Below, in pieces: positions 1 through 64,000 of a DNA stretch of 64,000 bases. How positions within the stretch are numbered: the first letter of the stretch is position 1; the number at the start of each line of letters is the position of its first letter. Source of the stretch: Acidimicrobiales bacterium (GTDB taxonomy: Bacteria; Actinomycetota; Acidimicrobiia; Acidimicrobiales; CAIXPF01). The DNA is taken from contig JBJXFH010000124.1 in assembly GCA_046155365.1 (NCBI GenBank), positions 1,249 through 65,248 on the forward strand. Reading direction: 5' to 3'. A model generated the notes under the pieces. The model saw only the letters and a program-made list of their open reading frames with translations, had not been told where the DNA came from and made no database searches. Both the position numbers and the translations under genes were made by a program.

Positions 1-3000
1 CTCCGCGAAGGCCGCCTGACCGGTACCGACGGCCACGGTGACCGTGTCCAGGTACCGCTGGGCGTAGCGTTCGTCCTGGTAGACGGCCAGATCCGCTGCC
101 CGCAACCGGACCAGGCGACCCAGCTCACCCTCACCCAACCCGGCGGCCACGATGGCGGCCTCAACTTGGGGGGAGGGCTTGGCCAGCTGATCCTCGGGCA
201 GGACCGACGCGGCGCGCACCACAGCCGGATCCAGCGTCCACTGCCGGCCCCAACGGAATGCCAGCAGGTTGGCCTCCACCGCCGCCCCGTTGAGCTCGAT
301 GGCCTGTTCGATGGCCCCGGCGGAGATGGGCAGCACCCCCAGCTGGTAGGCGGCGCCGATGAGGAACGTGTTGGCGGTGGTGGACTCCCCGAACAGGCCC
401 TCCGTCACCGCCACCGTGTCCAGGTAACGGTTGTGCTCGGCCCGGGTCACGGAGTCCAGTTCGGCCCGCAGGGAGGCGAGTTCGGGGAACTTGGCGTTGG
501 GATCGCGGACCATGAAGCCGGTGGCGGTCTTGGTGGTGGAGGCCACCGCCACGGTGCGGGCCGCGGAAACCCCGTCCAGGTTGGCCGGGGCCAGGCCCAC
601 CAGCAGGTCGAACACCAGGTACACATCCGCGGAGCCCGAAGTCAGCTTGTTCGTCCCCTCCACGTGCTCGGTGGTGATGCGCAGGTCAGATACCACCGGC
701 CCGGCCTTCTGGGACAGCCCGGTCTGGTCCAACCCGCCCACGTTCTTGCCGTCGAGGGTGGCGGCGGTGCCCAGGATCTGGGACACGGTGACCACCCCGG
801 TGCCGCCCACGCCGGGCATGCGGATGGTGGTGTCATCGGCCGGTACCAGCAACGTGGGTTCCGGCAGCGAGGCGGCGTCGATGGCCGGTCGGCGCCGGGC
901 GCCACCCCCGGCCCGGTTGACGCTGCCGGCCTTGCCACCAGCGGCCCCGACGGCCCCCACGCCGGCGAGCTTCATGACCTTGCCCACCAGCGGCAGGCGG
1001 GCCATCAGCCCGGCCTTGGTGGTCCCCTTGGGCACCACGGTCAGGAACGACGGGCAGTCCCCGGCCAGGCAGGAGTAGTCCTTGTTGCAGGAGGACTGGT
1101 GGATGACGGTCTTGCGGCCGAACTCGGTGTCGATGGGCTGCACCGACAAGCAGTTGGACTGCACGCCGCAATCCCCGCAGCCCTCGCAGACCCGTTCGTT
1201 GATCACCACCCGTTCGGCCGGTTCTACCGTGATCCCGCGCTTGCGGTCCCGGCGCTTTTCGGCGGCGCACTGCTGATCGTGGATCAACACCGTGGTGCCC
1301 GGCACCTTGGCCAGCACCTCCTGGGCCTCGATGATGCGGTCCCGGTCCCACACCTCCACCCCCGCGGCCAGCTTCACGCCGCGGTATTTGTCCCGCTCAT
1401 CGGTGGTGACGATGACCTTGGCCGCACCCTCCGCCAGCAGCCACTGCGTCAACTGCGGCACCGCCATGGCCCCGGCCGCGTCCTGGCCGCCGGTCATGGC
1501 CACGGCGCCGTTGTAGAGGATCTTGTAGGTGATGTTGGAACCCGCCGCCACCGCGGAGCGCACACACAGCGATCCGGAGTGCGCGAAGGTGCCGTCGCCC
1601 AGGTTCTGGGTGAAGTGCGCCACGTCCACGAACGGTTCGATGCCGACCCACTGCACACCCTCGCCGCCCATCTGGGTGTTGCCCATCAAGGTGCCCACCC
1701 GGTCCGGGGCCATCAACGTGACCAGCCCGTGGCAGCCGATGCCGGAACCCACCAGCTCACCCTCGGGGACCTTGGTGCCGGTGGAGTGGGGGCAGCCGGA
1801 GCAGAAGTACGGGGTGCGGGTGGGCAGCAGGTTGATCTTCTTGCGGGTGGACTTCTCCACCGGCGGGGTCAACCGCTGCGGGTCGATCTTCACCGTCAGC
1901 CGCCGCCGCAACGGCTCCACCAGGTAATCGGTGTCCAACGCCCCGTAGCCGGGGATCAGCTTGTTGCGATCAGGATCGAACTTGCCGGTCACCCGGGGGG
2001 CGTCGGGCATGCCGTAGAGGGCGTCGCGGAGGTGGCTCTCGATGAACGGGCGCTTTTCCTCGATGACCATGATCTCGTCCAGGCCATCGGCGAAACGGCG
2101 GGCGATCTCCCCCTCGAAGGGATGGATCATGCCCAGCTGCAACAGCCGCACCCCGTTGCGGGCCAGACCGTCCTCGTCCAGGCCCAACAGGGCGCAGGCG
2201 GCCAGCATCTCGTGATAGCAGCGACCGGAGGCCACCAACCCCAACCAGGCGTCGGTGGGGTTGATTGTGATGCGGTTGAGGTGGTTGGCGATGGCGTAGC
2301 GCCGGGCCATCTCGTATTTGGCCTCGTAGATCTCCTGCTCCATGGCGTTGGCCTGGGGACCGCCGAGGCGGCTGTTGACCTTGGGTACGTAGGGCTTGCC
2401 CTGCCATTCGAAGTCCGGATGGACCGGCACGATGCGGCCCGGCCCGGCCTCCGCGGTGGCCGAACCGTCCGCTACCGCGGTCACAATCTTGATGGCGGAC
2501 CACAACCCGCTGGCCCGGGAGATGCCCACCCCGTGACGGCCCAGGTCCAGCACCTCTTGCACGTTGCCCGGTTGCAGGATGGTCTGATGCAAGTCCGCCA
2601 GCGAGTACTCCGAGGCCGACGGCAGCGTGGAGGACTTGTTGGACGGATCGTCCCCGGTCAGGGCCAGTACCCCACCCCAGGGATGGGTGCCGGCGTAGGC
2701 CGCATGCCGGAAGGCGTCCCCGGAACGGTCCAGGCCGGGGGATTTGCCGTACCAGATGCCCAACACGCCATCGAAGCGCTGCTTGGGGAATGTGGAGGAC
2801 AACTGGCTGCCCATCACCGCGGTGGCCCCCAGTTCCTCGTTGAGGCCCGGCCGGTGCACGATGTTGAGCGGGTCCAGCAACTTCTTGTGGGAGATGATCT
2901 CCCGGTCGTACCCGCCCAGCGGGGAGCCCTGGTAGCCGGACACGAAGGTGGCGGTGCGCTTGCCGGCGGCGCGGTCCGCTCGCATCTGGTCGATGGGTAC

Positions 3001-3108
3001 CCGGACCAGGGCCTGGACCCCGGTGAAGAAGAACGAGCCGGACTCCTCCCGGTACTTGGCGTCCAGATCAAACGTCGCCGAGGACCGCTCAGGCATCACT
3101 TCGGTCAT
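1..3108 (-). CDS. indolepyruvate/2-oxoacid:ferredoxin oxidoreductase family protein, large fused type (3' end runs off the window)
   Basis: My own reverse-complement translation from ATG (plus 3106-3108) gives MTEVMPERSSATFDLDAKYREESGSFFFTGVQALVR. An internal ...RTPYFCSGCPHSTGT... Cys motif lies near 1780-1830. The frame stays open to position 1 (1036 codons). It is absent from the ORF track because no stop lies in the window. The 166-3336 + ORF is its antisense shadow. Confidence 0.8.
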   Translation of the reverse strand, partial: MTEVMPERSSATFDLDAKYREESGSFFFTGVQALVRVPIDQMRADRAAGKRTATFVSGYQGSPLGGYDREIISHKKLLDPLNIVHRPGLNEELGATAVMGSQLSSTFPKQRFDGVLGIWYGKSPGLDRSGDAFRHAAYAGTHPWGGVLALTGDDPSNKSSTLPSASEYSLADLHQTILQPGNVQEVLDLGRHGVGISRASGLWSAIKIVTAVADGSATAEAGPGRIVPVHPDFEWQGKPYVPKVNSRLGGPQANAMEQEIYEAKYEMARRYAIANHLNRITINPTDAWLGLVASGRCYHEMLAACALLGLDEDGLARNGVRLLQLGMIHPFEGEIARRFADGLDEIMVIEEKRPFIESHLRDALYGMPDAPRVTGKFDPDRNKLIPGYGALDTDYLVEPLRRRLTVKIDPQRLTPPVEKSTRKKINLLPTRTPYFCSGCPHSTGTKVPEGELVGSGIGCHGLVTLMAPDRVGTLMGNTQMGGEGVQWVGIEPFVDVAHFTQNLGDGTFAHSGSLCVRSAVAAGSNITYKILYNGAVAMTGGQDAAGAMAVPQLTQWLLAEGAAKVIVTTDERDKYRGVKLAAGVEVWDRDRIIEAQEVLAKVPGTTVLIHDQQCAAEKRRDRKRGITVEPAERVVINERVCEGCGDCGVQSNCLSVQPIDTEFGRKTVIHQSSCNKDYSCLAGDCPSFLTVVPKGTTKAGLMARLPLVGKVMKLAGVGAVGAAGGKAGSVNRAGGGARRRPAIDAASLPEPTLLVPADDTTIRMPGVGGTGVVTVSQILGTAATLDGKNVGGLDQTGLSQKAGPVVSDLRITTEHVEGTNKLTSGSADVYLVFDLLVGLAPANLDGVSAARTVAVASTTKTATGFMVRDPNAKFPELASLRAELDSVTRAEHNRYLDTVAVTEGLFGESTTANTFLIGAAYQLGVLPISAGAIEQAIELNGAAVEANLLAFRWGRQWTLDPAVVRAASVLPEDQLAKPSPQVEAAIVAAGLGEGELGRLVRLRAADLAVYQDERYAQRYLDTVTVAVGTGQAAFAE

Positions 3109-3216
3109 GGTCTTCCCCCGATTCGAGCAACGGTGCGCCCGCAGCGTAACCGTCACACGCCAGCAGAGCTCCGGTACCTCGCTTGGGGGTTGCCCCGTTG
3201 GGATAGGATCCCCGGC

Positions 3217-3336
3217 ATGGAACAGGACATCCTTGTGACCAACAGCCCCGATTTCGACGCCGATGTGGACGACCTGCTCGAGGACGAGCTGCTGGTCGAT
3301 GAGATCTCCATCGACGGCATGTGCGGGGTCTACTGA
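3217..3336 (+). CDS. mftA: mycofactocin precursor peptide MftA (39 aa)
   Basis: ATG at 3217 and TGA at 3334-3336. Peptide is MEQDILVTNSPDFDADVDDLLEDELLVDEISIDGMCGVY: an acidic leader with the C-terminal IDGMCGVY signature of MftA. AGGA sits about 9 nt upstream. MftB-like and rSAM-SPASM genes follow directly. Confidence 0.9.
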   Translation: MEQDILVTNSPDFDADVDDLLEDELLVDEISIDGMCGVY

Positions 3337-3626
3337 GCTCGTCCGTCGCCCCTACCCCCGGCCTCGACCGGGCGTTGGAGCTGCACCCTCAGGTCGCGCT
3401 GCGGCCTGAGCCCTTCGGCGCGCTTGCGTACCACTACGGAAATCGCCGCCTGATCTTCCTCCGTCACCCCGACATGGTGGCGGTGGTGAAGGCGCTGGCG
3501 GCCCACCCGGATCTCGGCGCCACCCTCGCCGCCTGCGGTGTTGACCCCCAACGGTGGCCTTCGTTCGTGAAGGCCCTGGCCAAGCTCGAAGGATCGGAGA
3601 TCATCCGTGCCCGCCAAGAAGACTGA
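3321..3626 (+). CDS. mftB: mycofactocin biosynthesis chaperone MftB (RRE-type peptide-binding protein)
   Basis: ...LELHPQVALRPEPFGALAYHYGNRRLIFLRHPDMVAVVKAL... matches the MftB pattern. It sits between mftA and mftC. The start is uncertain: ATG 3321 overlaps mftA, and an in-frame TTG about 50 nt downstream is an alternative. Confidence 0.8.
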   Translation: MRGLLSSSVAPTPGLDRALELHPQVALRPEPFGALAYHYGNRRLIFLRHPDMVAVVKALAAHPDLGATLAACGVDPQRWPSFVKALAKLEGSEIIRARQED

Positions 3627-4758
3627 AACGCTGGCCACCCAGCTCAAATCGGGCCTCGACGCCCCCATTTGTCTCACCTGGGAGCTGACCTACGCCTGCA
3701 ACCTGGCGTGTGTGCACTGCCTGTCCTCATCCGGCCAGCGGGACCCCCGGGAGCTGTCCACCGCGGAGGCCATGCAGGTCATCGACGAGCTGCGTGCGCT
3801 CCAGGTGTTCTACGTGAACATCGGCGGTGGTGAGCCGATGATCCGGCGGGACTTCTTCGAGATCGTCAACTACGCGGTGAACTCGGGGGTGGGGGTCAAG
3901 TTCTCCACCAACGGCGCCTACATCGACGCCGCCCGGGCCCGTGAGCTGGCCGCCATGGACTACCTGGACATCCAGCTCAGCCTGGACGGCGCCGACGCCG
4001 CCACCAATGACGCGGTGCGGGGCGAGGGTTCCTACGCCACCGTGCGCCGGGCCATGGACCACCTGGCGGCAGCCAACTTCGGCCCGTTCAAGGTGTCAGT
4101 GGTGGTCACCCGCCACAACGTGGACCAACTCGACGCCTTCAAGGCCCTCACCGATAGCTACGGCGCCCAGCTGCGGGTCACCCGGCTGCGGCCCGCCGGC
4201 CGGGGCGCGGACACCTGGCATGAGCTGCACCCCACCGCCGAACAGCAGGTCCAGGTGTACCGCTGGCTGCTCCGCCACGGCGAGGACGTGCTCACCGGGG
4301 ACTCGTTCTTCCACCTCAACGCCCTGGGTGAGTCCCTGCCCGGGCTCAACCTGTGCGGCGCCGGTCGAGTGGTGTGTCTCATCGATCCCGTCGGGGACGT
4401 GTACGCCTGCCCGTTCGTGATCCATGAGGATTTCAAGGCCGGCTCGGTCCGTGACCCCGGTGGCTTCGCCCGGGTGTGGCGCCAAAGCGAGCTGTTCCTG
4501 TCCCTGCGGGAGCCGGAGAACCCCGGCGCCTGCGCCAGCTGCGGCAGCTATGACGCTTGCCAGGGCGGTTGCATGGCGGCCAAGTTCTTCACCGGTCTGC
4601 CCCTGGATGGGCCCGATCCCGAGTGCGTCACCGGCCACGGCGCCCCGCTGGTGGCGGCGGTGACCGCCGGCAGCGCCCCCCGCCCGTCGCTGGATCACTC
4701 CAAGCCCACCCCGGTCCGTTTGGGCCGCAAACCGGTCCCGCTCACCGTCGCCCGCTGA
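3607..4758 (+). CDS. mftC: mycofactocin radical SAM maturase MftC (rSAM + SPASM domain)
   Basis: CNLACVHC (CX3CX2C) rSAM motif near the N-terminus, GGGEP motif, and a Cys-rich C-terminal SPASM region (CGAGR...CPF...CASCGSYDACQGGC). GTG start overlaps mftB by 20 nt. Confidence 0.9.
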   Translation: MPAKKTETLATQLKSGLDAPICLTWELTYACNLACVHCLSSSGQRDPRELSTAEAMQVIDELRALQVFYVNIGGGEPMIRRDFFEIVNYAVNSGVGVKFSTNGAYIDAARARELAAMDYLDIQLSLDGADAATNDAVRGEGSYATVRRAMDHLAAANFGPFKVSVVVTRHNVDQLDAFKALTDSYGAQLRVTRLRPAGRGADTWHELHPTAEQQVQVYRWLLRHGEDVLTGDSFFHLNALGESLPGLNLCGAGRVVCLIDPVGDVYACPFVIHEDFKAGSVRDPGGFARVWRQSELFLSLREPENPGACASCGSYDACQGGCMAAKFFTGLPLDGPDPECVTGHGAPLVAAVTAGSAPRPSLDHSKPTPVRLGRKPVPLTVAR

Positions 4759-4870
4759 CGGTCCCCGGCGCGGCGAGACCTGGTACTACGACCCTTGTCC
4801 GATGACAGGGTGTGCGAGCGCCGTTACGGTCCGGCGGCAGCCCCGAGAACCGGGCAGGCAGGAGAGACAA

Positions 4871-6412
4871 ATGCGTGTCCGAGTTGTGATCACGATGTTG
4901 AGCGTGGTGCTCGCAAGCCTGGCGGCCATTGATTCGGCGGGCGCCGCCCCACCATCAGCGTTGACGCTCAGCCCCACCAGCGTGACGGGCGGAAGCTCCT
5001 CGACCGCCACCGTAACCCTCAACGCCGATGCGCCGTCGGGGGGCACCGTCGTCACCCTCACGGACAATTCGGCGGCCACCACCGTGCCGGCAACTGTCAC
5101 CGTCACGGCAGGGAACCGAACCCGGTCCTTCACTGTCACCACCACCGCGGTGACCGCGGTGACGACGTCCACGATCACCGCATCGGCGGATGGCGTTTCT
5201 CAGAACGCGGTGCTCACCGTGAACCCGCCAAGGCCGGGGACCCCGTCCACCGTAGCGCCCGCCAACGACGCCACTGTGGCCCAGCCGATCACGTTCGATT
5301 GGACCGACGTCGCCAACGCGGTTGGCTACGAGATCCAAATCGACAACTCGTCGACCATCGCCGCGCCCTACGTCTTTAGCCAGGCCGTGAGCAGCTCGCA
5401 GACCTCGATCAGTGGCTTGCCGGCGCAGCGGCTGTGGTGGCGTGTCCGAGCGCAGAACTCCGCCGGGCAGTACGGCTCCTACTCGAGCACCCGGCGCTTC
5501 ACCGCCCTTGCCCCGCCAACGGCTGCCAGCCTGTCGTCGGTGACCGTGGCCCCCACAAGTGTCGACGGCGGATCCCCGGCCACCGGGACCATTTCGCTCA
5601 GTTCCGCCGCCCCGTCCGGTGGCGCGGCGGTGACCCTTGCCAGCAGCAACTCGAGTGTCGCAAGCGTTCCGGCCAGTGTCACCGTCCCCGCCGGTGCGAC
5701 CAGTGCGACCTTCCCGCTAACCACAACCACCGTTTCCGCCCAAACCGCGGTCACGATCACCGCCACCGCGGGCAGCGTCACGCTCACGGCGACGATCACG
5801 ATCAATCCCGAAGCCGCGGTGGTCATCACCGCCGATGGTCCATTAGGTCCCGGTTTCGTGGGCTCGGACTTTGTTACCTATGCCACGCTGGGGACGGTCA
5901 TCGCTCTCGGCGGCCCGGCCGTGGGACCCGTCGAGTTCGGGGTGACCGCGGGGCAGCTTCCGGCCGGTCTCCGGCTCGAGGACGTGAACACCAGCGGAAC
6001 CCCGGCCAAGCACACCTGGGTGTCCGTCGTCGGCGTGCCCACCAGCGTCGGGACGAGCAGTTTCAGCGTCACCCTGACCGACGCCAACGGCGTGTCCCGC
6101 ACCGGCACCTACACCATCACCGTCAATCCCGCCCTGACGCTCGTTATCAACCTGCAGGAGCCGTGGACGCCCGTCGTCGGGACCTTCTCGAATCTCTGGA
6201 TCGATGCCACTGGCGGCTCCCGGCCGTACCGCTGGGCCGTGACTGGCGGTGCCCTGCCACCGGGGATGTCCCTGGTCCAGGACAATCCTGATGGCCCGCT
6301 CGTGCGCATCACCGGTACGCCCACAGCCGCCGGGGCGTTCACCTTCACGCTGCGCTTGACCGATGCCACCGGTGCCACGGTGAGCCGGGTGATCACGGTC
6401 ACGGTGGGCTAG
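4871..6412 (+). CDS. secreted multi-domain repeat protein (two ~90-aa beta-rich repeats, FN3-like module, putative-Ig/cadherin-like repeats)
   Basis: GGAGAG RBS then ATG 4871. Signal-peptide-like MRVRVVITMLSVVLASLAAIDSAGAAPP. Internal repeat SPTSVTGGSS..APSGG..VTL..VPA.VTV.AG....F.. occurs twice. Also W.W.V.A-type FN3-like module (WWRVRAQNSAGQYG) and G.LP.G...... repeats. Confidence 0.75.
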   Translation: MRVRVVITMLSVVLASLAAIDSAGAAPPSALTLSPTSVTGGSSSTATVTLNADAPSGGTVVTLTDNSAATTVPATVTVTAGNRTRSFTVTTTAVTAVTTSTITASADGVSQNAVLTVNPPRPGTPSTVAPANDATVAQPITFDWTDVANAVGYEIQIDNSSTIAAPYVFSQAVSSSQTSISGLPAQRLWWRVRAQNSAGQYGSYSSTRRFTALAPPTAASLSSVTVAPTSVDGGSPATGTISLSSAAPSGGAAVTLASSNSSVASVPASVTVPAGATSATFPLTTTTVSAQTAVTITATAGSVTLTATITINPEAAVVITADGPLGPGFVGSDFVTYATLGTVIALGGPAVGPVEFGVTAGQLPAGLRLEDVNTSGTPAKHTWVSVVGVPTSVGTSSFSVTLTDANGVSRTGTYTITVNPALTLVINLQEPWTPVVGTFSNLWIDATGGSRPYRWAVTGGALPPGMSLVQDNPDGPLVRITGTPTAAGAFTFTLRLTDATGATVSRVITVTVG

Positions 6413-6527
6413 CTCGGGGCTCGCTTACCGGCTCGCGGCCTCGTTCTGTCACCGGGGCCAGCCCTGTGCATCTGATTGGTCGCGAAACCGCTCACTGGCT
6501 CCGCTCCCTGCGGGCGGGCAGACTGCG

Positions 6528-8480
6528 ATGGTGCAACTGTGCGACCCGCTACCTCTCGGGCCGCGCACGGCCCCCTCGGCGGTCCTCTTCGGGCCCATCG
6601 TCACCAACCTCGGCACCGACGAGCGTGCCCTCAGCGACCGCCATTGCGCCTTCTACGCCCGTCGGGCCCGGGGCGGCGCAGGGGTCGTCGTGGTTGAAGG
6701 TGCCAGTGTGCATCCGCTCGCCTGGCCCTACGAGCGGGCGCCGCTGGCCGAACGCTGCGGGCCGGGATGGGCCGCCATCGCCAGCGCCTGCCACGACCAC
6801 GGCGCGTTGGTGCTGGCCAGCTTGGATCACGCCGGTGGGCAGGGTTCCTCCGCCTACAGCCAGCGCGAATTGTGGGCTCCCAGCCGGGTTCCCGAGGTCA
6901 ACAGCCGCGAGGTTCCCAAGTGGATGGAACCGGGTGACATCAACGAGGTGATCGAGGGGTTTGCGGCCGCCGCAGCTTGGGCCCGGGCCGCCGGTCTGGA
7001 CGGCGTCGAGATCAACTGCGGCCAGCACAGCCTGCTGCGGCAGTTTCTTTCCGGTCTGACCAATCACCGGGATGACGAGTACGGCCAGGACCGTTTGCTG
7101 CTGGCCCGCCGGGTGCTGGGCGTGGTCCGCGCCGCCGTCGGGGCCGACCTGGTGGTGGGCCTGCGGCTGTGCGCCGACGAGCTGGCGCCGTGGGCAGGCA
7201 TCACCCCCGAGATGGCCCCCGACATCGCCAACGGCCTCATCACCGGGGTCAATGGTGTGGTGGCGGTCGACTATCTGACCGTGGTTCGCGGGTCGATCTT
7301 CTCGGTGGAAAAGACCCGGTCCGATTACCACGAGCCGCCCAACTACAACTGGGAGCTGTGCCGGTCGCTGCGGGCGGCGGTGCCTGAATCGGTGAAGGTG
7401 TTCCTGCAGGGCTCGGTGGTGGACCCCGCAGCCGCCGAGGCCGCCCTGGAGCAGGGTGTGGCCGAAGGGGTGGAGATGACCCGGGCGCTGCTGGCCGATC
7501 CCGATCTGGTGCACAAAGTCCGCAACGGCATGGCCGAGCGGGTCCGGCCCTGCCTGCGCTGTAACCAGAGCTGCCAGGTGCGCGACGCCCGCAACCCCCT
7601 CATCACCTGCGTGGTGGAGCCCTCCACCGGCCACGAGCTGGACGATCCCTGCTGGGAGGAGCCGGCGCCCCGCCCCCTCCGTATGGCGGTGGTAGGCGGT
7701 GGGCCCGCCGGCATGGAAGCGGCCCGGGTGGCAGCCGCCCGAGGCCATCAGGTGACCGTGTTCGAGGCCGGTGACCGGCTCGGAGGGTTGCCGGCGGTGT
7801 GCGGACCGGCCGGGCCGCTGGTGGCGTGGCAGGAGCGCGAGCTGGACCGCCTGGCGGTGGACGTCCGGCTCAACACCACCTGGGATGGGAACCAGGGGTT
7901 CGACGTGGTCATCGGCGCCGTCGGGGCCCGGGCCGGCGAACGCCCGTTCGAGGCGGACCCTGACGCCACCGTGATCGACGTGGCCTCGTTGCGGTTGGGT
8001 CGGGTGGCGTTGCCGCCGGAAGGTTCGGTGGTGCTGTTCGATCCCATCGGCGGGCCCATCGCGGTGGAGCTCGCCACCGAGCTGGGGGAGCGGGCGGTGC
8101 TGGTCACGCAGGACAACATCGCCGGCAACGAGCTGTCGCGCAGCGGTGACCTGGCCCCGGCCAACGTGCGCCTGCAACAACGGCAGGTCCGCATCGTGCG
8201 CCGCGCCCTGTTGCGCTCGGTACACGCCGATCACGTGATGGTCGAGGACCGTTACAGCGGGCAGCAGTCCCGTATCGAGGCGGTCGTCACCGTGGACTGC
8301 GGGTTCCGGCAGCCCGAACCGGCCCCCGCCGGCGTCGACATTGCCGCCGGGGACCTGGTGGCTCCCCGCACGGTGCTCGAGGCGGTCCTCGACGCCCGGC
8401 GAGCGGTCCTGGCCGCAGAAGCGTTGACCGCCGCAGGCCCTCCGTCCCGCCCCGTCGCCGAGCCCGGAGCTGCCCGATGA
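6528..8480 (+). CDS. FadH/OYE-family NADH:flavin oxidoreductase with 4Fe-4S and FAD/NAD(P) domain (mycofactocin-system OYE paralog 1-like)
   Basis: TIM-barrel OYE region (DGVEINCGQHSLLRQFLS), Cys cluster RPCLRCNQSCQVRDARNPLITC, and Rossmann motif VAVVGGGPAGMEAA. ATGA overlap with the next paralog. Confidence 0.8.
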   Translation: MVQLCDPLPLGPRTAPSAVLFGPIVTNLGTDERALSDRHCAFYARRARGGAGVVVVEGASVHPLAWPYERAPLAERCGPGWAAIASACHDHGALVLASLDHAGGQGSSAYSQRELWAPSRVPEVNSREVPKWMEPGDINEVIEGFAAAAAWARAAGLDGVEINCGQHSLLRQFLSGLTNHRDDEYGQDRLLLARRVLGVVRAAVGADLVVGLRLCADELAPWAGITPEMAPDIANGLITGVNGVVAVDYLTVVRGSIFSVEKTRSDYHEPPNYNWELCRSLRAAVPESVKVFLQGSVVDPAAAEAALEQGVAEGVEMTRALLADPDLVHKVRNGMAERVRPCLRCNQSCQVRDARNPLITCVVEPSTGHELDDPCWEEPAPRPLRMAVVGGGPAGMEAARVAAARGHQVTVFEAGDRLGGLPAVCGPAGPLVAWQERELDRLAVDVRLNTTWDGNQGFDVVIGAVGARAGERPFEADPDATVIDVASLRLGRVALPPEGSVVLFDPIGGPIAVELATELGERAVLVTQDNIAGNELSRSGDLAPANVRLQQRQVRIVRRALLRSVHADHVMVEDRYSGQQSRIEAVVTVDCGFRQPEPAPAGVDIAAGDLVAPRTVLEAVLDARRAVLAAEALTAAGPPSRPVAEPGAAR

Positions 8481-10471
8481 TCCCCGGCGCCGCCAGTGGG
8501 TACCGGTTTCTGTGGACCCCGTTGCAGCTGGGCCCGGTACGGACCCTCAACCGCATCGTGTTCTCAGCTCATCTCACCAACTACGCCCAGGGTGGCCGCC
8601 CCTCCGAGCAACACGCCGCCTATTACGAGGCTCGGGCAGCGGGTGGAGCCGGGCTGATCATCACCGAGGAACACTCGACCCACCCCACCGACTGGCCCTA
8701 CGAGAAGTTGATCCACGGGTTCCACCGTGAGGTCATCCCCGGCTACCGGCGCATCACCGAGGCTGTGCACCGCCACGGCACCCCGATCCTGGCGCAGCTC
8801 AACCACAACGGCGGCCAGGGCGGTTCGATGTACTCCCGGCTGCCGGTCTGGGCCCCTTCGGCGGTGGCCGATCCGTTATTCCGGGAAGTGCCCAAGGCCA
8901 TCACCCACGCCGAGATCGCCGAGGTCATCGCCGGTTACGCCCAGGTGGCCACGTACTGCGCTGAGGGCGGATTTGACGGCATTGAACTGCAATGCAGCCA
9001 TTCCTCCATTGTGCGGGGTTTCCTGTCCCCGGCCACCAACCGCCGTACCGATGAGTATGGCGGTTCACTGGAGAACCGGGCCCGGCTGTTGGTGCAGATC
9101 GTGCACGCCGTGCGCCAGGCCATCGGGCCCGGGCTGGCGTTGGGAGTGCGGCTGTGCGGGGACGAGCTCATCGAGGGCGGCACCACCATTGATGACGCCG
9201 TGGCCCTGGCGGTCATGGTGGAGGCCACCGGCAAGGTGGATTACCTCAACACCTCCATCGGGGTGGCCACCGCCAGCCTGTTCATGATCGAGGCGTCCAT
9301 GCACGTCCCGCCGGGCTACTCGCTGTTCATCCCCTCGGCGCTGCGGCGGGCCACCAACCTGCCCGTGGTCGGGGTGGGCCGCTTCAAGGATCCGCTGCAG
9401 GCCGAACGGGCCCTGGCCGAAGGTCATTGCGATCTGGTGGGGGTGGTCCGGGGTCAGATCGCGGACCCCGACTTCGCCGCCAAAGCCCGCTCCGGCAACG
9501 CCGAACAGATCCGGTTGTGTTTGTCCTGCAATCAGGAATGTGTGGGCCGCATGGGCCTCAACCGTTGGCTGGGCTGCATCGAGAACCCCCACACCGGGCG
9601 GGAGGCGATCAGGGCCGCCACGCTTGCCAGCTCCACCAGGTTCCCGAGGCGGGCAGTGTCGCGCCGGGTACTGGTCATCGGGGCCGGTCCGGCCGGGTTG
9701 CAAGCCGCCATCGCCGCCGCCCGGGGTGGCCATAAAGTCACGGTGTGGGAAAGCCACCACGCCGCCGGTGGCCTGGTTCGGGTGGCCGCCACCGTGCCCA
9801 ATCGCGCCGAGCTGGGTGACCTGGTCCGCAACCAGCTCATCGAGAGCCGCCGCCTCGGTGTGGAGATCCGCTACGACATCCACGCCGACGCCGCCGCTAT
9901 CACCGACATGGCGCCCGACCACGTGGTGGTGGCCACCGGTTCCCGACCGGCCCGGCCGTGGTGGGCCCCGCCCGAACTGCAGCGCATCGTGGACGTTCGT
10001 GACGTCCTTGAGGATGACGCCGCGCCCCAGGGCGAGGTGCTGGTCATCGATGAGATCGGTTTCCACCACGCCACCTCGGTGGGCGAGCTGCTGGCGGATC
10101 GGGGCTGTCGGGTGGAGATCGCCACCAACGGCATGGTGGTGGGCCAGGACCTGGGCGTCACGTTGGACATGGAGCTGTGGTGGATGCGGGCCACCCACAA
10201 GGGCATCTCGCAGACCACGGACCTGGTGCCCATGGGCTGCCGGGCCGAAGGTGCCCAGGTGGTTTTGGACCTGCTGCACCATCCCACCGGCCAGATGCAG
10301 GCCCGCATCGTGGACTGGGTGGTGTTGGCCGTGCCCCCCAGCCCCGCCGACGAGCTCTATCACCAACTACGCGCCGCCGGCGTGGTGGTGGAGCGGGTGG
10401 GCGATTGTGTCGCCCCCCGCCGGGCCCATGCCGCGGTGATCGATGGGGAGCGGGTGGGCAGCGCCATCTGA
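8477..10471 (+). CDS. FadH/OYE-family NADH:flavin oxidoreductase with 4Fe-4S and FAD/NAD(P) domain (mycofactocin-system OYE paralog 2-like)
   Basis: DGIELQCSHSSIVRGFLSPATNRRTDEYGGSLENRARLL, Cys cluster RLCLSCNQECVGRMGLNRWLGC, and VLVIGAGPAGLQAA. Confidence 0.85.
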   Translation: MIPGAASGYRFLWTPLQLGPVRTLNRIVFSAHLTNYAQGGRPSEQHAAYYEARAAGGAGLIITEEHSTHPTDWPYEKLIHGFHREVIPGYRRITEAVHRHGTPILAQLNHNGGQGGSMYSRLPVWAPSAVADPLFREVPKAITHAEIAEVIAGYAQVATYCAEGGFDGIELQCSHSSIVRGFLSPATNRRTDEYGGSLENRARLLVQIVHAVRQAIGPGLALGVRLCGDELIEGGTTIDDAVALAVMVEATGKVDYLNTSIGVATASLFMIEASMHVPPGYSLFIPSALRRATNLPVVGVGRFKDPLQAERALAEGHCDLVGVVRGQIADPDFAAKARSGNAEQIRLCLSCNQECVGRMGLNRWLGCIENPHTGREAIRAATLASSTRFPRRAVSRRVLVIGAGPAGLQAAIAAARGGHKVTVWESHHAAGGLVRVAATVPNRAELGDLVRNQLIESRRLGVEIRYDIHADAAAITDMAPDHVVVATGSRPARPWWAPPELQRIVDVRDVLEDDAAPQGEVLVIDEIGFHHATSVGELLADRGCRVEIATNGMVVGQDLGVTLDMELWWMRATHKGISQTTDLVPMGCRAEGAQVVLDLLHHPTGQMQARIVDWVVLAVPPSPADELYHQLRAAGVVVERVGDCVAPRRAHAAVIDGERVGSAI

Positions 10472-10526
10472 CATCGAGCGGCACCGCGAATGTTGCACGC
10501 CGTTCCCGTCCGCCACGAACAGCTCT

Positions 10527-11111
10527 ATGCTGCTGGACATGACTGCCAAGCCTTCCTACCTGGGTCTTCTCAACGCCATCAGCAACGCGGAGGGTGACGC
10601 CGAGTGCTTCTTGGGCGCGTGGGCCAAGACCACCACCCGAGATGATGTGCGTTCCATCATCAACACCGTCGCGCTGCGTGAGGGCGAGCACGCCAAGGCC
10701 TTCGCCAAGCGGATGTGTGAACTGGGTTTCGACGTGATGCCCAAGCAGGATCCCCGACTCGAGGAGAAAATGGCCATCGCCAGCTCCTGCGAGTTGAGTG
10801 ATCTTGAAAAGTTCCAGCGACTGGAGCTTGGTCTGGCCCCCGTTGAGGGCAAACCGGACATCTTCGCTTCGATGTTGGCTGATTCCTCCATCGACATCCA
10901 GACCGGGGCGCTTTTGGGTCGCTACATTGCTGAGGAGCGTGACAGCGGTCGTCTGTTCCAGTCCTGCCGTGGAGTTCTTGAGTCCGAGTGCGCACAGGAC
11001 GCCAATGCCACCATGAAAGCCGCCGTGACCAGCACGAACGGTGCTGCACCGGACCGTTTGGATCGCATCGAGGCGCTGCTGGAGCGGTTGGCGCAAAAAC
11101 TGGAAGCCTGA
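10527..11111 (+). CDS. hypothetical helical protein, possible ferritin-like fold
   Basis: ORF in the 10443-11111 frame with likely ATG at 10527 or 10539. Contains ...NAEGDAECF... and ...REGEHAKAF... (E ... ExxH half-site). Predicted helical with a coiled C-terminus. Noticeably more T/A-ending codons than its neighbours. Confidence 0.5.
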   Translation: MLLDMTAKPSYLGLLNAISNAEGDAECFLGAWAKTTTRDDVRSIINTVALREGEHAKAFAKRMCELGFDVMPKQDPRLEEKMAIASSCELSDLEKFQRLELGLAPVEGKPDIFASMLADSSIDIQTGALLGRYIAEERDSGRLFQSCRGVLESECAQDANATMKAAVTSTNGAAPDRLDRIEALLERLAQKLEA

Positions 11112-11230
11112 CCTCGGGCCGTGATTGGGGCTTGGTCCAGAGCTTGCTACGGCTGCGGCCAAGCCCCAGGGCTCGCGTAGACTTCCCCACGCCGGGCTGA
11201 GCTGAGCCGGTTAACCAGGTCGACGGTGGG

Positions 11231-12124
11231 TTGATCTGGATGTTGTGTTGGCGGAAATCGCCGGCCACCGGCGCTGGCGGCAGCGGGAGAGGGGCTAGTC
11301 CCTTGCAGACAACGGACAATGACAACGTGGCAACGGTCGCGGGCAGCGAGGAACCGATTGCCCAGCAATGGGCTCGGTACGGGCACGTGGTGCTGAACCA
11401 GCTGGTGGAACCCGCCGCCGTGCGTGAGGTCGGCACCATCATCGACGAGGTGTATGAGGGGTTCGACCAGCTCAAACCCGGTCCCCCCAGTGTTCGGGCC
11501 CGCCTTTTCGGGTACACCGTGCCCCCGCCCACCACCAAGTTCCTGCGTCCGGATGGCCAGGCCGGTTCTCTGGAAGTGAACTGGTTCACCAGGATCCGCC
11601 CCGAGGTCCGGGAGGGCACGCTGTTCCGGGCTCTGGAACGGGTGGCGGGGGAGCTGCTGGGCTGCGAACCGCAGTTCTACTTTGACCACGTGATCCGCAA
11701 GCCGGCGCAGATCGGCACCGGCACCTCGTGGCATCAGGACCGGGCCTACAACATGATGGAGATCCAGCGTCAGCGGGTGAACTTCTGGATACCCATGGCT
11801 GACACCGATGCCGCCGGGGGGTGCATGCAGTTCGTGCGCGGCAGCCACCTGAACGGGTTGCTCGGCCACCACCCGCTGCCGGATGATCCCACCAAGTACG
11901 CCCTCGAAGCAGACGGTGATCATGATCCGTCGGCCTTCCCGGTGCCGCTGCGGGCGGGCGGTGCGTCCATCCACCATCCACTGACCCTGCACAAGACGGC
12001 GCCCAACACGTCCCTCAACACCCGCTCGGCGTGGATCGTGCATTTCATTCGGCCACGTACAGTGGCGGAGCGGGTAAGCTTCGCCACTCGAAGGCTGCGT
12101 CCGGCCCAACCGCGACGGCTGTGA
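11231..12124 (+). CDS. phytanoyl-CoA dioxygenase (PhyH) family Fe(II)/2-oxoglutarate oxygenase
   Basis: TSWHQDRAY (HxD) plus distal His (IHHPLTLHKTAPN). Typical PhyH N-terminus WARYGHVVLNQLV. The true start is probably downstream of 11231 (ATG 11240 or a GTG near 11326). Confidence 0.75.
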   Translation: MIWMLCWRKSPATGAGGSGRGASPLQTTDNDNVATVAGSEEPIAQQWARYGHVVLNQLVEPAAVREVGTIIDEVYEGFDQLKPGPPSVRARLFGYTVPPPTTKFLRPDGQAGSLEVNWFTRIRPEVREGTLFRALERVAGELLGCEPQFYFDHVIRKPAQIGTGTSWHQDRAYNMMEIQRQRVNFWIPMADTDAAGGCMQFVRGSHLNGLLGHHPLPDDPTKYALEADGDHDPSAFPVPLRAGGASIHHPLTLHKTAPNTSLNTRSAWIVHFIRPRTVAERVSFATRRLRPAQPRRL

Positions 12125-12161
12125 TCGATACCGACCGAACGAAGGAAGTGAGCTGACCCCG

Positions 12162-13073
12162 GTGAAGCGCACTGTCGGCGTCATCGTCCCGGTGTACAAC
12201 GGGGCAGACTTCGTGCACCAAGCCTTGGCCTCCCTGGTCGCACAGTCGCGCCAGGTCGACCAGGTGGTGGTCATCGACGACGGTTCGGTGGACGAGTCCC
12301 TGACCAAGATCAAAGAGTGGACCGACCGGTTGCCGCTCACCGTCCTCGAGCAAGGTGCCAATGGCGGGGTCAGCGCCGCCCGTAACGCCGGGCTCGACGC
12401 GCTGGACACCGATTTGGTGGCGCTGCTCGATGCCGATGACGTGTGGTTTCCCGACCACGTGGAATTGTGCGTGCAGGCGCAGGACCGCTTCGGGGGCATC
12501 ATCTCACCTGGGGCCTTCATCTGGCACCCCGGTGGCTCGCTGCGGCCGTACAACAAGCAGCTACGCCTTGAGGTCCCGGCGCCACACAAGCAGCTGGCAT
12601 CGCTATTGCACCGGAACTTCGTGTTCGTGAGCGCCATGGTGGAGCTGGCCGAGGTCAAAGCCCAGGGTGGGTTCCGGCCGCACACGGTGGAGGACTGGGA
12701 CCTGTGGTTGCGGTTGGTGGCCAAGGGCTTGGTGGTCACCCAACTGGATCGGCCCACGGTGCTGTACCGGCGTCATCCGGGCAACTTCAGCCGGATGCGG
12801 TCCACCATCGTGCGCCAGGAGATCGAGCTGCTCGAACGGTTCCGCACCGAGCTGCCCGACCGTTACCAGCCGGTTATCCGTCGATCGGTCCGCCACCGTC
12901 AGAGTGAGTTGCAGGTGGCTGAGCACCTCGAAGCGGGGGACTACACCCGCCGGCAGATCCCGGCGTCGATGATGATCGGGGCCTTTCGCGGCGGCTGGCG
13001 GTCCAAGCTCAAGGCGTCCGTCGTGGTGGCGGCTCCCCGGTTGGCGTCGCGGCTGCACAACGATCGCCGCTGA
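12162..13073 (+). CDS. family 2 glycosyltransferase
   Basis: VGVIVPVYNGADFV, VVVIDDGSVDES, ARNAGL, LLDADDVW and EDWDLWLRL motifs. Paralogous to the two GT2s at 21.1-23.3 kb. Confidence 0.8.
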   Translation: MKRTVGVIVPVYNGADFVHQALASLVAQSRQVDQVVVIDDGSVDESLTKIKEWTDRLPLTVLEQGANGGVSAARNAGLDALDTDLVALLDADDVWFPDHVELCVQAQDRFGGIISPGAFIWHPGGSLRPYNKQLRLEVPAPHKQLASLLHRNFVFVSAMVELAEVKAQGGFRPHTVEDWDLWLRLVAKGLVVTQLDRPTVLYRRHPGNFSRMRSTIVRQEIELLERFRTELPDRYQPVIRRSVRHRQSELQVAEHLEAGDYTRRQIPASMMIGAFRGGWRSKLKASVVVAAPRLASRLHNDRR

Positions 13074-13138
13074 GCAACCGGCCTGGACGGGCCGCTACCG
13101 CCAGCGTTCGTGCTGAGGGCGGCGATGATCCGTGTGGC

Positions 13139-14554
13139 TCAGACCGGGGTGGGGGACGCTGCTTCGTCCATGGCGGGGCCCGAAGCCGAATTCGGTGTTG
13201 GCCCGGCCTGGTGTGACCTGGGTGGGCGGCGGATGGCCAGTGACACGTAGACCAGGTAGGCCGCTTGGCTGGTGGTGGTGACCAGCGCCGCGCCCACGAG
13301 GCCGTAGCGCCCCACCGCCAGCGTGATGGTGGTGGCCGTGATCACCGCCGCCAGGGTCAATGCCCGAGAGCTGGTACCGGGCCGGCCTTCCGCTTGGAGG
13401 GCCTGGCCGATGACGTTGGCCAGATCGAAGCAGACCTGGCCCGGCAGCAGCACGTACAGCGGGTTGAGCGAGCCCCGGAAGCTCTTCCCGAACAGCAGCG
13501 GGATCACGAACCCGGCGCTGAGCCCGATCGTTGTGGCCATCCCGATGGAACACACCGACATCCAGCGCAGACCCCGACGCAAGGTGGCGCGGCGGGCGGC
13601 ATGGTCAGGGGCGTCACGGATGTGCGGGAACACCGCCAGGCCCATCCCCACCGCCAGCGCCCCGCTGACCCCGGCCGCGGTCACCGCCACCGCGTACAAG
13701 CCCAGCTGTTCGGAGGCCACCAGACCCACCATCACGATCTGGTCCAACCGGCCCACCATCATCTGAGCCACCGAGCCCAACGCCACCCGCCAGCCGTAAT
13801 CCAGCTGCTTGCGGAAGGCGGACCACGAAAACCCCCGTGAGGGCCAACCCCAGGCGAACGTGAAGGTCACCGCGGCCGCGCCCAGGTTGGAAAAGAACGA
13901 GGCTTGCAGCGCGGAGATCAGGTTCAGGCGGTCCGTCAGGAACAACACCATGATCACCAGCGAGTTGCTGAGCAGCGCCAGGTGCCGTAAGGCGTTGAAG
14001 CGGACGTTGTCGCCCCGGCCGTTCACGTAGTTCAGGCAGGAGTACTGCGGGAGGATCGTCAGCGCCGCCAGCAGGAACAACCGGAACCAGATGACGGTGG
14101 CCGGGTCGTGGTCGTTGAGGTAGCGCGGGACGAACGGCCAGATCACCGCCACCACCGGTAACCCGACCAGCAGCGAGAAGAACCATGCCGACATGTTCAG
14201 CTCTCGCCGGTTCATGGTGGTGGCGTGGTACGCCGTCGCGGCAGGGATACCGAAGGTGGCCAACCACCCGAACAGTTGGGTGCCAACCAGCACCGCAGCC
14301 AGATCGCCCCGGCCCTCCGCGTCCAGTGCCCGAGCCAACATCGGGCCAGTGAGCACGCTCAGGCCGTACACGAACAGCTGGGAACCGGCGGTGAGCAGCG
14401 AGTCTCGTTGGTGCCGGTCCATTCCCGCCAGGCGTCGACCCAGGCCGCCGGGCAGGCGCAACGCCGAGGGCATCAACGGTGAGGAGCCGGGGCCAAGGAG
14501 GGCAACGCTGGGGGCATTGCGGTGTCTTTCTGCTGGGATCGGTTCTGCGGCCAT
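13139..14554 (-). CDS. polysaccharide/oligosaccharide flippase (MOP/Wzx-like) membrane protein
   Basis: 471-aa ORF that is highly hydrophobic with many predicted TM segments. It lies at the end of a sugar-biosynthesis operon. The start is uncertain. Confidence 0.7.
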   Translation of the reverse strand: MAAEPIPAERHRNAPSVALLGPGSSPLMPSALRLPGGLGRRLAGMDRHQRDSLLTAGSQLFVYGLSVLTGPMLARALDAEGRGDLAAVLVGTQLFGWLATFGIPAATAYHATTMNRRELNMSAWFFSLLVGLPVVAVIWPFVPRYLNDHDPATVIWFRLFLLAALTILPQYSCLNYVNGRGDNVRFNALRHLALLSNSLVIMVLFLTDRLNLISALQASFFSNLGAAAVTFTFAWGWPSRGFSWSAFRKQLDYGWRVALGSVAQMMVGRLDQIVMVGLVASEQLGLYAVAVTAAGVSGALAVGMGLAVFPHIRDAPDHAARRATLRRGLRWMSVCSIGMATTIGLSAGFVIPLLFGKSFRGSLNPLYVLLPGQVCFDLANVIGQALQAEGRPGTSSRALTLAAVITATTITLAVGRYGLVGAALVTTTSQAAYLVYVSLAIRRPPRSHQAGPTPNSASGPAMDEAASPTPV

Positions 14555-14654
14555 GTGCGGCGTTGTCCGACGCGGGGCAGGGCGTCAGAGCCTACTGAAC
14601 GCCCCCGGGCCGTCCGACCGCACCGCTGGCGCGGCGTGGGACGCAACCGACCAC

Positions 14655-15260
14655 TCAGGATGCCACCGGAACCAAACCGCGTTCCTCGTCGAGCAGCTCG
14701 TAACGCTCACCGCACGGACAGCGCAACTGCTCATCCAGCCTGGTGGCGCAGGCGCACACCCAGCCGATGCGCCGGGCGGGGTTGCCTGCCACCAGGGCGT
14801 GGGCGGCAACGTTGCGGGTGACCACCGCGCCGGCGGCCACAAAGGCCCGGGTGCCGATGGTGGTGCCGCAGACAATGGTGGCGTTGGCGCCGATGGTGGC
14901 CCCGGCCCGAACCAAGGTGGGCACCAGGGCGTCCCCGGAGCGCTTGATGTCCGCCCTGGGCAGCAGGTCATTGGTGAAGATCATGGCTGGACCCAGAAAC
15001 ACGTCGTCCTCAACGGTGACCCGGTCCCAGACCAACACCCCGTTCTTGACCGTTACCCGATTCCCCACCCGGGCGCCGGCCTCGATGAAGGCGTGGCCGC
15101 AGATGTTGCACCCGCCACCCACCACCGCGCCGGCCATGACATGAGCGAAGGCCCACACCCGGGTGCCGGGGCCGACCTGGTCGCTCTCGCACAGACCTCG
15201 GGGATGCACGAACACCTCGGCCCGGTCACCGTCGAGGTCCGCTGGCACCTTGTGGGTCAT
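14655..15260 (-). CDS. left-handed beta-helix N-acetyltransferase (WbpD/WlbB-like)
   Basis: Hexapeptide repeats. ...FLGPAMIFTNDLLPRA...GATIGANATIVCGTTIGTRAFVAAGAVVTRNV...VAGNPARRIGW aligns by eye to WbpD-type 3-amino-sugar acetyltransferases. ATGA-type overlap with the upstream aminotransferase. Confidence 0.8.
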   Translation of the reverse strand: MTHKVPADLDGDRAEVFVHPRGLCESDQVGPGTRVWAFAHVMAGAVVGGGCNICGHAFIEAGARVGNRVTVKNGVLVWDRVTVEDDVFLGPAMIFTNDLLPRADIKRSGDALVPTLVRAGATIGANATIVCGTTIGTRAFVAAGAVVTRNVAAHALVAGNPARRIGWVCACATRLDEQLRCPCGERYELLDEERGLVPVAS

Positions 15261-16378
15261 GCCAGCACCGCCTTGTGCAGGGACTCAACCACCCGCTCCT
15301 GTTGGGCGGCGGTGATGCCTGGGAACAACGGCAGTGACAACAACTCGGCGGCGGCGGCCTCAGCGACAGGGGCGGGGGCGTGGTCTCCGAGTGCGGCGAA
15401 CGCCGGTTGCAGGTGGATCGGTTGGGGATAGTGAATGCCCACGCCCACCCCGTCGGCCTCCATCGCCGCCAGCACGCGGTCGCGCTCCGCGACCCGGGTG
15501 ACATAGAGGTGCCACACGTGCACGTTGCCCGGCGCGGTGGCCGGGGTGCGGACGCCGGTGACGGTGCCCAGCAGGTCCTCGTAGCGGGCCGCGGCGTCCC
15601 GGCGCAGTTGGTTCCAGGACTCCAACCGGGCCAGTTTGGCGTTCAACGCCACCGCTTGCAGGGTGTCCAGCCGGGAGTTCATGCCGATCATGGAGTGCAC
15701 GTACTTGCGCTCGCTGCCGTGGTTGCGAAGGCAGCGCACGGTGGCCGCCAGCTCGGCGTCGTTGGTCAGTACCGCCCCGCCGTCACCGTAGGCCCCCAGG
15801 TTCTTGCCCGGGTAGAAGCTGGTAGCGGCCACCCGACCGAAGTTGCCCATGGCCACCCCACCCTGACGTGCCCCCTGGGACTGGGCGGCGTCTTCCACCA
15901 GCAGCAGCCCGTGGCGGGCACACAACGCCATCAGCTCGGTCATGGGCGCCAGCTGCCCGAACAGGTGCACGGCGATGACCGCTGCGGTCCGAGGGGTGAT
16001 GGCGGCGGTCACGGCGGCAGGATCGAGCAGCAGATAGCGGTCATCGACATCCACCATCACCGCCACGGCGCCGGCTCGGACAACCGCTTCGGCGGTGGCC
16101 ACGAAGCTGTTGGTCGGCAGGATCACCTCATCGCCGGGTCCGATGCCGCCGGCCCGTAACGCCAACTCGATGGCGTCGGTGCCGTTGGCCACGCCCAGGC
16201 AATGCCCGGTGCCGCAATAGTCGGCGAAGGCCGTTTCGAAGGCGGCTACCTCGGCCCCCTCGATGAAGGCGGTTCGGCCCAGCACGTCGGCGAAACCGGC
16301 CGCTACTTCGGCTTCGATCTGCCGGTGCTGCCAGCCCAGATCAACAAAGGGGATCTTCTGAGGCGAGGTGTTGGACAC
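15257..16378 (-). CDS. DegT/DnrJ/EryC1/StrS-family sugar aminotransferase (WbpE-like)
   Basis: ANGTDAIELAL, EDAAQSQGA, SFYPGKNLGAYGDGGAV, RNHG, NSRLDTLQA motifs. Confidence 0.85.
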   Translation of the reverse strand: MSNTSPQKIPFVDLGWQHRQIEAEVAAGFADVLGRTAFIEGAEVAAFETAFADYCGTGHCLGVANGTDAIELALRAGGIGPGDEVILPTNSFVATAEAVVRAGAVAVMVDVDDRYLLLDPAAVTAAITPRTAAVIAVHLFGQLAPMTELMALCARHGLLLVEDAAQSQGARQGGVAMGNFGRVAATSFYPGKNLGAYGDGGAVLTNDAELAATVRCLRNHGSERKYVHSMIGMNSRLDTLQAVALNAKLARLESWNQLRRDAAARYEDLLGTVTGVRTPATAPGNVHVWHLYVTRVAERDRVLAAMEADGVGVGIHYPQPIHLQPAFAALGDHAPAPVAEAAAAELLSLPLFPGITAAQQERVVESLHKAVLA

Positions 16379-16441
16379 CGTGGTTCCTTCAGGGTCGGGC
16401 GACCTTGTGGGGCCGCGCAGAGGGTGCCGGGGCCCGTTGTC

Positions 16442-16486
16442 GGCCTGGTCGGCCTGGTCGGGTTGGTCGGGTTGGTCGGGTTGGTC
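16442..16486. repeat. 9-bp tandem repeat (ggcctggtc x2, gggttggtc x3) in an intra-operon spacer
   Basis: Read directly: cggcctggtcggcctggtcgggttggtcgggttggtcgggttggtcgggg. It begins 6 nt from the GT4 stop. The plus strand carries G3-N6-G3-N6-G3-N6-G4 at 16460-16490. Confidence 0.9.
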
Positions 16487-16491
16487 GGGGT

Positions 16492-17727
16492 TCAGTTGAT
16501 CGCGAGGTGCTGACGGGTGGTGTGACGCCGTTGCAGTTTGAACTTGATCTGGTCGGGAACCAATCGGCGGGCCGGGGTGGCCGCACAGACCACCAGCAGG
16601 TCACGAGCGGCTCGGGCCAGCACCGCCCGGGAGCGATCGATGGGAGCAGAAGCCACGATCCGATAGCGCTCGGCCAGTTCCCGGGCCACCACATCCACCG
16701 AGAACCGTCGCTGGACCACCTGGCGGCAGAACTGGCCCAGCTCGGTGCAGGTGTCGGGGCTGTTCACGAAGCGCAGCAGTTGGGCTTCGAGGCGGTCATT
16801 GGCCCCTTCGGCCACACCCAGCCCGTAAAAGCCCTGTTCACAGAGCATCTCGGCGTGATCGGCATCGAAGATGGCCGAGAACCCCTCCTCGCCCAGCACG
16901 ATGGCCGGCACCCCGAAGGCCATGCCCCTCACAATGGAGGTGCCCATGCCCAAACCGATCTGGGCCGCGGCGTACGCCGGGCGGGGATCGACCATGGCGC
17001 CGGTGAAACGGACCACGTCCCGGCCCAACTTCTGATTGACCTGGGTACCGAGGGCTTCCAGTTCGGCCCGGGCGTCACCGTCGCCCACCACGGCCAGCAC
17101 CACGTCATGATCACGGGCCAGACGCTCGGTGACCTCGATGGTGCGAGCGATCCCTTCGCGCTTCATCCAACGGGCGAGGCGGGACACCACCACCAGCAGG
17201 GTCTGGTCCGGGCCCACGCCCAAATCGGTCCGGAAGGCGGCCCCATCCACTGTGGCGGGGTCATCGGCACGCACGTTGATGGGGTATTCCTGCAGGTAGC
17301 TGGGCCCCCGTCGGCGTTGATCCTGGACCCGGATCTCCTCGGTCACGAAGCTGATGGGCAGCGCCCACGGCAGGAGCGAGGGCACTGACATGGCGGTGCA
17401 GCTGCCCATGACCGGGCGGTTGCGCAGGTGCATGGCGTAGTACGAGGTGCCCAGCAGCGCCCAGTCCCAGGCGTGGAACACGTCGGGCCGTTCCAGGCGG
17501 TCCAGGGCCCGCAAGTTGCGATACAGCGGTACCGACCAACCGGTGACGTCACCGGGGGCTTCGATGTGCCGCAACCCGCGCTCGGCGAGCAGCTTGCTGG
17601 CAGGTCCCGGCGGCGCGTAGACCGCCATCTCCCAGCCGAGCTGATCTTGCACCGACGCCGCCAACTCAATGGCGGAGATCATGCTGCCGCCCAACTCGAG
17701 CGAGCTCAACCCCACGATTACCTTCAT
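16492..17727 (-). CDS. GT4/GT-B fold glycosyltransferase
   Basis: 411-aa ORF. N-terminus MKVIVGLSSLELGGSMISAIEL, C-terminal GMGTSIVRGMAFGVPAIV (E/G..G.P motif region). Confidence 0.75.
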   Translation of the reverse strand: MKVIVGLSSLELGGSMISAIELAASVQDQLGWEMAVYAPPGPASKLLAERGLRHIEAPGDVTGWSVPLYRNLRALDRLERPDVFHAWDWALLGTSYYAMHLRNRPVMGSCTAMSVPSLLPWALPISFVTEEIRVQDQRRRGPSYLQEYPINVRADDPATVDGAAFRTDLGVGPDQTLLVVVSRLARWMKREGIARTIEVTERLARDHDVVLAVVGDGDARAELEALGTQVNQKLGRDVVRFTGAMVDPRPAYAAAQIGLGMGTSIVRGMAFGVPAIVLGEEGFSAIFDADHAEMLCEQGFYGLGVAEGANDRLEAQLLRFVNSPDTCTELGQFCRQVVQRRFSVDVVARELAERYRIVASAPIDRSRAVLARAARDLLVVCAATPARRLVPDQIKFKLQRRHTTRQHLAIN

Positions 17728-17787
17728 GTGCCCACCCTCGTTCCCACTCCAAGCCCCCTCCGTACCGTGCGTCCAACCACCGGTTCC

Positions 17788-18951
17788 CTACCCTGTGACC
17801 CCGGCGGTCGCAGCCGGTCGGCTTCCCGCCCCTACAGCCTGGCGAAAAGCCTCAATGACCTGGTCCTGTTCAGCTTCGGACAGGGCGTGGTACAGCGGCA
17901 GGATCAAGGACCGGGCCGTGAGCCGTTCCGTCATCGGGAGCGGGGAGTGGGGGTGACCGCGGTAGGCCGGTTCGAGGTGAGCGGCCATGATGCCCCGCCG
18001 GCTCGACACACCGGCAGCGGACAACTGCGCCATCACGTCGTTTCGTTCAGTGGTGAGTTCATCGGGCAGCAGCACCCAAAAGGACTGGTAATTCGTGGTG
18101 CCCCACGGCGGATCGGTGGCGGTGACGAACCCGTTAAGGTCCGCGAAGCCTGCCTGGTAGCGGGCGGCCAGCTCGCGGCGGCGGGCCACCATCGGCGCCA
18201 ACCGGCCCAACTGCACCAGGCCCACGGCTGCTTGCAGGTCCGTCATCCGGTAGTTGTACGCCGTTTCGAGATACTGCTCGACGCTGGGAGCGCTCTGCCC
18301 GTGGCGGTCCGCGGCGCTGACGCTCATGCCGTGCTCGCGCAGGGTACGGGCCCGTGCCGCCCAGGCATCGGCGCGCACCGTGAGCATCCCGCCCTCGCCG
18401 GTGGTGACCAGTTTGCGGGGGTGGAAGGAGAACACCGCCAGCTCCGAATGACCTCCGATGAGCTGACCGTGGTAGGTGGAGCCGATGGCGCACGCCGCGT
18501 CCTCGATGACCACGATGCCCCGGGGGTCACACAGGGCGTGCACCGCGTCGAGGTCCGCCGGCGCCCCGGCCTGATGGACCAAGATCACCGCCCGGGTCCG
18601 GTCGCTGAGCTGGGCCTCGATGGTGGCGGCGCTGAGGTTCAGGGTGGCTTCTTCGACATCGGCGAACACCGGGGTGGCCCCGACGTAACGGACCACGTTG
18701 GTGGTGGCGATAAAGGACAGCGACGGGACCACGACCTCGTCACCGGGGCCGATGCCGGCCAGGATAAGCGCCAGGTGCAGTCCGGTGGTGGCTGAGCTCA
18801 CCGCCACCGCGTGGGTGGCCCCCACCTGCTGGGCGAAGGCGTCCTCGAAGGCCTTGACCCGGGGTCCTTGGGCCACCCAGCCCGATGCCACCGCGGCGGC
18901 GGCGGCGTCGGCCTCTTCTTGGCCCAGCCAGGGGACCATCAACGGGATCAT
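17788..18951 (-). CDS. DegT/DnrJ/EryC1/StrS-family sugar aminotransferase (second copy)
   Basis: MIPLMVPWLGQEEADAAAAAV..., SSATTGLHLAL, IEDAACAIGS, FSFHPRKLVTTGEGG, REHG. The start chosen at the internal Met gives a 4-nt ATGA overlap with the upstream gene. The ORF maximum is 18993. Confidence 0.85.
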   Translation of the reverse strand: MIPLMVPWLGQEEADAAAAAVASGWVAQGPRVKAFEDAFAQQVGATHAVAVSSATTGLHLALILAGIGPGDEVVVPSLSFIATTNVVRYVGATPVFADVEEATLNLSAATIEAQLSDRTRAVILVHQAGAPADLDAVHALCDPRGIVVIEDAACAIGSTYHGQLIGGHSELAVFSFHPRKLVTTGEGGMLTVRADAWAARARTLREHGMSVSAADRHGQSAPSVEQYLETAYNYRMTDLQAAVGLVQLGRLAPMVARRRELAARYQAGFADLNGFVTATDPPWGTTNYQSFWVLLPDELTTERNDVMAQLSAAGVSSRRGIMAAHLEPAYRGHPHSPLPMTERLTARSLILPLYHALSEAEQDQVIEAFRQAVGAGSRPAATAGVTG

Positions 18952-19937
18952 TGGGAACCGCCGGCAGACGCCGATACCTTCTCGTGGCGCCACCAGGCCA
19001 CCAGTTGCCGCAGACCCTCCTCGAGGGGGACGCTGGCTTCGAACCCGATCAGGTCCCGGGCCCCGCTGACATCGGCGGCGCGGTGTTCCACGGCGTTCAC
19101 CTTGCGGGCCGGCTGGTATTCAGGTTCGAGGTCGCTGTCCATGACCTTGCTCAAGGCCCGGGCCAGATCGTTGAGGCTGGTGGGGATGCCGGTGCCCACG
19201 TTGAGGGCCACGTCGCTGGCGTCGGACACCGCGGCGGCGAGGTTGGCCCGGGCGATGTCCGTGGAGAACACGAAATCCATGGTCTGGTTGCCGTCACCCA
19301 TGATGATCGGGGCCAACCCTGCGTCCATGCGCTCCATCCAGCGGATCAGCACCTCGGTGTACACCCCGTGGATGTCCATCCGGGGCCCGTACACATTGAA
19401 ATACCGCAACATCACATACTGCAGGCCGTACATATCGTTGAAGCTGCGGAGCAGGCCTTCATTGAACAACTTGGCGGCACCGTAGATAGTGCGATTGTCG
19501 TAAGGGTGCTGCGTCTCGGGGGTGGGCAGTTGATCGGCTTGACCGTAGATCGACGCTGAGGAGGCGGCCACCACCTTGGCCACGCCGGCGTCTTTGGCCG
19601 CTTCGATCACGTTGTAGGTGCCGTTGACCATGATCTCGGTGGCCAACCGGGGATCTTCTGCGCATTGAGTGATCCGAATGGCGGCCTGATGGAACAACAA
19701 ATCAACACCGGCCATGGCTCCGGCCACCACGGCCCGATCCCGGATGTCACCCTCTATCAGGTGCAGCTTGCCGCTGGGCATGACGCCGGCAAGATTCTCC
19801 AGTCGGCCCCGGTCCAAGTTGTCCAACACCCGGATCTCCCGGGGCCCGGCGTCACCGAGGGCCACCAGCTGATCGGCGATGGTGGAGCCGATAAGGCCCG
19901 CTCCACCGGTGATGAGCACGGTCTTATCGCTGAACAT
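18948..19937 (-). CDS. NAD-dependent nucleotide-sugar epimerase/dehydratase (extended SDR)
   Basis: VLITGGAGLIGS Rossmann motif. YGAAK (YxxxK) catalytic motif. Confidence 0.85.
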   Translation of the reverse strand: MFSDKTVLITGGAGLIGSTIADQLVALGDAGPREIRVLDNLDRGRLENLAGVMPSGKLHLIEGDIRDRAVVAGAMAGVDLLFHQAAIRITQCAEDPRLATEIMVNGTYNVIEAAKDAGVAKVVAASSASIYGQADQLPTPETQHPYDNRTIYGAAKLFNEGLLRSFNDMYGLQYVMLRYFNVYGPRMDIHGVYTEVLIRWMERMDAGLAPIIMGDGNQTMDFVFSTDIARANLAAAVSDASDVALNVGTGIPTSLNDLARALSKVMDSDLEPEYQPARKVNAVEHRAADVSGARDLIGFEASVPLEEGLRQLVAWWRHEKVSASAGGSQ

Positions 19938-20973
19938 GAGAAAGCTCCAAAGATATGGGTACGCCGCCGGATTGGAGGCTCTTTCCGGCCGCTTCGAGAA
20001 TGTGTAGCACCCTCAGTCCGGCGAGACCGTCGGTGAGTGGGGCACGTTCTTCTCGAATGGAGTTGGCAAATTCGCTGACCACCGCCGAAAGGGCCTCGGT
20101 CTCCGGCAGGGCCGGGGTCACGATGTCACCGGTTCGATAGGACACCATGCGGTGACGTTTCTCGTCACGATCCAGCACCGGGGTCACTTCCACGCCCCGG
20201 TCATACAGGCTGAGCCGGGCGCCCACTTTGAGATCGTCCCACAGCGCCATGCGTTTGGACCCTGACACCACCATCTGGCGGATCTTGGTGGGGCTCAACC
20301 AGTTCAGGCTGACGTGCACGATGGCACCGGTGGACAACCGCATCGAGAGGTACCCGATGCAGGTTTGGCCGGTGCCGAGCGGATCGGCGCCGGTGGCCGC
20401 GATGTCCAGCGGCTGATGGGAGGCCGGCAGGATGAAATCAAGGATTGACAGGTCATGGGGGCCGAGGTCCCAGAACACGTCGATGTCGTCTTGCACCAGG
20501 CCCAAGTTGACCCGCACAGTGTCGATGTACAGCAGGTCCCCGAGCTCGCCGGACGCGATCATGTCCCGCAACCGCCGCACCACGGGTGTGTAACAGAACG
20601 TGAAATCACACATCAACACCCGCTTCATGGCGGCGGCGGTGGCAACCAGCTGCTCGCCCTCCGCAACAGAGGTGGCCAGCGGCTTTTCCATGAGCACGTG
20701 CTTGCCGGCCCGCAGCGCCTTCAATCCGAGAGGGAGATGGGTGTGGGACGGGGTGGCGATGGCCACCGCTTCTATCTCGGGATCGGCCAACAGGTCATCG
20801 AAGCTCGCCGTCACCCGCACCTCGCTGCGGCGGCCGAGCACACGGTGGGCTCGTTGCACATCCAGATCGCACACGGCGATGAGAGAGGTGTCCTCGCTTC
20901 CGAGGAAGTTTCGGATCAGGTTCGGGCCCCAGTAGCCGGCTCCGACCACTGCCACACCCACGGGCTCCTGCAC
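19924..20973 (-). CDS. Gfo/Idh/MocA-family nucleotide-sugar dehydrogenase (WbpB-like)
   Basis: VAVVGAGYWGPNLIRNF, KHVLMEKPLA. GTG start at 20973. First gene of the minus-strand sugar operon. Confidence 0.8.
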   Translation of the reverse strand: MQEPVGVAVVGAGYWGPNLIRNFLGSEDTSLIAVCDLDVQRAHRVLGRRSEVRVTASFDDLLADPEIEAVAIATPSHTHLPLGLKALRAGKHVLMEKPLATSVAEGEQLVATAAAMKRVLMCDFTFCYTPVVRRLRDMIASGELGDLLYIDTVRVNLGLVQDDIDVFWDLGPHDLSILDFILPASHQPLDIAATGADPLGTGQTCIGYLSMRLSTGAIVHVSLNWLSPTKIRQMVVSGSKRMALWDDLKVGARLSLYDRGVEVTPVLDRDEKRHRMVSYRTGDIVTPALPETEALSAVVSEFANSIREERAPLTDGLAGLRVLHILEAAGKSLQSGGVPISLELSHVQR

Positions 20974-21106
20974 TTGACGCTCCTCAATGGCGCACGCCGC
21001 CGCCTGCTTCGCGGACGCCTTCGGCTTCGAACGTACGACGGACTACTTCGTCCACAACACAGTCCGATCGGCCTGTATTGGGAACGCCCGCCCTACAATC
21101 CGCCTG

Positions 21107-22117
21107 GTGCATCCTGATGTCACGGTAGTTATCCCCACCAAAAACCGCCGAATGCTCCTCCGCCGGGCACTCGGAACCGCGCTCGCTCAGGAACGGGTCA
21201 GCGTGGAGGTTATCGTCGTGGACGACGGGTCAGAGGACAATACGGCGAACGATGTGCGCCACTGCGAAGACCTCGACGTCAGATTGATCCGGCACGAGAC
21301 CAGCCGGGGACTTCCCGCAGCTCGCAACGCCGGGATTGCCCTGGCCCGGGCACCGTGGGTGGCTTTTCTCGATGACGATGATCTGTGGGCGCCGGACAAG
21401 CTGGTCAGCCAGCTGGAACTGGCCAACCAGACCCGCGATGACGGTTCCACCCCGGCTTGGGTTTGCTCTAGCTGCGTGCAGGTGGACGAGACGGACCGGA
21501 TCATGGGCTGGGCCAGCGCCGGGGATCGGGAGATCGATGCCGCCCGCTTGTTGGTGGATGGCGTGGTACCCGGCGGCGGATCAGGGGTGTTGGCCCGCGT
21601 TGATGATCTGCGGCGGGCCGGCTTGTTCGACGAGAACGCCCGGCTGTACGAGGACTGGGACATGTGGATCCGTCTCTCGTTGCTTAGCGGCGGGGCGCCA
21701 TCGGTGGATCGACCGTTGGTGGCCTACCGGGTTTGGACCTCGATGTCGAGCAAGGTGGTTGACCTCGAAGGTGCCTGGCGCAATGTGACGGACCGCTACG
21801 CCCATGAAGCGACCCGGTTGGGGGTCACCACGGACCCGCTGGCCATGCACCGTTACCGGGTGTATCGCTCGCTGCACGGCCGCCAACACCAACAGGCCGC
21901 CGAGGCGTACCGGGACCTGGCCCGCACTAGTGGGAGTCGCAAGGCCGCCGCCCTGGCCGTGGCCGCCTCCAAGGCCGGGGACCCGCTGCTCTCGGTGCTG
22001 TCCTGGCGCAATCGACGCCGGGTGCCGTCCTGGGTGCGGCAAGAGGCCCAGGGTTGGCTGGACACCGTGGACAGCGAGACGCAGCGCTGGTTCGGCGATC
22101 TCGAGCCGGTCAGCTGA
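21107..22117 (+). CDS. family 2 glycosyltransferase (tandem paralog a)
   Basis: VTVVIPTKNR, VIVVDDGSEDNT, ARNAGIA, AFLDDDDLWAPDKL, EDWDMWIRL. GTG 21107 is preferred over ATG 20987, which lies 14 nt from the divergent gene start. Confidence 0.8.
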   Translation: MHPDVTVVIPTKNRRMLLRRALGTALAQERVSVEVIVVDDGSEDNTANDVRHCEDLDVRLIRHETSRGLPAARNAGIALARAPWVAFLDDDDLWAPDKLVSQLELANQTRDDGSTPAWVCSSCVQVDETDRIMGWASAGDREIDAARLLVDGVVPGGGSGVLARVDDLRRAGLFDENARLYEDWDMWIRLSLLSGGAPSVDRPLVAYRVWTSMSSKVVDLEGAWRNVTDRYAHEATRLGVTTDPLAMHRYRVYRSLHGRQHQQAAEAYRDLARTSGSRKAAALAVAASKAGDPLLSVLSWRNRRRVPSWVRQEAQGWLDTVDSETQRWFGDLEPVS

Positions 22118-22136
22118 GCCAAGACCCCTTCCGCGC

Positions 22137-22180
22137 CGTTCATACCGTTCGCGTCGTTCGCGTCGTTCGCGTCGTTCGTG
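22137..22180. repeat. 9-bp tandem repeat (cgttcgcgt, ~3 perfect + 2 degenerate copies)
   Basis: Read directly: cgttcataccgttcgcgtcgttcgcgtcgttcgcgtcgttcgtg. It lies between the two GT2 paralogs, about 20 nt after the first stop. Confidence 0.85.
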
Positions 22181-22229
22181 CTCACCTGCCGGCAGGGTCA
22201 CCGCTACCACGGTCGCTACTGTCGGGGCG

Positions 22230-23318
22230 GTGTCGCCTGAGGTAACCGTTGTCATCCCGACGCGGGACCGCAAGCGGCTGGTGCTGCGGGCGCTTCGCAG
22301 TGCCCTGGCCCAACACGGCGCCACGGTCCAAGCGGTGGTGGTGGACGATGGTTCGGTGGATGGCACCGCCGCCGCGGTGGCAGCGGCCCATCCCGAGGTC
22401 CGGCTGATCCGCCACGATCAGGCGCTGGGCTCCTCGGTGGCGCGCAACGTGGGCATCGAAGCGGCCCGCACCCCTTGGGTGGCGTTCCTCGATGACGATG
22501 ACGTGTGGGCGCCGGGCAAGCTGGCGGCGCAACTGGCGGCGCTGGCCCAACCCCGTGTCGACGGTGGACGTGCTCGTTGGGCGTGCTGTTCCGCCGTGCT
22601 CCTCGACGCCGCTGACCGGCTGATCGGGTGGAATCCGGTGAGGGGTGGGGAGGTTGACCTCGGCGGTCTGCTGATCGAGAACCGGGTGCCGGGGGGCGGA
22701 TCCTCGGTGGTGGCCGATCGGAAGCTGCTGGCGGCGGTGGGTGGCTTTGCCGACATCGAACACTCCGAGGACTGGGACCTGTGGATCCGCCTGGCGCAGG
22801 AGGCGGGCAACGCGGTGGCGGTGGCCCAACCCCTGGTCGGCTACCGGGTGTGGATGTCCTCCTCCAGCCGGATCGAGGGCCTGGAAGCGGACTGGCATTT
22901 GGTGCTGGGCCGCCACGCCGAGCTGACCGCCAGGATGAGGGTCCCACCCGATCAGTTGGCGTTGCATCGATATCGGGCCTTTCGGGCCATGCACAGCCGC
23001 CACTTCCGGGAGGCCGCGACCTCAATGTTCCGGGTGGCTCGGTTGCAGCGCAGTCCCAAATCGGCGGCGATGGCGTTGGCGGTGCGGATCGGCGGATCGG
23101 CCTGTTTCCCCCTCTGGTCCAAGCTCAACGGAGGCCGGGTGCCAGCGGAAGTCCGAGCCGAGACCGAGCGGTGGATGGCGCTGCTGACAGAGGGCCCGGA
23201 GCCGTCGGGTGCGGGCGTGGGGCCGGGGCTCAGCGAGGGTGCGGGCGATCGTGGGGGCGAAACGGATCGTGGCGCTGTTGTCCTTGACGTTGTAGATAGC
23301 CGTTACAAAGCTCGATGA
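22230..23318 (+). CDS. family 2 glycosyltransferase (tandem paralog b)
   Basis: VTVVIPTRDR, AVVVDDGSVDGT, ARNVGIE, AFLDDDDVWAPGKL, EDWDLWIRL. Collinear with paralog a over its full length. GTG 22230 is the only start codon just upstream of the conserved N-terminus. Confidence 0.8.
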   Translation: MSPEVTVVIPTRDRKRLVLRALRSALAQHGATVQAVVVDDGSVDGTAAAVAAAHPEVRLIRHDQALGSSVARNVGIEAARTPWVAFLDDDDVWAPGKLAAQLAALAQPRVDGGRARWACCSAVLLDAADRLIGWNPVRGGEVDLGGLLIENRVPGGGSSVVADRKLLAAVGGFADIEHSEDWDLWIRLAQEAGNAVAVAQPLVGYRVWMSSSSRIEGLEADWHLVLGRHAELTARMRVPPDQLALHRYRAFRAMHSRHFREAATSMFRVARLQRSPKSAAMALAVRIGGSACFPLWSKLNGGRVPAEVRAETERWMALLTEGPEPSGAGVGPGLSEGAGDRGGETDRGAVVLDVVDSRYKAR

Positions 23319-24057
23319 GGCGGGCCCGGTGGAAGCTGGGCTCGTGGCCGGCGTGGACCACGCGAACCGGTAGCTGCACGAGCCGACGGAGGCTGTCGCA
23401 GCAGGCGCGGGGATCGGCGCCGTCGATACCGTCGAGCAACGGGCCGTTGTAGATGGCGTCACCGGACAGCAGCACACCGGTGGCCGCTTCCCACAGACCG
23501 ATGCTGCCGGGGGAGTGGCCGGGGAGGTGGAGCACCTCGAAGTGTCGGTCGCCGAGATCGATCACCTCACCGTCTTCAAGCAGGCGGGTGGCGGGGGCGG
23601 CGGGAAAGGTCACGCTGTCTTCCGCCGGCGTGCCTTGCATGCTGAGTGGTATGGCGTCGAGGATCAGCTCGTCGATCACGTAGCCGGCGGCCAGGTAGGG
23701 CCCGAGAACCGCCGGTCCGTACAGGGCGCTGCGCAACGGACAGGCGCCGGGCTGTTCGAGCACTGCCGCTTCGGCGCCATGCACCGCCCGGTGAGTGAAC
23801 TCGTGCAGCCCACCCACGTGATCGGCGTGGGTATGGGTGGCCACGGCCAGGATCGGGAACGGTGTGGCCCGTCGGACCAGCGGCAGCAGCGGCTGCAATC
23901 CCATGCTGGTGTCCACCACCAGGTCAGCGGCGGCGCCCGTGATGTGCCACACGTTGCAGCGCACCATGGGGTGGACGTGGGTCTCCGTGATCAAGCGAAT
24001 GCCGTCGCCCGCATCGATGACGGTGAACCACGGGTCCGCCACCGGCAGCTGCCACAC
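23230..24057 (-). CDS. MBL-fold metallo-hydrolase
   Basis: THTHADHVGG (HxHxDH), downstream LPGHSPGS and D..H motifs. Confidence 0.8.
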   Translation of the reverse strand: MWQLPVADPWFTVIDAGDGIRLITETHVHPMVRCNVWHITGAAADLVVDTSMGLQPLLPLVRRATPFPILAVATHTHADHVGGLHEFTHRAVHGAEAAVLEQPGACPLRSALYGPAVLGPYLAAGYVIDELILDAIPLSMQGTPAEDSVTFPAAPATRLLEDGEVIDLGDRHFEVLHLPGHSPGSIGLWEAATGVLLSGDAIYNGPLLDGIDGADPRACCDSLRRLVQLPVRVVHAGHEPSFHRARLIELCNGYLQRQGQQRHDPFRPHDRPHPR

Positions 24058-24114
24058 CGACCGGACGCTACCGGTTGGGGCACCGAGGTGCGGTGGTCCC
24101 GTTACGATCCGGAG

Positions 24115-24903
24115 ATGGATCTGGATCTGGCCGGCAAGCGGTGCATCGTCACGGGCGCGTCAAAGGGGATCGGGCTGGCCATCGCGGACTGCCTGGCGGC
24201 GGAAGGGGCGGCGGTGGCCATCATCGCCCGGGGAGCGGACGAGTTGTCCCGCCAAGCGGTGGCGCTGACCGAACGTCACGGGGCGGCCGTGACGCCCATC
24301 GCCGGAGATCTGTCCCGCGCCGAGGGGGTGACCGCGGTCATCAACGCGGCGCTGGCGGCGTTGGGCGGGGTGGATTGTTTGATCAACAACGCCGGATCAT
24401 CCTCGGCGGGGACCATTGATCAACTCACCGATGAGGACTGGCAAGGCGGGTTCGATCTGAAGTTGATGGGTTACGTGCGCGCCGCCCGGGCGGTGCTGAC
24501 GCCGATGCGGGCCCAACAGCATGGCCGGATCATCAACATCGGCGGCGTGGGCGGGCGCAACGCCACCGCGGGGTATCTGCTGGGTTGCTACAACGCCGCG
24601 TTGCAACACTTCACCCGGGGCCTGGCGGAACATGTGGCCGCCGACGGCATTCTGGTCAACATCGTCAACCCGGGGCCCATCGCCACTGAGCGGTGGACCA
24701 CCATGATCGCCAAACAGGTGGAGGGCGGCCAGACCACCGTGGAAGAAGCGTCCCGCCGGGCGGCCGGGTCCATACCACTTGGTAGGGTTGGGGAGCCGTC
24801 GGAGGTGGCGGAGTTGGTGGCGTTCTTGTGTTCGGGGCGGGCGGGGTACGTGACGGGTGGGTCCATGTTGGTTGACGGTGGGGCCGCACGGGGGTTGGTG
24901 TGA
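24115..24903 (+). CDS. short-chain dehydrogenase/reductase (classical SDR)
   Basis: ATG 24115. GKRCIVTGASKGIGLAIA (TGxxxGxG), NNAG, and YNAALQ (YxxxK-like region). Confidence 0.85.
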   Translation: MDLDLAGKRCIVTGASKGIGLAIADCLAAEGAAVAIIARGADELSRQAVALTERHGAAVTPIAGDLSRAEGVTAVINAALAALGGVDCLINNAGSSSAGTIDQLTDEDWQGGFDLKLMGYVRAARAVLTPMRAQQHGRIINIGGVGGRNATAGYLLGCYNAALQHFTRGLAEHVAADGILVNIVNPGPIATERWTTMIAKQVEGGQTTVEEASRRAAGSIPLGRVGEPSEVAELVAFLCSGRAGYVTGGSMLVDGGAARGLV

Positions 24904-26222
24904 TGATGAACAACGCTGAGTTGGCAACCCGCAACGTGTTCGATGTGCGCTCCCTGGTGCAGGTGGAGACCGATGAGGGCGGGGCCGAGGTGCCCTATCG
25001 CTTGCATCGCAACGCCTACGTGGATCCGGCGCTGTTCGAAGCCGAGCTGGACCGCATCTTCCACCATACCTGGGTGTATGTGGGCCACGAGAGCGAGGTG
25101 CGCACGCCGGGGTCCTTCACCACCACCACCATCGGCCGTCAGCCGGTCATACTGACCCGTACGGAAGGTGGCGAGGTGGTGGTGCTGCTCAACCGTTGCA
25201 CCCACCGGGCGGCCACCGTATGCCAGGAACAGCGGGGCCAAACCCGGTTTTTCCGCTGCCCGTATCACGGGTGGAACTTCAGGCCCGATGGCACCCTGGT
25301 GGGTTTCACGTTCGCCGAGGGCTACGACGACCCCGACATCGATCCGGCCGATTTCACCCTGGCCCGGGCGGCCCGAGTGGCCAGTTACCGGGGTTTCGTG
25401 TTCGCCAGCCTGGCACCGCAGGGACCGAGCTTGGTGGAACATCTTGGCAACGCCGCCCCGTATCTGGATCTGCTGGTGGATCTCAGCCCCACCGGAGCTC
25501 TGGCGGTGGGCGACGCCGGCCAGAGCCGCTACGCCTATGAGGGCAACTGGAAGATCCAATGCGAGAACGGGGTGGACGGGTACCACGCCAACTTCGTGCA
25601 CCTGGCCTTCCTGGAGGGCGCGGCGCCGGAGGGTCGGGCGTTGCGGATGTTCAACGGTTCTTCGCCGGGCCGGGCCGCGGATCTGGGCAACGGGCACGCA
25701 CTGTTGGATCAACGTCCCGTGGTGGCACCCATCTTCGAGCGACAGTTCTCCGCCACCCCCGCAGGCCGGGCCCATCGGGACGCGCTGGTCGACCGGCTGG
25801 GGCAGGAGCGGGCCCAAGAGGTGATGCGGACCAACGGTGGCCTGGGGTTCAACCTGTTGATCTTCCCCAACTTGCTGGCCATCCAATATCACTTGCGGGT
25901 GGTGCGCCCGGTCAACGTCAACCGCACCGAGGTCACGCTGCACCCCATCCTTTTCGATGGGGCCGAGCCGGAGCTGAACTCGAACCGGTTGCGGGGTCAC
26001 GAGGCGTTCTACGGGCCGGCCGGGGGCGGGGTGCCCGGTGATCTGGAGATGTTCCGTCGGGTGCAGGAGGGTTTGGCCGCTGAATCGGTGCCGTGGCTGT
26101 CCTTCGAGCGAGGCCGGCGCCGCACCGAGATCGGTCCCAACGGCGAACGCATCGGGCACATCACCGATGAGCAGCCCCAGCGCGGGTTCTATCGGCAATG
26201 GCTGGCGGAGTTGCAGGCATGA
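24900..26222 (+). CDS. Rieske non-heme iron aromatic-ring-hydroxylating oxygenase, alpha subunit
   Basis: Rieske motif CTHR...(17)...CPYHGW. Mononuclear Fe motif DGYHANFVH. The start is GTG 24900 or ATG 24903/24906, overlapping the SDR stop. Confidence 0.85.
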   Translation: MMMNNAELATRNVFDVRSLVQVETDEGGAEVPYRLHRNAYVDPALFEAELDRIFHHTWVYVGHESEVRTPGSFTTTTIGRQPVILTRTEGGEVVVLLNRCTHRAATVCQEQRGQTRFFRCPYHGWNFRPDGTLVGFTFAEGYDDPDIDPADFTLARAARVASYRGFVFASLAPQGPSLVEHLGNAAPYLDLLVDLSPTGALAVGDAGQSRYAYEGNWKIQCENGVDGYHANFVHLAFLEGAAPEGRALRMFNGSSPGRAADLGNGHALLDQRPVVAPIFERQFSATPAGRAHRDALVDRLGQERAQEVMRTNGGLGFNLLIFPNLLAIQYHLRVVRPVNVNRTEVTLHPILFDGAEPELNSNRLRGHEAFYGPAGGGVPGDLEMFRRVQEGLAAESVPWLSFERGRRRTEIGPNGERIGHITDEQPQRGFYRQWLAELQA

Positions 26223-26749
26223 CCGCCATGGCGTCGGTGAACCGGTCCGTGTTACCGGTGGCGGATTTTGTGCATCACGAGGCGGCGTTGCTGGACGCCC
26301 GTCGACTGGAGGAATGGCTGGAGTTGTTCGCGCAGGACGGGCGGTTGTGGGTGCCGGGCCGCCACGATGATGGCGATTTGGATCCCTCCAGTCAGGTGTC
26401 GATCATTTATGACGACGTCAGACGGTTACGGGCCCGGGTGAACCGGCTGCTGTCGGGAAAGGAAAGCGCCCAGGATCCGCCTTCACGCACCATCCGGGCG
26501 GTGACCAACCTCCACGTCGGCCACAACCGCGATGGGGGCGGCGGGGGGACCGACGGCGTGGTCCGGGTGGACTCGGTACAAGTGATCTATGAGACCCGGG
26601 GGCTGGCGCAGGCGTTGCTCATCCTGCCCTGCCGGGTCAGTTATGCCTTGCGCCCCATCGAGGACTCGGGCGGGTTCCAGATCGTGGAGAAACGCATCGA
26701 TCTTCTGGAAGTGCACCGACATTTCGACAGTCTGAGCTTTCTACTGTAA
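26219..26749 (+). CDS. ring-hydroxylating oxygenase beta subunit (NTF2/SnoaL-like)
   Basis: ATGA overlap with the alpha stop. FVHHEAALLDARRLEEWLELFAQDGRLWVP is typical of beta subunits. Confidence 0.75.
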   Translation: MTAMASVNRSVLPVADFVHHEAALLDARRLEEWLELFAQDGRLWVPGRHDDGDLDPSSQVSIIYDDVRRLRARVNRLLSGKESAQDPPSRTIRAVTNLHVGHNRDGGGGGTDGVVRVDSVQVIYETRGLAQALLILPCRVSYALRPIEDSGGFQIVEKRIDLLEVHRHFDSLSFLL

Positions 26750-26760
26750 AGAGGGTGGTT

Positions 26761-26796
26761 CGGGCGGGCCTGGTGGTGCGGGCGGGCCTGGTGGTG
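26761..26796. repeat. 18-bp perfect tandem duplication (cgggcgggcctggtggtg x2) with degenerate flanking copies
   Basis: Read directly. It starts 12 nt after the beta-subunit stop. The region 26751-26824 is rich in G3 tracts on the plus strand. Confidence 0.85.
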
Positions 26797-26957
26797 AGGG
26801 TGGCCCTCGGTGCGGCGGGCGGGGTCTCAACACGATGAGGCGGTACCCCCGGTTCCAGTGCTTCACATACCGGGCGGCTCCTGTGAACGGGGTTGTGGGT
26901 TGCGTCCGGTGGGCGGTAGCGGACAGTGTGGGCCCATAACCGCACCGGGGAGGCACC

Positions 26958-28097
26958 ATGGGACCGTTGACCGGGACCAAGATCATCGAGCTGTTCTGCA
27001 TCGGGCCGGGGCCTTTTGCCGGGATGCTGTTATCGGACATGGGCGCCGATGTGTTGTTGGTGGATCGGACGGTGGAGCAGAACCTGGGCTACCCCGACCA
27101 TGCCTACCGGTATCTCTACCGCAACCGCCGCTCGGTGCGGTTCGACCTGAAAGATCCCGATGATGTGCAAACCGTGTTGGGGCTGGTGGAAACGGCCGAT
27201 GGGCTGATCGAAGGGTTCCGGCCGGGGGTGGCGGAACGGTTGGGGCTGGGTCCCGAGCAGTGCCTGGCCCGCAATCCCAAGCTGGTGTACGGGCGCATGA
27301 CAGGGTGGGGTCAGCAGGGTCCGTTGGCTCAGCGGGCGGGCTATGACGCCAACTTCATCTCCGTCACCGGGGCGCTAGCGGCCATTGGGGATCCTGATCG
27401 TCCGCCGCCCCCGCCGCTGATCCTGGCCGGGGATTTCGGTGGTGGCGGGGTGTTCTTGGCCATGGGAATGTGCGCCGCGCTGTTCGAGGCCAACCGCTCC
27501 GGGAAGGGTCAGGTGGTGGACGCCGCCATCTCCGACGGGGCGCTGAACCTGATGGCGTACTTCTACGGCGGCCTTGACGGTGGCACCTGGATCAACGAGC
27601 GAAAGGCCAACCTGGTGGACGGGGGCGATTGGCGCTACGGCACCTGGGAGTGTGCCGATGGGCGCTATGTGTCCACCGCGCTGCTGCAACCGAAGTTCCT
27701 GGCCAACTTCGAGGCCAAGACCGGCATCGATTTCCGTGATCTGGGCGCCCCGGGGGATCGGGCCAACTGGCCGGCCTACCGTGAGCGCATGGCGGACATG
27801 ATGCGGACCCGTACCCGGGATGCGTGGGCGGCCATGTTCGACGGGCTCGATGACACGGTGATGCCGGTGCTTGATCTCACCGAGGCGCCGGACCATCCTC
27901 AGAACGCTGCTCGGGAGGCATTTGTGCAGGTGGGCCACACCCGCCAGCCGGCCCCGGCCCCCCGCTTCAGTCGCACCCCCTCTGTGGTTCGTGGTCTGTC
28001 ACCGACGCCGGGTGAGGGCGGTGCCGAGGCGCTGGCCGAGTGGGGGCTATCCGCCGCCGAGATTGCTGTGCTGGCCCAGCGGGGGGCGTTCGGATAA
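26958..28097 (+). CDS. family III CoA-transferase (CaiB/BaiF; alpha-methylacyl-CoA racemase-like)
   Basis: MGPLTGTKIIELFCIGPGPFAGMLLSDMGADVLLVDR is a typical family III N-terminus. 379 aa. Confidence 0.85.
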   Translation: MGPLTGTKIIELFCIGPGPFAGMLLSDMGADVLLVDRTVEQNLGYPDHAYRYLYRNRRSVRFDLKDPDDVQTVLGLVETADGLIEGFRPGVAERLGLGPEQCLARNPKLVYGRMTGWGQQGPLAQRAGYDANFISVTGALAAIGDPDRPPPPPLILAGDFGGGGVFLAMGMCAALFEANRSGKGQVVDAAISDGALNLMAYFYGGLDGGTWINERKANLVDGGDWRYGTWECADGRYVSTALLQPKFLANFEAKTGIDFRDLGAPGDRANWPAYRERMADMMRTRTRDAWAAMFDGLDDTVMPVLDLTEAPDHPQNAAREAFVQVGHTRQPAPAPRFSRTPSVVRGLSPTPGEGGAEALAEWGLSAAEIAVLAQRGAFG

Positions 28098-28396
28098 GGC
28101 CCCATACGGTCACGACGGTGGTGAAGCGCGTCAGATGGCGGTGTTGGTCCGGGTGCGCTCCCGGGCCGACTGCTCTGCCCCGTCGCCATCGCAATACCAC
28201 AAAGTATGGCCAGGGGTCTGCCATGGGTGCTGTCGGTGGCGGCGCGCAACCAATACCGGGCGGCCCCATCGTGATGGGCGCTGTACCGCGGGCCGTTCGC
28301 CTGGCATCGGGGGCGAGGCTGACTGCCGCCTGGCGCCCGCGTGCGAGGCGTCTACGATCGGCGCCGACCGACCCCAAACGGCGAAGGGATGGGCCG

Positions 28397-28921
28397 ATGC
28401 ACGAAACCAAAGAGGATCTGCAACGGCTGCAGCGGCTGCTCGATGCCAGCTACCGGGCCGCCGGTGCCCATCTGCAGGAGGTCATCACCCCCGAGCGTCG
28501 GCTGGAGGCGGCCGATCTGGTGTCCATGCTCGACGGTATGGGACTGCTGGTGCTGGCCACGGTGACCGCTGACGGCCGGCCCATCACCGGGGCGGTGGAC
28601 GGCATCTTCTTCCGGGGCGCCTTCCACTTCGGCTCCTCTCCGGAGTCGGTGCGTTTCCGGCATCTGCGGACCCGTCCGGCGTGCAGCGCCACGCACCTGC
28701 CCGGCGAGCAGCTGGCGGTCAGCGTGCACGGACGGGCCCAGCTCATCGACGTCAACGCGGCCGAACACGCCGCCTTCCGCAGTTGCCTGGTGGATGAGAT
28801 CTACGTGCCCCGCTACGGACCCGAATGGGAACAGATCCTGGACGCCGGGGCCGTCTACGCCCGCATCGACGCCGAGCGGATGTTCACGTTCTGGATGCCG
28901 GACCCTTCCTTCGAGGGGTGA
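28397..28921 (+). CDS. pyridoxamine 5'-phosphate oxidase-family (FMN/F420-binding split-barrel) protein
   Basis: ATG 28397. ...LLVLATVTADGRPITGAVDGIFFRGAFHFGSSPESVRFRHL... resembles PNPOx-like proteins. Confidence 0.65.
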   Translation: MHETKEDLQRLQRLLDASYRAAGAHLQEVITPERRLEAADLVSMLDGMGLLVLATVTADGRPITGAVDGIFFRGAFHFGSSPESVRFRHLRTRPACSATHLPGEQLAVSVHGRAQLIDVNAAEHAAFRSCLVDEIYVPRYGPEWEQILDAGAVYARIDAERMFTFWMPDPSFEG

Positions 28922-29044
28922 CCGGCCGGTGGGGTCGGCTCAACCGATGGTCAGCGGCCATGGTCCCCCCATTGCTGGCGCTCAATGGCGCAGGTGCTCA
29001 TCCAGGCAGCGCATGGTAACCGGGTTCGCCTGGGTGGGGTTGAG

Positions 29045-29971
29045 CTATACCGCCAGATCGGCCAGGGCGGCGATGACCTCGGCGGCGTCCTCGGCGTGTT
29101 GGTTGAAGACGGTGACGTAGGTGATGTGGTGCTCGTCGTGCAACCGCAGAAGCTGTCCGCAGATCTCCTCCACGGTGCCGAAGGCCAGGAAGGGGCAGGT
29201 TGCCATCTCCATCATGGACTGGTTCTGGCGCATGGCCATGGTCCGGGCCAGGTACTCCCGGTCCTCGGTGATCAGCAGGGACTGCAGCAGGATGTTGAGC
29301 TCGGGGGATACCGGTCGGTTTGCCAGCTGAGACTGGCGGCGGACCAAACCCACCCGGTCGGCCAGGCCGGCCCGGCTGAAGTGGGTGCGGACGTTGGCGC
29401 CTTCGAGATCCGGGCTGAACCCGGTGAAGCTGACGATGTGGGCGTGGTGGGCGGCCAGGGTCAGCAACCGGGTGCCGTTGCCGCCGATCAGCAGCGGCAC
29501 CGGGGACTGCGTGGGGCTCGGCGCCAGCACGTGGTTCGCCAGCCGAACGTGGGGTCCGGGGGTGGTCACGGTCTCCCCGGCGAACAGCAGCCCGAGGGCG
29601 GCCACGGTTTCCGCCAGCCGGTCGATGCGAACCCCGGGCAGGTCATAGCTGATGCCGGCCCGGCGGTACTCCGGCAGGGCCCAACCGGCGCCCAGGCCCA
29701 ACTCCAGCCGTCCGCCGCTGAGCCGGTCCAAGGTGGCCGCCTCCTGGGCCAACACCGCCGGATGGCGAAAGTCGTTGTTCAGCACCAGCGTGCCCAGGCG
29801 CAGGGTGGAGGTGGCATCGGCCACCGCCTGCAGGGTGATGAAGGGGGAGGCGGCGTTCAGGTGGTCGGACACCGAGAACGTGGAAAATCCCGCCTGTTCC
29901 GCCCAGCGGGCCCGCTCCAGCAGTTGTTGGTGGCTGCTGAAGCCGGCTGCGCTCAACCCGAAGCGGATCAA
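29045..29971 (-). CDS. luciferase-like monooxygenase (LLM) class, probably F420-dependent oxidoreductase
   Basis: (M)IRFGLSAAGFSS...WAEQAGFSTFSVSDHL...LRLGTLVLNNDFRHPAVLAQEAATLDRLSGGRLELGLGAGW. A TTG start at 29971 is proposed. The ORF maximum extends to 30064. Confidence 0.75.
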   Translation of the reverse strand: MIRFGLSAAGFSSHQQLLERARWAEQAGFSTFSVSDHLNAASPFITLQAVADATSTLRLGTLVLNNDFRHPAVLAQEAATLDRLSGGRLELGLGAGWALPEYRRAGISYDLPGVRIDRLAETVAALGLLFAGETVTTPGPHVRLANHVLAPSPTQSPVPLLIGGNGTRLLTLAAHHAHIVSFTGFSPDLEGANVRTHFSRAGLADRVGLVRRQSQLANRPVSPELNILLQSLLITEDREYLARTMAMRQNQSMMEMATCPFLAFGTVEEICGQLLRLHDEHHITYVTVFNQHAEDAAEVIAALADLAV

Positions 29972-30157
29972 CGTCCCGACCCTGTGTTGGCGGTGCTGGT
30001 GAGGTGAGGCGCGTGGGCGGCTGCCATCGTGGCATCGTAGGACCCGGTCGGGGGGGACGGGCACGGAACGTTTACTTCGGGTGGCGCGCCAAGAGACGCC
30101 GGTTGAGCGGCCATGAGGTCAGCAACGGCGAGGGCGATCAGGGCAGACTGTCCGGTG

Positions 30158-30418
30158 ATGAGCAACGAGAACCGGGTCAAGCACGCGGTCACGGTTCGGA
30201 CTCCGCTGGTGGAGGAGCTTTTTGGCCCGCCCGGCCCGGAGCCGGTGCGGTGGGAGCGGCCCTCACCCGACCCGGCCAAGCCCGGCTACTGCCCGGTCTG
30301 TGATCGACGGGTGGTCACCACCCGGCTGGAGGAGCATCTCGGCTGCTACGACCCCGACGCCACCTGCAGCACCACCGAGGTGGCGGCCTGGCTGGGCGTA
30401 GGTCCAGCCCTCCCCTGA
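30158..30418 (+). CDS. hypothetical small protein (weak call)
   Basis: 86-codon ORF from ATG 30158. Contains CPVCDRR...EEHLGC and ends ...TTEVAAWLGVGPALP, which looks like the start of an HTH cut short. No other support. Confidence 0.2.
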   Translation: MSNENRVKHAVTVRTPLVEELFGPPGPEPVRWERPSPDPAKPGYCPVCDRRVVTTRLEEHLGCYDPDATCSTTEVAAWLGVGPALP

Positions 30419-30719
30419 GTGGGACCCGTCGGAAGGTCCGACCCCCCACCAACTCATGACGCGGTCCGGCTGATTCGAGCGCCAGGAAGTCACCCCACCC
30501 CAGCAGTTGAACCGCCTCGGACACCCCTGAGGCTGTCGCCTGCATCGCGAGGGGGCCCGGTCGATCCCACTCGCGGGCCAAAACCTAACGTGACGTGATG
30601 ACTGAGCCCGCGAGTGGCCGTTCGTGCCGGGCGTCGGGTCCAGCCCGACGCGCCGCAACCGCGAGCCGGCCGGCCCGGTGGGATGCCACCAGGCCGGCCG
30701 TACTCAACGGTATGACCGC

Positions 30720-32462
30720 TCAGCCGCCGTGGCGCAACAGCTTGCCGGGGGTGGCCCCGGTGCACTCGCCATCGGTGAAGGTCTCCACGCCGTTGACGAA
30801 GATGTGGTCGTAGCCCTTGGCCCGTTGCACCCGGCGCCACTCCCCACCGGGCAGGTCGAACACCGGCTCACCTACCCACGGCGGGTCGATGTCGAGGTTG
30901 TCGATGTCGTAGACCAACACGTCAGCGGCGGCACCCTCGCGCAGCACCCCACGGTTCTTGAAGCCCGCGGCGTGAGCGGCCAGCGCCGACATGCGGTAGT
31001 GGGCTTCTTCCAACGTGATCTTCTTCTCGTCACGCACCAGCCACATCAGCAGGTCCGTGGTCCAGGCGCCACCGGTGAAGAACTTGGTGTGGGCACCGCC
31101 GTCGGACACCCCGGGCATGGTGTAGGGCGACTCGGTGTACACGCCGGCCATGTGGTCGGGGTTGTAGGTGGGGCCCTCGCCCAGGAACTCCGTCTTGAGA
31201 TCGGTCTCGAGGGACAGGTCCAACATCACGTCCACGTAGTGCTTGCCCTCTTCCTCGGCGATGCGACCGAGGGACTTGCCCACGTACTTCTGCAGATCCG
31301 GTCGGCGGGCCACGCCCTGCACCACCAATTTGTGAGCCTTGCCGCCCACCGCGATCTGGGTCTGGCTGAACAGGGTGTTGGCCTGCTCCATCTCGCGCTT
31401 GATGGCGTCACGGATGTTGGGATCACGCATCTTGCGGATCTTCTCCTCCAACGTTCCGGTGGTGGCTTCACGCCAGGCCGGGCTGGAGTCGTACAGGTTC
31501 CATTCGTCGAGGGAGAAGGCGAAACCGGTTCGGATGGAGAAACCCTGCCCGTAGATCGGCAGCCCGTCGGCTTGGGCCTTGGCCAGCCATTCCAGGCGCT
31601 CCTGATGTACCCGGGGGTTGCTCTGGCTGACCGGCACCGCGTTGTCGATGATGGGCCGGCGGGCGACCTCGGCCAGACGCCGCTTGAACGCCGCGTCATC
31701 GGGGTCGTTGGGGTTGGGGCTGGTGGCCTGGGTGAGCTGGATGAAGCCCTCATCACGTTCCCGGAGCACCTCTGCCAAACAGAAGATGTCCTCGTCGCAC
31801 ATTGTGTCGGTAACCATGGGGGAACCGTCGAAGTCCGCCTGGGTGGAGTTCTCGCCAAGGCGCTGGATGGAGAAACCGCACAGGCCGGCGTCCATGCCCT
31901 CGTGCAACAGGCGCTGCATCTCCTTGCGCTCGGCCTGGGTGGCGGAGCGGGTCTTGGCCGCTTCGAGGCCCATCACGTAGATCATGAGTGAGGCGGTGGG
32001 CATGTACTGCACCACGTTCACGCCGAGCGGGGCGCGCTCCAAGCTGTCGAGGTACTCGGGGATGGTCTCCCAATCCCAGTGGGGCAGGAAACCCTCACGC
32101 ATGGCGTCCATGGGGATGGCCTCGGTGCGGACCATGGTCAGCATCGAGCGCTCCCGGAAATCCGGCTTGCAGGGGGCGAAACCGAACCCGCAGTTGCCCA
32201 GCACCACCGAGGTGACACCGTGCCAGCTGGAGATGGAGCACCACGGATCCCAGCGGACCTGGGCGTCATAGTGGGTGTGCAGATCAATGGCACCGGGGGC
32301 CACGATGGCGCCATCAGCGTCGATCACCTTGTCGGCGCTGCCCTTGGCCCGGCCGCCGATCTGAGCGATGCGGCCATCCTTGATCCAAAGGTCACCCTTG
32401 TAGCGCGGCACGCGAGTGCCGTCAACGATGGTGCCCCCCTTGATGTGGACGTCATAGGTCAT
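30720..32462 (-). CDS. N-acyl-D-amino-acid deacylase (D-aminoacylase) family amidohydrolase
   Basis: DVHIKGGTIVDGT...DADGAIVAPGAIDLHTHYD (HxH metal site). 580 aa. Confidence 0.8.
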   Translation of the reverse strand: MTYDVHIKGGTIVDGTRVPRYKGDLWIKDGRIAQIGGRAKGSADKVIDADGAIVAPGAIDLHTHYDAQVRWDPWCSISSWHGVTSVVLGNCGFGFAPCKPDFRERSMLTMVRTEAIPMDAMREGFLPHWDWETIPEYLDSLERAPLGVNVVQYMPTASLMIYVMGLEAAKTRSATQAERKEMQRLLHEGMDAGLCGFSIQRLGENSTQADFDGSPMVTDTMCDEDIFCLAEVLRERDEGFIQLTQATSPNPNDPDDAAFKRRLAEVARRPIIDNAVPVSQSNPRVHQERLEWLAKAQADGLPIYGQGFSIRTGFAFSLDEWNLYDSSPAWREATTGTLEEKIRKMRDPNIRDAIKREMEQANTLFSQTQIAVGGKAHKLVVQGVARRPDLQKYVGKSLGRIAEEEGKHYVDVMLDLSLETDLKTEFLGEGPTYNPDHMAGVYTESPYTMPGVSDGGAHTKFFTGGAWTTDLLMWLVRDEKKITLEEAHYRMSALAAHAAGFKNRGVLREGAAADVLVYDIDNLDIDPPWVGEPVFDLPGGEWRRVQRAKGYDHIFVNGVETFTDGECTGATPGKLLRHGG

Positions 32463-32689
32463 AATGCCAGCTCCTTGTACGCGGGCTCCCTGCCGCGCTG
32501 CGCGGTTTTACCACCCCCGGACCCCCTTGGGCGTGACGAACGTCGCACGCGTCGATGTCCGGGCGAACGAAGCGGGTGGCGTTGTTCATGTCCGGTGCCC
32601 GCGAGGTGGGGCTGTTCGCTGCTGTTGGGCCGGGTTTCGTAGGCTGGGGCCGGGTGTGTCAAACCACCACGCTGTTGAGGAGCGCCACC

Positions 32690-33934
32690 ATGACGTCGAT
32701 CATTCCCGAGCCGGACCTTCACAATGTGTGGCGCACCGAGACGCCCGGCAACGATGGGTGGTTGCGCTCGGCCCGGCCCGACGCCGCGGACAAGTTCTTC
32801 ATGGTCTCCGCTGACGGCCACGTGCAAGAACCTCGCAGCATCTTCAAGAAGCGCCTGCCCGAGGAGTTTCACGATCGGCTGCCCAACGTGGTGACCAAGC
32901 GCGACGGTGAGCAGTATCAGAAGACCGAAGGTTTCCGGCACACCAAGCTGAACTGGGTTGATCCGCTGCAGGGCCACGAGAAGTTCCGCTATGAATCCGG
33001 CCGCAAACCCGATGAACGGTTGGCCGAGTTGGCGCTGGACGGCACCGACGCCGAGGTGCTGTTCCCGAATGTGGGTCTGGCCATGTGGGCCACCAAGGAC
33101 GCCGCGTTCTCCCACATGATGTGCCGGGCGTGGAACGATTGGGCCTGGGAGAACTACGGGCCATACAACGACAAGCTGGCGCCCATGGCCTGCATGGCCC
33201 CGGCGGTCATCGATGACGCCATCGCGGAGATCCAGCGTTGCGCCGCGCTGGGCTTCAAGGGGTTGTGCCTGCCCTGCAAGCCGGTGTTCGGCGTGCCCGA
33301 CGTTGATGATCTCAACTACAACCTCAAAGAGTTCGAACCGCTGTGGGATTGCATTGAAGATGTGAATCTTCCAGTGACCTTTCACGTGTCCACTGGCCGC
33401 GATCCCCGCACCGCCCGCAGCAACGGTGGGGCCATCATCAATTACACGGTGCATTCGTTGGCGCCGTCAATGGAACCCATCGTGAACATCTGCGCCTCCG
33501 GTGTGGCTGAACGACACCCGAAGATGCGTTTTGGGGTGATCGAGGCCGGGATCGGCTGGGTGCCGTGGGTGCTCGAAGCCATGGATGAGGCCTACCGCAA
33601 GCACCACATGTGGGTGCGGCCCAAGTTGGACGGCCTGCCCAGTGACTTCTTCCGGCGCCAGGGTTTCGCCAGCTTCCAAGAAGATCACGCCGGTTTGGAT
33701 CTGGCCCGGGAGCACAACCTGGTCGACAACTTCCTGTGGGCCAATGACTTCCCCCACCACGAGGGTTCCTGGCCGTATTCGGCGCAGGCCATCGAACGCA
33801 CCATGGGCCGTCTGAATGACGCCGAGCGGGCCAAGATCTTGGGCCTCAACTCTGCGCGCATCTTCGGTTTCGAGATCCCGCAGCGCTACCTCAACCACCC
33901 CGACGCCGTCGAGGTGGCCCGCGCCGGCCGTTGA
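32690..33934 (+). CDS. amidohydrolase-2 (ACMSD-like) family metal-dependent hydrolase/decarboxylase
   Basis: ATG 32690. FMVSADGHVQEP (D.H.) near the N-terminus, FHVSTG, and NDFPHHEG near the C-terminus. Confidence 0.75.
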   Translation: MTSIIPEPDLHNVWRTETPGNDGWLRSARPDAADKFFMVSADGHVQEPRSIFKKRLPEEFHDRLPNVVTKRDGEQYQKTEGFRHTKLNWVDPLQGHEKFRYESGRKPDERLAELALDGTDAEVLFPNVGLAMWATKDAAFSHMMCRAWNDWAWENYGPYNDKLAPMACMAPAVIDDAIAEIQRCAALGFKGLCLPCKPVFGVPDVDDLNYNLKEFEPLWDCIEDVNLPVTFHVSTGRDPRTARSNGGAIINYTVHSLAPSMEPIVNICASGVAERHPKMRFGVIEAGIGWVPWVLEAMDEAYRKHHMWVRPKLDGLPSDFFRRQGFASFQEDHAGLDLAREHNLVDNFLWANDFPHHEGSWPYSAQAIERTMGRLNDAERAKILGLNSARIFGFEIPQRYLNHPDAVEVARAGR

Positions 33935-34038
33935 TGGTGCGTACGCCCCTTCGAACATGACGAGGCTCGTGTACTTTTTCCGCTGGCGGCCTCTCTTTCA
34001 AATCCACGGAGGGCCTCTTCGGACGACGGGTGCGGGCG

Positions 34039-36276
34039 ATGGCAGTGGTGTTGGCGGATCATGAAGTGGTGCGTGAGATCGGTCGTGGCGCGTCCTCAGT
34101 GGTGTACGAGGCCCGCCAGCTCGAGCTCGGGGGGCGGCCGGTAGCACTGAAGGTGATCCAGTTGGCGGACCTCGACGACGGCGCCTTGCGTCGATTCGAT
34201 CGGGAGAGAAGCTCGCTGGCGGCGCTATCAGGCCATGAGGGGGTGGTCACGGTCTTCGGGGCCGGCCGCACGGCAGAGGGTTGGCCGTGGATCTCCATGG
34301 AGCTGATGCAGGGGTCACTCGGCGGGTGGATCGCCGAGCACGGCACGCTGGGTTGGGTCGATGCGGCCCGCGCCGGAGTGGTGGTGGCCCGGGCGCTGGC
34401 GGCCGCCCACGACGCCGGCATCCTGCACCGTGACATCAAACCCGAAAACGTGTTGTACGACGGGGCCGGCCGGGCCCGCCTGGCGGACTTCGGCATCGCG
34501 TCGGTGGGTCTGTCGGCCACGACCACCAAGACCACCATGAAGGGGTTCACCGGCACCGTGCTGCACGCCGCGCCGGAGCTGCTCGCTGGCGGTACGCCGT
34601 CCGAAGCCAGTGATATCTACGGGCTGGGTTCCTCCTTGTTCGCCCTGGTCGCCGGCCGTGCGCCCCACGCCCGGGTGGGGGAGGACAACCTGTTGGCCTT
34701 GCTGGGACGCATCGCCACCGCGCCCATCCCTGATCTCCGCAACCTCGGTGCGGCCGATGAGTTCGCCAGCCTGATCGAGCGGTGCCTGGCCACCGAGCCG
34801 TCCCAACGCCCCGCCACCGCCCACGAGCTGGTGGCCGGTCTGCAGGCCTTGCTCGATGATGGCCGCGACGTGGAGTTTCGCTTGCCGGTGGGGCTGTCCA
34901 ACGGCGCGGCGGCCGCGGTCAGTGGCGCGCCCACCATTCACAGCCCGATCGGTGCCCCGGGGAACGCCACCGTGCTGAACCTGGTCCGTGGCCCCCAGGC
35001 GCCGATCGACAGCGGGCCGTCCGTTGCATCCGCTGGGTCCGTTGTCGAGCGGCCCCAACCGCTTGATCCCACGTCGGCGCGGTGGCCCCGACATCGGGCG
35101 AAGGTGCTGGTGGCAGCGGTGCTGGTGGCCATCATCGGGTTGGGCGGCGGCGCCTTCGCCCTGATCGGCGGCGGGGGCGGCGAAGAGATCGCCGCCGGGG
35201 GCGGCGAAGAGATCGCCGCCGGTGGGGATCCCGACGCCAAGCCCACCCCGGACGCCATCCGCTCCACCAACGCCTCCACCACCACCTCCACCTCCAGTTC
35301 GACAACGACCACCGCCAAACCCCCGGCGCCGGTACTCACGATGAACATCTTTGACGGCCAGTCCCTGACCTCGGCGGCCTTGCCAGATCACATCGCCCCG
35401 GTCGGTGGAACCGTTGAGGTTGGCGCCACCCTGACCGTCAACGACCTCTCGATTCCGGTGGCGGCGGATGGCTCCTGGCGTTACGACGCCAAGCTGAACC
35501 CCGGCGAGAACCTGTTGGTGTTCGTGGCTCGGAAGACGGGCCAGTCCGACACCCGCCAGAGCTATCGCATCACCCTGGTCATGTCTGAGACCGGGGCCAC
35601 GCCCTTGCCGCAGCCCGCGCCCGGTGTGACCTCCCCAACGCCGGCTGGCACCGAAGCGGGCTCGCCGTCCGGTCCGTCGCAGCCCTCGGCTCCCTCATCG
35701 CCCGGAAGCCCGACCCCGTCGACCCCGACCCCGACCGCTTCCACAGCCCCGCCGCTGCCGGCGTTGGCACCGGACTGGGGACTGGACATCAATCCCCTCG
35801 TGGTCGGTCAGACCGGGACGTTCACCGCCACCGGCACCGTTGATAGCGCCACCGGGTTCTTGTGGGATTGGGGCTACGGCGGCCGGACGTCGAGCGGTGC
35901 GGTGGCCACCTACGCCTGGCCCGAGTACGGGTCGTTCACCGTGCGCCTGACCGTGTCGCGGGGGGCGGAGAGCGCCACCAAGACCTACACCGTCGTGGTC
36001 AACGACGGACATCCGACGGCCACGCTGAGCGGACCCGACACCATCCGGGCCAACGTGAACACGTTCTTCAGTACCACCAGCAACGCATTTGCCCGCTCCG
36101 GTACCTGGTCGGACAACTGCAATCCCCCGCAGCGACCGAACTGGAGCCCCGGCGATGGCTTCGGCGGCACGTGGGACCCGAGTTTGAACGGCAGCTCCTG
36201 CACCTTGTCACTGACCGTGTACAACGCCACCGGACAGCGCTACACCGTCAGCAAGAACTACACCGTGGTCGCCTGA
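34039..36276 (+). CDS. transmembrane Ser/Thr protein kinase with extracellular Ig-like and PKD domains
   Basis: GRGASSVVY...ALK, HRDIKPENVL, ADFG, TM segment VLVAAVLVAIIGLGGGAFALIGG, S/T/P-rich linkers, and a PKD-like WDWGYGG...FTVRLTV. GTG 34030 is an alternative start. Confidence 0.85.
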   Translation: MAVVLADHEVVREIGRGASSVVYEARQLELGGRPVALKVIQLADLDDGALRRFDRERSSLAALSGHEGVVTVFGAGRTAEGWPWISMELMQGSLGGWIAEHGTLGWVDAARAGVVVARALAAAHDAGILHRDIKPENVLYDGAGRARLADFGIASVGLSATTTKTTMKGFTGTVLHAAPELLAGGTPSEASDIYGLGSSLFALVAGRAPHARVGEDNLLALLGRIATAPIPDLRNLGAADEFASLIERCLATEPSQRPATAHELVAGLQALLDDGRDVEFRLPVGLSNGAAAAVSGAPTIHSPIGAPGNATVLNLVRGPQAPIDSGPSVASAGSVVERPQPLDPTSARWPRHRAKVLVAAVLVAIIGLGGGAFALIGGGGGEEIAAGGGEEIAAGGDPDAKPTPDAIRSTNASTTTSTSSSTTTTAKPPAPVLTMNIFDGQSLTSAALPDHIAPVGGTVEVGATLTVNDLSIPVAADGSWRYDAKLNPGENLLVFVARKTGQSDTRQSYRITLVMSETGATPLPQPAPGVTSPTPAGTEAGSPSGPSQPSAPSSPGSPTPSTPTPTASTAPPLPALAPDWGLDINPLVVGQTGTFTATGTVDSATGFLWDWGYGGRTSSGAVATYAWPEYGSFTVRLTVSRGAESATKTYTVVVNDGHPTATLSGPDTIRANVNTFFSTTSNAFARSGTWSDNCNPPQRPNWSPGDGFGGTWDPSLNGSSCTLSLTVYNATGQRYTVSKNYTVVA
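35173..35220 (+). repeat. perfect in-frame 24-bp tandem duplication inside the kinase gene
   Basis: gggggcggcgaagagatcgccgcc x2 read directly. It encodes GGGEEIAA GGGEEIAA just outside the TM helix. Confidence 0.95.
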
Positions 36277-36342
36277 TCCATGGCCCTGATCCGATAAGCG
36301 CCGCCGAGCAGCTGCGTGCCGGCGGGGCTACGGTCCTTGACC

Positions 36343-37749
36343 ATGGCCTCGATAGTGGTTGCCGGTGGGGGAATGTGCGGGCTCGCGGCCGCCATGATGT
36401 TGGCCGATGACGGCCATGCGGTGACCGTGGTGGAGCGAGACCCCGCGGCGCCCCCCGCAGACCCCGACGGCGCCACCACTTGGCAGCGGCGCAGCGTCGC
36501 CCAGTTCGGGTTGGCCCATTGGCTGCATGCCCGTGGCACCGCCATCATGCGTGACCGACTGCCCCGGGTGCACCAGCTGATGGCCACCAACGGCGGCAAG
36601 GAGTTCAACCTGGTCAAGTTCTTCCTCAGCATGCAGCCCGGCGCCGAGGTGGTTCCCGACGATGACCGCTTCGATCAGTTGACCGGTCGCCGCAGCACGC
36701 TCGAGTGGGCCTTCGCCACTGCAGCGGCCGAGCACCCCCACATCACGGTGCGCCGCGGTGAGGCCATCGCCGGGTTCACCGCGGGCGTTTCGGTGCTGGC
36801 TGGCGTGCCGCACGTGAGCGGCCTGCGGTTGGATTCCGGCGAGTTGTTTCCCGCCGATCTGGTGATCGATGCCACCGGGCGGCGATCCTCAACACCGCAG
36901 TGGCTGGCCGACATCGGCGCCCGTCCGCCCGCCGAAGATGCCCAGGACTCCGGTTTCGCCTACTACGGGCGCTACTTCCGATCCGCTGACGGCGCCACCC
37001 CGGCGATCATGGGGCCGCTGCTGGCGCCCTATGGCTCCTTCTCGGTGCTCACCCTCCCGGCGGACAACGGCACCTGGTCGGTGACGCTGTACGCCCTGGC
37101 CGAGGATAAGCCGTTGCGCCGCTTCCGTGACGCTGCGGTGTACGACCGGGTGGTCCGGGCCTGTCCGCTCCAGGCTCACTGGCTGGACGGTGAACCCATC
37201 ACGGACATTTCGTCGATGGCCGGGGTTGTTGACCGCCACCGCCGTTTCGTGGTGGACGGCAGGCCGTGCGCCACCGGCGTGCTGTCGGTGGGCGATGCCA
37301 GCTCCTGCACCAACCCCTCGCTGGGCCGTGGCATCACGTTGGGTCTCCTGCACGTGGAGATCCTGCGGAGCGCCATCGCGGAGCATCTCCAAGATCCGGC
37401 CGAGCTGGCACTGGCGTTCGACCACGCCACCGAGAGCGCAGTGCGGCCGTGGCACGACGCCACCACGGCGATCGACCGACGACGGGTCCAGGAGATGCGA
37501 GCGGTGGCGGCGGGCGGCACCCACGAGCCCGATCAGTCCGAGCAGATCGCCCTGCTGCTCGCCAGCGCCGGCGCCTTCGACCCCATCGCAGCCAGATCCT
37601 TCGGGGAGATCTTCACCTGCACCACCCTGGCGGAGCAGGTGTTCGCCCGCCCCGGCGTGTTCGAGCACATCATCGGACTGGCCGAACGGGCTGATGTCCA
37701 GCCGTTGCCGGGCCCCGACCGGGCGCAGCTCCTGGAGTTGGTGCGCTGA
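36343..37749 (+). CDS. FAD-dependent oxidoreductase/monooxygenase
   Basis: MASIVVAGGGMCGLAAAMMLADDGHAVTVVERD (GxGxxG + acidic end of beta2). Later GDASSCTNPSLGRG (GD motif). Confidence 0.7.
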   Translation: MASIVVAGGGMCGLAAAMMLADDGHAVTVVERDPAAPPADPDGATTWQRRSVAQFGLAHWLHARGTAIMRDRLPRVHQLMATNGGKEFNLVKFFLSMQPGAEVVPDDDRFDQLTGRRSTLEWAFATAAAEHPHITVRRGEAIAGFTAGVSVLAGVPHVSGLRLDSGELFPADLVIDATGRRSSTPQWLADIGARPPAEDAQDSGFAYYGRYFRSADGATPAIMGPLLAPYGSFSVLTLPADNGTWSVTLYALAEDKPLRRFRDAAVYDRVVRACPLQAHWLDGEPITDISSMAGVVDRHRRFVVDGRPCATGVLSVGDASSCTNPSLGRGITLGLLHVEILRSAIAEHLQDPAELALAFDHATESAVRPWHDATTAIDRRRVQEMRAVAAGGTHEPDQSEQIALLLASAGAFDPIAARSFGEIFTCTTLAEQVFARPGVFEHIIGLAERADVQPLPGPDRAQLLELVR

Positions 37750-37825
37750 CCGAGGGCGGCCGCGGGCGACGGTTCGTTGACCGTTTGCGGCTTTCCACCC
37801 CGTCTTGGATCCGTAGGAGCTGGCG

Positions 37826-39601
37826 TCAGTCGTCGTGCATGCCGCCTCCGTCCAGCGCGGAGCGAGCGGTTGAGCGCATGCGGCGCAGCAGCCGGCCCTC
37901 GACGGCCACCACATTGGGATGGGTCCCGCCGTTGGCGTCCGCCGCAGCCTGCCACGCCGCCAGGCGTTGCTGGGCGGTGGCCGGATCGGCCAACTCAGCA
38001 CAGTCGAGCTGATTGCCCTGGAGGTCCACGGTGATGGTGTCACCGTCGCGCACCAGCGCGATCGGGCCGGCGAGGTGGGCCTCGGGCGACACGTGCCCGA
38101 TCACGAGGCCCACCGATCCGCCGGAGAAACGCCCGTCGGTCATCAGCGCCACGGTGATGTCCCGCTGGCGACACAGCGCGGTGATGCGAGAGGTTGGGTC
38201 CAACATCTCGGGCATCCCCGGCGCGCCGCGAGGGCCCACGTAGCGGATCACGATCATGTCACCGTCGGAGATCACTTCCGGTCGATCAGCCAGGGTGTCG
38301 ATCAGGCTCTGCTCGCTGTCGAACACCCGCGCCCGGCCGGTGAAGCGCCCATCGACAATGCCGCGCTCCACGCCGGCCAGCTTGAGGATGGCGGCGCCAC
38401 CGGGTGCCAGGTTGCCGTGCAGCAGCCGCAGCCCGCCGGTGTCCTTGAACGGTGTGGCCAGCGGGTGGATCATGTCGCCGTCGGGCGCGGGGGGTGCCAG
38501 CCGGGCGACCTGCTCCGCCAGTGTCTCGCCGGTGCAGGTGCGGGTGGTGCCGTCCAGCCACCCGCCGCGCAGTAGTTCGGCCACGATCACCGGAAGGCCC
38601 CCGACGGTTTCCAGATCGACCATGGAGTACGCACCGAAGGGCCGCATGTTGACCACCACCGGCAAACGGCTGGAGAGGTCGTTGAACTCCTCCTGGCTCA
38701 TGACCTGGTCCCAGAAGTCCAGCCCGGCGGCGCGCGCCAGTTCCACCGCGTGCAGCGCCACGTTGGTGGAACCGCCCATGGCCATGGTGACGGTGACGGC
38801 GTTGCGCAGGGCGGCGGGGGTCACGATGTCACGCGGTCGCAGACCCATCTTGCGCATGGTGACCAGGCACTCCACGAGCTCCGCGGGGAACTGCTCGATG
38901 CGGCGCGGATCGTCGGAGGCCGGCGCCACCATGTGGAGGGGCTCCATGCCCGCCACGGCGATGAACGTCTGCATGGTGTTGTAGGTGAACATGCCCCCAC
39001 AGCTGCCCTGGCCGGGGCAGGCGTGCAACGCGGTGCGGGTGCGGGTCTCGTCATCGGCGCTGGCCACCTGGAACGCGGCCACGATGTCCAGTCGTTCGTT
39101 GGTCACCGGGTCGATGCCGGGGTGAATCGAACCGTCCGACAGCAGCACCGCCGGCACGTTGAAGTCCAAGATGGCGGCGAGCGTGCCGACCGGCGGCTTG
39201 TCACAGGCCACCACGGCGATCACCCCGGCCATATCGCTGGCCCGCAGGTGCAGCTCGGTGGCATCGTTGACTGCTTCCCGGCCGATCAGCGAGTAGCGCA
39301 TCTGGGCGGTCCCGTTGAGCTGGCCGTCGGACACGGCGAGGGTGAACCCGGGCGCGATCAGCCGGATGGGCAACCCATCCCGGGCGATCCGGGCCGACAG
39401 GGCCAGGTGCACCGCGTCCACCTTGCTGCGAACGCCCAGGTAGCACTGGCTGTCTCCGAGGTTGCCGAGCACGCCCCACACCGGCTGGTGGATCAGCGCG
39501 GGATCCTCCCCGAGCCAGCGAGCAGTGCCCACCCGCTGGACGTCTCGGCCCGGGTTGCCGGACACGAACACCTGCGTCTCGCTGGCTTGGCTTTCGGCCA
39601 C
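37826..39601 (-). CDS. IlvD/Edd-family dehydratase (dihydroxy-acid or sugar-acid dehydratase)
   Basis: VACDKPPVG, HACPGQGSCGGMFTYNTM, MAMGGSTN, ITDGRFSGG-like MTDGRFSGGS. GTG start at 39601 preceded by AGGGGAG. Confidence 0.85.
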   Translation of the reverse strand: MAESQASETQVFVSGNPGRDVQRVGTARWLGEDPALIHQPVWGVLGNLGDSQCYLGVRSKVDAVHLALSARIARDGLPIRLIAPGFTLAVSDGQLNGTAQMRYSLIGREAVNDATELHLRASDMAGVIAVVACDKPPVGTLAAILDFNVPAVLLSDGSIHPGIDPVTNERLDIVAAFQVASADDETRTRTALHACPGQGSCGGMFTYNTMQTFIAVAGMEPLHMVAPASDDPRRIEQFPAELVECLVTMRKMGLRPRDIVTPAALRNAVTVTMAMGGSTNVALHAVELARAAGLDFWDQVMSQEEFNDLSSRLPVVVNMRPFGAYSMVDLETVGGLPVIVAELLRGGWLDGTTRTCTGETLAEQVARLAPPAPDGDMIHPLATPFKDTGGLRLLHGNLAPGGAAILKLAGVERGIVDGRFTGRARVFDSEQSLIDTLADRPEVISDGDMIVIRYVGPRGAPGMPEMLDPTSRITALCRQRDITVALMTDGRFSGGSVGLVIGHVSPEAHLAGPIALVRDGDTITVDLQGNQLDCAELADPATAQQRLAAWQAAADANGGTHPNVVAVEGRLLRRMRSTARSALDGGGMHDD

Positions 39602-39879
39602 GTCTACTCCCCTGATGATCGGGCTCGGCGGGCAACCGGCAGCCTCGGCATGTCTGCCCGACGATTCTTGTCGACCGACGCGCGTCCGCGGTTACCGATT
39701 CGCCGCCGGGCCCCGGCTGCAGCGAACGGTGGTCGACGCTAGCGTCCGCGGCCGGTGGCAGCGCCTTCGCTGATCGGCCTCAACATCGGCACCAAGCCCG
39801 GGGACGAGCCGCCTCTGAGCTGAGGGTCCGAAAACTGGCCTGAGGTGTGGGACCCGCAGAGCTCCGCTCACACGAAAGC

Positions 39880-39913
39880 GGCCCTGACCTGCGTGGATCC
39901 GCTGGTCAGGGCC
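39880..39913 (-). terminator. stem-loop immediately 3' of tRNA-Arg
   Basis: GGCCCTGACC (39880-39889) and GGTCAGGGCC (39904-39913) form a perfect 10-bp inverted repeat with a 14-nt loop, 11 nt downstream of the tRNA 3' end. There is no clear U-tract. Confidence 0.45.
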
Positions 39914-39924
39914 GAGTCTCAGGG

Positions 39925-39996
39925 CGCCCTCGACAGGACTCGAACCTGTGCACACGCCTCCGGAGGGCGATGCTCTATCCGCTGAGCTACGAGGGC
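39925..39996 (-). tRNA. tRNA-Arg (anticodon CCG)
   Basis: Reverse complement is GCCCTCGTAGCTCAGCGGATAGAGCATCGCCCTCCGGAGGCGTGTGCACAGGTTCGAGTCCTGTCGAGGGCG. It has a 7-bp acceptor stem, a GCTC/GAGC D-stem, anticodon loop CTCCGGA and a GGTTCGAGTCC T-arm. CCA is not encoded. Confidence 0.9.
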
Positions 39997-40041
39997 TGGG
40001 GTGAGTCATCATAGCCAAGCCCACGGCCGGAGGGCAGCCGG

Positions 40042-40833
40042 TTACTCCGCCACCCAGTCCCGGCCGTCGTCGCCGCCGAAGTAGGTGCGCTGGGCGATGC
40101 GGGAGTTCTCTGACCGGCCCATGAACGCTGCGGCCACGTGGTCCATGTGTTGGATGGCCCGACCCATGGCCAGGGCCTGGGCGTTGATGGACGCCTTGGA
40201 CAGCGTGACGGGCACCGGCGGCTGGCGCAGCACCTCCCCGGCCAGGCGCTCGGCCGCCGCCACCAGCTCCGCCTCATCGTTGACGGTCTCGGTCCAAAAT
40301 CCCATCTGGTCCAGCTGCTCGGCGTCATAGGTCCGGCCCAGGATCAGCATCTCCTTGGCCTTGTGCGGGCCCACCAGGTTGACCAGCACCGGTAGCGAAT
40401 GCCACGTCAGGTTGAACCCGATGCTGACCTCGTTCAGCGTCAGCCGCACCGACGGGGCCCCGATGCGGAAATCGCATGCCGCCGGGAGGACCCCGCCCCC
40501 GCCGATCAGGTACCCGTGGCAGGCGGCAATGGTCACCGCGCTCAGATGCAGCAGCGTGTCGTACATGGCGGCCCCGGCCTTGGACGCCACCATGGCCTGG
40601 GCGCTGTTCCGCTTCGGCAGCTTGAGATCAGCTCCGGAGCAAAAGCTGGGGCCGTCACCGCGCACGATCACCACCCGGACTCCAGGGTCGGCCTCGATGT
40701 CCCGGCATGCCTGATGCACGTCGGCGATGAACTGGTCGTTGACTGCGTTGTGGACCTCGGGCCGGTTGAACACCAGGTGACGCAACGCGCCGTCGCCATC
40801 GAGCCGCACGGTTTGGTAGCTGTGGTCGGTCAT
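40042..40833 (-). CDS. enoyl-CoA hydratase/isomerase (crotonase) family protein
   Basis: ATG at 40833 (MTDHSYQTVRLDGDGALRHLVFNRPEVHNAV), FCSGADL, GYLIGGG. The listed ORF (to 41277) over-extends upstream. Confidence 0.85.
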   Translation of the reverse strand: MTDHSYQTVRLDGDGALRHLVFNRPEVHNAVNDQFIADVHQACRDIEADPGVRVVIVRGDGPSFCSGADLKLPKRNSAQAMVASKAGAAMYDTLLHLSAVTIAACHGYLIGGGGVLPAACDFRIGAPSVRLTLNEVSIGFNLTWHSLPVLVNLVGPHKAKEMLILGRTYDAEQLDQMGFWTETVNDEAELVAAAERLAGEVLRQPPVPVTLSKASINAQALAMGRAIQHMDHVAAAFMGRSENSRIAQRTYFGGDDGRDWVAE

Positions 40834-40891
40834 GGTGGGATTCTCGCGGGCTTGTGGGCCCGCCGGCTGCCGGCCGGTAGCGTGACCGGCC

Positions 40892-42496
40892 GTGATACAG
40901 GACCAGTTGCGCGCCCACATTGCCCGGGCCTTGGGCTCGTTGGGGGTCGCGGTCCCCGCCGCCATCGTCATGGGGCGCCCGGCCCGCTTGGAGCACGGGG
41001 ACTGGTCCACCAACGTGGCCCTGGCCACCGCCAAGCCCGCCGGCAAGAACCCCCGCCAGCTGGCCACGGACCTGGTGGCCGCCCTTGAGGCTGACCTTCC
41101 CGCCCACGTCAGCCGCATCGAGGTGGCAGGCCCGGGATTCGTGAACTTCCACCTGGCCGCCAGCTGGCTGCACGATATCCTGACCAACGCCGTGACCGCC
41201 GGACCCCAGGGGTTCGCCCGGCCGGACCTGGGTGGGGGCAAGCGGGTGAACGTGGAGTTCGTCTCCGCCAACCCCACCGGTCCGCTGCACGCCGGCGGCG
41301 GTCGCTGGGCGGCCTACGGAGACGCGCTGGTCAACCTGTTGAACCATTGCGGCTACCGGGCCGATCGGGAGTACTACCTCAATGACCGGGGCGTGCAGAT
41401 GCGCCTGTTCGGTGAATCCCTGGCGGCGCTCAAGGCCGGCGATCCGGTGCCCGAGGACGGCTACAAAGGCCAATACCTCGAGGAATGGGCGGCGGAGATG
41501 CCCGCTGACGCTGACCCGGTCGAGTGGGGGTATGAGCGGGTGAAACAGGACCTGCGCGAAACGCTTGACGGTGTGGGCGTGCACTTCGACACCTGGTTCT
41601 CGGAACGGTCTCTGGTCAGCAGCGGGGCCATTGATGCCACCCTGGCCGACCTCGCCGCCCGTGGTGCCAGCTTCGAACTGGACGGCGCGGTCTGGCTGCG
41701 CACCACCGATTACGGGGACGACAAGGACCGGGTGTTGGTCAAGTCCGACGGCGAGCCCACCTACTTGCTGCCCGATCTGGCCTATCACCGCAACAAGTTC
41801 GAGCGGGGCTACGAGCAACTGATCGACATCTGGGGGGCGGACCACCACGGCTACGTGGCCCGCCTCCTGGCCGGCATCACCGCGCTGGGCCACGAGCCGA
41901 ACGAGGTCGAGCTGATCTTGGGGCAACTGGTCACCCTCAAACGCGACGGCGTCGAAGTGAAGCTTTCCAAACGGGCCGGCAGCATGGTCACCCTCGGCGA
42001 GGTGGTGGAAGAAACCGGCGCCGACGCCGCCCGGCTCACGTTCCTGCTGCAATCCCTCGACACCCGCCAAACCGTTGACCTGGCCCTCATGGTGGCCCAA
42101 ACCAACGAAAATCCCGTGTATTACGTGCAATACGCCCACGCCCGCATTTCCTCGCTGGTGCGTCAGGCAGCCCAGGCCGGGGTGACCCGCCTGCCGCTGG
42201 AGCAGGTCGATCTGAGCCGGTTGGTGCATGAGCGGGAGCTGGCCATACTGCGCAGTCTGGCCGAGCTGGAGGACACCGTGATCATGGCCTGCAACGAGCG
42301 GGCCCCCCACAAGGTGACCACCTGGGTGCGGGAGTTGGCCGGTGCCTTCCACGGCTTCTACCACGACTGCCGCATTCTGGGGGAAGGCGTCGAGGAACCG
42401 GTCACCCAGGCTCGGTTGTGGTTGATCGAAGCGACCCGGGTCGGGCTGTTGGTGGGCCTAGGCATCTTGGGGGTAAGCGCCCCGGAGTCAATGTGA
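40892..42496 (+). CDS. argS: arginine--tRNA ligase
   Basis: EFVSANPTGPLHAGGGR (HIGH-type motif), DHHGY, and the C-terminal anticodon-binding region. Gene order argS-lysA-hom-thrC as in actinobacteria. Confidence 0.9.
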   Translation: MIQDQLRAHIARALGSLGVAVPAAIVMGRPARLEHGDWSTNVALATAKPAGKNPRQLATDLVAALEADLPAHVSRIEVAGPGFVNFHLAASWLHDILTNAVTAGPQGFARPDLGGGKRVNVEFVSANPTGPLHAGGGRWAAYGDALVNLLNHCGYRADREYYLNDRGVQMRLFGESLAALKAGDPVPEDGYKGQYLEEWAAEMPADADPVEWGYERVKQDLRETLDGVGVHFDTWFSERSLVSSGAIDATLADLAARGASFELDGAVWLRTTDYGDDKDRVLVKSDGEPTYLLPDLAYHRNKFERGYEQLIDIWGADHHGYVARLLAGITALGHEPNEVELILGQLVTLKRDGVEVKLSKRAGSMVTLGEVVEETGADAARLTFLLQSLDTRQTVDLALMVAQTNENPVYYVQYAHARISSLVRQAAQAGVTRLPLEQVDLSRLVHERELAILRSLAELEDTVIMACNERAPHKVTTWVRELAGAFHGFYHDCRILGEGVEEPVTQARLWLIEATRVGLLVGLGILGVSAPESM

Positions 42497-43932
42497 GCGC
42501 GGCCCCAGGTCCCGCTGCGCCCATCGCCCTTCGCCTACTGCCCGACACCGCCACGTCCGGGCCCCGGGGGCAGCTGCTGTTGGGCGGCGTCGACACCGTG
42601 GCGTTGGCTGAACAGTTCGGTACCCCGCTGTTCGTGTACGACGAGGAACACCTGCGTCGCCGTTGCCGCCAAGCGGCCCAGGCCTTTCCCGGGGGTGCCT
42701 ATTACGCCACCAAGGCCTTCCTCTGTGGGGCCATGGCCAAGGTGGCGCACGAGGAGGGCATGCGTCTCGACGTGGCCTCCGGTGGTGAGCTGGCCCTGGC
42801 GTTGCGAGCGGGCGTTCCGGCCCAAGATCTGCTGCTGCACGGCAACAACAAATCCGATCAGGAACTCGCCGCCGCCCTGCACGTCGGTGTGGGGCGCATC
42901 GTCATCGATTCCTTTGACGAGATCGACCGTTTGGAACGCCTGCTGGGCCAACGCAGCGGGGTCCGCGATCGCTATGGTGCCGGTGATGATCGTCCGAAGG
43001 TCTTGATTCGGGTCACCCCTGGATTGCATGTCCATACCCATCAGTACATCTCGACCGGTCAGGAAGACTCCAAGTTCGGTTTCGGCCTGGCCTCCGGTTC
43101 CGCCGCCGCAGCCATCGCCCGTCTTCGCCGCCCGGACTGCCCGGTACGGTTGGTGGGCCTGCACCTGCACATCGGCTCCCAGGTGTTCGTGGCGGACAAC
43201 TTCGCCCGGGCCATTGAGGCGGTGGCGCCGTTCGTGCGTGAGGCCGGCCTGGCCGAACTCAATATCGGCGGCGGGCTGGGCGTGGCCTACGTGGCCGCCG
43301 AGCACAGCGAGTCCATTACCGACTGGGGTCAACGGGTGCACGCCGCCTGTGCCGCTGCCGGCATCGAAGCGGTCATCTCCGCCGAACCGGGCCGGGCCAT
43401 CGCGGCCCAAGCGGCCATCACCTTGTACCGGGTGGGCACCGTCAAGGACCTCCCCGGCATTCGGACCTACGTGGCGGTGGACGGCGGGATGATCGATAAT
43501 CCCCGGCCCGCCATGTACGGCAGCGAGTACGAGGCGTTCCTGCCCCGGGCCCTCGGTGCCAGCCGGCCGCGTCGGGTACGGGTGGTGGGCAAGCACTGCG
43601 AATCCGGCGATGTGTTGCTGCACGATGCCGCCGTGCCCGAGGACCTGGCGGTGGGTGACCTGCTGGCCACCCCGGTCACGGGGGCCTATGGCTGGTCGAT
43701 GGGGTCCAACTACAACCGAATGGGACGCCCCGCCATCGTGTTCGTGGCCCACGGTCAAGCCCGCTTGGTGGTCCGCCGGGAGTTCGACGAGGACCTCATG
43801 CTCACCGACCTCGCCCTGGACCCGCCCGCACCGGACCAGCCGGCGTCCAGCCCGGGTTCAGAGTCGGAGTCGGGGTCGGGGTCCGCGTCGGGGTCCGCGG
43901 CGTCGGGCGGCAGCGGGACTGCTCGGCGGTAG
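42493..43932 (+). CDS. lysA: diaminopimelate decarboxylase
   Basis: GTG 42493 overlaps the argS stop. YATKAF (PLP Lys), HIGSQ, GGGLGV, CESGD. Carries a C-terminal Ser/Gly-rich tail. Confidence 0.9.
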   Translation: MSAAPGPAAPIALRLLPDTATSGPRGQLLLGGVDTVALAEQFGTPLFVYDEEHLRRRCRQAAQAFPGGAYYATKAFLCGAMAKVAHEEGMRLDVASGGELALALRAGVPAQDLLLHGNNKSDQELAAALHVGVGRIVIDSFDEIDRLERLLGQRSGVRDRYGAGDDRPKVLIRVTPGLHVHTHQYISTGQEDSKFGFGLASGSAAAAIARLRRPDCPVRLVGLHLHIGSQVFVADNFARAIEAVAPFVREAGLAELNIGGGLGVAYVAAEHSESITDWGQRVHAACAAAGIEAVISAEPGRAIAAQAAITLYRVGTVKDLPGIRTYVAVDGGMIDNPRPAMYGSEYEAFLPRALGASRPRRVRVVGKHCESGDVLLHDAAVPEDLAVGDLLATPVTGAYGWSMGSNYNRMGRPAIVFVAHGQARLVVRREFDEDLMLTDLALDPPAPDQPASSPGSESESGSGSASGSAASGGSGTARR

Positions 43933-43943
43933 GCTCGACCGTC

Positions 43944-45248
43944 GTGGTGACACACCCCCAAACGACCCCGGTCCGCATCGGCTTGTTGGGCTGCGGCAAC
44001 GTCGGCGCGGCCTTCGCGGCCCTGGTCAACCAGCGTGCGGAGGCCATTGAGGGCCAAAGCGGACTGCGCCTGGAGGTCACCCGGGTGGCGGTGCGCTCCA
44101 CCTCCCGGGATCGTGGCCTGACCTTCGCCCCCGGCGTGCTGACCCATGACGCCACGGCCGTGGTCAACGATCCCGACGTGGACTTGGTGGTGGAGGTAAT
44201 GGGCGGTATCGAGCCGGCCCGTTCGCTCATCACCGACGCCCTCAAGGCCCACAAGCCGGTGGTTACCGCCAACAAGGAACTGCTGGCCAACGTCGGTCCC
44301 GAGCTGTATCAGGCCGCGGAAACCGCCGGGGTGGATCTGCTCTTCGAGGCCGCGGTGGGTGGGGCCATCCCCATCATGCGGGCCCTGCGGGAATCGCTGC
44401 GGGGGGAGCGGGTGCGCCAGCTGCTGGGCATCGTCAACGGCACCACCAACTACATCCTCACCCGCATGACGGAGGCCGGCGCCTCCTATGCCGACGCTCT
44501 GGCTGAGGCCCAGTCCCTGGGTTATGCCGAACGGGACCCCACCGCCGACGTGGAGGGATTCGACGCCGCCGCCAAGGCCGCCATCTTGGCCACGGTGGCC
44601 TTCGGGGCCGCGGTTGCCGCCGGTGACGTGTACCACGAGGGCATCTCGCAGATCACCGCCAGCGACATCGACTTCGCCCGGCGCCTGGGCTATGTGGTCA
44701 AGCTGCTGGCCATCACCGCCGAGCACGACGACGGAACCATCGGGGTGCGGGTCCATCCGGCCATGGTCCCCAATGAGCATCCGTTGGCGTCGGTGCGTGA
44801 TTCGTACAACGCGGTGTTCGTGGAGGGCGCCGCCGCCGGGAACCTGATGTTCTACGGGCGCGGCGCCGGCGGTAATCCCACCGCTTCCGCCGTGCTGGGC
44901 GACGTGCTGGATGCGGCCGCCAACCTCCGCAACGGGTCCGCCGGCTCGCTGGGGATGTTGCGCACCGCCCGTATCCGCCCCATCGACGACGTCGAATCGG
45001 AGTACTACCTGCAGCTCGAGGTCAATGACCAGCCGGGCGTGCTGGCCCGGGTGGCCACGGTGTTCGGCCAGCACGGGGTTTCCATCCGCAGCATGGAACA
45101 AGATGGCCTGGGTGACGCCGCCCGGCTCATCTTCATCACCCACATCGCCCGGGAAGCCTCGGTGCAAGCCACCCTGGCCGACCTGCGGGGCCTGGACGCG
45201 GTCCGCAAGGTGAACGGCCTGCTGCGGGTGATCGGCACCAGCGCCTGA
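43944..45248 (+). CDS. hom: homoserine dehydrogenase
   Basis: IGLLGCGNVGAAF, NKELLA, NGTTNYIL, and a C-terminal ACT-like region (YYLQLEVNDQPGVLA). Confidence 0.9.
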   Translation: MVTHPQTTPVRIGLLGCGNVGAAFAALVNQRAEAIEGQSGLRLEVTRVAVRSTSRDRGLTFAPGVLTHDATAVVNDPDVDLVVEVMGGIEPARSLITDALKAHKPVVTANKELLANVGPELYQAAETAGVDLLFEAAVGGAIPIMRALRESLRGERVRQLLGIVNGTTNYILTRMTEAGASYADALAEAQSLGYAERDPTADVEGFDAAAKAAILATVAFGAAVAAGDVYHEGISQITASDIDFARRLGYVVKLLAITAEHDDGTIGVRVHPAMVPNEHPLASVRDSYNAVFVEGAAAGNLMFYGRGAGGNPTASAVLGDVLDAAANLRNGSAGSLGMLRTARIRPIDDVESEYYLQLEVNDQPGVLARVATVFGQHGVSIRSMEQDGLGDAARLIFITHIAREASVQATLADLRGLDAVRKVNGLLRVIGTSA

Positions 45249-46747
45249 TGCAGTACGTCTCCACCCGGGGAGCCGCGCCCGCCCTGAACTTCGCCGATGT
45301 CCTGTTAGTGGGCGTGGCCACCGACGGCGGCCTGTACGTGCCCGAATCGGTGCCGCCGTTGCCCGCGGACTGGGACCGGCCCCGCCCCTACGCGGAGCTG
45401 GCCACCGAGGTCATGTGGCCCTACCTGGGCGAGGGGTTCATTGAACGGGACCACTTCGCGGCCATGGTGGCGGACGCCTACGCCGGCTTCGAGCATCCCG
45501 ACGTGGTTCCGGTGCGCCAGATCGAACCCGGTCTGCACCTGGCCGAGCTGTTCTGGGGCCCCACCTTGGCCTTCAAGGACCTGGCGTTGCAGCTGGTGGG
45601 GCGGTTGTTCGAGTACGAACTGGCCCGCCGCGGAGAGCGGGTCACCGTCATCGGCGCCACCTCCGGGGACACCGGCTCCGCTGCCATCGAAGCGTTGCGG
45701 GACCGTGACGCGGTGGACTGCGTGATCTTGCACCCCCACGGCCGGGTGTCGGAGGTGCAACGCCGGCAGATGACCACGGTGGACGCCACCAACGTCACCA
45801 ACCTGGCGGTGGAAGGCACCTTCGATGATTGCCAGGACCTGGTCAAGGCCATGTTCGCCGACGTCGAATTCCGTCAGCGGATGCGGCTGTCGGCGGTCAA
45901 CTCCATCAACTTCGCCCGCATCCTGGCCCAGATCGTGTACTACGTGAGTTCCACTGCGGCGCTGCGCCAGGCCGGTTACGCCGCGGCCACCACGCCGGTC
46001 AGCTTCGTGGTGCCCACCGGCAACTTCGGCAACGTCTACGCCGGGCACCTGGCACGCCGGGCCGGGCTGCCCATCAGCCGTCTCCTCGTCGCCTCCAACG
46101 CCAATGACATCCTGACCAGGTTCTTCACCACCGCCACCATGGCCACCACCGAGGTGTGCCCCACCCTCAGCCCCTCCATGGACATCCAGGTCAGCTCCAA
46201 CCTGGAGCGGGTCCTGTGGGAGCTATTGGGCGAGCGCGGCGAGGACGTGGACAACCTGCTGCGGCGTTTCCGGGCCCAGGGCCGCGTCAGCGTGCAAGCC
46301 CACGAACTGGCCCGTTTGCAGGAGACCTATGCCGCCTACCGGGCCGATGACGATGCCTGCTTGGAGCTGATGGCGCGCTACCACCAGCGTCACGGGCTGC
46401 TGGTTGATCCCCACACCGCCGTGGCGCTGTCCGCCGCCGAGCAGCACGGTTATGACGCGGACCATCCGCTCATCGTGTTGTCCACGGCCCATCCGGCCAA
46501 GTTCGCCGATGCCGTGCAGCGCGCCACCGGGGTGACACCCGCGCTCCCGCCCCGGCTGGCTGATCTGCTGCAACGGCCCGAGCGCTATCGGGTGGTGGCC
46601 AACGATTTGATCACGGTGGAGGCGCTGGTGGACGAAGCGGCCACGGCAGGATTGGTGGCGGGTTCGCATCCGCCGCCGGGTAACAGGTTGGGTTTACACG
46701 TCGGATCGGGCCAAGCTGGCGGCCGGACGGAGGAAGTGGGCTCGTGA
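45248..46747 (+). CDS. thrC: threonine synthase
   Basis: MQYVSTRG...GGLYVPE, PTLAFKDLALQ (PLP Lys), SGDTGSAA. The ATG shares 1 nt with the hom stop. About 35 extra C-terminal residues. Confidence 0.9.
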   Translation: MQYVSTRGAAPALNFADVLLVGVATDGGLYVPESVPPLPADWDRPRPYAELATEVMWPYLGEGFIERDHFAAMVADAYAGFEHPDVVPVRQIEPGLHLAELFWGPTLAFKDLALQLVGRLFEYELARRGERVTVIGATSGDTGSAAIEALRDRDAVDCVILHPHGRVSEVQRRQMTTVDATNVTNLAVEGTFDDCQDLVKAMFADVEFRQRMRLSAVNSINFARILAQIVYYVSSTAALRQAGYAAATTPVSFVVPTGNFGNVYAGHLARRAGLPISRLLVASNANDILTRFFTTATMATTEVCPTLSPSMDIQVSSNLERVLWELLGERGEDVDNLLRRFRAQGRVSVQAHELARLQETYAAYRADDDACLELMARYHQRHGLLVDPHTAVALSAAEQHGYDADHPLIVLSTAHPAKFADAVQRATGVTPALPPRLADLLQRPERYRVVANDLITVEALVDEAATAGLVAGSHPPPGNRLGLHVGSGQAGGRTEEVGS

Positions 46748-47895
46748 AATACGTGGTGTGCGTTCCCGATGGGTGCGCCGACGAACCGGTGGAATCCCTT
46801 GGCGGGGCCACCCCGCTGGAGTACGCCCGCCTGCCGGTGCTGGCCAGCTTGGCCGCCCGGGGCACGGTGGGCCGGGCCCAGACCATTCCGGATGGTCTGC
46901 CGCCCGGTAGTGACGTGGGCAACATGGCCATCTTCGGCTATGACCCCACCCGCTTCCACACCGGCCGGGCCCCCATCGAGGCGGCGGCGCTGGGCTTGGA
47001 CCTCACCGGTCGCATCGCCTACCGCTGCAACCTGGTCACCGTGGGCGCGGACGGCACCATGGTCGATTTCGCCGGCGGCCACCCCGATTCGGAGCGCGCC
47101 GCCAAGGTCATCGCCGCCCTTGACGAGGAACTGGGCGCCTTTTCCGAGGGGCAGGTGAGCTTCCACCCCGGGGTGCAGTACCGCCACATCATGCTGGCCC
47201 CGCCCAGTTGGGCCGACGCGGTCTGCCACCCGCCCCACGACCTCGCCGACGGTCCGGCGCTGGACCATACCGGTGCGTCCGCCCCGCTGCTGTTGGAACT
47301 ACAGCAACGATCCCGTGTCGTGCTCAAGCGGTTCGACCTCGACACCAACCAGATCTGGTTGTGGGGTCAGGGCCCGGGCCCGGTCATGGAGCGCTTCGTT
47401 GACCGCTACGGGGTGAGCGCCGGTTTGTGCACCGAGGTCGATCTGGTGCGGGGGTTGGGCGTGTTGGCCGGGCTGCGCATCGTGGAGGTCGAAGGGGCCA
47501 ACGCCTGGTTCGACACCAACTACGAGGGCATGCGCGACGCCACCATCGCCGGGCTCCGTGACGGCGCGGACCTCTGGATCTTGCACATCGAGGCCTCCGA
47601 CGAAGCCGGTCACGCCGGTGACGTGCAGGAGAAGATCAAGGCGCTGGAGAACTGGGACACCCGGGTGCTGCCGGGGCTGATCGAGGCCCTGGACGAGATG
47701 GGCCCCTGGCGCATGTTGCTGCTCCCGGACCACGCCACCCCCCTCCGACTCAAGACCCACACCTCCGACGCCGTCCCCTACCTGATGGTGGACTCCACCG
47801 TCCCCGGCCCCGGCGGCTCCTACACCGAGTCCGCCGTTGCCCATTGTCCGCCCATCCCCGCTCACCAGCTCATGGCCGCCCTCCTCGCCCCCTGA
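46744..47895 (+). CDS. cofactor-independent phosphoglycerate mutase (ApgM)-family protein in the thrB position (proposed alternative homoserine kinase family)
   Basis: MKYVVCVPDGCADEP...GSDVGNMAIFGYDP...SDEAGHAGD...LLLPDHATP are alkaline-phosphatase-superfamily metal/phospho-site motifs. GTGA overlap with thrC. Confidence 0.8.
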   Translation: MKYVVCVPDGCADEPVESLGGATPLEYARLPVLASLAARGTVGRAQTIPDGLPPGSDVGNMAIFGYDPTRFHTGRAPIEAAALGLDLTGRIAYRCNLVTVGADGTMVDFAGGHPDSERAAKVIAALDEELGAFSEGQVSFHPGVQYRHIMLAPPSWADAVCHPPHDLADGPALDHTGASAPLLLELQQRSRVVLKRFDLDTNQIWLWGQGPGPVMERFVDRYGVSAGLCTEVDLVRGLGVLAGLRIVEVEGANAWFDTNYEGMRDATIAGLRDGADLWILHIEASDEAGHAGDVQEKIKALENWDTRVLPGLIEALDEMGPWRMLLLPDHATPLRLKTHTSDAVPYLMVDSTVPGPGGSYTESAVAHCPPIPAHQLMAALLAP

Positions 47896-48616
47896 GACCC
47901 GCGCTATCGGGACATCAGGCCCGCGGGGACGGTTGGCCGCCCGGCGCAGCTGACCTATTCGGTGTGGTAGGGATTCGCGCCGTGACGCGAACAAGGTCAG
48001 CCCTCTGACCAGCGGTTTCCCCTGCGGACGGTGGAGCCGGTCTTCCAAACTGCACACGTTAACCCCGCGTCCGGCCCCGCAGTGATGTTTCAGTCAATTT
48101 CATGCTGGGAAGCCGAGCGTTCCGTCCGACCCTGCGTCGCGGCTCTGGCGAAATGAGACCGGCGCGGGTGTCTCATGGCTCGCCGGAGCACGGCGAATGC
48201 GTCACCCCGGAGAGGGCCCGGAACGCGCCGGGAAGACCTGCAAAGTGCCACCGAGTCGTGGAACCTCGGCGAGCAACCAGCCCAAGTATTGCTGTAGTGC
48301 GTCCGGGTCGCTAGAGTGGGCGGCGCACCGGTGTGTCATCCCGCGTGAGGGGGCGGCCGCTCTTGTGGTCGCCGTGCGGGTTTCACCCTTTCGCAGTTGG
48401 CCTTCGTACCCCTATCGAGCCTGCCCCTTGCAGGTCAGGTCCGATCAGCGGACGGGCGCTTGCGATCTGCCCGACTTCCGGTTGCAAACCCATCCAGTTA
48501 CGCACAGCCCATCGAAGCACGGACATCGTGGGCGTCGGTTTCGTTCCGCCTTGGGCGGTGACGGCGCAGTCAGCTCCACGGATGCCTACCGGCACAGCCG
48601 GAGAAGGAAGGCCCGA
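47896..48616 (+). promoter_or_regulatory. long untranslated leader/promoter region upstream of rho
   Basis: A 721-bp gap with no convincing ORF. It has a locally AT-richer patch (48085-48100) and C>G stretches (e.g. 48470-48530, cccgacttccggttgcaaacccatccagttacgcacagcccatcgaagcac) resembling rut-like sequence. Confidence 0.4.
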
Positions 48617-50847
<2,231 letters not shown>

Positions 50848-50851
<4 letters not shown>

Positions 50852-51921
50852 CCACGCTGTCCAGCACCGACGCCGAACAACGGGCTCGGCTCAACCAGGC
50901 CAAGCTCCGGGCCATCGTCCGTGGCCTCCTCCGTGCACCGCTGGGTGCAGGCGCCGCCAACCCCGAGCCTGCGGAGAACCTCGAGCTCGAGGACCGCGCC
51001 CTCGGTGGGGTGGCGGCGCTGGTGGTACCGCCCTCCCTGGGCCGCGAGCAACGTGCCACCGGGTATGTACTGGCCGCCGGTCAGGCCGGGATCGGCGCCG
51101 CCCTGGTATGGGCCCGTCGCCAACCCGAACCGTTGCAATTGGCCATCATCGCGGAGGGCGACAGCGCCGGGATCCTGGCTCGGCGAGCGCGTTACTTCGT
51201 AGAGGAGCCCATCGTCTACCTCCTCACCGGCACCGACGTGTCCGTGGCGGACCCGGCGGCGCATTTGCCGGTGATGGTGGCGGATCCTGCAGCGCTGGCG
51301 GCGGTGGCACCATTGCGGGCCGCCGGGGTGGACGTGGTGGTGGAACACGGTGTGGTCACCGCGGAGCTCTCGGGCCTCGAGGTGGCGCGGGTCATGCCAG
51401 ATGCCGAGGGTGACGGCTTCCATCTTGAGGTCGGTGTGGGTCGCTACGACCGGGAAGCGGCCCGGCTGATGCAGGCCGTGCGCAGTACCGAGGAGGTCAC
51501 CAGGACCGTCATTCAGGTGGTGCGAGATCATCGCCGGCCCGGTGAAACCCCCCATCTGTTGAACCGGCTGGCCCGCCAGCGGTGGCTGCGTTCCATGTTG
51601 CTGGCGGACCCGGCCCTGGTGGGCGCCACCGCATTGCAACCCATCGAACCGCCCGCACCCCGTGAGAATCTCATCGAGCCGGTCCCGGCGATGGCCGCGG
51701 GCACCGCCCTCGATGGTCATCCGGTGGTGGTGGCCTGCTGTGTGGGGGTTGACCCCGAGGCCATGCCCACCGCCGCTGACGTCCGTGACCGCACCAACCC
51801 CGAGGCCGAACTGATCTACGTCTCACCGGCCCGCGATCAATACCGCGCGGTACGGGAGCTGGCGGAGGCGTTGCATCGACCGGCACGAATGGTGGCCCTC
51901 GACGGTCAGTGGGCGGACTGA
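50848..51921 (+). CDS. hypothetical protein (357 aa), overlap-coupled to rho and prfA
   Basis: GTG 50848 overlaps the rho stop (GTGA) and its TGA overlaps the prfA ATG (TGATG). Codon bias resembles its neighbours. I recognise no motif. It occupies the slot where rpmE sits in mycobacterial gene order. Confidence 0.6.
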
Positions 51922-52988
51922 TGTTGGCCCGCATCCAATCGCTGGAGGAGGAGTTTCTCCAACTCGAAGCCCGCCTGGCGGACCCCGAGCTGCTGGCTGA
52001 TACCAACCGGTATGCCGCGGCCACCCGTCGGTATCGGCAGTTGGAAGCGGTGGTGACCGTGGCCCGGCGCCTGCGGGGACGCCATGAGGACCTCGTCGCC
52101 GCCCGGGAACTGTACGTGGACGCCGACGCCGCTGATCGCGAGCTGTTGCGCCAGGAATCGGACGGGGCCGAAGCGGACATCGCCACGTTGGAAGATGAAC
52201 TGCGGTCGTTGTTGCTGCCCCGGGACCCCAACGAGGACAAGAACGTCATCATGGAGATCCGCGGCGCCGAGGGTGGCGAGGAGGCCAACCTTTTCGCCCG
52301 TGACCTCTACGAGATGTATCGCGGTTTCTGCGCCCGTCACGGTCTGAAGGTGACCGTGCTGTCCTCGTCCCCGTCCGATCTCGGAGGGTTCAACGATGTG
52401 GTGCTGCGGGTGGAGGGTGATCATGCCTGGGCCAGGCTGAAATGGGAGGCCGGTCCCCATCGGGTGCAGCGGGTGCCGGTGACGGAATCCCAGGGCCGGG
52501 TGCACACCTCCTCGGCCACGGTCACGGTGTTGCCCGAGGCCGACGAGATCGACATCGCCATCGACCCCAACGATCTCAGCATTGACGTGTACCGCTCCTC
52601 CGGCGCCGGCGGTCAGCACGTCAACACCACCGATTCAGCCGTGCGAATCACCCACAAACCCACCGGTCTGGTGGTGGCCATGCAGGACGAGAAGAGCCAG
52701 CTGCAGAACCGGGCCCGGGCGCTGACGGTGTTGCGTTCGCGCTTGTTGAAGCTGCAACAGGACCAGCAGGCGGCGGAACGGTCCGGTCAGCGCCGCGATC
52801 AGGTGGGCGGCGGTGGTCGCAGCGAGAAGATCCGGACCTACAACTTCAAGGAGAACCGGGTCACCGATCACCGGGTGGGTATCACGTTGTACAAGCTGGA
52901 TCGGGTGCTGACCGGCGAGCTCGAGGACATCACCGACGCCCTGCTGGCCGATGAGCGAACCCGCCAATTGGCCATCGAAGCCAGCTGA
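51921..52988 (+). CDS. prfA: peptide chain release factor 1
   Basis: GGQHVNTTDSAVRITHKPTG (GGQ) and RVPVTESQGRVHTS (PxT). GTG 51909 is an alternative start. Confidence 0.92.
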   Translation: MLARIQSLEEEFLQLEARLADPELLADTNRYAAATRRYRQLEAVVTVARRLRGRHEDLVAARELYVDADAADRELLRQESDGAEADIATLEDELRSLLLPRDPNEDKNVIMEIRGAEGGEEANLFARDLYEMYRGFCARHGLKVTVLSSSPSDLGGFNDVVLRVEGDHAWARLKWEAGPHRVQRVPVTESQGRVHTSSATVTVLPEADEIDIAIDPNDLSIDVYRSSGAGGQHVNTTDSAVRITHKPTGLVVAMQDEKSQLQNRARALTVLRSRLLKLQQDQQAAERSGQRRDQVGGGGRSEKIRTYNFKENRVTDHRVGITLYKLDRVLTGELEDITDALLADERTRQLAIEAS

Positions 52989-53004
52989 GCCCCAGGCTCC
53001 GGTC

Positions 53005-53913
53005 ATGAGTTCCGCTATCGGACCCGATCCGGGCACCGTCACCTGGGCCGAGGTGAGCCGTGGGGCCCGGGCCCGTCTCGTCCAGGCCGGCCGTGAAGAT
53101 CCCGGCTGGGACGTGCGTCTGTTGGTGGCGGAGGTCACCGGCACTGAACCCGGGGACTACCTTGAGGTCACCGACCGACCCGCCGGGGCCAGGGCCCTGT
53201 CCCGCTTCGACAGCATGGTTGAACGGCTGCTGACCGGCGAGCCGCTGCAGTATGTGGTGGGCCACTGGTCCTTCCGCACGTTGGAGCTGATGGTGGACCG
53301 CCGGGTGCTCATTCCCCGTCCGGAGACAGAAACCGTGGTGAGCGTGGCCCTGGCTGAGGCCCAGCGGCTCATCGATCGCCACGGTCACACGTACCAGCGC
53401 CGCATCACCTTGGCCGATCTGGGCACCGGCTCGGGGGCCATTGCCCTGTCCCTGGCGGCGGAGTGCAAGGTGGCCGATGTGTGGGCCACGGACACGTCCG
53501 AACCGGCGTTGGCGGTGGCCCGGGCCAACCTGGCCGGGTTGGGCCAGCCGGGGGCCCGGGTGCAGCTGCGCCACGGCCACTGGTTCGCTGCCCTGCCCGC
53601 GGCGCTGGCCGGCAACCTGGCGGTGGTGGTGTCCAACCCTCCCTACGTGGGTGACGATGAGCTGCTCCCGGCAGAAGTTGCGGACTGGGAGCCGGCGCTG
53701 GCCCTGCGGGGCGGTCCCGATGGCCTCCACGAGGTGCGAACCCTGGTTGCGCAGGCCCCGGTATGGCTACGGGACGATGGGGTGTTGGTGTTGGAGTTGG
53801 CCCCCACCCAGATGCCCGCCGCCCGGGACCTGGCCGCCGCCGCCGGTTTCCGCGAGGTTCGGGTTGAAACCGATCTGGCCGGCCGTGAGCGCACCCTGGT
53901 GGCCCGCCGGTGA
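53005..53913 (+). CDS. prmC: release factor glutamine N5-methyltransferase
   Basis: LADLGTGSGAIALSLA (SAM motif I) and VVSNPPYV (NPPY). Confidence 0.85.
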   Translation: MSSAIGPDPGTVTWAEVSRGARARLVQAGREDPGWDVRLLVAEVTGTEPGDYLEVTDRPAGARALSRFDSMVERLLTGEPLQYVVGHWSFRTLELMVDRRVLIPRPETETVVSVALAEAQRLIDRHGHTYQRRITLADLGTGSGAIALSLAAECKVADVWATDTSEPALAVARANLAGLGQPGARVQLRHGHWFAALPAALAGNLAVVVSNPPYVGDDELLPAEVADWEPALALRGGPDGLHEVRTLVAQAPVWLRDDGVLVLELAPTQMPAARDLAAAAGFREVRVETDLAGRERTLVARR

Positions 53914-53944
53914 GCGGACCGGGCTGCGGGGAAGCGCCGAGCTG

Positions 53945-55063
53945 ATGCCCGCGCTATGGGTGAGCTTGGCCACCGCGGCGGTGGCCGCCATGGTGACCTG
54001 GTTGCTGGTTCCGCTGACCCAACGCTTGGCTGTACGGGTGGGGGCGGTGGTCGCCCCCGACGAACGACGGGTGCATCGTTGGCCCACCCCGACGCTGGGC
54101 GGGCTGGCCATGCTGGCGGGCTTCGTGGCCGCGGTGTCCGCTGCATGCTGGGTGCTGCCGGGCTACGAGCCGGTGTTCGACAATCCCCGTGAGATCACCG
54201 GCATCGTGGTGGCCGCGGCGGTGATGTACGGCGTGGGGTTCATCGACGATCTCCGGGACGTGTCGGCCCCCGCCAAACTGGCCGGTATGGTGCTGGCCAG
54301 CTCGGTGCTGTCATTGGCCGGGGTCAGCCTCATCTACTTCCGCATCCCCTTCGCCGGGTTCTGGTTGCTCAGCGCTGATCTATCGGCCCTGATCACCGTG
54401 CTGTGGGTCATCGGCATGGCCAACGCGGTGAACCTGGTGGACGGACTCGATGGGCTGGCGGCGGGCATCGTGGGCATCGCTGCCAGCGCCTTCTTCATCT
54501 ACACCGGGCAGTTATCGGCCAACGAGCTGCTGCGGCCCACCAACCCGGCGCCGTTGGTGGCGGTGTCGGTGGCCGGGGTGTGCCTGGGGTTCCTGCCGCA
54601 CAACTTTCACCCGGCCCGGACCTTCATGGGCGATGGGGGAGCGTTGCTGCTGGGGTTGTTGATGGCGGCCGCCACCATCTCGGTGGGCGGGCGGACCCGG
54701 GATCCGTTCTCGGGCCAGACGTTCTTCTTCTTCGCCCCGCTGGTGATCCCGCTGTTCGTGCTCGGGGTGCCCATCTTCGACACCCTTTTCGCCATTGTCC
54801 GCCGGGCCCGTCGCCGCAGCGGTCTGGCCACCGCTGATAAGGGCCACCTGCATCATCGGCTGATGGAGATGGGCCACGGACAACGGCGCAGCGTGGCCAT
54901 CCTTTGGGGCTGGACGGCGTTGCTGTCGGCCATTGCGCTGTACCCCACCATTACCGGGCTGGGTGACAGCTTGGTCCTGCTGGGGCTGGGGGCGCTGAGC
55001 TTGGCCCTGGTGACATGGTTCCATCCCGGCGTGCGCCGTCACGGGAAGGGTTCCGGAAAGTAG
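53945..55063 (+). CDS. wecA: polyprenyl-phosphate GlcNAc-1-phosphate transferase (WecA/Rfe, MraY family)
   Basis: ATG 53945. GFIDDL, NAVNLVDGLDGLAAG, FMGDGGALLLG, multiple TM segments. The listed ORF from 53441 over-extends across prmC in another frame. Confidence 0.85.
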   Translation: MPALWVSLATAAVAAMVTWLLVPLTQRLAVRVGAVVAPDERRVHRWPTPTLGGLAMLAGFVAAVSAACWVLPGYEPVFDNPREITGIVVAAAVMYGVGFIDDLRDVSAPAKLAGMVLASSVLSLAGVSLIYFRIPFAGFWLLSADLSALITVLWVIGMANAVNLVDGLDGLAAGIVGIAASAFFIYTGQLSANELLRPTNPAPLVAVSVAGVCLGFLPHNFHPARTFMGDGGALLLGLLMAAATISVGGRTRDPFSGQTFFFFAPLVIPLFVLGVPIFDTLFAIVRRARRRSGLATADKGHLHHRLMEMGHGQRRSVAILWGWTALLSAIALYPTITGLGDSLVLLGLGALSLALVTWFHPGVRRHGKGSGK

Positions 55064-55084
55064 GGACCGGGAGAGGGTCCGCTG

Positions 55085-56788
55085 TCAGCTGGCGCCGCGT
55101 TGCAACAGCACCGACGGCAGGGTCTTGGTGAGGATGGTGAGGTCGGTCACCAAAGACCAGTTGTCCACGTAGTACAGGTCCAAGCGGCTGTACTCCTCGA
55201 AGGTGGTGTCGGAGCGTCCGCTCACTTGCCACATGCCGGTGATGCCGGGCTGGACCCGAAGTCGATCGCGCAGATCTTCCGACCAGAGAATCGCCTCATC
55301 CGGCAGCGCCGGCCGGGGGCCGACCAGGCTCATCTCGCCCCGCAGCACGTTCCACAGCTGCGGCAGCTCGTCAACAGAGCTGGAGCGCAGGAGCTTTCCG
55401 ACGCGGGTTACCCGAGGGTCGTTCTTGATCTTGAACAGGGGCCCATCCGCCTCGTTCAGGGACGCCAACGTGTGCCGCAGTTCGTGGGCGTTGGGCACCA
55501 TCGTGCGGAACTTGATGACATCGAACAACCGGCCGTTGCGTCCCACCCGGGTCTGCCGGAAGAAGATCGGGCCCTTCGAATCCAAGCGAATCAGCACGCA
55601 CACCGCCAGCAGCGGTAACGCCAACGTCACCAGTCCCACTGCGGCGGCGGTGAAGTCGAAGGCCCGTTTGGCCAACGACCGCCAGCCGGATTGGTGGAAG
55701 GCCTGCAGGTACATCACGGGGAACCGGCCCAGCGGGCGAATGGACAATCGCTCCACGGCGATATCGGGCAGCGTGGGCGAGATCTCCACGTTGATCCCGG
55801 CGTTCAGCAACCGGCGGATCAAACTCGACGTGTGGGCCACATCCACCGCGGAGGCGGCGATCATCACGCTGAGCACCCGACGGCGAGTGAGCACTTCCAC
55901 CGCGTCATCGATGTGGCCCAGCACCTCACCGGGTCGGGCCGACTGGCGGTTGGGTTCAACCACCACATAGCCGGCGAAGGCGTATCCCAGCTCGGGTGAG
56001 GCGTCGAACATGCGGCGCAGTTCGGCACCCTCGGCGTTGTCCCCGATGATGGCCACGGACCGCAGACGGTGGCCCCGACGACGAAGCGCACCGAAGGTCA
56101 GTCGGACGATCTCTCGCTCAACGGTGAGCAACACCACCCCCAGCAGAAAGGCGAACACCACGAAGTCCCGCTGGATGTCGATGCGCCGCCACAGGTCCGA
56201 GATGACCAGCAGCGAGGCCGATCCGAGGGCTCCGGCGATGCTCACCCGGCGGAACTCCTGGGACCGGGTGGCGATAAAGCGGGTTTGGTACGCCCGCACC
56301 TGCACCAGGGCGAACAACCACACCGGCAATGACCACAGGGCGGTGAGGAGGGTAACCTGTTGCTGCTCGGCGTTGGCGAACTCCCCAGTGGAGCGCGACA
56401 GCTGCAGGGCCAGACCCAACGCCACCGCCAATGTCACGGCGTCCGCGGCCACGACCGTCAACTTGGAGACCCGCGGGCTGAACAACGTTGACAGCGGCCC
56501 CCGAGGTTTGGTGCCCGGCGCTACCTGTTCAACGGTTGTGGTGGCGGGACCGGTGAGTGCGCTGTATCGGCCCGCCGACACTGGGTCACTGTGCCCTGGT
56601 CGGGAAGAATTCTGTCCGAGCGAAGCTTTTCGCCGGGTATGCCGGGTTCGCAGTTCCTGCATGGTTCTCGCGCTCTCACCAATCCGCTCGTCGTCCAGCT
56701 GGACCCGGCGCTTCGGTTTCCGCTGAGGGGGAATAGACCCGCCTCTCACGGTCAGGTACCCGTGACCTCCCCCGGTCCGGGTGCCCAC
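55085..56788 (-). CDS. exopolysaccharide polyprenyl glycosylphosphotransferase (WbaP/bacterial sugar transferase family)
   Basis: C-terminal KFRTM...GPLFKIKNDPRVTRVGKLLRSSSVDELPQLWNVLRGEMSLVGPRP. N-terminal TM segments. The start is uncertain, and the internal Met at 56662 is possible. Confidence 0.8.
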   Translation of the reverse strand: MGTRTGGGHGYLTVRGGSIPPQRKPKRRVQLDDERIGESARTMQELRTRHTRRKASLGQNSSRPGHSDPVSAGRYSALTGPATTTVEQVAPGTKPRGPLSTLFSPRVSKLTVVAADAVTLAVALGLALQLSRSTGEFANAEQQQVTLLTALWSLPVWLFALVQVRAYQTRFIATRSQEFRRVSIAGALGSASLLVISDLWRRIDIQRDFVVFAFLLGVVLLTVEREIVRLTFGALRRRGHRLRSVAIIGDNAEGAELRRMFDASPELGYAFAGYVVVEPNRQSARPGEVLGHIDDAVEVLTRRRVLSVMIAASAVDVAHTSSLIRRLLNAGINVEISPTLPDIAVERLSIRPLGRFPVMYLQAFHQSGWRSLAKRAFDFTAAAVGLVTLALPLLAVCVLIRLDSKGPIFFRQTRVGRNGRLFDVIKFRTMVPNAHELRHTLASLNEADGPLFKIKNDPRVTRVGKLLRSSSVDELPQLWNVLRGEMSLVGPRPALPDEAILWSEDLRDRLRVQPGITGMWQVSGRSDTTFEEYSRLDLYYVDNWSLVTDLTILTKTLPSVLLQRGAS

Positions 56789-57206
56789 CGACGCACTGTT
56801 GTCACGCTGGACGTTTGGTTACCCCAAAGACCATATGCCCCAACTTGGTGAGCCGGACGTCTTTGGCTGATGGCGATTCGGTGACAGACAGTCTCCCCTC
56901 GATTGACGAAGCGAATCTGTGCGCCCGATGCTCACCAGGTGTCACGTTCGGAAGGGCAGTTGCCACCCTGGGTGATCCTGACGGGGTTAGGTTAATTTCC
57001 GGCCAACGTTTGAGGTGGACCGCTCCCTCGCCGTGGCGTCACCGACGCTCATCGGATTGGGTGATTGCATCATCATTCTTACAGGGGTCGGCGTCCCGGC
57101 GGCGAACGGCGGCTTTTGCTCCGGCTCATGGGCTGGACTAAGTTGCCGGCCGTTCGGCGCAAGGTCGTGGCCCGAAGTCCCCTAGATCCCCCTGGAACCC
57201 CTCCGC

Positions 57207-57500
57207 GTGAAACGAAAGCTCCGTCAGCCCCTGCCTGTGGGCGCCAACAGTCAGCAGCATGGCTTTGGCGATGGCATGGCCGCAGCATTCGAGTTGGTCA
57301 TGACGCCCGCCCTTTTTGGGTTCGTGGGCTACCTCTTGGATCGGGCCCTCGGCATCGTGCCCTTGTTCACCCTGGTCTTGTCGATCTCCGTGCTTGTCTA
57401 TGAGTTGTGGAAGCTCTGGACCGCGTACTTGAGCGAATCCGATGCTGAACTGGAGCGCTGGCGTGCGGCCCGCAATCACACAGGGTCCACCCGTGGCTGA
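57207..57500 (+). CDS. AtpZ/AtpI-family small membrane protein (putative F0F1 assembly/ion protein)
   Basis: Two TM helices: AAAFELVMTPALFGFVGYLLDRALGIVPLFTLVLSISVLVYELW. It lies directly upstream of the atp operon. The start is uncertain (GTG 57207 or ATG 57276). Confidence 0.6.
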   Translation: MKRKLRQPLPVGANSQQHGFGDGMAAAFELVMTPALFGFVGYLLDRALGIVPLFTLVLSISVLVYELWKLWTAYLSESDAELERWRAARNHTGSTRG

Positions 57501-58029
57501 CCTGGCCCACGCCACCGGGACCGATGCCGCCGGCGCTGACACCGCTGCGGTGTCCTCGCCTGAACCGGAACGGGTGTTGGCGTTGGATCTGAGCCGCCGG
57601 GCCTTGATCGTGGCGCCGCTGTTCCTCCTGCTGGGTCTGGCCCTGTGGGGGGTGGACGGTTTGTTGTCCACCTTGTTCGCGCTGGTCTTGGTGGTGGTCA
57701 ATTTCCTGGTCGCCGCGGGCCTGTCGGCTCGGGCGGCGCGGGTCTCTCTCCACGCCCTCATGGCCGCCGTGCTGGTGGGCTACCCGTTGCGGTTGGCGCT
57801 CATCGCCGCGGCAACCTTTGCCGTACGCAACGCCGGCTGGTTCGAGCCGCTGCCGTGGGGCCTGACCCTGATCGCGGCCCATCTCGGGCTGCTGGTTTGG
57901 GAAGCCACGCGGGTTTCGGCCACGCTGGCACACCCGACGTTGCGCCCCCGGGCCTCTCAAACCGCTGGGCAGCAAGCACATTCCGTTAGTTCCCCGCCCG
58001 CCAAGACCCGATCCGCGAAGGGGTTGTAG
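57493..58029 (+). CDS. atpI: ATP synthase protein I-like membrane protein
   Basis: About four hydrophobic segments (LIVAPLFLLLGLALWG, LFALVLVVVNFLVAAGL, LMAAVLVGYPLRLALIAAA, LTLIAAHLGLLVW). Position immediately before atpB. GTG 57493 is proposed. The ORF maximum starts at 57442. Confidence 0.55.
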   Translation: MADLAHATGTDAAGADTAAVSSPEPERVLALDLSRRALIVAPLFLLLGLALWGVDGLLSTLFALVLVVVNFLVAAGLSARAARVSLHALMAAVLVGYPLRLALIAAATFAVRNAGWFEPLPWGLTLIAAHLGLLVWEATRVSATLAHPTLRPRASQTAGQQAHSVSSPPAKTRSAKGL

Positions 58030-58034
58030 TCACC

Positions 58035-59061
<1,027 letters not shown>

Positions 59062-59074
59062 GCGGGGTTCGCCA

Positions 59075-59770
59075 ATGAACATGCGTACCGCGGCTGCTGC
59101 CGCACTGCTGACGGCCGGCATCATCGGGTTCACGCCCATGGTGGCTGGTGCCGCCGGGGAGTCCGTGGGTGGTTGCGTGTTGGAACTGGTGCACGCCGCC
59201 GAAGAAGAGGGCTTGGAGGAGGCGGCGCTGGCCGAGCGACTCGACGGCTCCATCGACGAGTGCCAAGCGTCGCCGAACCCCATCCTTCCCGCCACCGACG
59301 AGATCATCTGGGGCGGCGCGGCATTCCTCGTCCTCCTGGTCGCCATGTACAAGTGGGGGATCCCGGCCCTCAAGAAGGCCATGGAGGCTCGGACCGAGAA
59401 GATCCGCAGCGACCTCGCCGCCGCTGAGGGCGCACGCCGCTCCGCCGAAGAGGCCCAGGCCGCGGTGGAAGCCCAACTGCGTGACGCTCGGGCCGAAGCC
59501 GCTCGAATCATCGACGCCGCCCGTGGTCAGGCCGATGTGGTTCGGGCTGACCTCCAACAACGGGCTGAGTCCGATATCGCCGAGTTGCGGGCCCGTGCCG
59601 ACAGCGAGGTCCAGACTGCTCGGGCCGCTGCTCAAGACGACGTGCGCCGTGAGGTTGCCGCGCTCGCCATCGGTGCCGCCGAGGTGGTCGTCGGCAGCCA
59701 GTTGGAGAACCGGCTGACGCAGATTCAGCTGATCGAGGACTACATCAACCAGGTCGGCACGCCGCGCTGA
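59075..59770 (+). CDS. atpF: F0F1 ATP synthase subunit b (with ~70-aa N-terminal extension if ATG 59075 is used)
   Basis: NPILPATDEIIWGGAAFLVLLVAMYKWGIPALKKAMEARTEKIRSDL then a long Ala/Arg/Glu-rich helix. Confidence 0.8.
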   Translation: MNMRTAAAAALLTAGIIGFTPMVAGAAGESVGGCVLELVHAAEEEGLEEAALAERLDGSIDECQASPNPILPATDEIIWGGAAFLVLLVAMYKWGIPALKKAMEARTEKIRSDLAAAEGARRSAEEAQAAVEAQLRDARAEAARIIDAARGQADVVRADLQQRAESDIAELRARADSEVQTARAAAQDDVRREVAALAIGAAEVVVGSQLENRLTQIQLIEDYINQVGTPR

Positions 59771-59813
59771 GCGGTCGGCCTCTGACGAGAAGCGCTGCAA
59801 GGAAGCCTTGAAG

Positions 59814-60341
59814 ATGGCCGACAATCGAACGAACGCCTACGCCCGAGCCATGCTCGATGTCGCCGTGGCCGAGGGCAACCTGGCCGTGGTCGAGGACGAG
59901 CTCTATCAGTTCGCCCGGGCCCTGGAACGCTCCGACGAGCTGTTCGAGAAGCTGGCTGACCCCGCCCTGCCGGCAGGGTTGCGCCAGCAGATCGTCGAGG
60001 ACCTGCTGAAGGGCAAGGCCAGTAACACCACGGTGGCGCTGGTCTCCATGGTGGTCACCGCCGGACGGGGCAAGGACCTGCCGGCCATGGTGGACGCCAT
60101 GGTCCAGACCAGTGCCGCGGAGCGCAACCGGTCCGTGGCCGAGGTGCGCACCGCCGTACCGCTGACCGCAGATCAGCAGACCCGCCTGGCGGCGGCCTTG
60201 AGTGCCGCCACCGGCCGTGAAGTGGAGTTGAGGACCACGGTTGATCCGAGCGTTCTGGGCGGCGTGCACGCCCAGGTCGGTGATGTCGTGATCGACGGGA
60301 CAGTGCGCCGCCGGATCGCCCAGCTGCGCCAGGTGATCTGA
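59814..60341 (+). CDS. atpH: F0F1 ATP synthase subunit delta
   Basis: [25 protein letters not shown]...[27 protein letters not shown] 59808 is an alternative start. Confidence 0.8.
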
Positions 60342-60361
60342 GGAACGGGTACGCGACTGAC

Positions 60362-61984
60362 ATGGCAGAGCTGACGATCAACACCGCGGACATCGCCGCC
60401 GCGCTGCGCAAAAACCTCGAGGGCTTCTCCCCAACCCTTGAGCAGACCACCGTGGGCCGGGTCATTGAAGTGGGCGACGGTATCGCCCGGGTGTCCGGCC
60501 TGCCCGGCGCCACCGTCAACGAGCTGTTGGAGTTCGAAGACGGGACGCTTGGTCTGGCCCTGAACCTCGACGAAGAGTCCATCGGTGCGGTGGTGCTCGG
60601 TGAGGTCAGCCACATCGATGAGGGCCAGGCGGTCAAGTCCACCGGGCGCATCCTGGACGTCCCCGTCGGTGACGGCCTGCTGGGCCGCGTGGTCAACGCC
60701 CTCGGCGCCCCCATCGACGGGAAGGGTCCGCTCTCCAACGTGATCCGCCGGCGCATGGAGATCCAGGCCCCGGGCATCACCGGACGTAAGCCGGTGCACG
60801 AGCCGATGCAGACCGGCATCAAGGCCATCGACGCCCTCATCCCGGTGGGTCGGGGTCAGCGGGAGCTGATCATCGGTGACCGCAAGACCGGCAAGACCAC
60901 GATCGCCATCGACACCATCATCAACCAGCGCGGCCTGGGGGTGAACTGCATCTATGTGGCCATCGGGCAGAAGGCTTCCACCGTGGCCCAGACCGTGGCC
61001 ACCCTTCAAGAGCACGGCGCCATGGATTACACGGTGGTTGTGGTGGCCCCGGCCTCTGATCCTGCACCGTTCAAGTACCTGGCCCCCTACGCCGGTTGCG
61101 CCATGGGTCAGCACTGGATGGACAACGGCGGTCACGCCCTGGCGGTGTACGACGACTTGTCCAAGCAGGCCGAGGCCTACCGTCAGGTATCGCTGCTGCT
61201 GCGCCGTCCGCCGGGCCGTGAGGCATATCCCGGTGACGTGTTCTACCTCCACTCCCGCCTGCTGGAGCGTGCGGCCAAGCTGTCCGATGATCGTGGTGCA
61301 GGCTCGCTCACGGCGCTGCCCATCATCGAGACCAAGGCCGGGGACGTGTCGGCGTACATCCCCACCAACGTGATCTCCATCACCGACGGTCAGATCTACC
61401 TCCAGGACGACCTGTTCAAATCCGGTATCCGGCCTGCGGTGGACGTGGGTATCTCGGTTTCCCGGGTGGGCTCCGCGGCGCAGATCAAGGCCATGAAGAC
61501 CGCCACCGGTACCCTCAAGTCGGACCTGCAGCAGTTCCGTGAGCTACAGGCCTTCGCGGCGTTCGGATCCGATCTCGACGCCGTGTCCAAGGCGCAGCTC
61601 GACCGTGGTAACCGGCTCACCGAGCTGCTCAAGCAAGGCCTCAACAGCCCGCTGCCGGTGCAGGAGCAGGTGGTGGTGATTTTCGCCGGTACCCGTGGCT
61701 ACCTGGACCGGATCGAGATACCCGACGTACGCCGCTTCGAGGACGAACTGCTCGACTGGTTCCGCTCCCGCAATGGGGACATGCTCGACGCCATCCGCAC
61801 CAAAGGGGACATCGCCGACGTGGCCGCCTTTGAGCAGGCGGTAAAGGACTTCGCCGAGCAGTTCCAGGTCAGCGTGGTGGGCGCGGGTCCCGAGCCGGAG
61901 GCCCAGCCGCAAGGTGCAGCCGCCAGCCGGATGGTCGACACCGATCACACGCTGCCCGAAGAAGACATCGAGCGCGACCACTGA
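60362..61984 (+). CDS. atpA: F0F1 ATP synthase subunit alpha
   Basis: [18 protein letters not shown] (Walker A), [42 protein letters not shown]. Confidence 0.95.
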
Positions 61985-62013
61985 TGCCGTGTCAACTGAT
62001 GGGGGTCTGATCG

Positions 62014-64000
<1,987 letters not shown>

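Follow-up and report, generated by a model that had tools for sequence, protein, structure and literature searches.

A mycofactocin precursor gene, mftA, at the tail of a long antisense open reading frame in an Acidimicrobiales genome

The window, that is, the whole stretch of 64,000 nucleotides from an Acidimicrobiales genome that was analysed here (67.7% GC), encompasses genes of the mycofactocin system next to a divergently oriented oxidoreductase gene. The features of this locus, in window coordinates, are the following.

1 to 3108, minus strand: gene of the indolepyruvate ferredoxin oxidoreductase family (NF009589), divergent from mftA, with its 3' end beyond the window
166 to 3216, plus strand: non-coding part of a shadow ORF, made up of the antisense of the oxidoreductase gene and an in-frame intergenic stretch, recognized by codon-position GC
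3143 to 3148, minus strand: TACGCT, candidate -10 box of the divergent oxidoreductase gene, 34 nt upstream of its ATG (pattern only)
3204 to 3209, plus strand: TAGGAT, a TANNNT-type hexamer that ends 7 nt before the mftA start codon and is a candidate -10 promoter element
3217 to 3336, plus strand: mftA, mycofactocin precursor peptide gene, 39 codons (TIGR03969, PF23709, exact GenBank peptide, orthologues)
3321 to 3626, plus strand: mftB, peptide-binding chaperone for MftA (TIGR03967), overlapping the 3' end of mftA by 16 nt
3607 to 4758, plus strand: mftC, radical SAM/SPASM maturase (TIGR03962), overlapping mftB by 20 nt
6528 to 8480, plus strand: mycofactocin-system FadH/OYE family oxidoreductase 1 (OYE1; TIGR03996)
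8477 to 10471, plus strand: mycofactocin-system FadH/OYE family oxidoreductase 2 (OYE2; TIGR03997)

Translation of the plus strand from ATG 3217 to the TGA stop codon at 3334-3336 yields the peptide MEQDILVTNSPDFDADVDDLLEDELLVDEISIDGMCGVY, in exact agreement, both in coordinates and in sequence, with the initial annotation, which had placed a 39-codon ORF in the tail of a 1056-aa plus-strand ORF. The peptide consists of an acidic, variable N-terminal leader followed by the invariant C-terminal SIDGMCGVY; it terminates with ISIDGMCGVY* and thus carries the ...IDGMCGVY-COOH motif of MftA, and it is the sole ORF of the 64-kb window with a C-G-V-Y-type ending. Two family models recognize it above their cutoffs, namely TIGR03969 (42.1 bits, cutoff 25, E = 5.6e-11; peptide residues 18-39 aligned with model positions 2-23 of 23) and PF23709 (43.2 bits, cutoff 27, E = 4.3e-11), which bears out the earlier identification of the product as MftA, with its Val-Tyr end as the substrate of MftC. 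The initial annotation had also tied this reading to the two genes that follow, and these match the MftB model at 99.1 bits (TIGR03967, cutoff 33) and the MftC model at 610.1 bits (TIGR03962, cutoff 265), the latter protein containing the Pfam domains Radical_SAM (80.3 bits) and SPASM (25.1 bits). The short ORF accordingly lies directly 5' of mftB and mftC, as is characteristic of mftA.

On the plus strand, mftA makes up the last 39 codons of an ORF of 1056 aa with a TTG start (166-3336). The opposite strand is occupied by the oxidoreductase gene, which matches NF009589 at 1183.5 bits (cutoff 816), starts with the ATG at 3108 and remains open to the left edge of the window, so that the antisense relationship suggested earlier holds. 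Over positions 166-3108, the GC content of the plus frame at codon positions 1, 2 and 3 is 0.92, 0.48 and 0.66, respectively, which mirrors the pattern of a high-GC3 gene on the opposite strand, and because of this inversion the long plus-strand ORF is identified as the shadow of the oxidoreductase gene. Over 3217-3333, the corresponding values are 0.69, 0.21 and 0.87, a normal coding pattern (0.69, 0.49 and 0.90 in mftC, for comparison). The location of mftA at the tail of the 1056-aa ORF is an accident: the oxidoreductase gene has an antisense frame free of stop codons, the 108-nt intergenic region is by chance open in the same frame, and mftA therefore terminates this ORF. The open frames upstream of mftA in relatives range from 36 to 539 codons, and given that frames of up to 539 codons are found in several of them, the accident recurs. 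The locus is a clean illustration of how long antisense shadow ORFs in high-GC genomes may mask a real micro-gene, which a family-specific HMM recovers.

A scan with MftC as the query, with one genome retained per species, produced 80 related loci, nearly all from metagenome-assembled genomes (MAGs) of Acidimicrobiia, with MftC identities of 74-93%; the closest relative, locus L001 (contig JANPEN010000503.1), encodes an MftC that is 92-93% identical to that of the window. An ORF ending with ...SIDGMCGVY* is located directly 5' of mftB in each of the 72 related loci for which the upstream DNA is available, and the last nine residues of MftA are invariant in 73 sequences. At the DNA level, the last 17 codons occur in 67 distinct versions, serine being specified by AGC as well as by four TCN codons. 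The C-terminus of MftA is, judging from this codon comparison, under protein-level purifying selection, because the residues are invariant despite synonymous codon changes. The rest of the peptide is more variable, with inferred lengths of 28-65 aa (median 41; 72 loci) and Glu or Asp at residue 2 in 55 of the 72 loci. We conclude, with a probability of about 0.96, that positions 3217-3336 are a real mftA that heads an mftA-mftB-mftC operon in this Acidimicrobiales genome.

The sequence that precedes ATG 3217 can be read in two ways. The initial annotation had pointed to an AGGA about 9 nt upstream of the start codon. The motif is indeed present (3205-3208), separated from the ATG by 8 nt, and it lies inside TAGGAT (3204-3209); as a Shine-Dalgarno site it fares less well, being more likely part of a -10 hexamer. 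Among the 72 loci, 61 have a TANNNT hexamer 6-8 nt ahead of the mftA start codon, compared with 0.18 expected from the background frequency. In 35 of these 61 loci, the hexamer is TACGCT, which is not purine-rich and has no Shine-Dalgarno character; TAGGAT occurs in two, and only those look Shine-Dalgarno-like. In locus L001, the hexamer is TAGAGT, again spaced by 7 nt, which keeps to the TANNNT pattern but lacks AGGA. In Mycobacterium tuberculosis, 73% of the primary transcription start sites have a TANNNT -10 motif with its centre 7-12 bp upstream, and leaderless transcripts are abundant (PMC3898074). We consider it more likely, from the sequence pattern, that TAGGAT is a -10 box and that the mftA mRNA is leaderless, because TANNNT is found at the same distance in 61 of the 72 loci and fits the -10 position known from M. 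tuberculosis. The first transcribed nucleotide would then be the A of the mftA ATG or one next to it, with the hexamer 7 nt upstream as the promoter element, and translation of mftB and mftC would probably be coupled to that of the preceding genes, given the overlaps of 16 and 20 nt.

The alternative is a leadered mRNA, with AGGA as the Shine-Dalgarno sequence and a promoter located further upstream, in 3109-3200. The 8-nt spacer is in its favor, and so is the fact that a minority of the relatives clearly employ GGAGG upstream of mftA: of the 11 loci that lack the hexamer, 7 have a GGAGG-type site (L008, L011, L013, L023, L053, L054 and L078). Against it, apart from the L001 sequence and the prevalence of TACGCT, stands the absence of a second plus-strand TANNNT in the 108-nt intergenic region (3109-3216) that could serve as the upstream -10 box, TAGGAT being the only one. 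A leadered transcript is possible in this genome but somewhat doubtful. Across the Acidimicrobiia, mftA expression seems to alternate between two architectures, one of the TANNNT leaderless type and the other with GGAGG.

Promoter, terminator and RNA searches around the gene gave little. No sigma-70 promoter with two hexamers was found in a scan of 2900-5000 that demands an E. coli-like -35 and is thus of little weight for an actinobacterial promoter with no -35 consensus; the terminator scan of the same region returned a single terminator-like site, which is the chance level. An Rfam scan of 2800-3700 revealed neither a known riboswitch nor a leader RNA ahead of mftA: its sole match, raiA at 13.9 bits, is far below the gathering score of 101.3. 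Thirteen of the hexamers follow a TTG, which was considered as an extended -10 element (TGN) and rejected, the register being TTG-TANNNT rather than TGN-TANNNT. Our literature search on mycofactocin and leaderless transcripts found no paper on the 5' end of the mftA transcript, and no transcription start site is mapped in the MftR paper. The conserved TANNNT at the leaderless distance is a small, testable addition to what is known of mftA expression in Acidimicrobiia.

The divergent intergenic region of 108 nt also contains a single minus-strand TANNNT, the TACGCT at 3148-3143, a hexamer identical to the one that prevails ahead of mftA in the relatives. It is a candidate for a leadered promoter of the oxidoreductase gene, the ATG of which, at 3108 on the minus strand, is preceded by GGGGGAAG.

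Beyond mftC, the locus continues with the two OYE genes, which match TIGR03996 (678.3 bits, cutoff 627.9) and TIGR03997 (952 bits, cutoff 793.15), respectively; OYE1 is presumed to be a mycofactocin-dependent redox enzyme. Between mftC and OYE1, the plus strand encodes (4802-6412) a 536-aa protein rich in Thr, Ser and Ala, with a signal-like N-terminal segment and He_PIG Ig-like domains (PF05345, 54.1 bits). This protein has no NCBIfam match, its exact sequence is absent from the protein collection, and tblastn at E<=1e-10 found a homologue in none of the 80 related loci. This lack of homologues, together with a gap of only about 93 nt between mftC and OYE1 in L001, makes the gene look like an insertion into the mft locus that is specific to the lineage.

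Downstream of the OYE genes, positions 10443-23315 comprise a block of sugar and polysaccharide biosynthesis genes, with two PseC/DegT-type aminotransferases, a NeuD-type acetyltransferase, three GT2 glycosyltransferases, an NAD-dependent epimerase/dehydratase and a Gfo/Idh/MocA-type dehydrogenase. Farther away, an F420-dependent LLM-class oxidoreductase is encoded on the minus strand (29048-30118; TIGR03621, 292.5 bits, cutoff 213), and its presence suggests that redox enzymes linked to F420 operate in the organism alongside those linked to mycofactocin. The plus strand at 48086-50848 contains the Rho termination factor in a stop-to-stop open frame of 921 codons, in which the conserved core begins near residue 544, which points to a large extension at the N-terminus, as is seen in Actinobacteria.

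The NCBIfam scan, which took in nearly every plausible ORF of the 64 kb, yielded no match for MftD (TIGR03966) or MftE (TIGR03964) and no true mftF (TIGR03965), the model for which matched only far below its cutoff of 280 bits, at 62, 85 and 95 bits; these weak matches are the three GT2 genes of the sugar block and are not to be taken for mftF. Genes for MftR and MftG were not found across the window or in the neighborhoods of the related loci. In the related genomes, we surveyed the neighbors of mftC within 10 kb at the 80 loci, by cluster representatives. The most frequent families are the NDMA-dependent alcohol dehydrogenase (TIGR03989; 41 loci, often in two copies), a single cluster of OYE oxidoreductases (39 loci, in most of which mftC has OYE1-type matches of 57-71% identity on its 3' side) and PlsY (39 loci, directly 3' of mftC), followed by a HelD/HelR-like ATPase (21 loci) and acyl-CoA synthetases (15 loci). 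A true MftF (332 bits) is encoded 3' of mftC in about 14 of the 80 loci (L072 and about 13 others, 1-2 kb downstream), and neither MftD nor MftE is among the conserved neighbor families listed within 10 kb of mftC at the 80 loci. One related locus carries a mycofactocin-associated EtfA (NF038209, E = 6e-103). In Acidimicrobiia, mftABC is probably a stand-alone trio.

In the characterized pathway, MftB binds MftA, MftC catalyzes the oxidative decarboxylation of the C-terminal Tyr and its cross-linking to the preceding Val, the peptidase MftE frees the cyclized core, AHDP, the flavoenzyme MftD deaminates AHDP to the redox-active premycofactocin, and MftF then glycosylates the latter (PMC11778925). 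By analogy, MftB would bind the acidic leader of the 39-aa peptide and present the peptide to MftC, which would decarboxylate and cyclize the C-terminal Val-Tyr to form the AHDP core; the genes for the subsequent steps, namely release by MftE, deamination by MftD and glycosylation by MftF, are absent from the window. We infer that completion of the pathway in this organism rests on genes beyond the 64 kb analysed. According to Haft 2011 (PMC3023750), the MftF glycosyltransferase is universal, and MftD, MftE and MftR are present in most but not all species with mycofactocin. The lack of MftD and MftE at the locus does not go beyond this reported variation, and a simple absence of linkage may account for it.

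It is also conceivable that MftD and MftE are missing genome-wide and that mftABC gives rise to a product other than the canonical glycosylated mycofactocin, such as a peptide-bound or differently processed compound of the AHDP type. The negative results for MftD and MftE, both in the window and around mftC in 80 Acidimicrobiia species, are compatible with such a product, as are the scarcity of true MftF near mftC, in only about 14 of these species, and the precedent of mycofactocin species that lack MftD or MftE. However, mftD and mftE may be unlinked, the scope of the searches being the 64-kb window and the 10-kb neighborhoods; the survey covered cluster representatives and, in one of its summaries, 25 listed families, so that a rare or low-scoring MftE may have escaped; and the core of the MftA peptide is identical to the canonical substrate. 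We regard a non-canonical product as improbable. Were these genomes really devoid of MftD and MftE, other enzymes would have to carry out the maturation of the MftC product, unless the latter served in a different form.

A longer product, initiated at one of the in-frame codons TTG 3190 or GTG 3133 or inside the shadow ORF, is highly unlikely. Both of these codons are indeed present, and the frame is open back to 166, but neither start has comparative support. The start codon of mftA is, on the comparative data, ATG 3217, as the initial annotation had it, because of the alignment with L001 and the recurrence of Met followed by an acidic residue in the relatives. The ATG opens an 18-nt run that is identical between the window and L001, and a 15-nt in-frame indel separates the two mftA ORFs, whereas the stretch upstream of the ATG is poorly conserved between the two in both sequence and length (an intergenic region of 108 nt in the window and about 330 nt in L001). 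Among the relatives, the length of the upstream frame varies widely, from tens to hundreds of codons, while the Met with its acidic neighbor recurs 28-65 aa from the end of the peptide. Furthermore, an N-terminal extension would swallow the -10-like hexamer, the NCBI call of MftA is 39 aa long, and Haft 2011 blamed long N-terminal extensions in the MftA family on wrong start predictions (PMC3023750). Finally, the notion that 3217-3336 is no gene but a reading frame left open by chance where the shadow ORF ends, which could appeal to its being in frame with a long antisense ORF and to the abundance of spurious ORFs in a high-GC genome, is refuted: two independent curated models match it with E-values of about 5e-11, the protein is conserved across 73 sequences while synonymous codons vary, mftB and mftC adjoin it, and its GC3 of 0.87 is of the coding type.

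The gene is not new to the databases. The exact 39-aa peptide is GenBank MFN0028438.1, 'mycofactocin precursor MftA', and the exact MftB and MftC proteins are MFN0028439.1 and MFN0028440.1, respectively. For 8 of the 10 relatives looked up, MftA with the inferred start is present in public protein sets (NCBI, JGI/IMG, ENA, Logan), several of the entries bearing the name "mycofactocin precursor". The expectation of the initial annotation that a gene caller would almost certainly miss the gene does not hold for present-day pipelines, given these entries. The difficulty itself has a history: Haft 2011, who built TIGR03969, described mftA as a "missed gene call" in H37Rv and showed by six-frame search that the ORF is universally present (PMC3023750). 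The mftA of the window is an already known, annotated, ordinary member of a well-known system, since its exact peptide is named in GenBank and the family, its partners and the missed-ORF problem have been documented since 2011, and it has little importance beyond correct annotation. The only additions made here are the probable leaderless architecture and the probable stand-alone mftABC-OYE organization in Acidimicrobiia.

The window is most readily compared with L001 and the protein cluster of P0012-P0018, in which MftA (44-47 aa) shares the N-terminus MEQDILV with the window peptide. L001 displays the same divergent order of the oxidoreductase gene, mftA, mftB, mftC and OYE1, and has its TANNNT hexamer 7 nt upstream of the mftA ATG, as in the window; the window peptide is 5 residues shorter owing to the 15-nt indel, and the window, unlike L001, contains the extra gene with He_PIG domains between mftC and OYE1.

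The reference set of known MftA proteins (TIGR03969, PF23709) includes Rv0691A of M. tuberculosis and the proteins of M. smegmatis and M. ulcerans. The window peptide has in common with these its small size, a variable acidic leader, the invariant C-terminal IDGMCGVY, with seven of the last eight residues of the family invariant according to Haft 2011 (PMC3023750), and a gene immediately upstream of mftB and mftC. With 39 aa, it is inside the 28-65 aa range of Acidimicrobiia, and in its core Asp replaces Glu at position -12, a substitution seen in 2 of the 73 sequences. The window locus differs from that of mycobacteria in that it lacks the adjacent mftD-E-F and mftR that mycobacteria have; the whole intergenic region is only 108 nt long, and no TetR-family gene adjoins it. 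These features could be combined into the picture of an Acidimicrobiia module unlike the mycobacterial paradigm, with a leaderless mftA, stand-alone mftABC, links to OYE and NDMA-dependent alcohol dehydrogenases and no link to mftD, mftE or mftR, a proposition to which we assign a low likelihood.

Outside the mycofactocin family, the analogy with PqqA, the pyrroloquinoline quinone precursor, was drawn by Haft 2011 (PMC3023750). PqqA is likewise a very short ribosomal peptide that is served by a small chaperone, undergoes radical SAM/SPASM cross-linking and yields a redox cofactor; the peptide family and the cross-linked residues differ from those of MftA. The window MftC is not a member of the PqqE family, given that it matches the PqqE model at 116.5 bits, far under the cutoff of 381.

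Follow-up and report, generated by a model that had tools for sequence, protein, structure and literature searches.

An Acidimicrobiales mycofactocin locus comprising the front half of the OYE/ETF-type gene layout

The canonical mycofactocin cluster of Mycobacterium and Mycolicibacterium, as found on the M. chubuense plasmid (L082), follows the order mftR-mftABCDEF(-mftG) (PMC3023750; PMC7491314; PMC11778925). Departures from this order have been recorded for some time, with MftD and MftE known not to be universal in mycofactocin systems and MftF always co-occurring with MftC (Haft 2011, PMC3023750). Clusters of Saccharopolyspora have been reported that lack mftD yet contain a protein of the TIGR03997 family (BGCFlow 2024, PMC11162802). 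S. erythraea, whose cluster is of this kind (PMC11162802), has been shown to produce methylmycofactocins (PMC9679996). About 25% of the genomes with mftC lack MftG, and the return of electrons to respiration in these organisms has been posed as an open question (PMC11778925). A second layout exists, mftABC–OYE1–OYE2–ETFα–FixC–FixX–ETFβ–mftE/mftF, which is marked by the families TIGR03996 and TIGR03997 and has turned up in Acidimicrobiia MAGs, Streptomyces plasmids and contigs from metagenomes. The S. yangpuensis plasmid NZ_CP102515 carries it as mftABC–OYE1–OYE2–ETFα–FixC–FixX–ETFβ–mftF–mftE, with the genes so named in RefSeq, and further examples occur on a plasmid of Streptomyces sp. SAT1, in the Acidimicrobiia locus L025, on the Acidimicrobiia contig JAQCIK010000003 (rebuilt from L038 and L170) and in the metagenome loci L130 and L157. 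The cluster ends with mftE and mftF in L025, L170, L085, L130 and L157.

The two layouts have not been observed to mix. Neither mftD nor a GMC (mftG-like) gene is present in any fetched locus of the OYE/ETF type. Among 55 MftE-centred metagenome loci, MftD occurs in 21, OYE/ETF genes in 9 and both in none (Fisher p = 0.009), with GMC matches confined to the MftD-type loci. When real MftD proteins were used as tblastn queries, MftD was found at 0 of 80 Acidimicrobiia mftC loci; OYE1 adjoins mftABC in 43 of these 80, and all seven other Acidimicrobiia loci with OYE2 also carry ETF/FixC. A preliminary description of the DNA studied here had allowed that its lineage might process the MftC product differently. 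The lack of mftD (and mftG) is not peculiar to that lineage, both genes being missing from every fetched OYE/ETF-type locus.

The window, by which the whole 64-kb stretch of DNA analysed is meant, comes from an uncultured Acidimicrobiales bacterium and contains a mycofactocin locus in which mftA, mftB and mftC are all intact (Table 1). The MftA C-terminus reads IDGMCGVY and thus preserves the conserved ...CGVY end, the mftB and mftA reading frames overlap by 16 nt, and the MftC match spans positions 3-337 of the 339 positions of the TIGR03962 profile. Within the clade the IOR-family gene holds a conserved position upstream of mftA, being found there also in L001, L087 (97% identity) and L176. 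The gene after mftC had been described as an unrelated secreted protein, which agrees with its Ig domains and N-terminus and with its absence from the loci of relatives: no He_PIG gene was found in L001, L087, L176, L177 or any of 80 Acidimicrobiia genome loci. It is an insertion peculiar to this genome, placed after mftC and before OYE1, and does not belong to the mycofactocin system. Scans for repeats and for promoters and terminators flanking the insertion gave nothing informative. The window OYE2 is identical to NCBI protein MFN0028443.1 (P0121).

Table 1. Genes at the mycofactocin locus of the window, with window coordinates
Feature	Position	Strand	Evidence and remarks
Indolepyruvate:ferredoxin oxidoreductase (IOR) family gene	1..3156	-	NF009589 1184 bits; divergent from mftA
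mftA, mycofactocin precursor	3217..3336	+	39 aa; TIGR03969 42 bits (cut-off 25); PF23709
mftB, precursor-binding chaperone	3321..3626	+	TIGR03967 99 bits (cut-off 33)
mftC, radical SAM/SPASM maturase, intact	3607..4758	+	TIGR03962 610 bits (cut-off 265)
He_PIG Ig-like repeat protein, secreted	4802..6412	+	PF05345; probable start 4871; signal-peptide-like N-terminus
OYE1, 'mycofactocin system FadH/OYE family oxidoreductase 1'	6528..8480	+	TIGR03996 678 bits (cut-off 628)
OYE2, 'mycofactocin system FadH/OYE family oxidoreductase 2'	8477..10471	+	TIGR03997 952 bits (cut-off 793)
Ferritin-like protein, ~190 aa	10539..11111	+	Family-level evidence; longest ORF from 10443
PhyH-family Fe(II)/2-oxoglutarate oxygenase	11231..12124	+	PF05721, E = 1.6e-23
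GT2 glycosyltransferase, 303 aa	12162..13073	+	Heads surface-glycan cluster; MftF TIGR03965 60 bits (cut-off 280)

The late genes of the pathway were sought throughout the window. When about 50 GC3-called genes from the full 64 kb were scanned with Pfam, none showed a domain of the FMN_dh, Creatininase, GMC or TetR families. The tblastn queries comprised MftD (M. chubuense and T. roseum), MftE, MftF, ETFα/β and FixC/X, together with a TetR gene adjoining mftA and the LldD and BetA proteins of E. coli, and at E <= 1 generic GT2 cores were the sole matches in the whole window. No gene of TIGR03966 or PF01070 was detected that could represent MftD, the FMN-dependent premycofactocin synthase, the best tblastn E-value with two MftD proteins and LldD being 0.07; LldD had served as a stand-in query and was later replaced by MftD proteins from plasmid records, both without matches. 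For the creatininase-family peptidase MftE (TIGR03964) no Creatininase domain occurs in the window and the best tblastn E-value was 0.1. Three GT2 genes of the window reach 60, 85 and 95 bits against the MftF profile TIGR03965, far under its cut-off of 280, and were ruled out as MftF, since the match covers the GT-A catalytic core only. Neither mftG nor mftR was found anywhere in the 64 kb. Mycofactocin-associated ETFα/β and FixC/FixX, sought with the S. yangpuensis proteins, drew no match to the window even at E <= 1, and no remnants of mftE, mftF, ETF or FixCX were detected at that threshold in the 3 kb upstream of the locus or the 53 kb downstream of it. The window also holds no nicotinoprotein dehydrogenase of the mycofactocin type (TIGR03989, TIGR03971), unlike most relatives, where a TIGR03989 gene lies upstream of mftA. 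An SDR at 24130-24900 was considered as a mycofactocin-coupled enzyme and rejected as a generic SDR. Pfam and tblastn thus bear out the preliminary description, in which mftA, mftB and mftC were the only contiguous canonical genes and no ORF of LldD, creatininase or GMC type, and no adjacent one of TetR type, could be recognised in 64 kb. The fork drawn there, late genes elsewhere or a differently processed product, named the right alternatives.

The two flavoproteins downstream are more than neighbours of unknown standing. Both exceed the cut-offs of curated families (Table 1), and the pair belongs to the two mycofactocin-system families TIGR03996 and TIGR03997. Each protein has an Oxidored_FMN barrel (PF00724), a four-cysteine 4Fe-4S motif (C342/345/349/361 in OYE1 and C348/351/355/367 in OYE2) and one GxGxxG, and the nearest solved structures are 1ps9, 6qkg, 3k30 and 1djn, corresponding to FadH, NCR, histamine dehydrogenase and trimethylamine dehydrogenase (TMADH). 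These features mark both as FMN/[4Fe-4S]/ADP-type flavoproteins with three domains, from the family that includes FadH, trimethylamine dehydrogenase and histamine dehydrogenase. Alignment with FadH shows that neither protein has the glycine-rich loop for NAD(P)H: at the second nucleotide loop, OYE2 reads 'VLVIDEIGFHH' and OYE1 'VVLFDPIGGPI' against 'IIGCGGIGF' in FadH. These sequences resemble the histamine dehydrogenase loop 'VVVYDDDHYYLGG', with OYE2 'IDEIGFHH' closer to it than to the FadH loop. The 4Fe-4S motif, the single GxGxxG and the second loop of histamine dehydrogenase type are conserved from Streptomyces to Acidimicrobiia.

Taking these data together, the window locus is mostly ordinary, being the front half of an alternative mycofactocin layout that has already been catalogued. 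In the reading that we consider fairly probable, an OYE module replaces the canonical flavoenzyme steps, and the ETF–FixCX–mftE–mftF half lies elsewhere in the genome and the system still works. By their equivalog-level family membership, and by the chemistry established in other organisms, MftB would bind MftA, and MftC would decarboxylate and cyclise its C-terminal Val-Tyr. OYE1, which always adjoins mftABC, may then act as an O2-independent AHDP-deaminating dehydrogenase in the place of MftD, and OYE2, always found with ETF/FixCX, may pass the electrons of mycofactocinol via ETF to quinone in the place of MftG. Complete loci continue after the OYE pair with ETFα, an ETF:quinone oxidoreductase of the FixC type, the FixX ferredoxin, ETFβ, mftE and mftF. 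The proposal that the OYE pair might substitute for the late genes can accordingly be kept in part. Replacement of MftD is partly supported, as a class-wide point already hinted in print; the pair stands beside mftE and mftF in full loci and is therefore not a substitute for either. Several observations weigh against this reading. No mftE, mftF, ETF or FixCX gene lies in the 64 kb, all four genomes of the clade keep the shortened gene order, the window contains no nicotinoprotein dehydrogenase of the mycofactocin type, and the TIGR03996 family description places members near the mft operons of Rhodococcus, which has MftD.

A split locus, with mftE and mftF probably elsewhere in the genome, is the most likely reading of the window. 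It is favoured because Acidimicrobiia routinely scatter blocks of mycofactocin genes, because purifying selection acts on the genes that remain and because the DNA comes from an incomplete MAG contig (68,200 bp). Dispersal takes several forms in this class. About 7 kb of unrelated genes separate mftABC from OYE2–ETF in L056; two loci (L168, L169) lack mftABC within 10 kb of OYE2, with ETF lying 6-9 kb beyond; and 37 loci carry OYE1 with no OYE2, ETF, mftE or mftF within 10 kb. Thirteen 'type I' loci (mftABC–mftE–mftF) have neither MftD nor OYE nearby, for which reason absence from a neighbourhood is weak evidence on the genome, and the exchange of MftD for OYE is unproven. An example of a distant mftE in the same genome was sought on contigs of 139 kb, 830 kb, 3.57 Mb and 5.26 Mb, with none among the best 120 matches to the MftE fragment of L025. 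The results of a profile search with eight MftE sequences were dominated by 218-aa MftE proteins from freshwater. With regard to selection, dN/dS values are 0.08-0.10 for mftC, 0.11 for mftB, 0.12 for OYE2 and 0.20 for OYE1, the mftC value of 0.08 being that against L001 (93% identity) and the mftB value that against L087 (94% identity). These values show that the retained mft and OYE genes are under purifying selection.

What is unusual in the window and its clade is that only the front half of the OYE/ETF layout is present and that a ferritin-like gene follows OYE2. The order ending at OYE2 recurs in three further relatives (L087, L175 and L176), with OYE2 identity of 78-87% within the four-genome clade, and the ferritin-like gene lies directly after OYE2 in these four genomes only. 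The call of a ferritin-like protein in the preliminary description holds at the family level. The family profile matches bacterioferritin (E = 8e-5 and 1.5e-4), 21 of its 45 members match Rubrerythrin and 20 of 45 match Ferritin. Of the E...ExxH metal ligands of a four-helix ferritin bundle, E18 and E48xxH51 are conserved, but the second half-site reads EERD. The window protein itself has no Pfam match, a single-sequence PDB search returned only noise, and an AlphaFold model built without an alignment (pLDDT 40) gave no usable fold. The PhyH call likewise stands by its Pfam match. PhyH and GT2 genes come after the ferritin-like gene in the window, L087 and L175, and not in L176, and the GT2 gene opens a surface-glycan cluster that extends to about 23.3 kb and includes a flippase, a hexapeptide transferase, DegT, GT4, an epimerase and GFO. 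Of the arrangement for which the preliminary description proposed a comparison with relatives, mftABC with both OYE genes, the ferritin-like gene and PhyH, the ferritin-like part is found in all four clade genomes; PhyH is missing from L176, and none of the 80 other Acidimicrobiia loci has the arrangement.

This stable order gives rise to an alternative, in which mftABC–OYE1–OYE2–ferritin-like(–PhyH–GT2) is a self-sufficient, re-wired late pathway, in which the ferritin-like protein would serve as electron sink or oxidase instead of ETF/FixCX, while MftF would be replaced by the small GT2 and MftE by a housekeeping peptidase or a member of the group. It would account for a ferritin-like gene that keeps its place even where the downstream genes differ, as in L176, for PhyH and GT2 following it in three of the genomes, and for the common orientation and short gaps that link all three to the genes from mftA to OYE2. 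They are also under purifying selection (dN/dS of 0.14, 0.17 and 0.08 for ferritin-like, PhyH and GT2), the NCBIfam matches of GT2 include the MftF core, and neither ETF nor mftE nor mftF was found in the DNA fetched around OYE2 of the clade, which extends 10 kb to each side only in L087 and L176. However, the four genomes are closely related, and a common order may be plain inheritance. Ferritin-like, PhyH and GT2 genes occur beside mft genes in none of the 80 other Acidimicrobiia mftC loci and in no Streptomyces, and a 50%-identical member of the ferritin-like family adjoins a GAF-GGDEF gene rather than OYE. The PhyH protein of L175 is only 47% identical to that of the window, against 80% in L087, GT2 heads what is a typical surface-glycan cluster, and no peptidase-like protein is encoded in the group. 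We thus regard such re-wiring as unlikely. Its fullest form, a complete pathway to a mycofactocin-like cofactor without MftD, MftE, MftF, MftG and ETF, in which OYE1 would oxidise the MftC product, a ferritin-like di-iron protein would serve OYE2 as electron outlet or oxidase and the small GT2 would decorate the product, seems to us very improbable. The ferritin-like gene appears to be a clade-specific neighbour of OYE2 whose part in the mycofactocin system is unproven, and PhyH is probably a clade-specific neighbour outside that system.

A different division of the genes could also be envisaged, with mftD-mftE-mftF(-mftG) of an ordinary canonical system elsewhere in the genome and the OYE pair acting as mycofactocin-dependent 'client' oxidoreductases with no role in making or recycling the cofactor. 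NCBIfam assigns no function to TIGR03996 or TIGR03997, the former being typed only 'hypoth_equivalog', the nearest solved relatives include substrate reductases (FadH and 2-naphthoyl-CoA reductase), and it is clear from the type I loci that an MftD gene, where there is one, need not be linked in Acidimicrobiia. Nonetheless, MftD and OYE/ETF genes are together in no fetched locus, OYE1 sits just after mftC in the slot that mftD holds in canonical clusters, the named mycofactocin-associated ETF genes go with OYE2, and both proteins are without an NAD(P)H loop, so that only a small chance is left to this division. That the locus is an orphaned remnant, its ETF–mftE–mftF half lost in the clade and the rest decaying or repurposed without mature mycofactocin, is very doubtful: seven frameshifting indels in mftC of L087 beside intact neighbours, IOR matches in several reading frames and an OYE1 in two pieces in L176, the lack of partner dehydrogenases in the window and the unrelated He_PIG gene in the operon could point that way, but the window has undamaged copies of mftA, mftB, mftC, OYE1 and OYE2, and L001 and L176 likewise have an intact mftC. 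The frameshifts in L087 mftC were not accepted as proof of decay, since the frame-corrected gene still has a dN/dS of 0.10, a value more in keeping with an error of assembly than with prolonged neutral decay.

When compared to the canonical cluster, the window shares equivalog-level mftA (with the IDGMCGVY tail), mftB and mftC, in the same order and with overlapping reading frames; it differs in lacking mftD, mftE, mftF, mftG and mftR, in having two Fe-S flavoproteins in the place of mftD, and in the absence of nicotinoprotein dehydrogenases near the locus. A bare count of 'mftABC only' would wrongly mark the locus as exceptional, considering that it belongs to a catalogued layout without mftD and that the class scatters its genes. 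In common with the OYE/ETF clusters, the window has TIGR03996 and TIGR03997 proteins after mftC (54% and 68% identity to their S. yangpuensis counterparts), no mftD or mftG, and the same Fe-S and degenerate-loop motifs. The window and its clade differ in having no ETFα–FixC–FixX–ETFβ–mftE–mftF continuation and in the ferritin-like gene after OYE2, and the window alone has a He_PIG gene splitting mftC from OYE1.

At the level of the enzymes, the OYE pair shares with TMADH, histamine dehydrogenase and E. coli FadH the FMN TIM barrel, the CxxCxxxC...C cluster and the ADP/FAD Rossmann domain. OYE2 can be aligned with histamine dehydrogenase (3k30) along its entire length, and the degenerate second nucleotide loop is a further trait in common with the amine dehydrogenases. 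TMADH uses ETF as its acceptor, and ETF genes accompany OYE2 in relatives. The pair differs in that OYE2 has 'AHLTN' where histamine dehydrogenase has 'PHCNG', with Leu for the Cys of the covalent 6-S-cysteinyl FMN site; FadH and NCR, not the amine dehydrogenases, are the top-scoring relatives overall, and amine oxidation by the pair is a putative activity. This comparison bears on which enzyme makes the redox-active keto-amide where clusters lack MftD, as in Saccharopolyspora erythraea, a mycofactocin producer, and on how electrons return to respiration in mftC genomes without MftG. Since MftD/GMC and OYE1/OYE2 with ETF–FixCX are mutually exclusive in the fetched loci, and since the pair resembles ETF-coupled amine dehydrogenases, OYE1 and OYE2 may be put forward as concrete candidate enzymes for both questions.

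The mycofactocin locus is a member of a known, database-annotated variant that is truncated in one clade, with a ferritin-like neighbour of uncertain relevance. The preliminary description had read it as mftABC only, the late genes (mftD, mftE, mftF and mftG) being either elsewhere or possibly substituted by the OYE pair, the ferritin-like protein and the PhyH oxygenase; the absence of late genes from the window is real and that reading is correct in part, but the arrangement belongs to an architecture already annotated. Genes in the window (G+C content approximately 68%) were called by third-position GC and scanned against NCBIfam and Pfam, as listed in the table. Upstream of mftA, in divergent orientation, lies a gene fusion that belongs to the indolepyruvate:ferredoxin oxidoreductase (IOR) family. 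OYE2 is followed by a 190-222 aa ORF without a family match, a PhyH oxygenase, a GT2 gene and a surface-glycan cluster (flippase, acetyltransferase, two DegT, GT4, epimerase, GFO and further GT2), and the rest of the window comprises catabolic and housekeeping genes, as far as argS-lysA-hom-thrC-rho-prfA and the atp operon. The OYE2 protein is identical to MFN0028443.1, annotated as [quoted passage not shown] and encoded on a 68,200-bp contig, which indicates that the source is a metagenome-assembled genome. An F420-dependent oxidoreductase gene shows that the organism also employs F420-type redox chemistry.

Features of the window and of two related loci (positions refer to the window unless a locus is named)
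Feature	Position	Remarks
mftA	3217-3336	39 aa, C-terminus IDGMCGVY; TIGR03969, 42 bits (cut-off 25)
mftB	3321-3626	TIGR03967, 99 bits
mftC	3607-4758	TIGR03962, 610 bits (cut-off 265)
He_PIG Ig-domain protein	4802-6412	probable start 4871; N-terminus signal-peptide-like
OYE1	6528-8480	TIGR03996, 678 bits (cut-off 628)
OYE2	8477-10471	TIGR03997, 952 bits (cut-off 793)
Ferritin-like ORF	10539-11111	start most likely at 10539
GT2	12162-13073	MftF model, 60 bits, core only
GT2	20987-22117	MftF model, 85 bits, core only
GT2	22230-23318	MftF model, 95 bits, core only
ORF opposite third GT2	22182-23003	opposite strand; chosen by the GC3-based caller instead of the GT2
LLM-class oxidoreductase	29045-30064 (-)	F420-dependent; TIGR03621, 293 bits
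PF10143 gene	46744-47895	cofactor-independent phosphoglycerate-mutase type; after hom-thrC, the usual place of thrB
Rho	48197-50851	884 aa, long N-terminal extension
mftC indel region of L087	L087:6459-7601	corresponds to window 3636-4277
IOR gene of L176	L176:3236-6227	matched in several reading frames
OYE1 of L176	L176:8099-9971	in two pieces

FMN_dh, Creatininase, GMC and TetR domains were absent from the approximately 50 genes scanned across the 64-kb window. The whole window was also searched by tblastn with real proteins from annotated mycofactocin loci in plasmid records (two MftD, three MftF, two MftE, an mftA-adjacent TetR and MftM) and with ETFα/β, FixC/X, LldD and BetA; with the threshold relaxed to E <= 1, the sole matches were still generic GT2 cores. 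OYE1 and OYE2 are present in the 64 kb, but ETFα, FixC, FixX, ETFβ, mftE and mftF are all lacking, and no mycofactocin partner dehydrogenase was found there. Domain scans and tblastn confirm the earlier claim that mftA, mftB and mftC are the sole canonical mft genes in this stretch. For three GT2 genes of the glycan cluster the MftF model ranked among the best partial matches, but they were rejected as MftF, with scores of 60-95 bits against a cut-off of 280 and a match confined to the catalytic core.

The OYE pair marks a second mycofactocin architecture, already annotated in databases. On a RefSeq-annotated S. yangpuensis plasmid, mftA-mftB-mftC are followed by FadH/OYE oxidoreductases 1 and 2, a mycofactocin-associated ETFα, a FixC-like FAD oxidoreductase, a FixX-like 4Fe-4S protein, a mycofactocin-associated ETFβ, mftF and mftE, with mftD absent from the locus; Streptomyces SAT1 has an equal layout. 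The module also occurs in Acidimicrobiia (e.g., L025), with one contig (L038 and L170) carrying mftABC-OYE1-PlsY-SDR-OYE2-DedA-ETFα-FixC-FixX-ETFβ-mftE-mftF, and in metagenome loci L130 and L157. An MftC scan of species-representative genomes returned 80 loci, all from Acidimicrobiia MAGs and 74-93% identical, none of which was matched by real MftD queries. Among 55 MftE-centred metagenome loci, MftD was detected in 21, OYE/ETF genes in nine and both in none (Fisher p = 0.009). GMC (MftG-like) matches were confined to MftD-type loci among those fetched. All these counts are indicative and not conclusive, since many contigs are short and phylogeny is uncorrected. The absence of mftD beside the OYE pair is known and fits a working cofactor, considering that 17 Saccharopolyspora clusters lack TIGR03966 but carry TIGR03997 (BGCFlow, PMC11162802) and that methylmycofactocins have been detected in S. 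erythraea (Ellerhorst et al., PMC9679996).

The truncated order recurs in the three closest relatives for which enough flanking sequence is available. L087 (139-kb contig, OYE2 87% identical) has a reversed IOR gene, mftA, mftB, mftC, OYE1, OYE2, ferritin-like, PhyH, GT2 and a reversed flippase; L175 (80%) has the same order from OYE2 to the flippase; and L176 (78%) has the reversed IOR gene, mftABC, OYE1, OYE2 and the ferritin-like gene, then unrelated genes. The combination of mftABC, the OYE pair, ferritin-like and PhyH is shared by L087, by L175 from OYE2 onwards and by L176 without PhyH; the ferritin-like, PhyH and GT2 neighbours occur in none of the 80 other Acidimicrobiia loci. The He_PIG gene between mftC and OYE1 is an insertion specific to the genome of the window, absent from these three relatives (L087, L175 and L176), from L001 and L177, and from all 80 genome loci. 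In L176, the IOR gene matched in several reading frames and the two-piece OYE1 point either to decay of these genes or to indel errors in long-read sequencing.

The ORF following OYE2 belongs to a so far unannotated ferritin/rubrerythrin-like family of approximately 350 representative clusters. The window's member has no Pfam match of its own; the label "ferritin-like" is nonetheless borne out at family level, because the family profile matches bacterioferritin (E about 1e-4) and about half of 45 aligned members match Rubrerythrin or Ferritin. Conserved residues in the family alignment are E18, E48xxH51 and E132-E133-R134-D135, and tandem duplication gives some members a length of 300-340 aa. 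A 50%-identical member adjoins a GAF-GGDEF gene, which confines the linkage with OYE2 to the window's clade.

It is likely that the locus is simply split, with the missing late genes elsewhere in the source genome. Acidimicrobiia disperse their mft, OYE and ETF gene blocks: 37 of the 80 loci carry mftABC(-PlsY)-OYE1 without OYE2, ETF, mftE or mftF inside 10 kb, 7 kb of unrelated genes separate mftABC from OYE2-ETF in L056, and in L168, as in L169 on its 5.26-Mb contig, no mftABC occurs inside 10 kb of OYE2 and ETF lies 6-9 kb further on. Thirteen loci have mftABC-(PlsY-DedA)-mftE-mftF with neither MftD nor OYE/ETF inside 10 kb (L010, L022, L039, L043, L046, L047, L052, L055, L059, L065, L066, L067 and L072), several continuing with an Ala_racemase_N-like and a DUF418 gene. 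The retained genes are also under purifying selection, with dN/dS values of 0.08-0.10 (mftC), 0.11 (mftB), 0.12 (OYE2) and 0.20 (OYE1). Against a split locus stand the stability of the truncated order in four genomes, the lack of a partner dehydrogenase in 64 kb, and seven frameshifting indels in mftC of L087, the closest long relative, where every neighbouring gene is intact. These indels stem either from misassembly of this region or from an inactivation that is very recent; misassembly fits better than decay, since the frame-corrected gene (92% identical at the protein level) has a dN/dS of 0.10. Elsewhere in Acidimicrobiia, plsY (glycerol-3-phosphate acyltransferase, TIGR00023) lies directly 3' of mftC in 34 of 80 loci (e.g., L008, L011, L018), often with a DedA/VTT membrane protein gene nearby, a recurrent lipid/membrane linkage. 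One MAG, MFD05747.bin.2.16, has two separate mftC loci (L009 and L040) on different contigs.

The main weight of the locus lies in the hypothesis that OYE/ETF stands in for MftD/MftG, and not in its stripped-down look. Judging from equivalog-level matches, MftB would present MftA to MftC, which would decarboxylate and cyclise the terminal Val-Tyr, as established elsewhere. An FMN barrel, a single GxGxxG and the cluster motif CxxCxxxC...C are present in both OYE1 and OYE2; OYE1 always goes with mftABC and OYE2, outside the window's clade, always with ETF-FixCX. It is quite possible, though somewhat short of probable, that they are ETF-coupled dehydrogenases replacing MftD and MftG. They would pass electrons via the Fe-S cluster to ETF and would not be NAD(P)H enzymes: OYE1 could convert the amine of AHDP, the released MftC product, to the keto-amide without O2 (the task of MftD), and OYE2 could hand mycofactocinol electrons to quinone (the task of MftG). 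The main alternative is that both are client enzymes. Among solved structures, the two proteins come closest to FadH, 2-naphthoyl-CoA reductase, histamine dehydrogenase and TMADH. Both have a degenerate second nucleotide loop ("FDPIGGPI" in OYE1, "IDEIGFHH" in OYE2), a feature conserved from Streptomyces to Acidimicrobiia, and this loop aligns with the corresponding loop of histamine dehydrogenase but not with the NADPH loop of FadH.

Follow-up and report, generated by a model that had tools for sequence, protein, structure and literature searches.

A mycofactocin-associated FadH/OYE oxidoreductase pair as a candidate ETF-linked replacement for MftD

RESULTS

A FadH/OYE pair lies next to mftABC

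The 64-kb window, by which we mean the whole stretch of DNA analyzed, contains two paralogous oxidoreductase genes, OYE_1 (paralog 1, P1) and OYE_2 (paralog 2, P2), located 1.8 kb downstream of mftA-mftB-mftC (Table 1). We compared both proteins with curated NCBIfam models and found that P1 passes the cutoff of TIGR03996 (678.3 bits versus 627.9) and P2 that of TIGR03997 (952.0 bits versus 793.15), while every score against non-mycofactocin models fell far under its cutoff. Both already carry the NCBI names mycofactocin system FadH/OYE oxidoreductase 1 and 2, and the window pair shares the mft-cluster association of these families, with no difference found. Both are thus genuine and ordinary members of these two families, as the earlier assignment of the pair to the FadH/OYE family implied. 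TIGR03996 is typed "hypoth_equivalog," and, in agreement with the initial annotation, the literature we searched assigns no substrate to either family. Genes for mftE and mftF fall outside the window, so that absence of mftD from the source genome can be stated for the window only, and no ETF genes lie within reach in the window or in the nearest relative, L007.

Table 1. Coordinates of genes and motifs at the mycofactocin locus of the window
Feature	Position	Strand	Remarks
mftA, mycofactocin precursor peptide	3217..3336	+	39 aa, C terminus IDGMCGVY; six-frame search for a GVY-stop terminus, translation verified
mftB, chaperone	3321..3626	+	TIGR03967, 99.1 bits (cutoff 33)
mftC, radical SAM maturase	3607..4758	+	TIGR03962, 610 bits (cutoff 265)
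OYE_1	6528..8480	+	650 aa, ATG start; derived subunit
OYE_1 active-site segment, NCGQHSLLRQFLSGLTNHRDDEYGQD---RLLLARR	7014..7112	+	N163/Q166/S168 signature; 3-residue deletion in GGS.ENR block
OYE_1 4Fe-4S motif, C342-x2-C345-x3-C349-x11-C361	7551..7610	+	CLRCNQSCQVRDARNPLITC (342-361)
OYE_1 dinucleotide-binding motif, GGGPAG	7695..7712	+	Residues 390-395; FAD/ADP domain
OYE_1 domain-3 equivalent, LFDPIGGPIAVELA	8034..8075		
ATGA start/stop overlap of OYE_1 and OYE_2	8477..8480	+	Read from bases
OYE_2	8477..10471	+	664 aa, ATG start; probably catalytic subunit; conserved, ancestral-like
OYE_2 active-site segment, QCSHSSIVRGFLSPATNRRTDEYGGSLENR	8990..9079	+	Residues 172-201; Q172/H175/S177; identical to the peptide first quoted
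OYE_2 4Fe-4S motif, C348-x2-C351-x3-C355-x11-C367	9518..9577	+	CLSCNQECVGRMGLNRWLGC (348-367)
OYE_2 dinucleotide-binding motif, GAGPAG	9680..9697	+	Residues 402-407
OYE_2 domain-3 segment, VIDEIGFHHATSVG	10043..10084	+	Aligns where FadH has NADPH-site GCGGIG

The two proteins are 35% identical to each other. In each, a TIM barrel for FMN is joined to one 4Fe-4S cluster and a pair of Rossmann-type domains (Oxidored_FMN plus Pyr_redox_2 in Pfam), which is the architecture of trimethylamine dehydrogenase (TMADH) and FadH. The three-domain fold is intact in the AlphaFold model of OYE_1 (pLDDT 83.3, pTM 0.86), which Foldseek matched at a TM of ~0.8 to 1PS9, 6QKG, 3K30, 6L6J, and 2TMD; the full-length structural neighbors include TMADH, histamine dehydrogenase, and 6-HPON amine oxidase. 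The domain layout first read from the letters is therefore supported by both Pfam and Foldseek. Relatives of OYE_2 show 74 to 87% identity. Outside the family, E. coli FadH (1PS9) is the best match in both sequence (E of 1.5e-71 for P2 and 6.4e-46 for P1) and structure, and the nearest sequence matches are reductases, namely FadH, 2-naphthoyl-CoA reductase, and BaiCD, with bilirubin reductase also found; one database homologue bears the label DgcA.

The unusual active sites are conserved across both families

The open reading frames, the quoted peptides, the overlap, and the Fe-S and GxGxxG motifs of the initial annotation were all confirmed, with residues 163 to 195 of P1 reading exactly NCGQHSLLRQFLSGLTNHRDDEYGQDRLLLARR. 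That annotation had also called the active-site region noncanonical, with the catalytic Tyr of the OYE/FadH class missing from both proteins. Alignment with FadH and TMADH places Ser at the Tyr position (S168 in P1 and S177 in P2), as it does in 134/136 OYE_1 and 122/127 OYE_2 sequences, and the Tyr loss is thus family-wide and not peculiar to the source genome. OYE_2 carries a conserved Q-x-x-H-x-S signature and OYE_1 an N-x-x-Q-x-S signature (N in 132, Q in 130, and S in 134 of 136), and the 3-residue deletion that shortens the GGS.ENR block occurs throughout the OYE_1 family. The region is noncanonical, then, but in a family-conserved manner.

Neither protein retains the full OYE/FadH catalytic set. 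OYE_2 keeps a TMADH-like His (H175, which aligns with TMADH His172) and an acidic partner (E272, which aligns with TMADH Asp267 and is Asp in the archaeal enzyme), and it has lost neither the FMN Gln nor the two FMN Arg. In OYE_1 the FMN-contacting Gln is replaced by Ser, Gly, or Ala, the β7 Arg is missing, and the window copy also lacks the His aligned with TMADH His29.

Both proteins share the Fe-S motif and the FAD-domain GxGxxG with FadH but lack its proton-donor Tyr166 (Ser), its His252 (Met in OYE_2, Ser/Thr in OYE_1), its Glu164 (His or Gln), and its NADPH-site GCGGIG. Classical OYEs (OYE1 and YqjM) share the FMN TIM barrel (PF00724) and a polar pair at the two carbonyl-binding positions, although where they have H/H(N)...Y, OYE_2 reads Q...H...S and OYE_1 reads N...Q...S, and they are without the extra Fe-S and Rossmann domains. 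TMADH, histamine dehydrogenase, and the 6-HPON amine oxidase HisD (2TMD, 3K30, 6DE6, and 6L6J) have the same three-domain FMN/4Fe-4S architecture (TM of ~0.8) and, like OYE_2, no NAD(P)H-binding GxGxxG in domain 3. TMADH Cys30 is absent from the pair, which therefore has no 6-S-cysteinyl FMN, and the aromatic bowl Y60/W264/W355 reads E/F/M in OYE_2 and G/F/D in OYE_1. Given that both Cys30 and the bowl are missing, the detailed active site is not that of a TMADH-type amine enzyme; Tyr169 is likewise replaced by Gln or Asn, and Tyr174 by Ser.

OYE_1 is derived but under purifying selection

Paralog 1 had been described as looking degenerate. OYE_1 evolves 1.5 to 2 times faster than OYE_2, and its dN/dS is 0.19 to 0.33, compared with 0.12 to 0.20 for OYE_2. 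Its Fe-S cysteines are conserved in 135 to 136 of 136 sequences and both FMN Arg in at least 135/136, and it has dozens of invariant residues of its own, including the polar N/Q pair at the positions where OYEs bind a carbonyl. OYE_1 is therefore a derived, faster-evolving paralog under purifying selection and is not decaying; the GGS.ENR deletion and the lost FMN Gln are real, but the Fe-S cysteines, both FMN Arg, the OYE_1-specific motifs, and the predicted fold are intact.

Fusions and gene order link the two proteins more strongly than the overlap

OYE_2 begins within the ATGA overlap, which holds the first start codon of its frame, with GGAG 7 nt upstream, and the initial annotation took this overlap to suggest a stoichiometric complex. 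Start/stop overlaps of 4 nt occur in 4/31 same-strand neighbor pairs of the window, and although the same overlap is found in L007 (as GTGA), in L081, L082, L083, and L087 (as ATGA), and in Streptomyces plasmids, OYE_1 and OYE_2 lie 0.6 to 3.7 kb apart or are unlinked in most related Acidimicrobiia. Given that such overlaps are frequent in the window and that this one is not conserved across the family, it supports a complex only weakly. Natural OYE_1-OYE_2 fusions (~40 clusters, in Antricoccus, Frankia, and Pseudonocardia), the invariant order OYE_1 to OYE_2 in 15/15 linked loci, and the reappearance of 4-nt overlaps in distant clades argue much more strongly for partnership. A heteromer is not universally required, however, since the genes are unlinked in many Acidimicrobiia and haloarchaea have a single OYE_2-like gene. 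In the unlinked genomes, OYE_1 stays near mftC or mftABC, while stand-alone OYE_2 lies near ETF genes, and the proximity of OYE_1, rather than OYE_2, to mftC suggests that OYE_1 has a role of its own.

OYE genes occupy the mftD slot

MftD carries out the oxidative deamination of AHDP, which accumulates in a ΔmftD strain (PMC7491314), and mycofactocin species do not universally have MftD (PMC3023750). We searched 105 sequences, 1.27 Mb in total, with the OYE HMMs and with a genuine MftD as probe. Among 59 mftC loci, 55 had OYE genes without mftD, 4 had mftD without OYE genes, and none had both or neither, although most of the 55 had been fetched for containing OYE_1, which biases this count. 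The only unbiased subset consists of 12 plasmids retrieved via MftC alone, covered as plasmid sequences, and here 8 clusters were OYE-type and 4 were MftD-type (Fisher p=0.002), with two Streptomyces plasmids of opposite type among them. Clusters of Saccharopolyspora likewise contain a TIGR03997 gene and no mftD (PMC11162802), and S. erythraea still produces MMFT-2, MMFT-2H2, and MMFT-3 (PMC9679996).

The position of the genes points in the same direction. In 45/45 loci that show mftC, OYE_1 lies 3' of this gene in the same orientation, at a distance of 11 to 240 nt in 19 of them, and the order in Antricoccus suffuscus, mftA-B-C-[OYE_1-OYE_2 fusion]-mftE-mftF-GMC, puts the fusion in the canonical mftD slot. 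In 12 of the 16 loci whose flank could be used, OYE_2 is followed by an ETFα-FixC-FixX-ETFβ set, in which 4-nt overlaps are frequent. This set, an electron-transfer flavoprotein (ETFαβ) with an ETF:quinone oxidoreductase (ETF-QO) of the FixC/FixX type, accompanies 8/8 OYE-type but 0/4 MftD-type plasmid clusters. In addition, mftG is missing from OYE-type clusters and present in 2/4 MftD-type clusters. Occupation of the mftD slot by genes mutually exclusive with mftD, which the initial annotation missed, is the most informative feature of the system.

DISCUSSION

The family is known and already named, and our main new result is its genomic context, from which a testable functional hypothesis follows. 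Based on that context and on fold class, we lean modestly toward the view that OYE_1 and OYE_2 form an ETF-linked enzyme resembling TMADH, which takes the place of MftD. MftD (TIGR03966, the pre-mycofactocin synthase of the PF01070 FMN-dependent alpha-hydroxy-acid oxidase family) shares with the pair its slot after mftC, its FMN dependence, and the proposed reaction, AHDP to PMFT, although the two are not homologous and MftD is a single FMN protein, whereas the OYE enzymes have Fe-S clusters and ETF/FixCX. The physiological acceptor of TMADH is ETF, to which the OYE genes are linked in genomes. Acting as a heteromer in place of the nonhomologous MftD, OYE_1 and OYE_2 would oxidize the AHDP C-N bond at FMN, as amine dehydrogenases of the same structural class do, and hydrolysis of the imine would then give premycofactocin, the alpha-keto amide. 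Through the 4Fe-4S cluster, both electrons would reach the ETF associated with mycofactocin, then FixCX and the quinone pool, and not O2 or NAD(P)+. OYE_2 would probably be the catalytic subunit; OYE_1 would probably serve as an accessory, handle the substrate, or relay electrons.

How the two proteins divide this work could be pictured differently. OYE_1 might be a catalytically dead pseudo-enzyme that only scaffolds OYE_2, with translational coupling enforcing an obligate 1:1 complex. Its faster evolution, its missing Gln, β7 Arg, and GGS.ENR residues, the absent His of the window copy, the sufficiency of an OYE_2-like protein in haloarchaea, and the loss from some fusions of the OYE_1 Fe-S cysteines (P0244 and P0262, in Pseudonocardia) or of its two C-terminal domains (P0126) would all fit, but we think this somewhat unlikely given the low dN/dS, the retained cysteines and FMN Arg, the OYE_1-specific invariant residues, the unconserved overlap and frequent unlinking, and the fact that the copy adjoining mftC is OYE_1. 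Alternatively, the pair could be two independent homodimeric enzymes with separate functions that share only the ETF acceptor; OYE_1 could, for example, be the AHDP deaminase and OYE_2 a mycofactocinol dehydrogenase. TMADH and histamine dehydrogenase are homodimers, each family has a distinct and strongly conserved active-site signature, the module would stand in for both MftD and MftG, and the split of unlinked copies between mftABC and ETF genes would suit such a division. The pair differs from TMADH in being two diverged paralogs or a fusion. Against independence, repeated, independently arisen full-length fusions in one order, 4-nt coupling recurring in several clades, the seemingly impaired FMN site of OYE_1, and the single enzyme of archaeal systems all count, and we consider this reading improbable.

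The reaction itself may also be another. The pair could be the functional counterpart of MftG, acting as a mycofactocinol:ETF oxidoreductase. Mature mycofactocin(ol) would then bind at the FMN site by its alpha-hydroxy/alpha-keto amide, and electrons would pass from 4Fe-4S via ETF and FixCX to menaquinone, which would recycle the cofactor for nicotinoprotein dehydrogenases and leave oxidative deamination to something else. MftG (a GMC flavoenzyme, mycofactocin dehydrogenase) has an unrelated fold but may share a role in sending mycofactocin electrons toward respiration. It is missing together with mftD from OYE-type clusters, and the published table shows it absent from Acidimicrobiia and Frankia; Ilumatobacter, Iamia, Frankia, and Haloterrigena are mftC positive and mftG negative, for which "alternative MFT-dependent dehydrogenases" were invoked (PMC11778925). 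The tight operonic OYE_2-ETFα-FixC-FixX-ETFβ coupling suits a high-flux redox link, and the placement of stand-alone OYE_2 near ETF genes, with OYE_1 near mftC, also fits this reading. Even so, it leaves the essential MftD step without an enzyme in 55 loci where no other oxidoreductase is a candidate, in Antricoccus the fusion stands together with a GMC gene (MftG-like, subthreshold) and no ETF is nearby, and fusions occur in Pseudonocardia, several of which are mftG positive; we consider it unlikely as a full account, although it is compatible with MftD replacement if one paralog does each job. Very unlikely, in our estimation, is a FadH/BaiCD-like reductase or dehydrogenase of an unrelated metabolite such as an enoyl-CoA, steroid, or amine, one that would merely take electrons from mycofactocin or ETF or supply them, the mft link being shared redox currency. 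The best matches and the DgcA label would agree with this, and other oxidoreductases coupled to mycofactocin (SDR, Zn-ADH) are likewise found clustered with mft genes, but Tyr166, His252, and the NADPH site of FadH are all missing, non-mycofactocin models score poorly, strict mftD exclusivity and placement in the mftD slot are left unexplained, and each cluster has one copy, whereas copy number typically varies in the dehydrogenase families coupled to mycofactocin (Haft 2011).

Several observations sit uneasily with MftD replacement: TMADH Cys30 and the aromatic bowl are missing, the nearest sequence matches are reductases, the window and L007 have no ETF genes within reach, and a dedicated ETF and ETF-QO look lavish for a biosynthetic step that rarely turns over, for which redox recycling is a better fit. 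Since OYE-type clusters also lack mftG, the same module may reoxidize mycofactocinol as well. If the replacement of MftD is true, the OYE pair and its ETF would make the redox center of the cofactor in place of the missing MftD.

A tandem pair from two named flavoprotein families

The two genes flagged by the initial annotation, OYE_1 and OYE_2 (proteins P1 and P2), are co-directional open reading frames that overlap in the ATGA at bases 8477-8480. The OYE_2 ATG has a GGAG 7 nt upstream and is the earliest start codon of its open frame. Scored against both named NCBIfam models, each protein passed the curated cutoff of its own family. P1 matched TIGR03996 (mycofact_OYE_1) at 678.3 bits over residues 4-626 of 650 (cutoff, 627.9), and P2 matched TIGR03997 (mycofact_OYE_2) at 952.0 bits over residues 12-664 of 664 (cutoff, 793.15). 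The second-best model for P1 was TIGR03997, at 483.5 bits and under cutoff, and all remaining models in the comparison scored far under their cutoffs with either protein. The two paralogs are 35% identical, and both carry the Pfam domains Oxidored_FMN and Pyr_redox_2, a C-x2-C-x3-C-x11-C motif, and a GGGPAG (P1) or GAGPAG (P2) sequence. The family assignment was therefore upheld, and the quoted peptides, the Fe-S and GxGxxG motifs, and the overlap were each found where expected.

These exact proteins, from an Acidimicrobiales metagenome-assembled genome (MAG), already carry both family names at NCBI; they are ordinary members of two named families, and the sequence itself is not novel. Our literature search found no paper characterizing the OYE pair or stating that it replaces MftD, and Haft 2011 (PMC3023750) does not discuss it. 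We rejected an androgen paper on "dirAB" as a functional lead, as the family name serves there as a mere domain label on unrelated steroid reductase fusions.

Coordinates of features in the window and in comparison loci (L numbers) from other genomes, metagenomes, and plasmids
Source	Feature	Coordinates	Strand	Remarks
Window	2-oxoacid:ferredoxin oxidoreductase	1-3156	-	Indolepyruvate/2-oxoacid family; NF009589, 1184 bits; divergent from mftA
Window	mftA	3217-3336	+	Ends IDGMCGVY
Window	mftB	3321-3626	+	TIGR03967
Window	mftC	3607-4758	+	TIGR03962, 610 bits
Window	Secreted Ig-domain protein	4802-6412	+	536 aa; between mftC and OYE_1
Window	OYE_1 (P1)	6528-8480	+	650 aa
Window	OYE_2 (P2)	8477-10471	+	664 aa
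Window	222-aa protein	10443-11111	+	No Pfam/NCBIfam match; right after OYE_2
Window	PhyH-family dioxygenase	11231-12124	+	Next after 222-aa protein
Window	SDR	23515-24903	+	~200-aa N-terminal extension
Window	Rieske dioxygenase large subunit	24900-26222	+	Aromatic-ring type; overlaps SDR by 4 nt
L007	222-aa/PhyH pair	12124-12684, 12924-13736		Closest relative
L004	OYE_1	8001-9846		Actinomycetota MAG; three reading frames
L088	Truncated OYE_1-OYE_2 fusion (P0126)	6426-9521		994-1031 aa
L091	GMC oxidoreductase	15178-16566		Antricoccus mft cluster
L098	OYE_2-like	17244-19184	-	Haloterrigena turkmenica
L099	OYE_2-like	16825-18723	-	Halolamina
L100	OYE_2	12639-15169		Streptomyces sp. SAT1 plasmid; two ORF pieces

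The active sites depart from those of FadH, TMADH, and Old Yellow Enzyme

We aligned P1 and P2 with E. coli 2,4-dienoyl-CoA reductase (FadH; sequence taken from 1PS9 alignments) and with trimethylamine dehydrogenase (TMADH; 729/729 identical to 1DJN), and we counted residues across 136 OYE_1 and 127 OYE_2 sequences.

Active-site residues in the two families
Reference residue	OYE_1	OYE_2
FadH Tyr166 / OYE Tyr196 / TMADH Tyr174	Ser 134/136 (P1 S168)	Ser 122/127 (P2 S177)
FadH His252	Ser or Thr (P1 S259); family-wide	Met (P2 M270); family-wide
FadH Glu164 / TMADH His172	Gln 130/136	His 123/127
FadH Gln100 (FMN contact)	Ser, Gly, or Ala	Gln 126/127
TMADH Cys30 (covalent FMN)	Absent	Absent
TMADH aromatic bowl	Absent	Absent
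Two FMN arginines	Conserved	Conserved
Four Fe-S cysteines	Conserved	Conserved

Of FadH's three-domain FMN/4Fe-4S/FAD/NADPH layout, the fold and the Fe-S motif are present, the cofactor content being putative. Both proteins lack the catalytic Tyr166/His252 dyad of FadH. They also lack the GxGxxG of its NADPH site in domain 3, where FadH IIGCGGIGF corresponds to VIDEIGFHH in P2 and LFDPIGGPI in P1; both families are TMADH-like in this domain. The His/His(Asn) pair and Tyr proton donor of Old Yellow Enzyme are likewise replaced (Q172/H175/S177 in P2, N163/Q166/S168 in P1). Compared with TMADH, the Cys30 that forms 6-S-cysteinyl FMN is Leu33 in P2 (Leu in 121/127) and Val25 in P1 (Val in 123/136), and the bowl residues Tyr60/Trp264/Trp355 are E65/F269/M359 in P2 and G58/F258/D353 in P1. 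The TMADH Tyr169-His172-Asp267 positions read Gln172-His175-Glu272 in P2, with the His in 123/127 and the Glu in 120/127 OYE_2 sequences, and Lys-His-Asp in the archaeal enzyme. P1 has Asn-Gln there, its third residue being uncertain because the loop alignment is unstable.

The catalytic Tyr that the initial annotation reported missing from both paralogs is thus indeed replaced by Ser in each, and the active-site residues that it called noncanonical are as it described them. However, these patterns are shared family-wide, and they are therefore conserved family signatures rather than local decay. The same holds for the GGS.ENR block of paralog 1, which is shortened, as proposed, but through a clean three-residue deletion common to the whole OYE_1 family and not through erosion.

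OYE_1 evolves faster but is under constraint

A degenerate paralog 1 was proposed, and we found that OYE_1 is the faster-evolving copy. Its identity among relatives is 60-75%, versus 74-87% for OYE_2, its dN is higher than that of OYE_2, by a factor of ~1.5-2, in all the locus pairs that we compared, and in the least saturated comparisons its dN/dS is 0.19-0.33, versus 0.12-0.20. Degeneracy, however, is at odds with those dN/dS values, with an alignment rich in invariant family-specific motifs (DELAPWAGITP, NAGQHSL.RQF.SGLTN, DPIGGP, and GDLAPAN.RL), and with an intact predicted fold. The AlphaFold model of OYE_1 is a confident three-domain structure (pLDDT 83.3, pTM 0.86) that superposes over its full length, at a TM of ~0.8, on FadH, naphthoyl-CoA reductase, histamine dehydrogenase, 6-HPON amine oxidase, and TMADH; the identity of PDB entry 6L6J was taken from its Foldseek description. 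For P2 the model was of low quality (pLDDT 68, pTM 0.54), probably owing to too shallow an alignment, and was left out of the fold search. OYE_1 is therefore clearly constrained, as gauged by substitution rates and by the model. The single OYE_2-like enzyme of haloarchaea keeps the canonical Gln, His, and GGS.(E/D)NR and has Asp where TMADH has Asp267, and so the OYE_2 state is the ancestral one and OYE_1 the derived paralog.

There are signs in two kinds of sequence that parts of OYE_1 may be dispensable. In the fusions or OYE_1 homologues P0244 and P0262 (Pseudonocardia kongjuensis and P. ailaonensis), other residues stand in place of the OYE_1 Fe-S cysteines (CLLTNALAAARD..., CTLTNQHRARD...), and there are long Pro/Ala/Ser inserts of low complexity. 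Published tables also list mftG, which encodes the GMC-type mycofactocin dehydrogenase, in Pseudonocardia (PMC11778925), and these changes may be the decay of a redundant system. P0126, a natural fusion found on four metagenome contigs, joins only the TIM barrel and Fe-S segment of OYE_1 (~375 aa) directly to a full OYE_2, and it is followed by ETFα-FixC-FixX with 4-nt overlaps and then by mftE. Separately, the split OYE_1 of L004 reflects either pseudogenization or misassembly. The divided OYE_2 of L100, which is not in the PLSDB gene table, is probably a frameshifted pseudogene, and OYE_1 on that plasmid is annotated merely as "FAD-dependent oxidoreductase."

Gene order and fusions argue for a partnership

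The ATGA overlap had been taken to suggest a stoichiometric complex. On its own it is hardly evidence, since 4 of the 31 same-strand neighbor pairs in the window have a 4-nt overlap. We examined 87 OYE_1 loci (4 genomic, 80 metagenomic, and the others obtained by exact-protein look-ups) and found OYE_2 downstream in only 15, of which ~8 abut or overlap, 3 lie at 0.6-0.9 kb, and 4 lie at 2.8-3.7 kb. OYE_2 was not found in 25 OYE_1 loci whose downstream flank extends for 5 kb or more, and in some genomes it stands alone at a locus. Nevertheless, the partnership part of the claim gains from the other observations: the order OYE_1 to OYE_2 on the same strand holds in 15/15 linked loci, and a 4-nt overlap is seen again in the nearest relative (GTGA), in a ~54%-identical clade (ATGA), and in Streptomyces plasmids. 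Full-length OYE_1-linker-OYE_2 fusions (~40 sequence clusters, roughly 1280-1540 aa) occur in cultured Antricoccus suffuscus, several Frankia, and many Pseudonocardia species. At the level of sequence, this constant order and the recurrent overlaps and fusions argue for partnership.

The pair belongs to mft clusters with a dedicated ETF block

Genes in the comparison loci were identified by tblastn and by HMM searches on six-frame ORFs. OYE_1 lies downstream of mftC on the same strand in 45/45 loci with a visible mftC, at a distance of 11-240 nt in 19 of them. Downstream of OYE_2, 12 of the 16 loci with usable flank have genes for ETFα, a FixC-like ETF:quinone oxidoreductase, a FixX-like ferredoxin, and ETFβ, often joined by 4-nt overlaps, and PGAP names the ETF genes [quoted passage not shown] A complete cluster, mftA-B-C-OYE_1-OYE_2-ETFα-FixC-FixX-ETFβ-(SDR)-mftF-mftE, is present, for example, in Streptomyces sp. 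NBC_00334 and in locus L083.

Exceptionally, the ETF block has been lost or relocated in the window and in L007, its closest relative. In the window, mftABC lie 1.8 kb upstream of OYE_1 on the same strand, a sugar/EPS block follows the PhyH gene, and the rest is housekeeping; a scan of the whole 64 kb found no mftD, mftE, mftF, mftG, or ETF genes. The 222-aa protein and the PhyH dioxygenase occupy the position that the ETF genes have in other genomes, and this pair is kept only in L007. The secreted protein between mftC and OYE_1, with its signal-peptide-like N terminus, Thr/Ser/Ala-rich repeats, and He_PIG/Ig-like domains, is missing at that site from every related locus, including L007. L007 shares the divergent 2-oxoacid:ferredoxin oxidoreductase, which may be another low-potential redox link. 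Just upstream of mftABC, on the opposite strand, many Acidimicrobiia loci (including L009, L014, L033, L046, and L048) have paired mycofactocin-type Zn-dependent alcohol dehydrogenase genes, which the window lacks. The SDR and Rieske genes further along the window are unrelated to the finding.

In the mycofactocin clusters of H. turkmenica and Halolamina, a single OYE_2-like gene, annotated merely as "FAD-dependent oxidoreductase," heads an ETFα-FixC-ferredoxin-ETFβ operon. Its product scores under both actinobacterial family HMMs and seems to represent a third family branch that has no name of its own.

OYE genes and mftD are mutually exclusive across the mftC loci examined

The Antricoccus cluster reads mftA-B-C-[fusion]-mftE-mftF-GMC, with identities confirmed by NCBIfam, and thus places the fusion in the canonical mftD position. 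The GMC oxidoreductase that closes it scores well under both MftG cutoffs (189 versus 387 and 158 versus 400 bits) and may not be a true MftG.

An LldD probe, validated on the alpha-hydroxy-acid oxidase family, was run across 1.02 Mb of loci and detected no FMN_dh gene. When we applied the OYE HMMs and a probe made from genuine MftD to 105 sequences, the 59 mftC loci, most of them ascertained via OYE_1, comprised 55 with OYE and without MftD, 4 with MftD and without OYE, and none with both or neither. The LldD and MftD probes matched only the four canonical clusters. The 105 sequences included all 12 MftC-encoding plasmids of PLSDB, a set free of OYE bias, whose annotated clusters we also read; they split into eight OYE-type and four MftD-type clusters (Fisher p = 0.002, for the plasmid sequences themselves). 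The OYE-type plasmids (six from Streptomyces, two from haloarchaea) have ETF/FixCX in 8/8 cases and MftG in 0/8, versus 0/4 and 2/4, respectively, for the MftD-type plasmids (Streptomyces NBC_00080, M. chubuense, Tsukamurella, and Thermomicrobium). Two of the plasmids from Streptomyces differ in type, one being OYE-type and the other MftD-type.

A candidate substitute for MftD

In mycobacteria, and in many other actinobacteria, alcohol metabolism requires mycofactocin, a peptide-derived redox cofactor; MftD makes its redox center. MftD converts AHDP to premycofactocin by oxidative deamination, and AHDP accumulates in a ΔmftD strain (PMC7491314). Haft 2011 noted that not all mycofactocin species have its family, TIGR03966 (PMC3023750), and BGCFlow 2024 described Saccharopolyspora clusters in which mftD is missing but TIGR03997 is represented by a gene "with unknown function" (PMC11162802). 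S. erythraea still makes MMFT-2, MMFT-2H2, and MMFT-3 (PMC9679996). The gene for the recycling enzyme, mftG, is missing from 77 of 311 mftC genomes, about a quarter, including those of Ilumatobacter, Iamia, Frankia, and Haloterrigena, and the MftG paper invokes alternative mycofactocin dehydrogenases (PMC11778925).

The best-supported reading is that the OYE enzyme is a nonhomologous substitute for MftD. P1 and P2 lack any similarity to MftD, a member of the FMN-dependent alpha-hydroxy-acid oxidases (PF01070), and we therefore propose the pair as a functional analogue and not as a member of that family. Conversion of AHDP to premycofactocin by the pair is suggested by its place in the mftD slot, by the mutual exclusivity, and by the production of MMFT in S. 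erythraea without mftD. The form of the enzyme would vary, being heteromeric in actinobacteria, fused in some lineages, and a lone protein in haloarchaea. As a TMADH-class Fe-S flavoprotein, it would oxidize the C-N bond of AHDP at FMN, with OYE_2 favored as the catalytic subunit, and electrons would pass from FMN through the 4Fe-4S cluster to the dedicated ETF and thence via FixCX to quinone.

The main rival, a plausible one, is that the OYE enzyme is a mycofactocinol:ETF oxidoreductase doing the job of MftG, a reading prompted by the ETF link and by the taxa that lack mftG. However, Antricoccus has the fusion and a GMC gene together, Pseudonocardia has both fusions and mftG, and the fusion sits in the slot of mftD, and on these three points we demoted the MftG analogue as the main explanation. 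An MftG-like activity may instead be an additional function of the enzyme, possibly divided between the paralogs. We give about an even chance to the full proposal, in which OYE_1/OYE_2 (as a pair, a fusion, or the single haloarchaeal OYE_2-like protein), ETFαβ, and FixCX form an O2-independent, nonhomologous replacement for MftD, and possibly for MftG too, with an Fe-S flavoprotein AHDP dehydrogenase making the redox center and wired to the quinone pool via ETF.

If this proposal is true, there would be a second, widespread type of mycofactocin system, spanning Acidimicrobiia, Streptomyces plasmids, Frankia, Pseudonocardia, Saccharopolyspora, and Halobacteria, and an alternative route through OYE_1/OYE_2 and ETF/FixCX would close the MftD and MftG gaps together. 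Genome-mining rules would also improve: the antiSMASH rule demands mftD and thus misclassifies OYE-type clusters. The TMADH/FadH enzyme class would gain an amine-oxidizing, heteromeric branch, and a named but functionless protein family would gain a substrate. The value of the work lies in this comparative result, which makes such a family a specific candidate, cheap to test, for a recognized gap in how mycofactocin is made.
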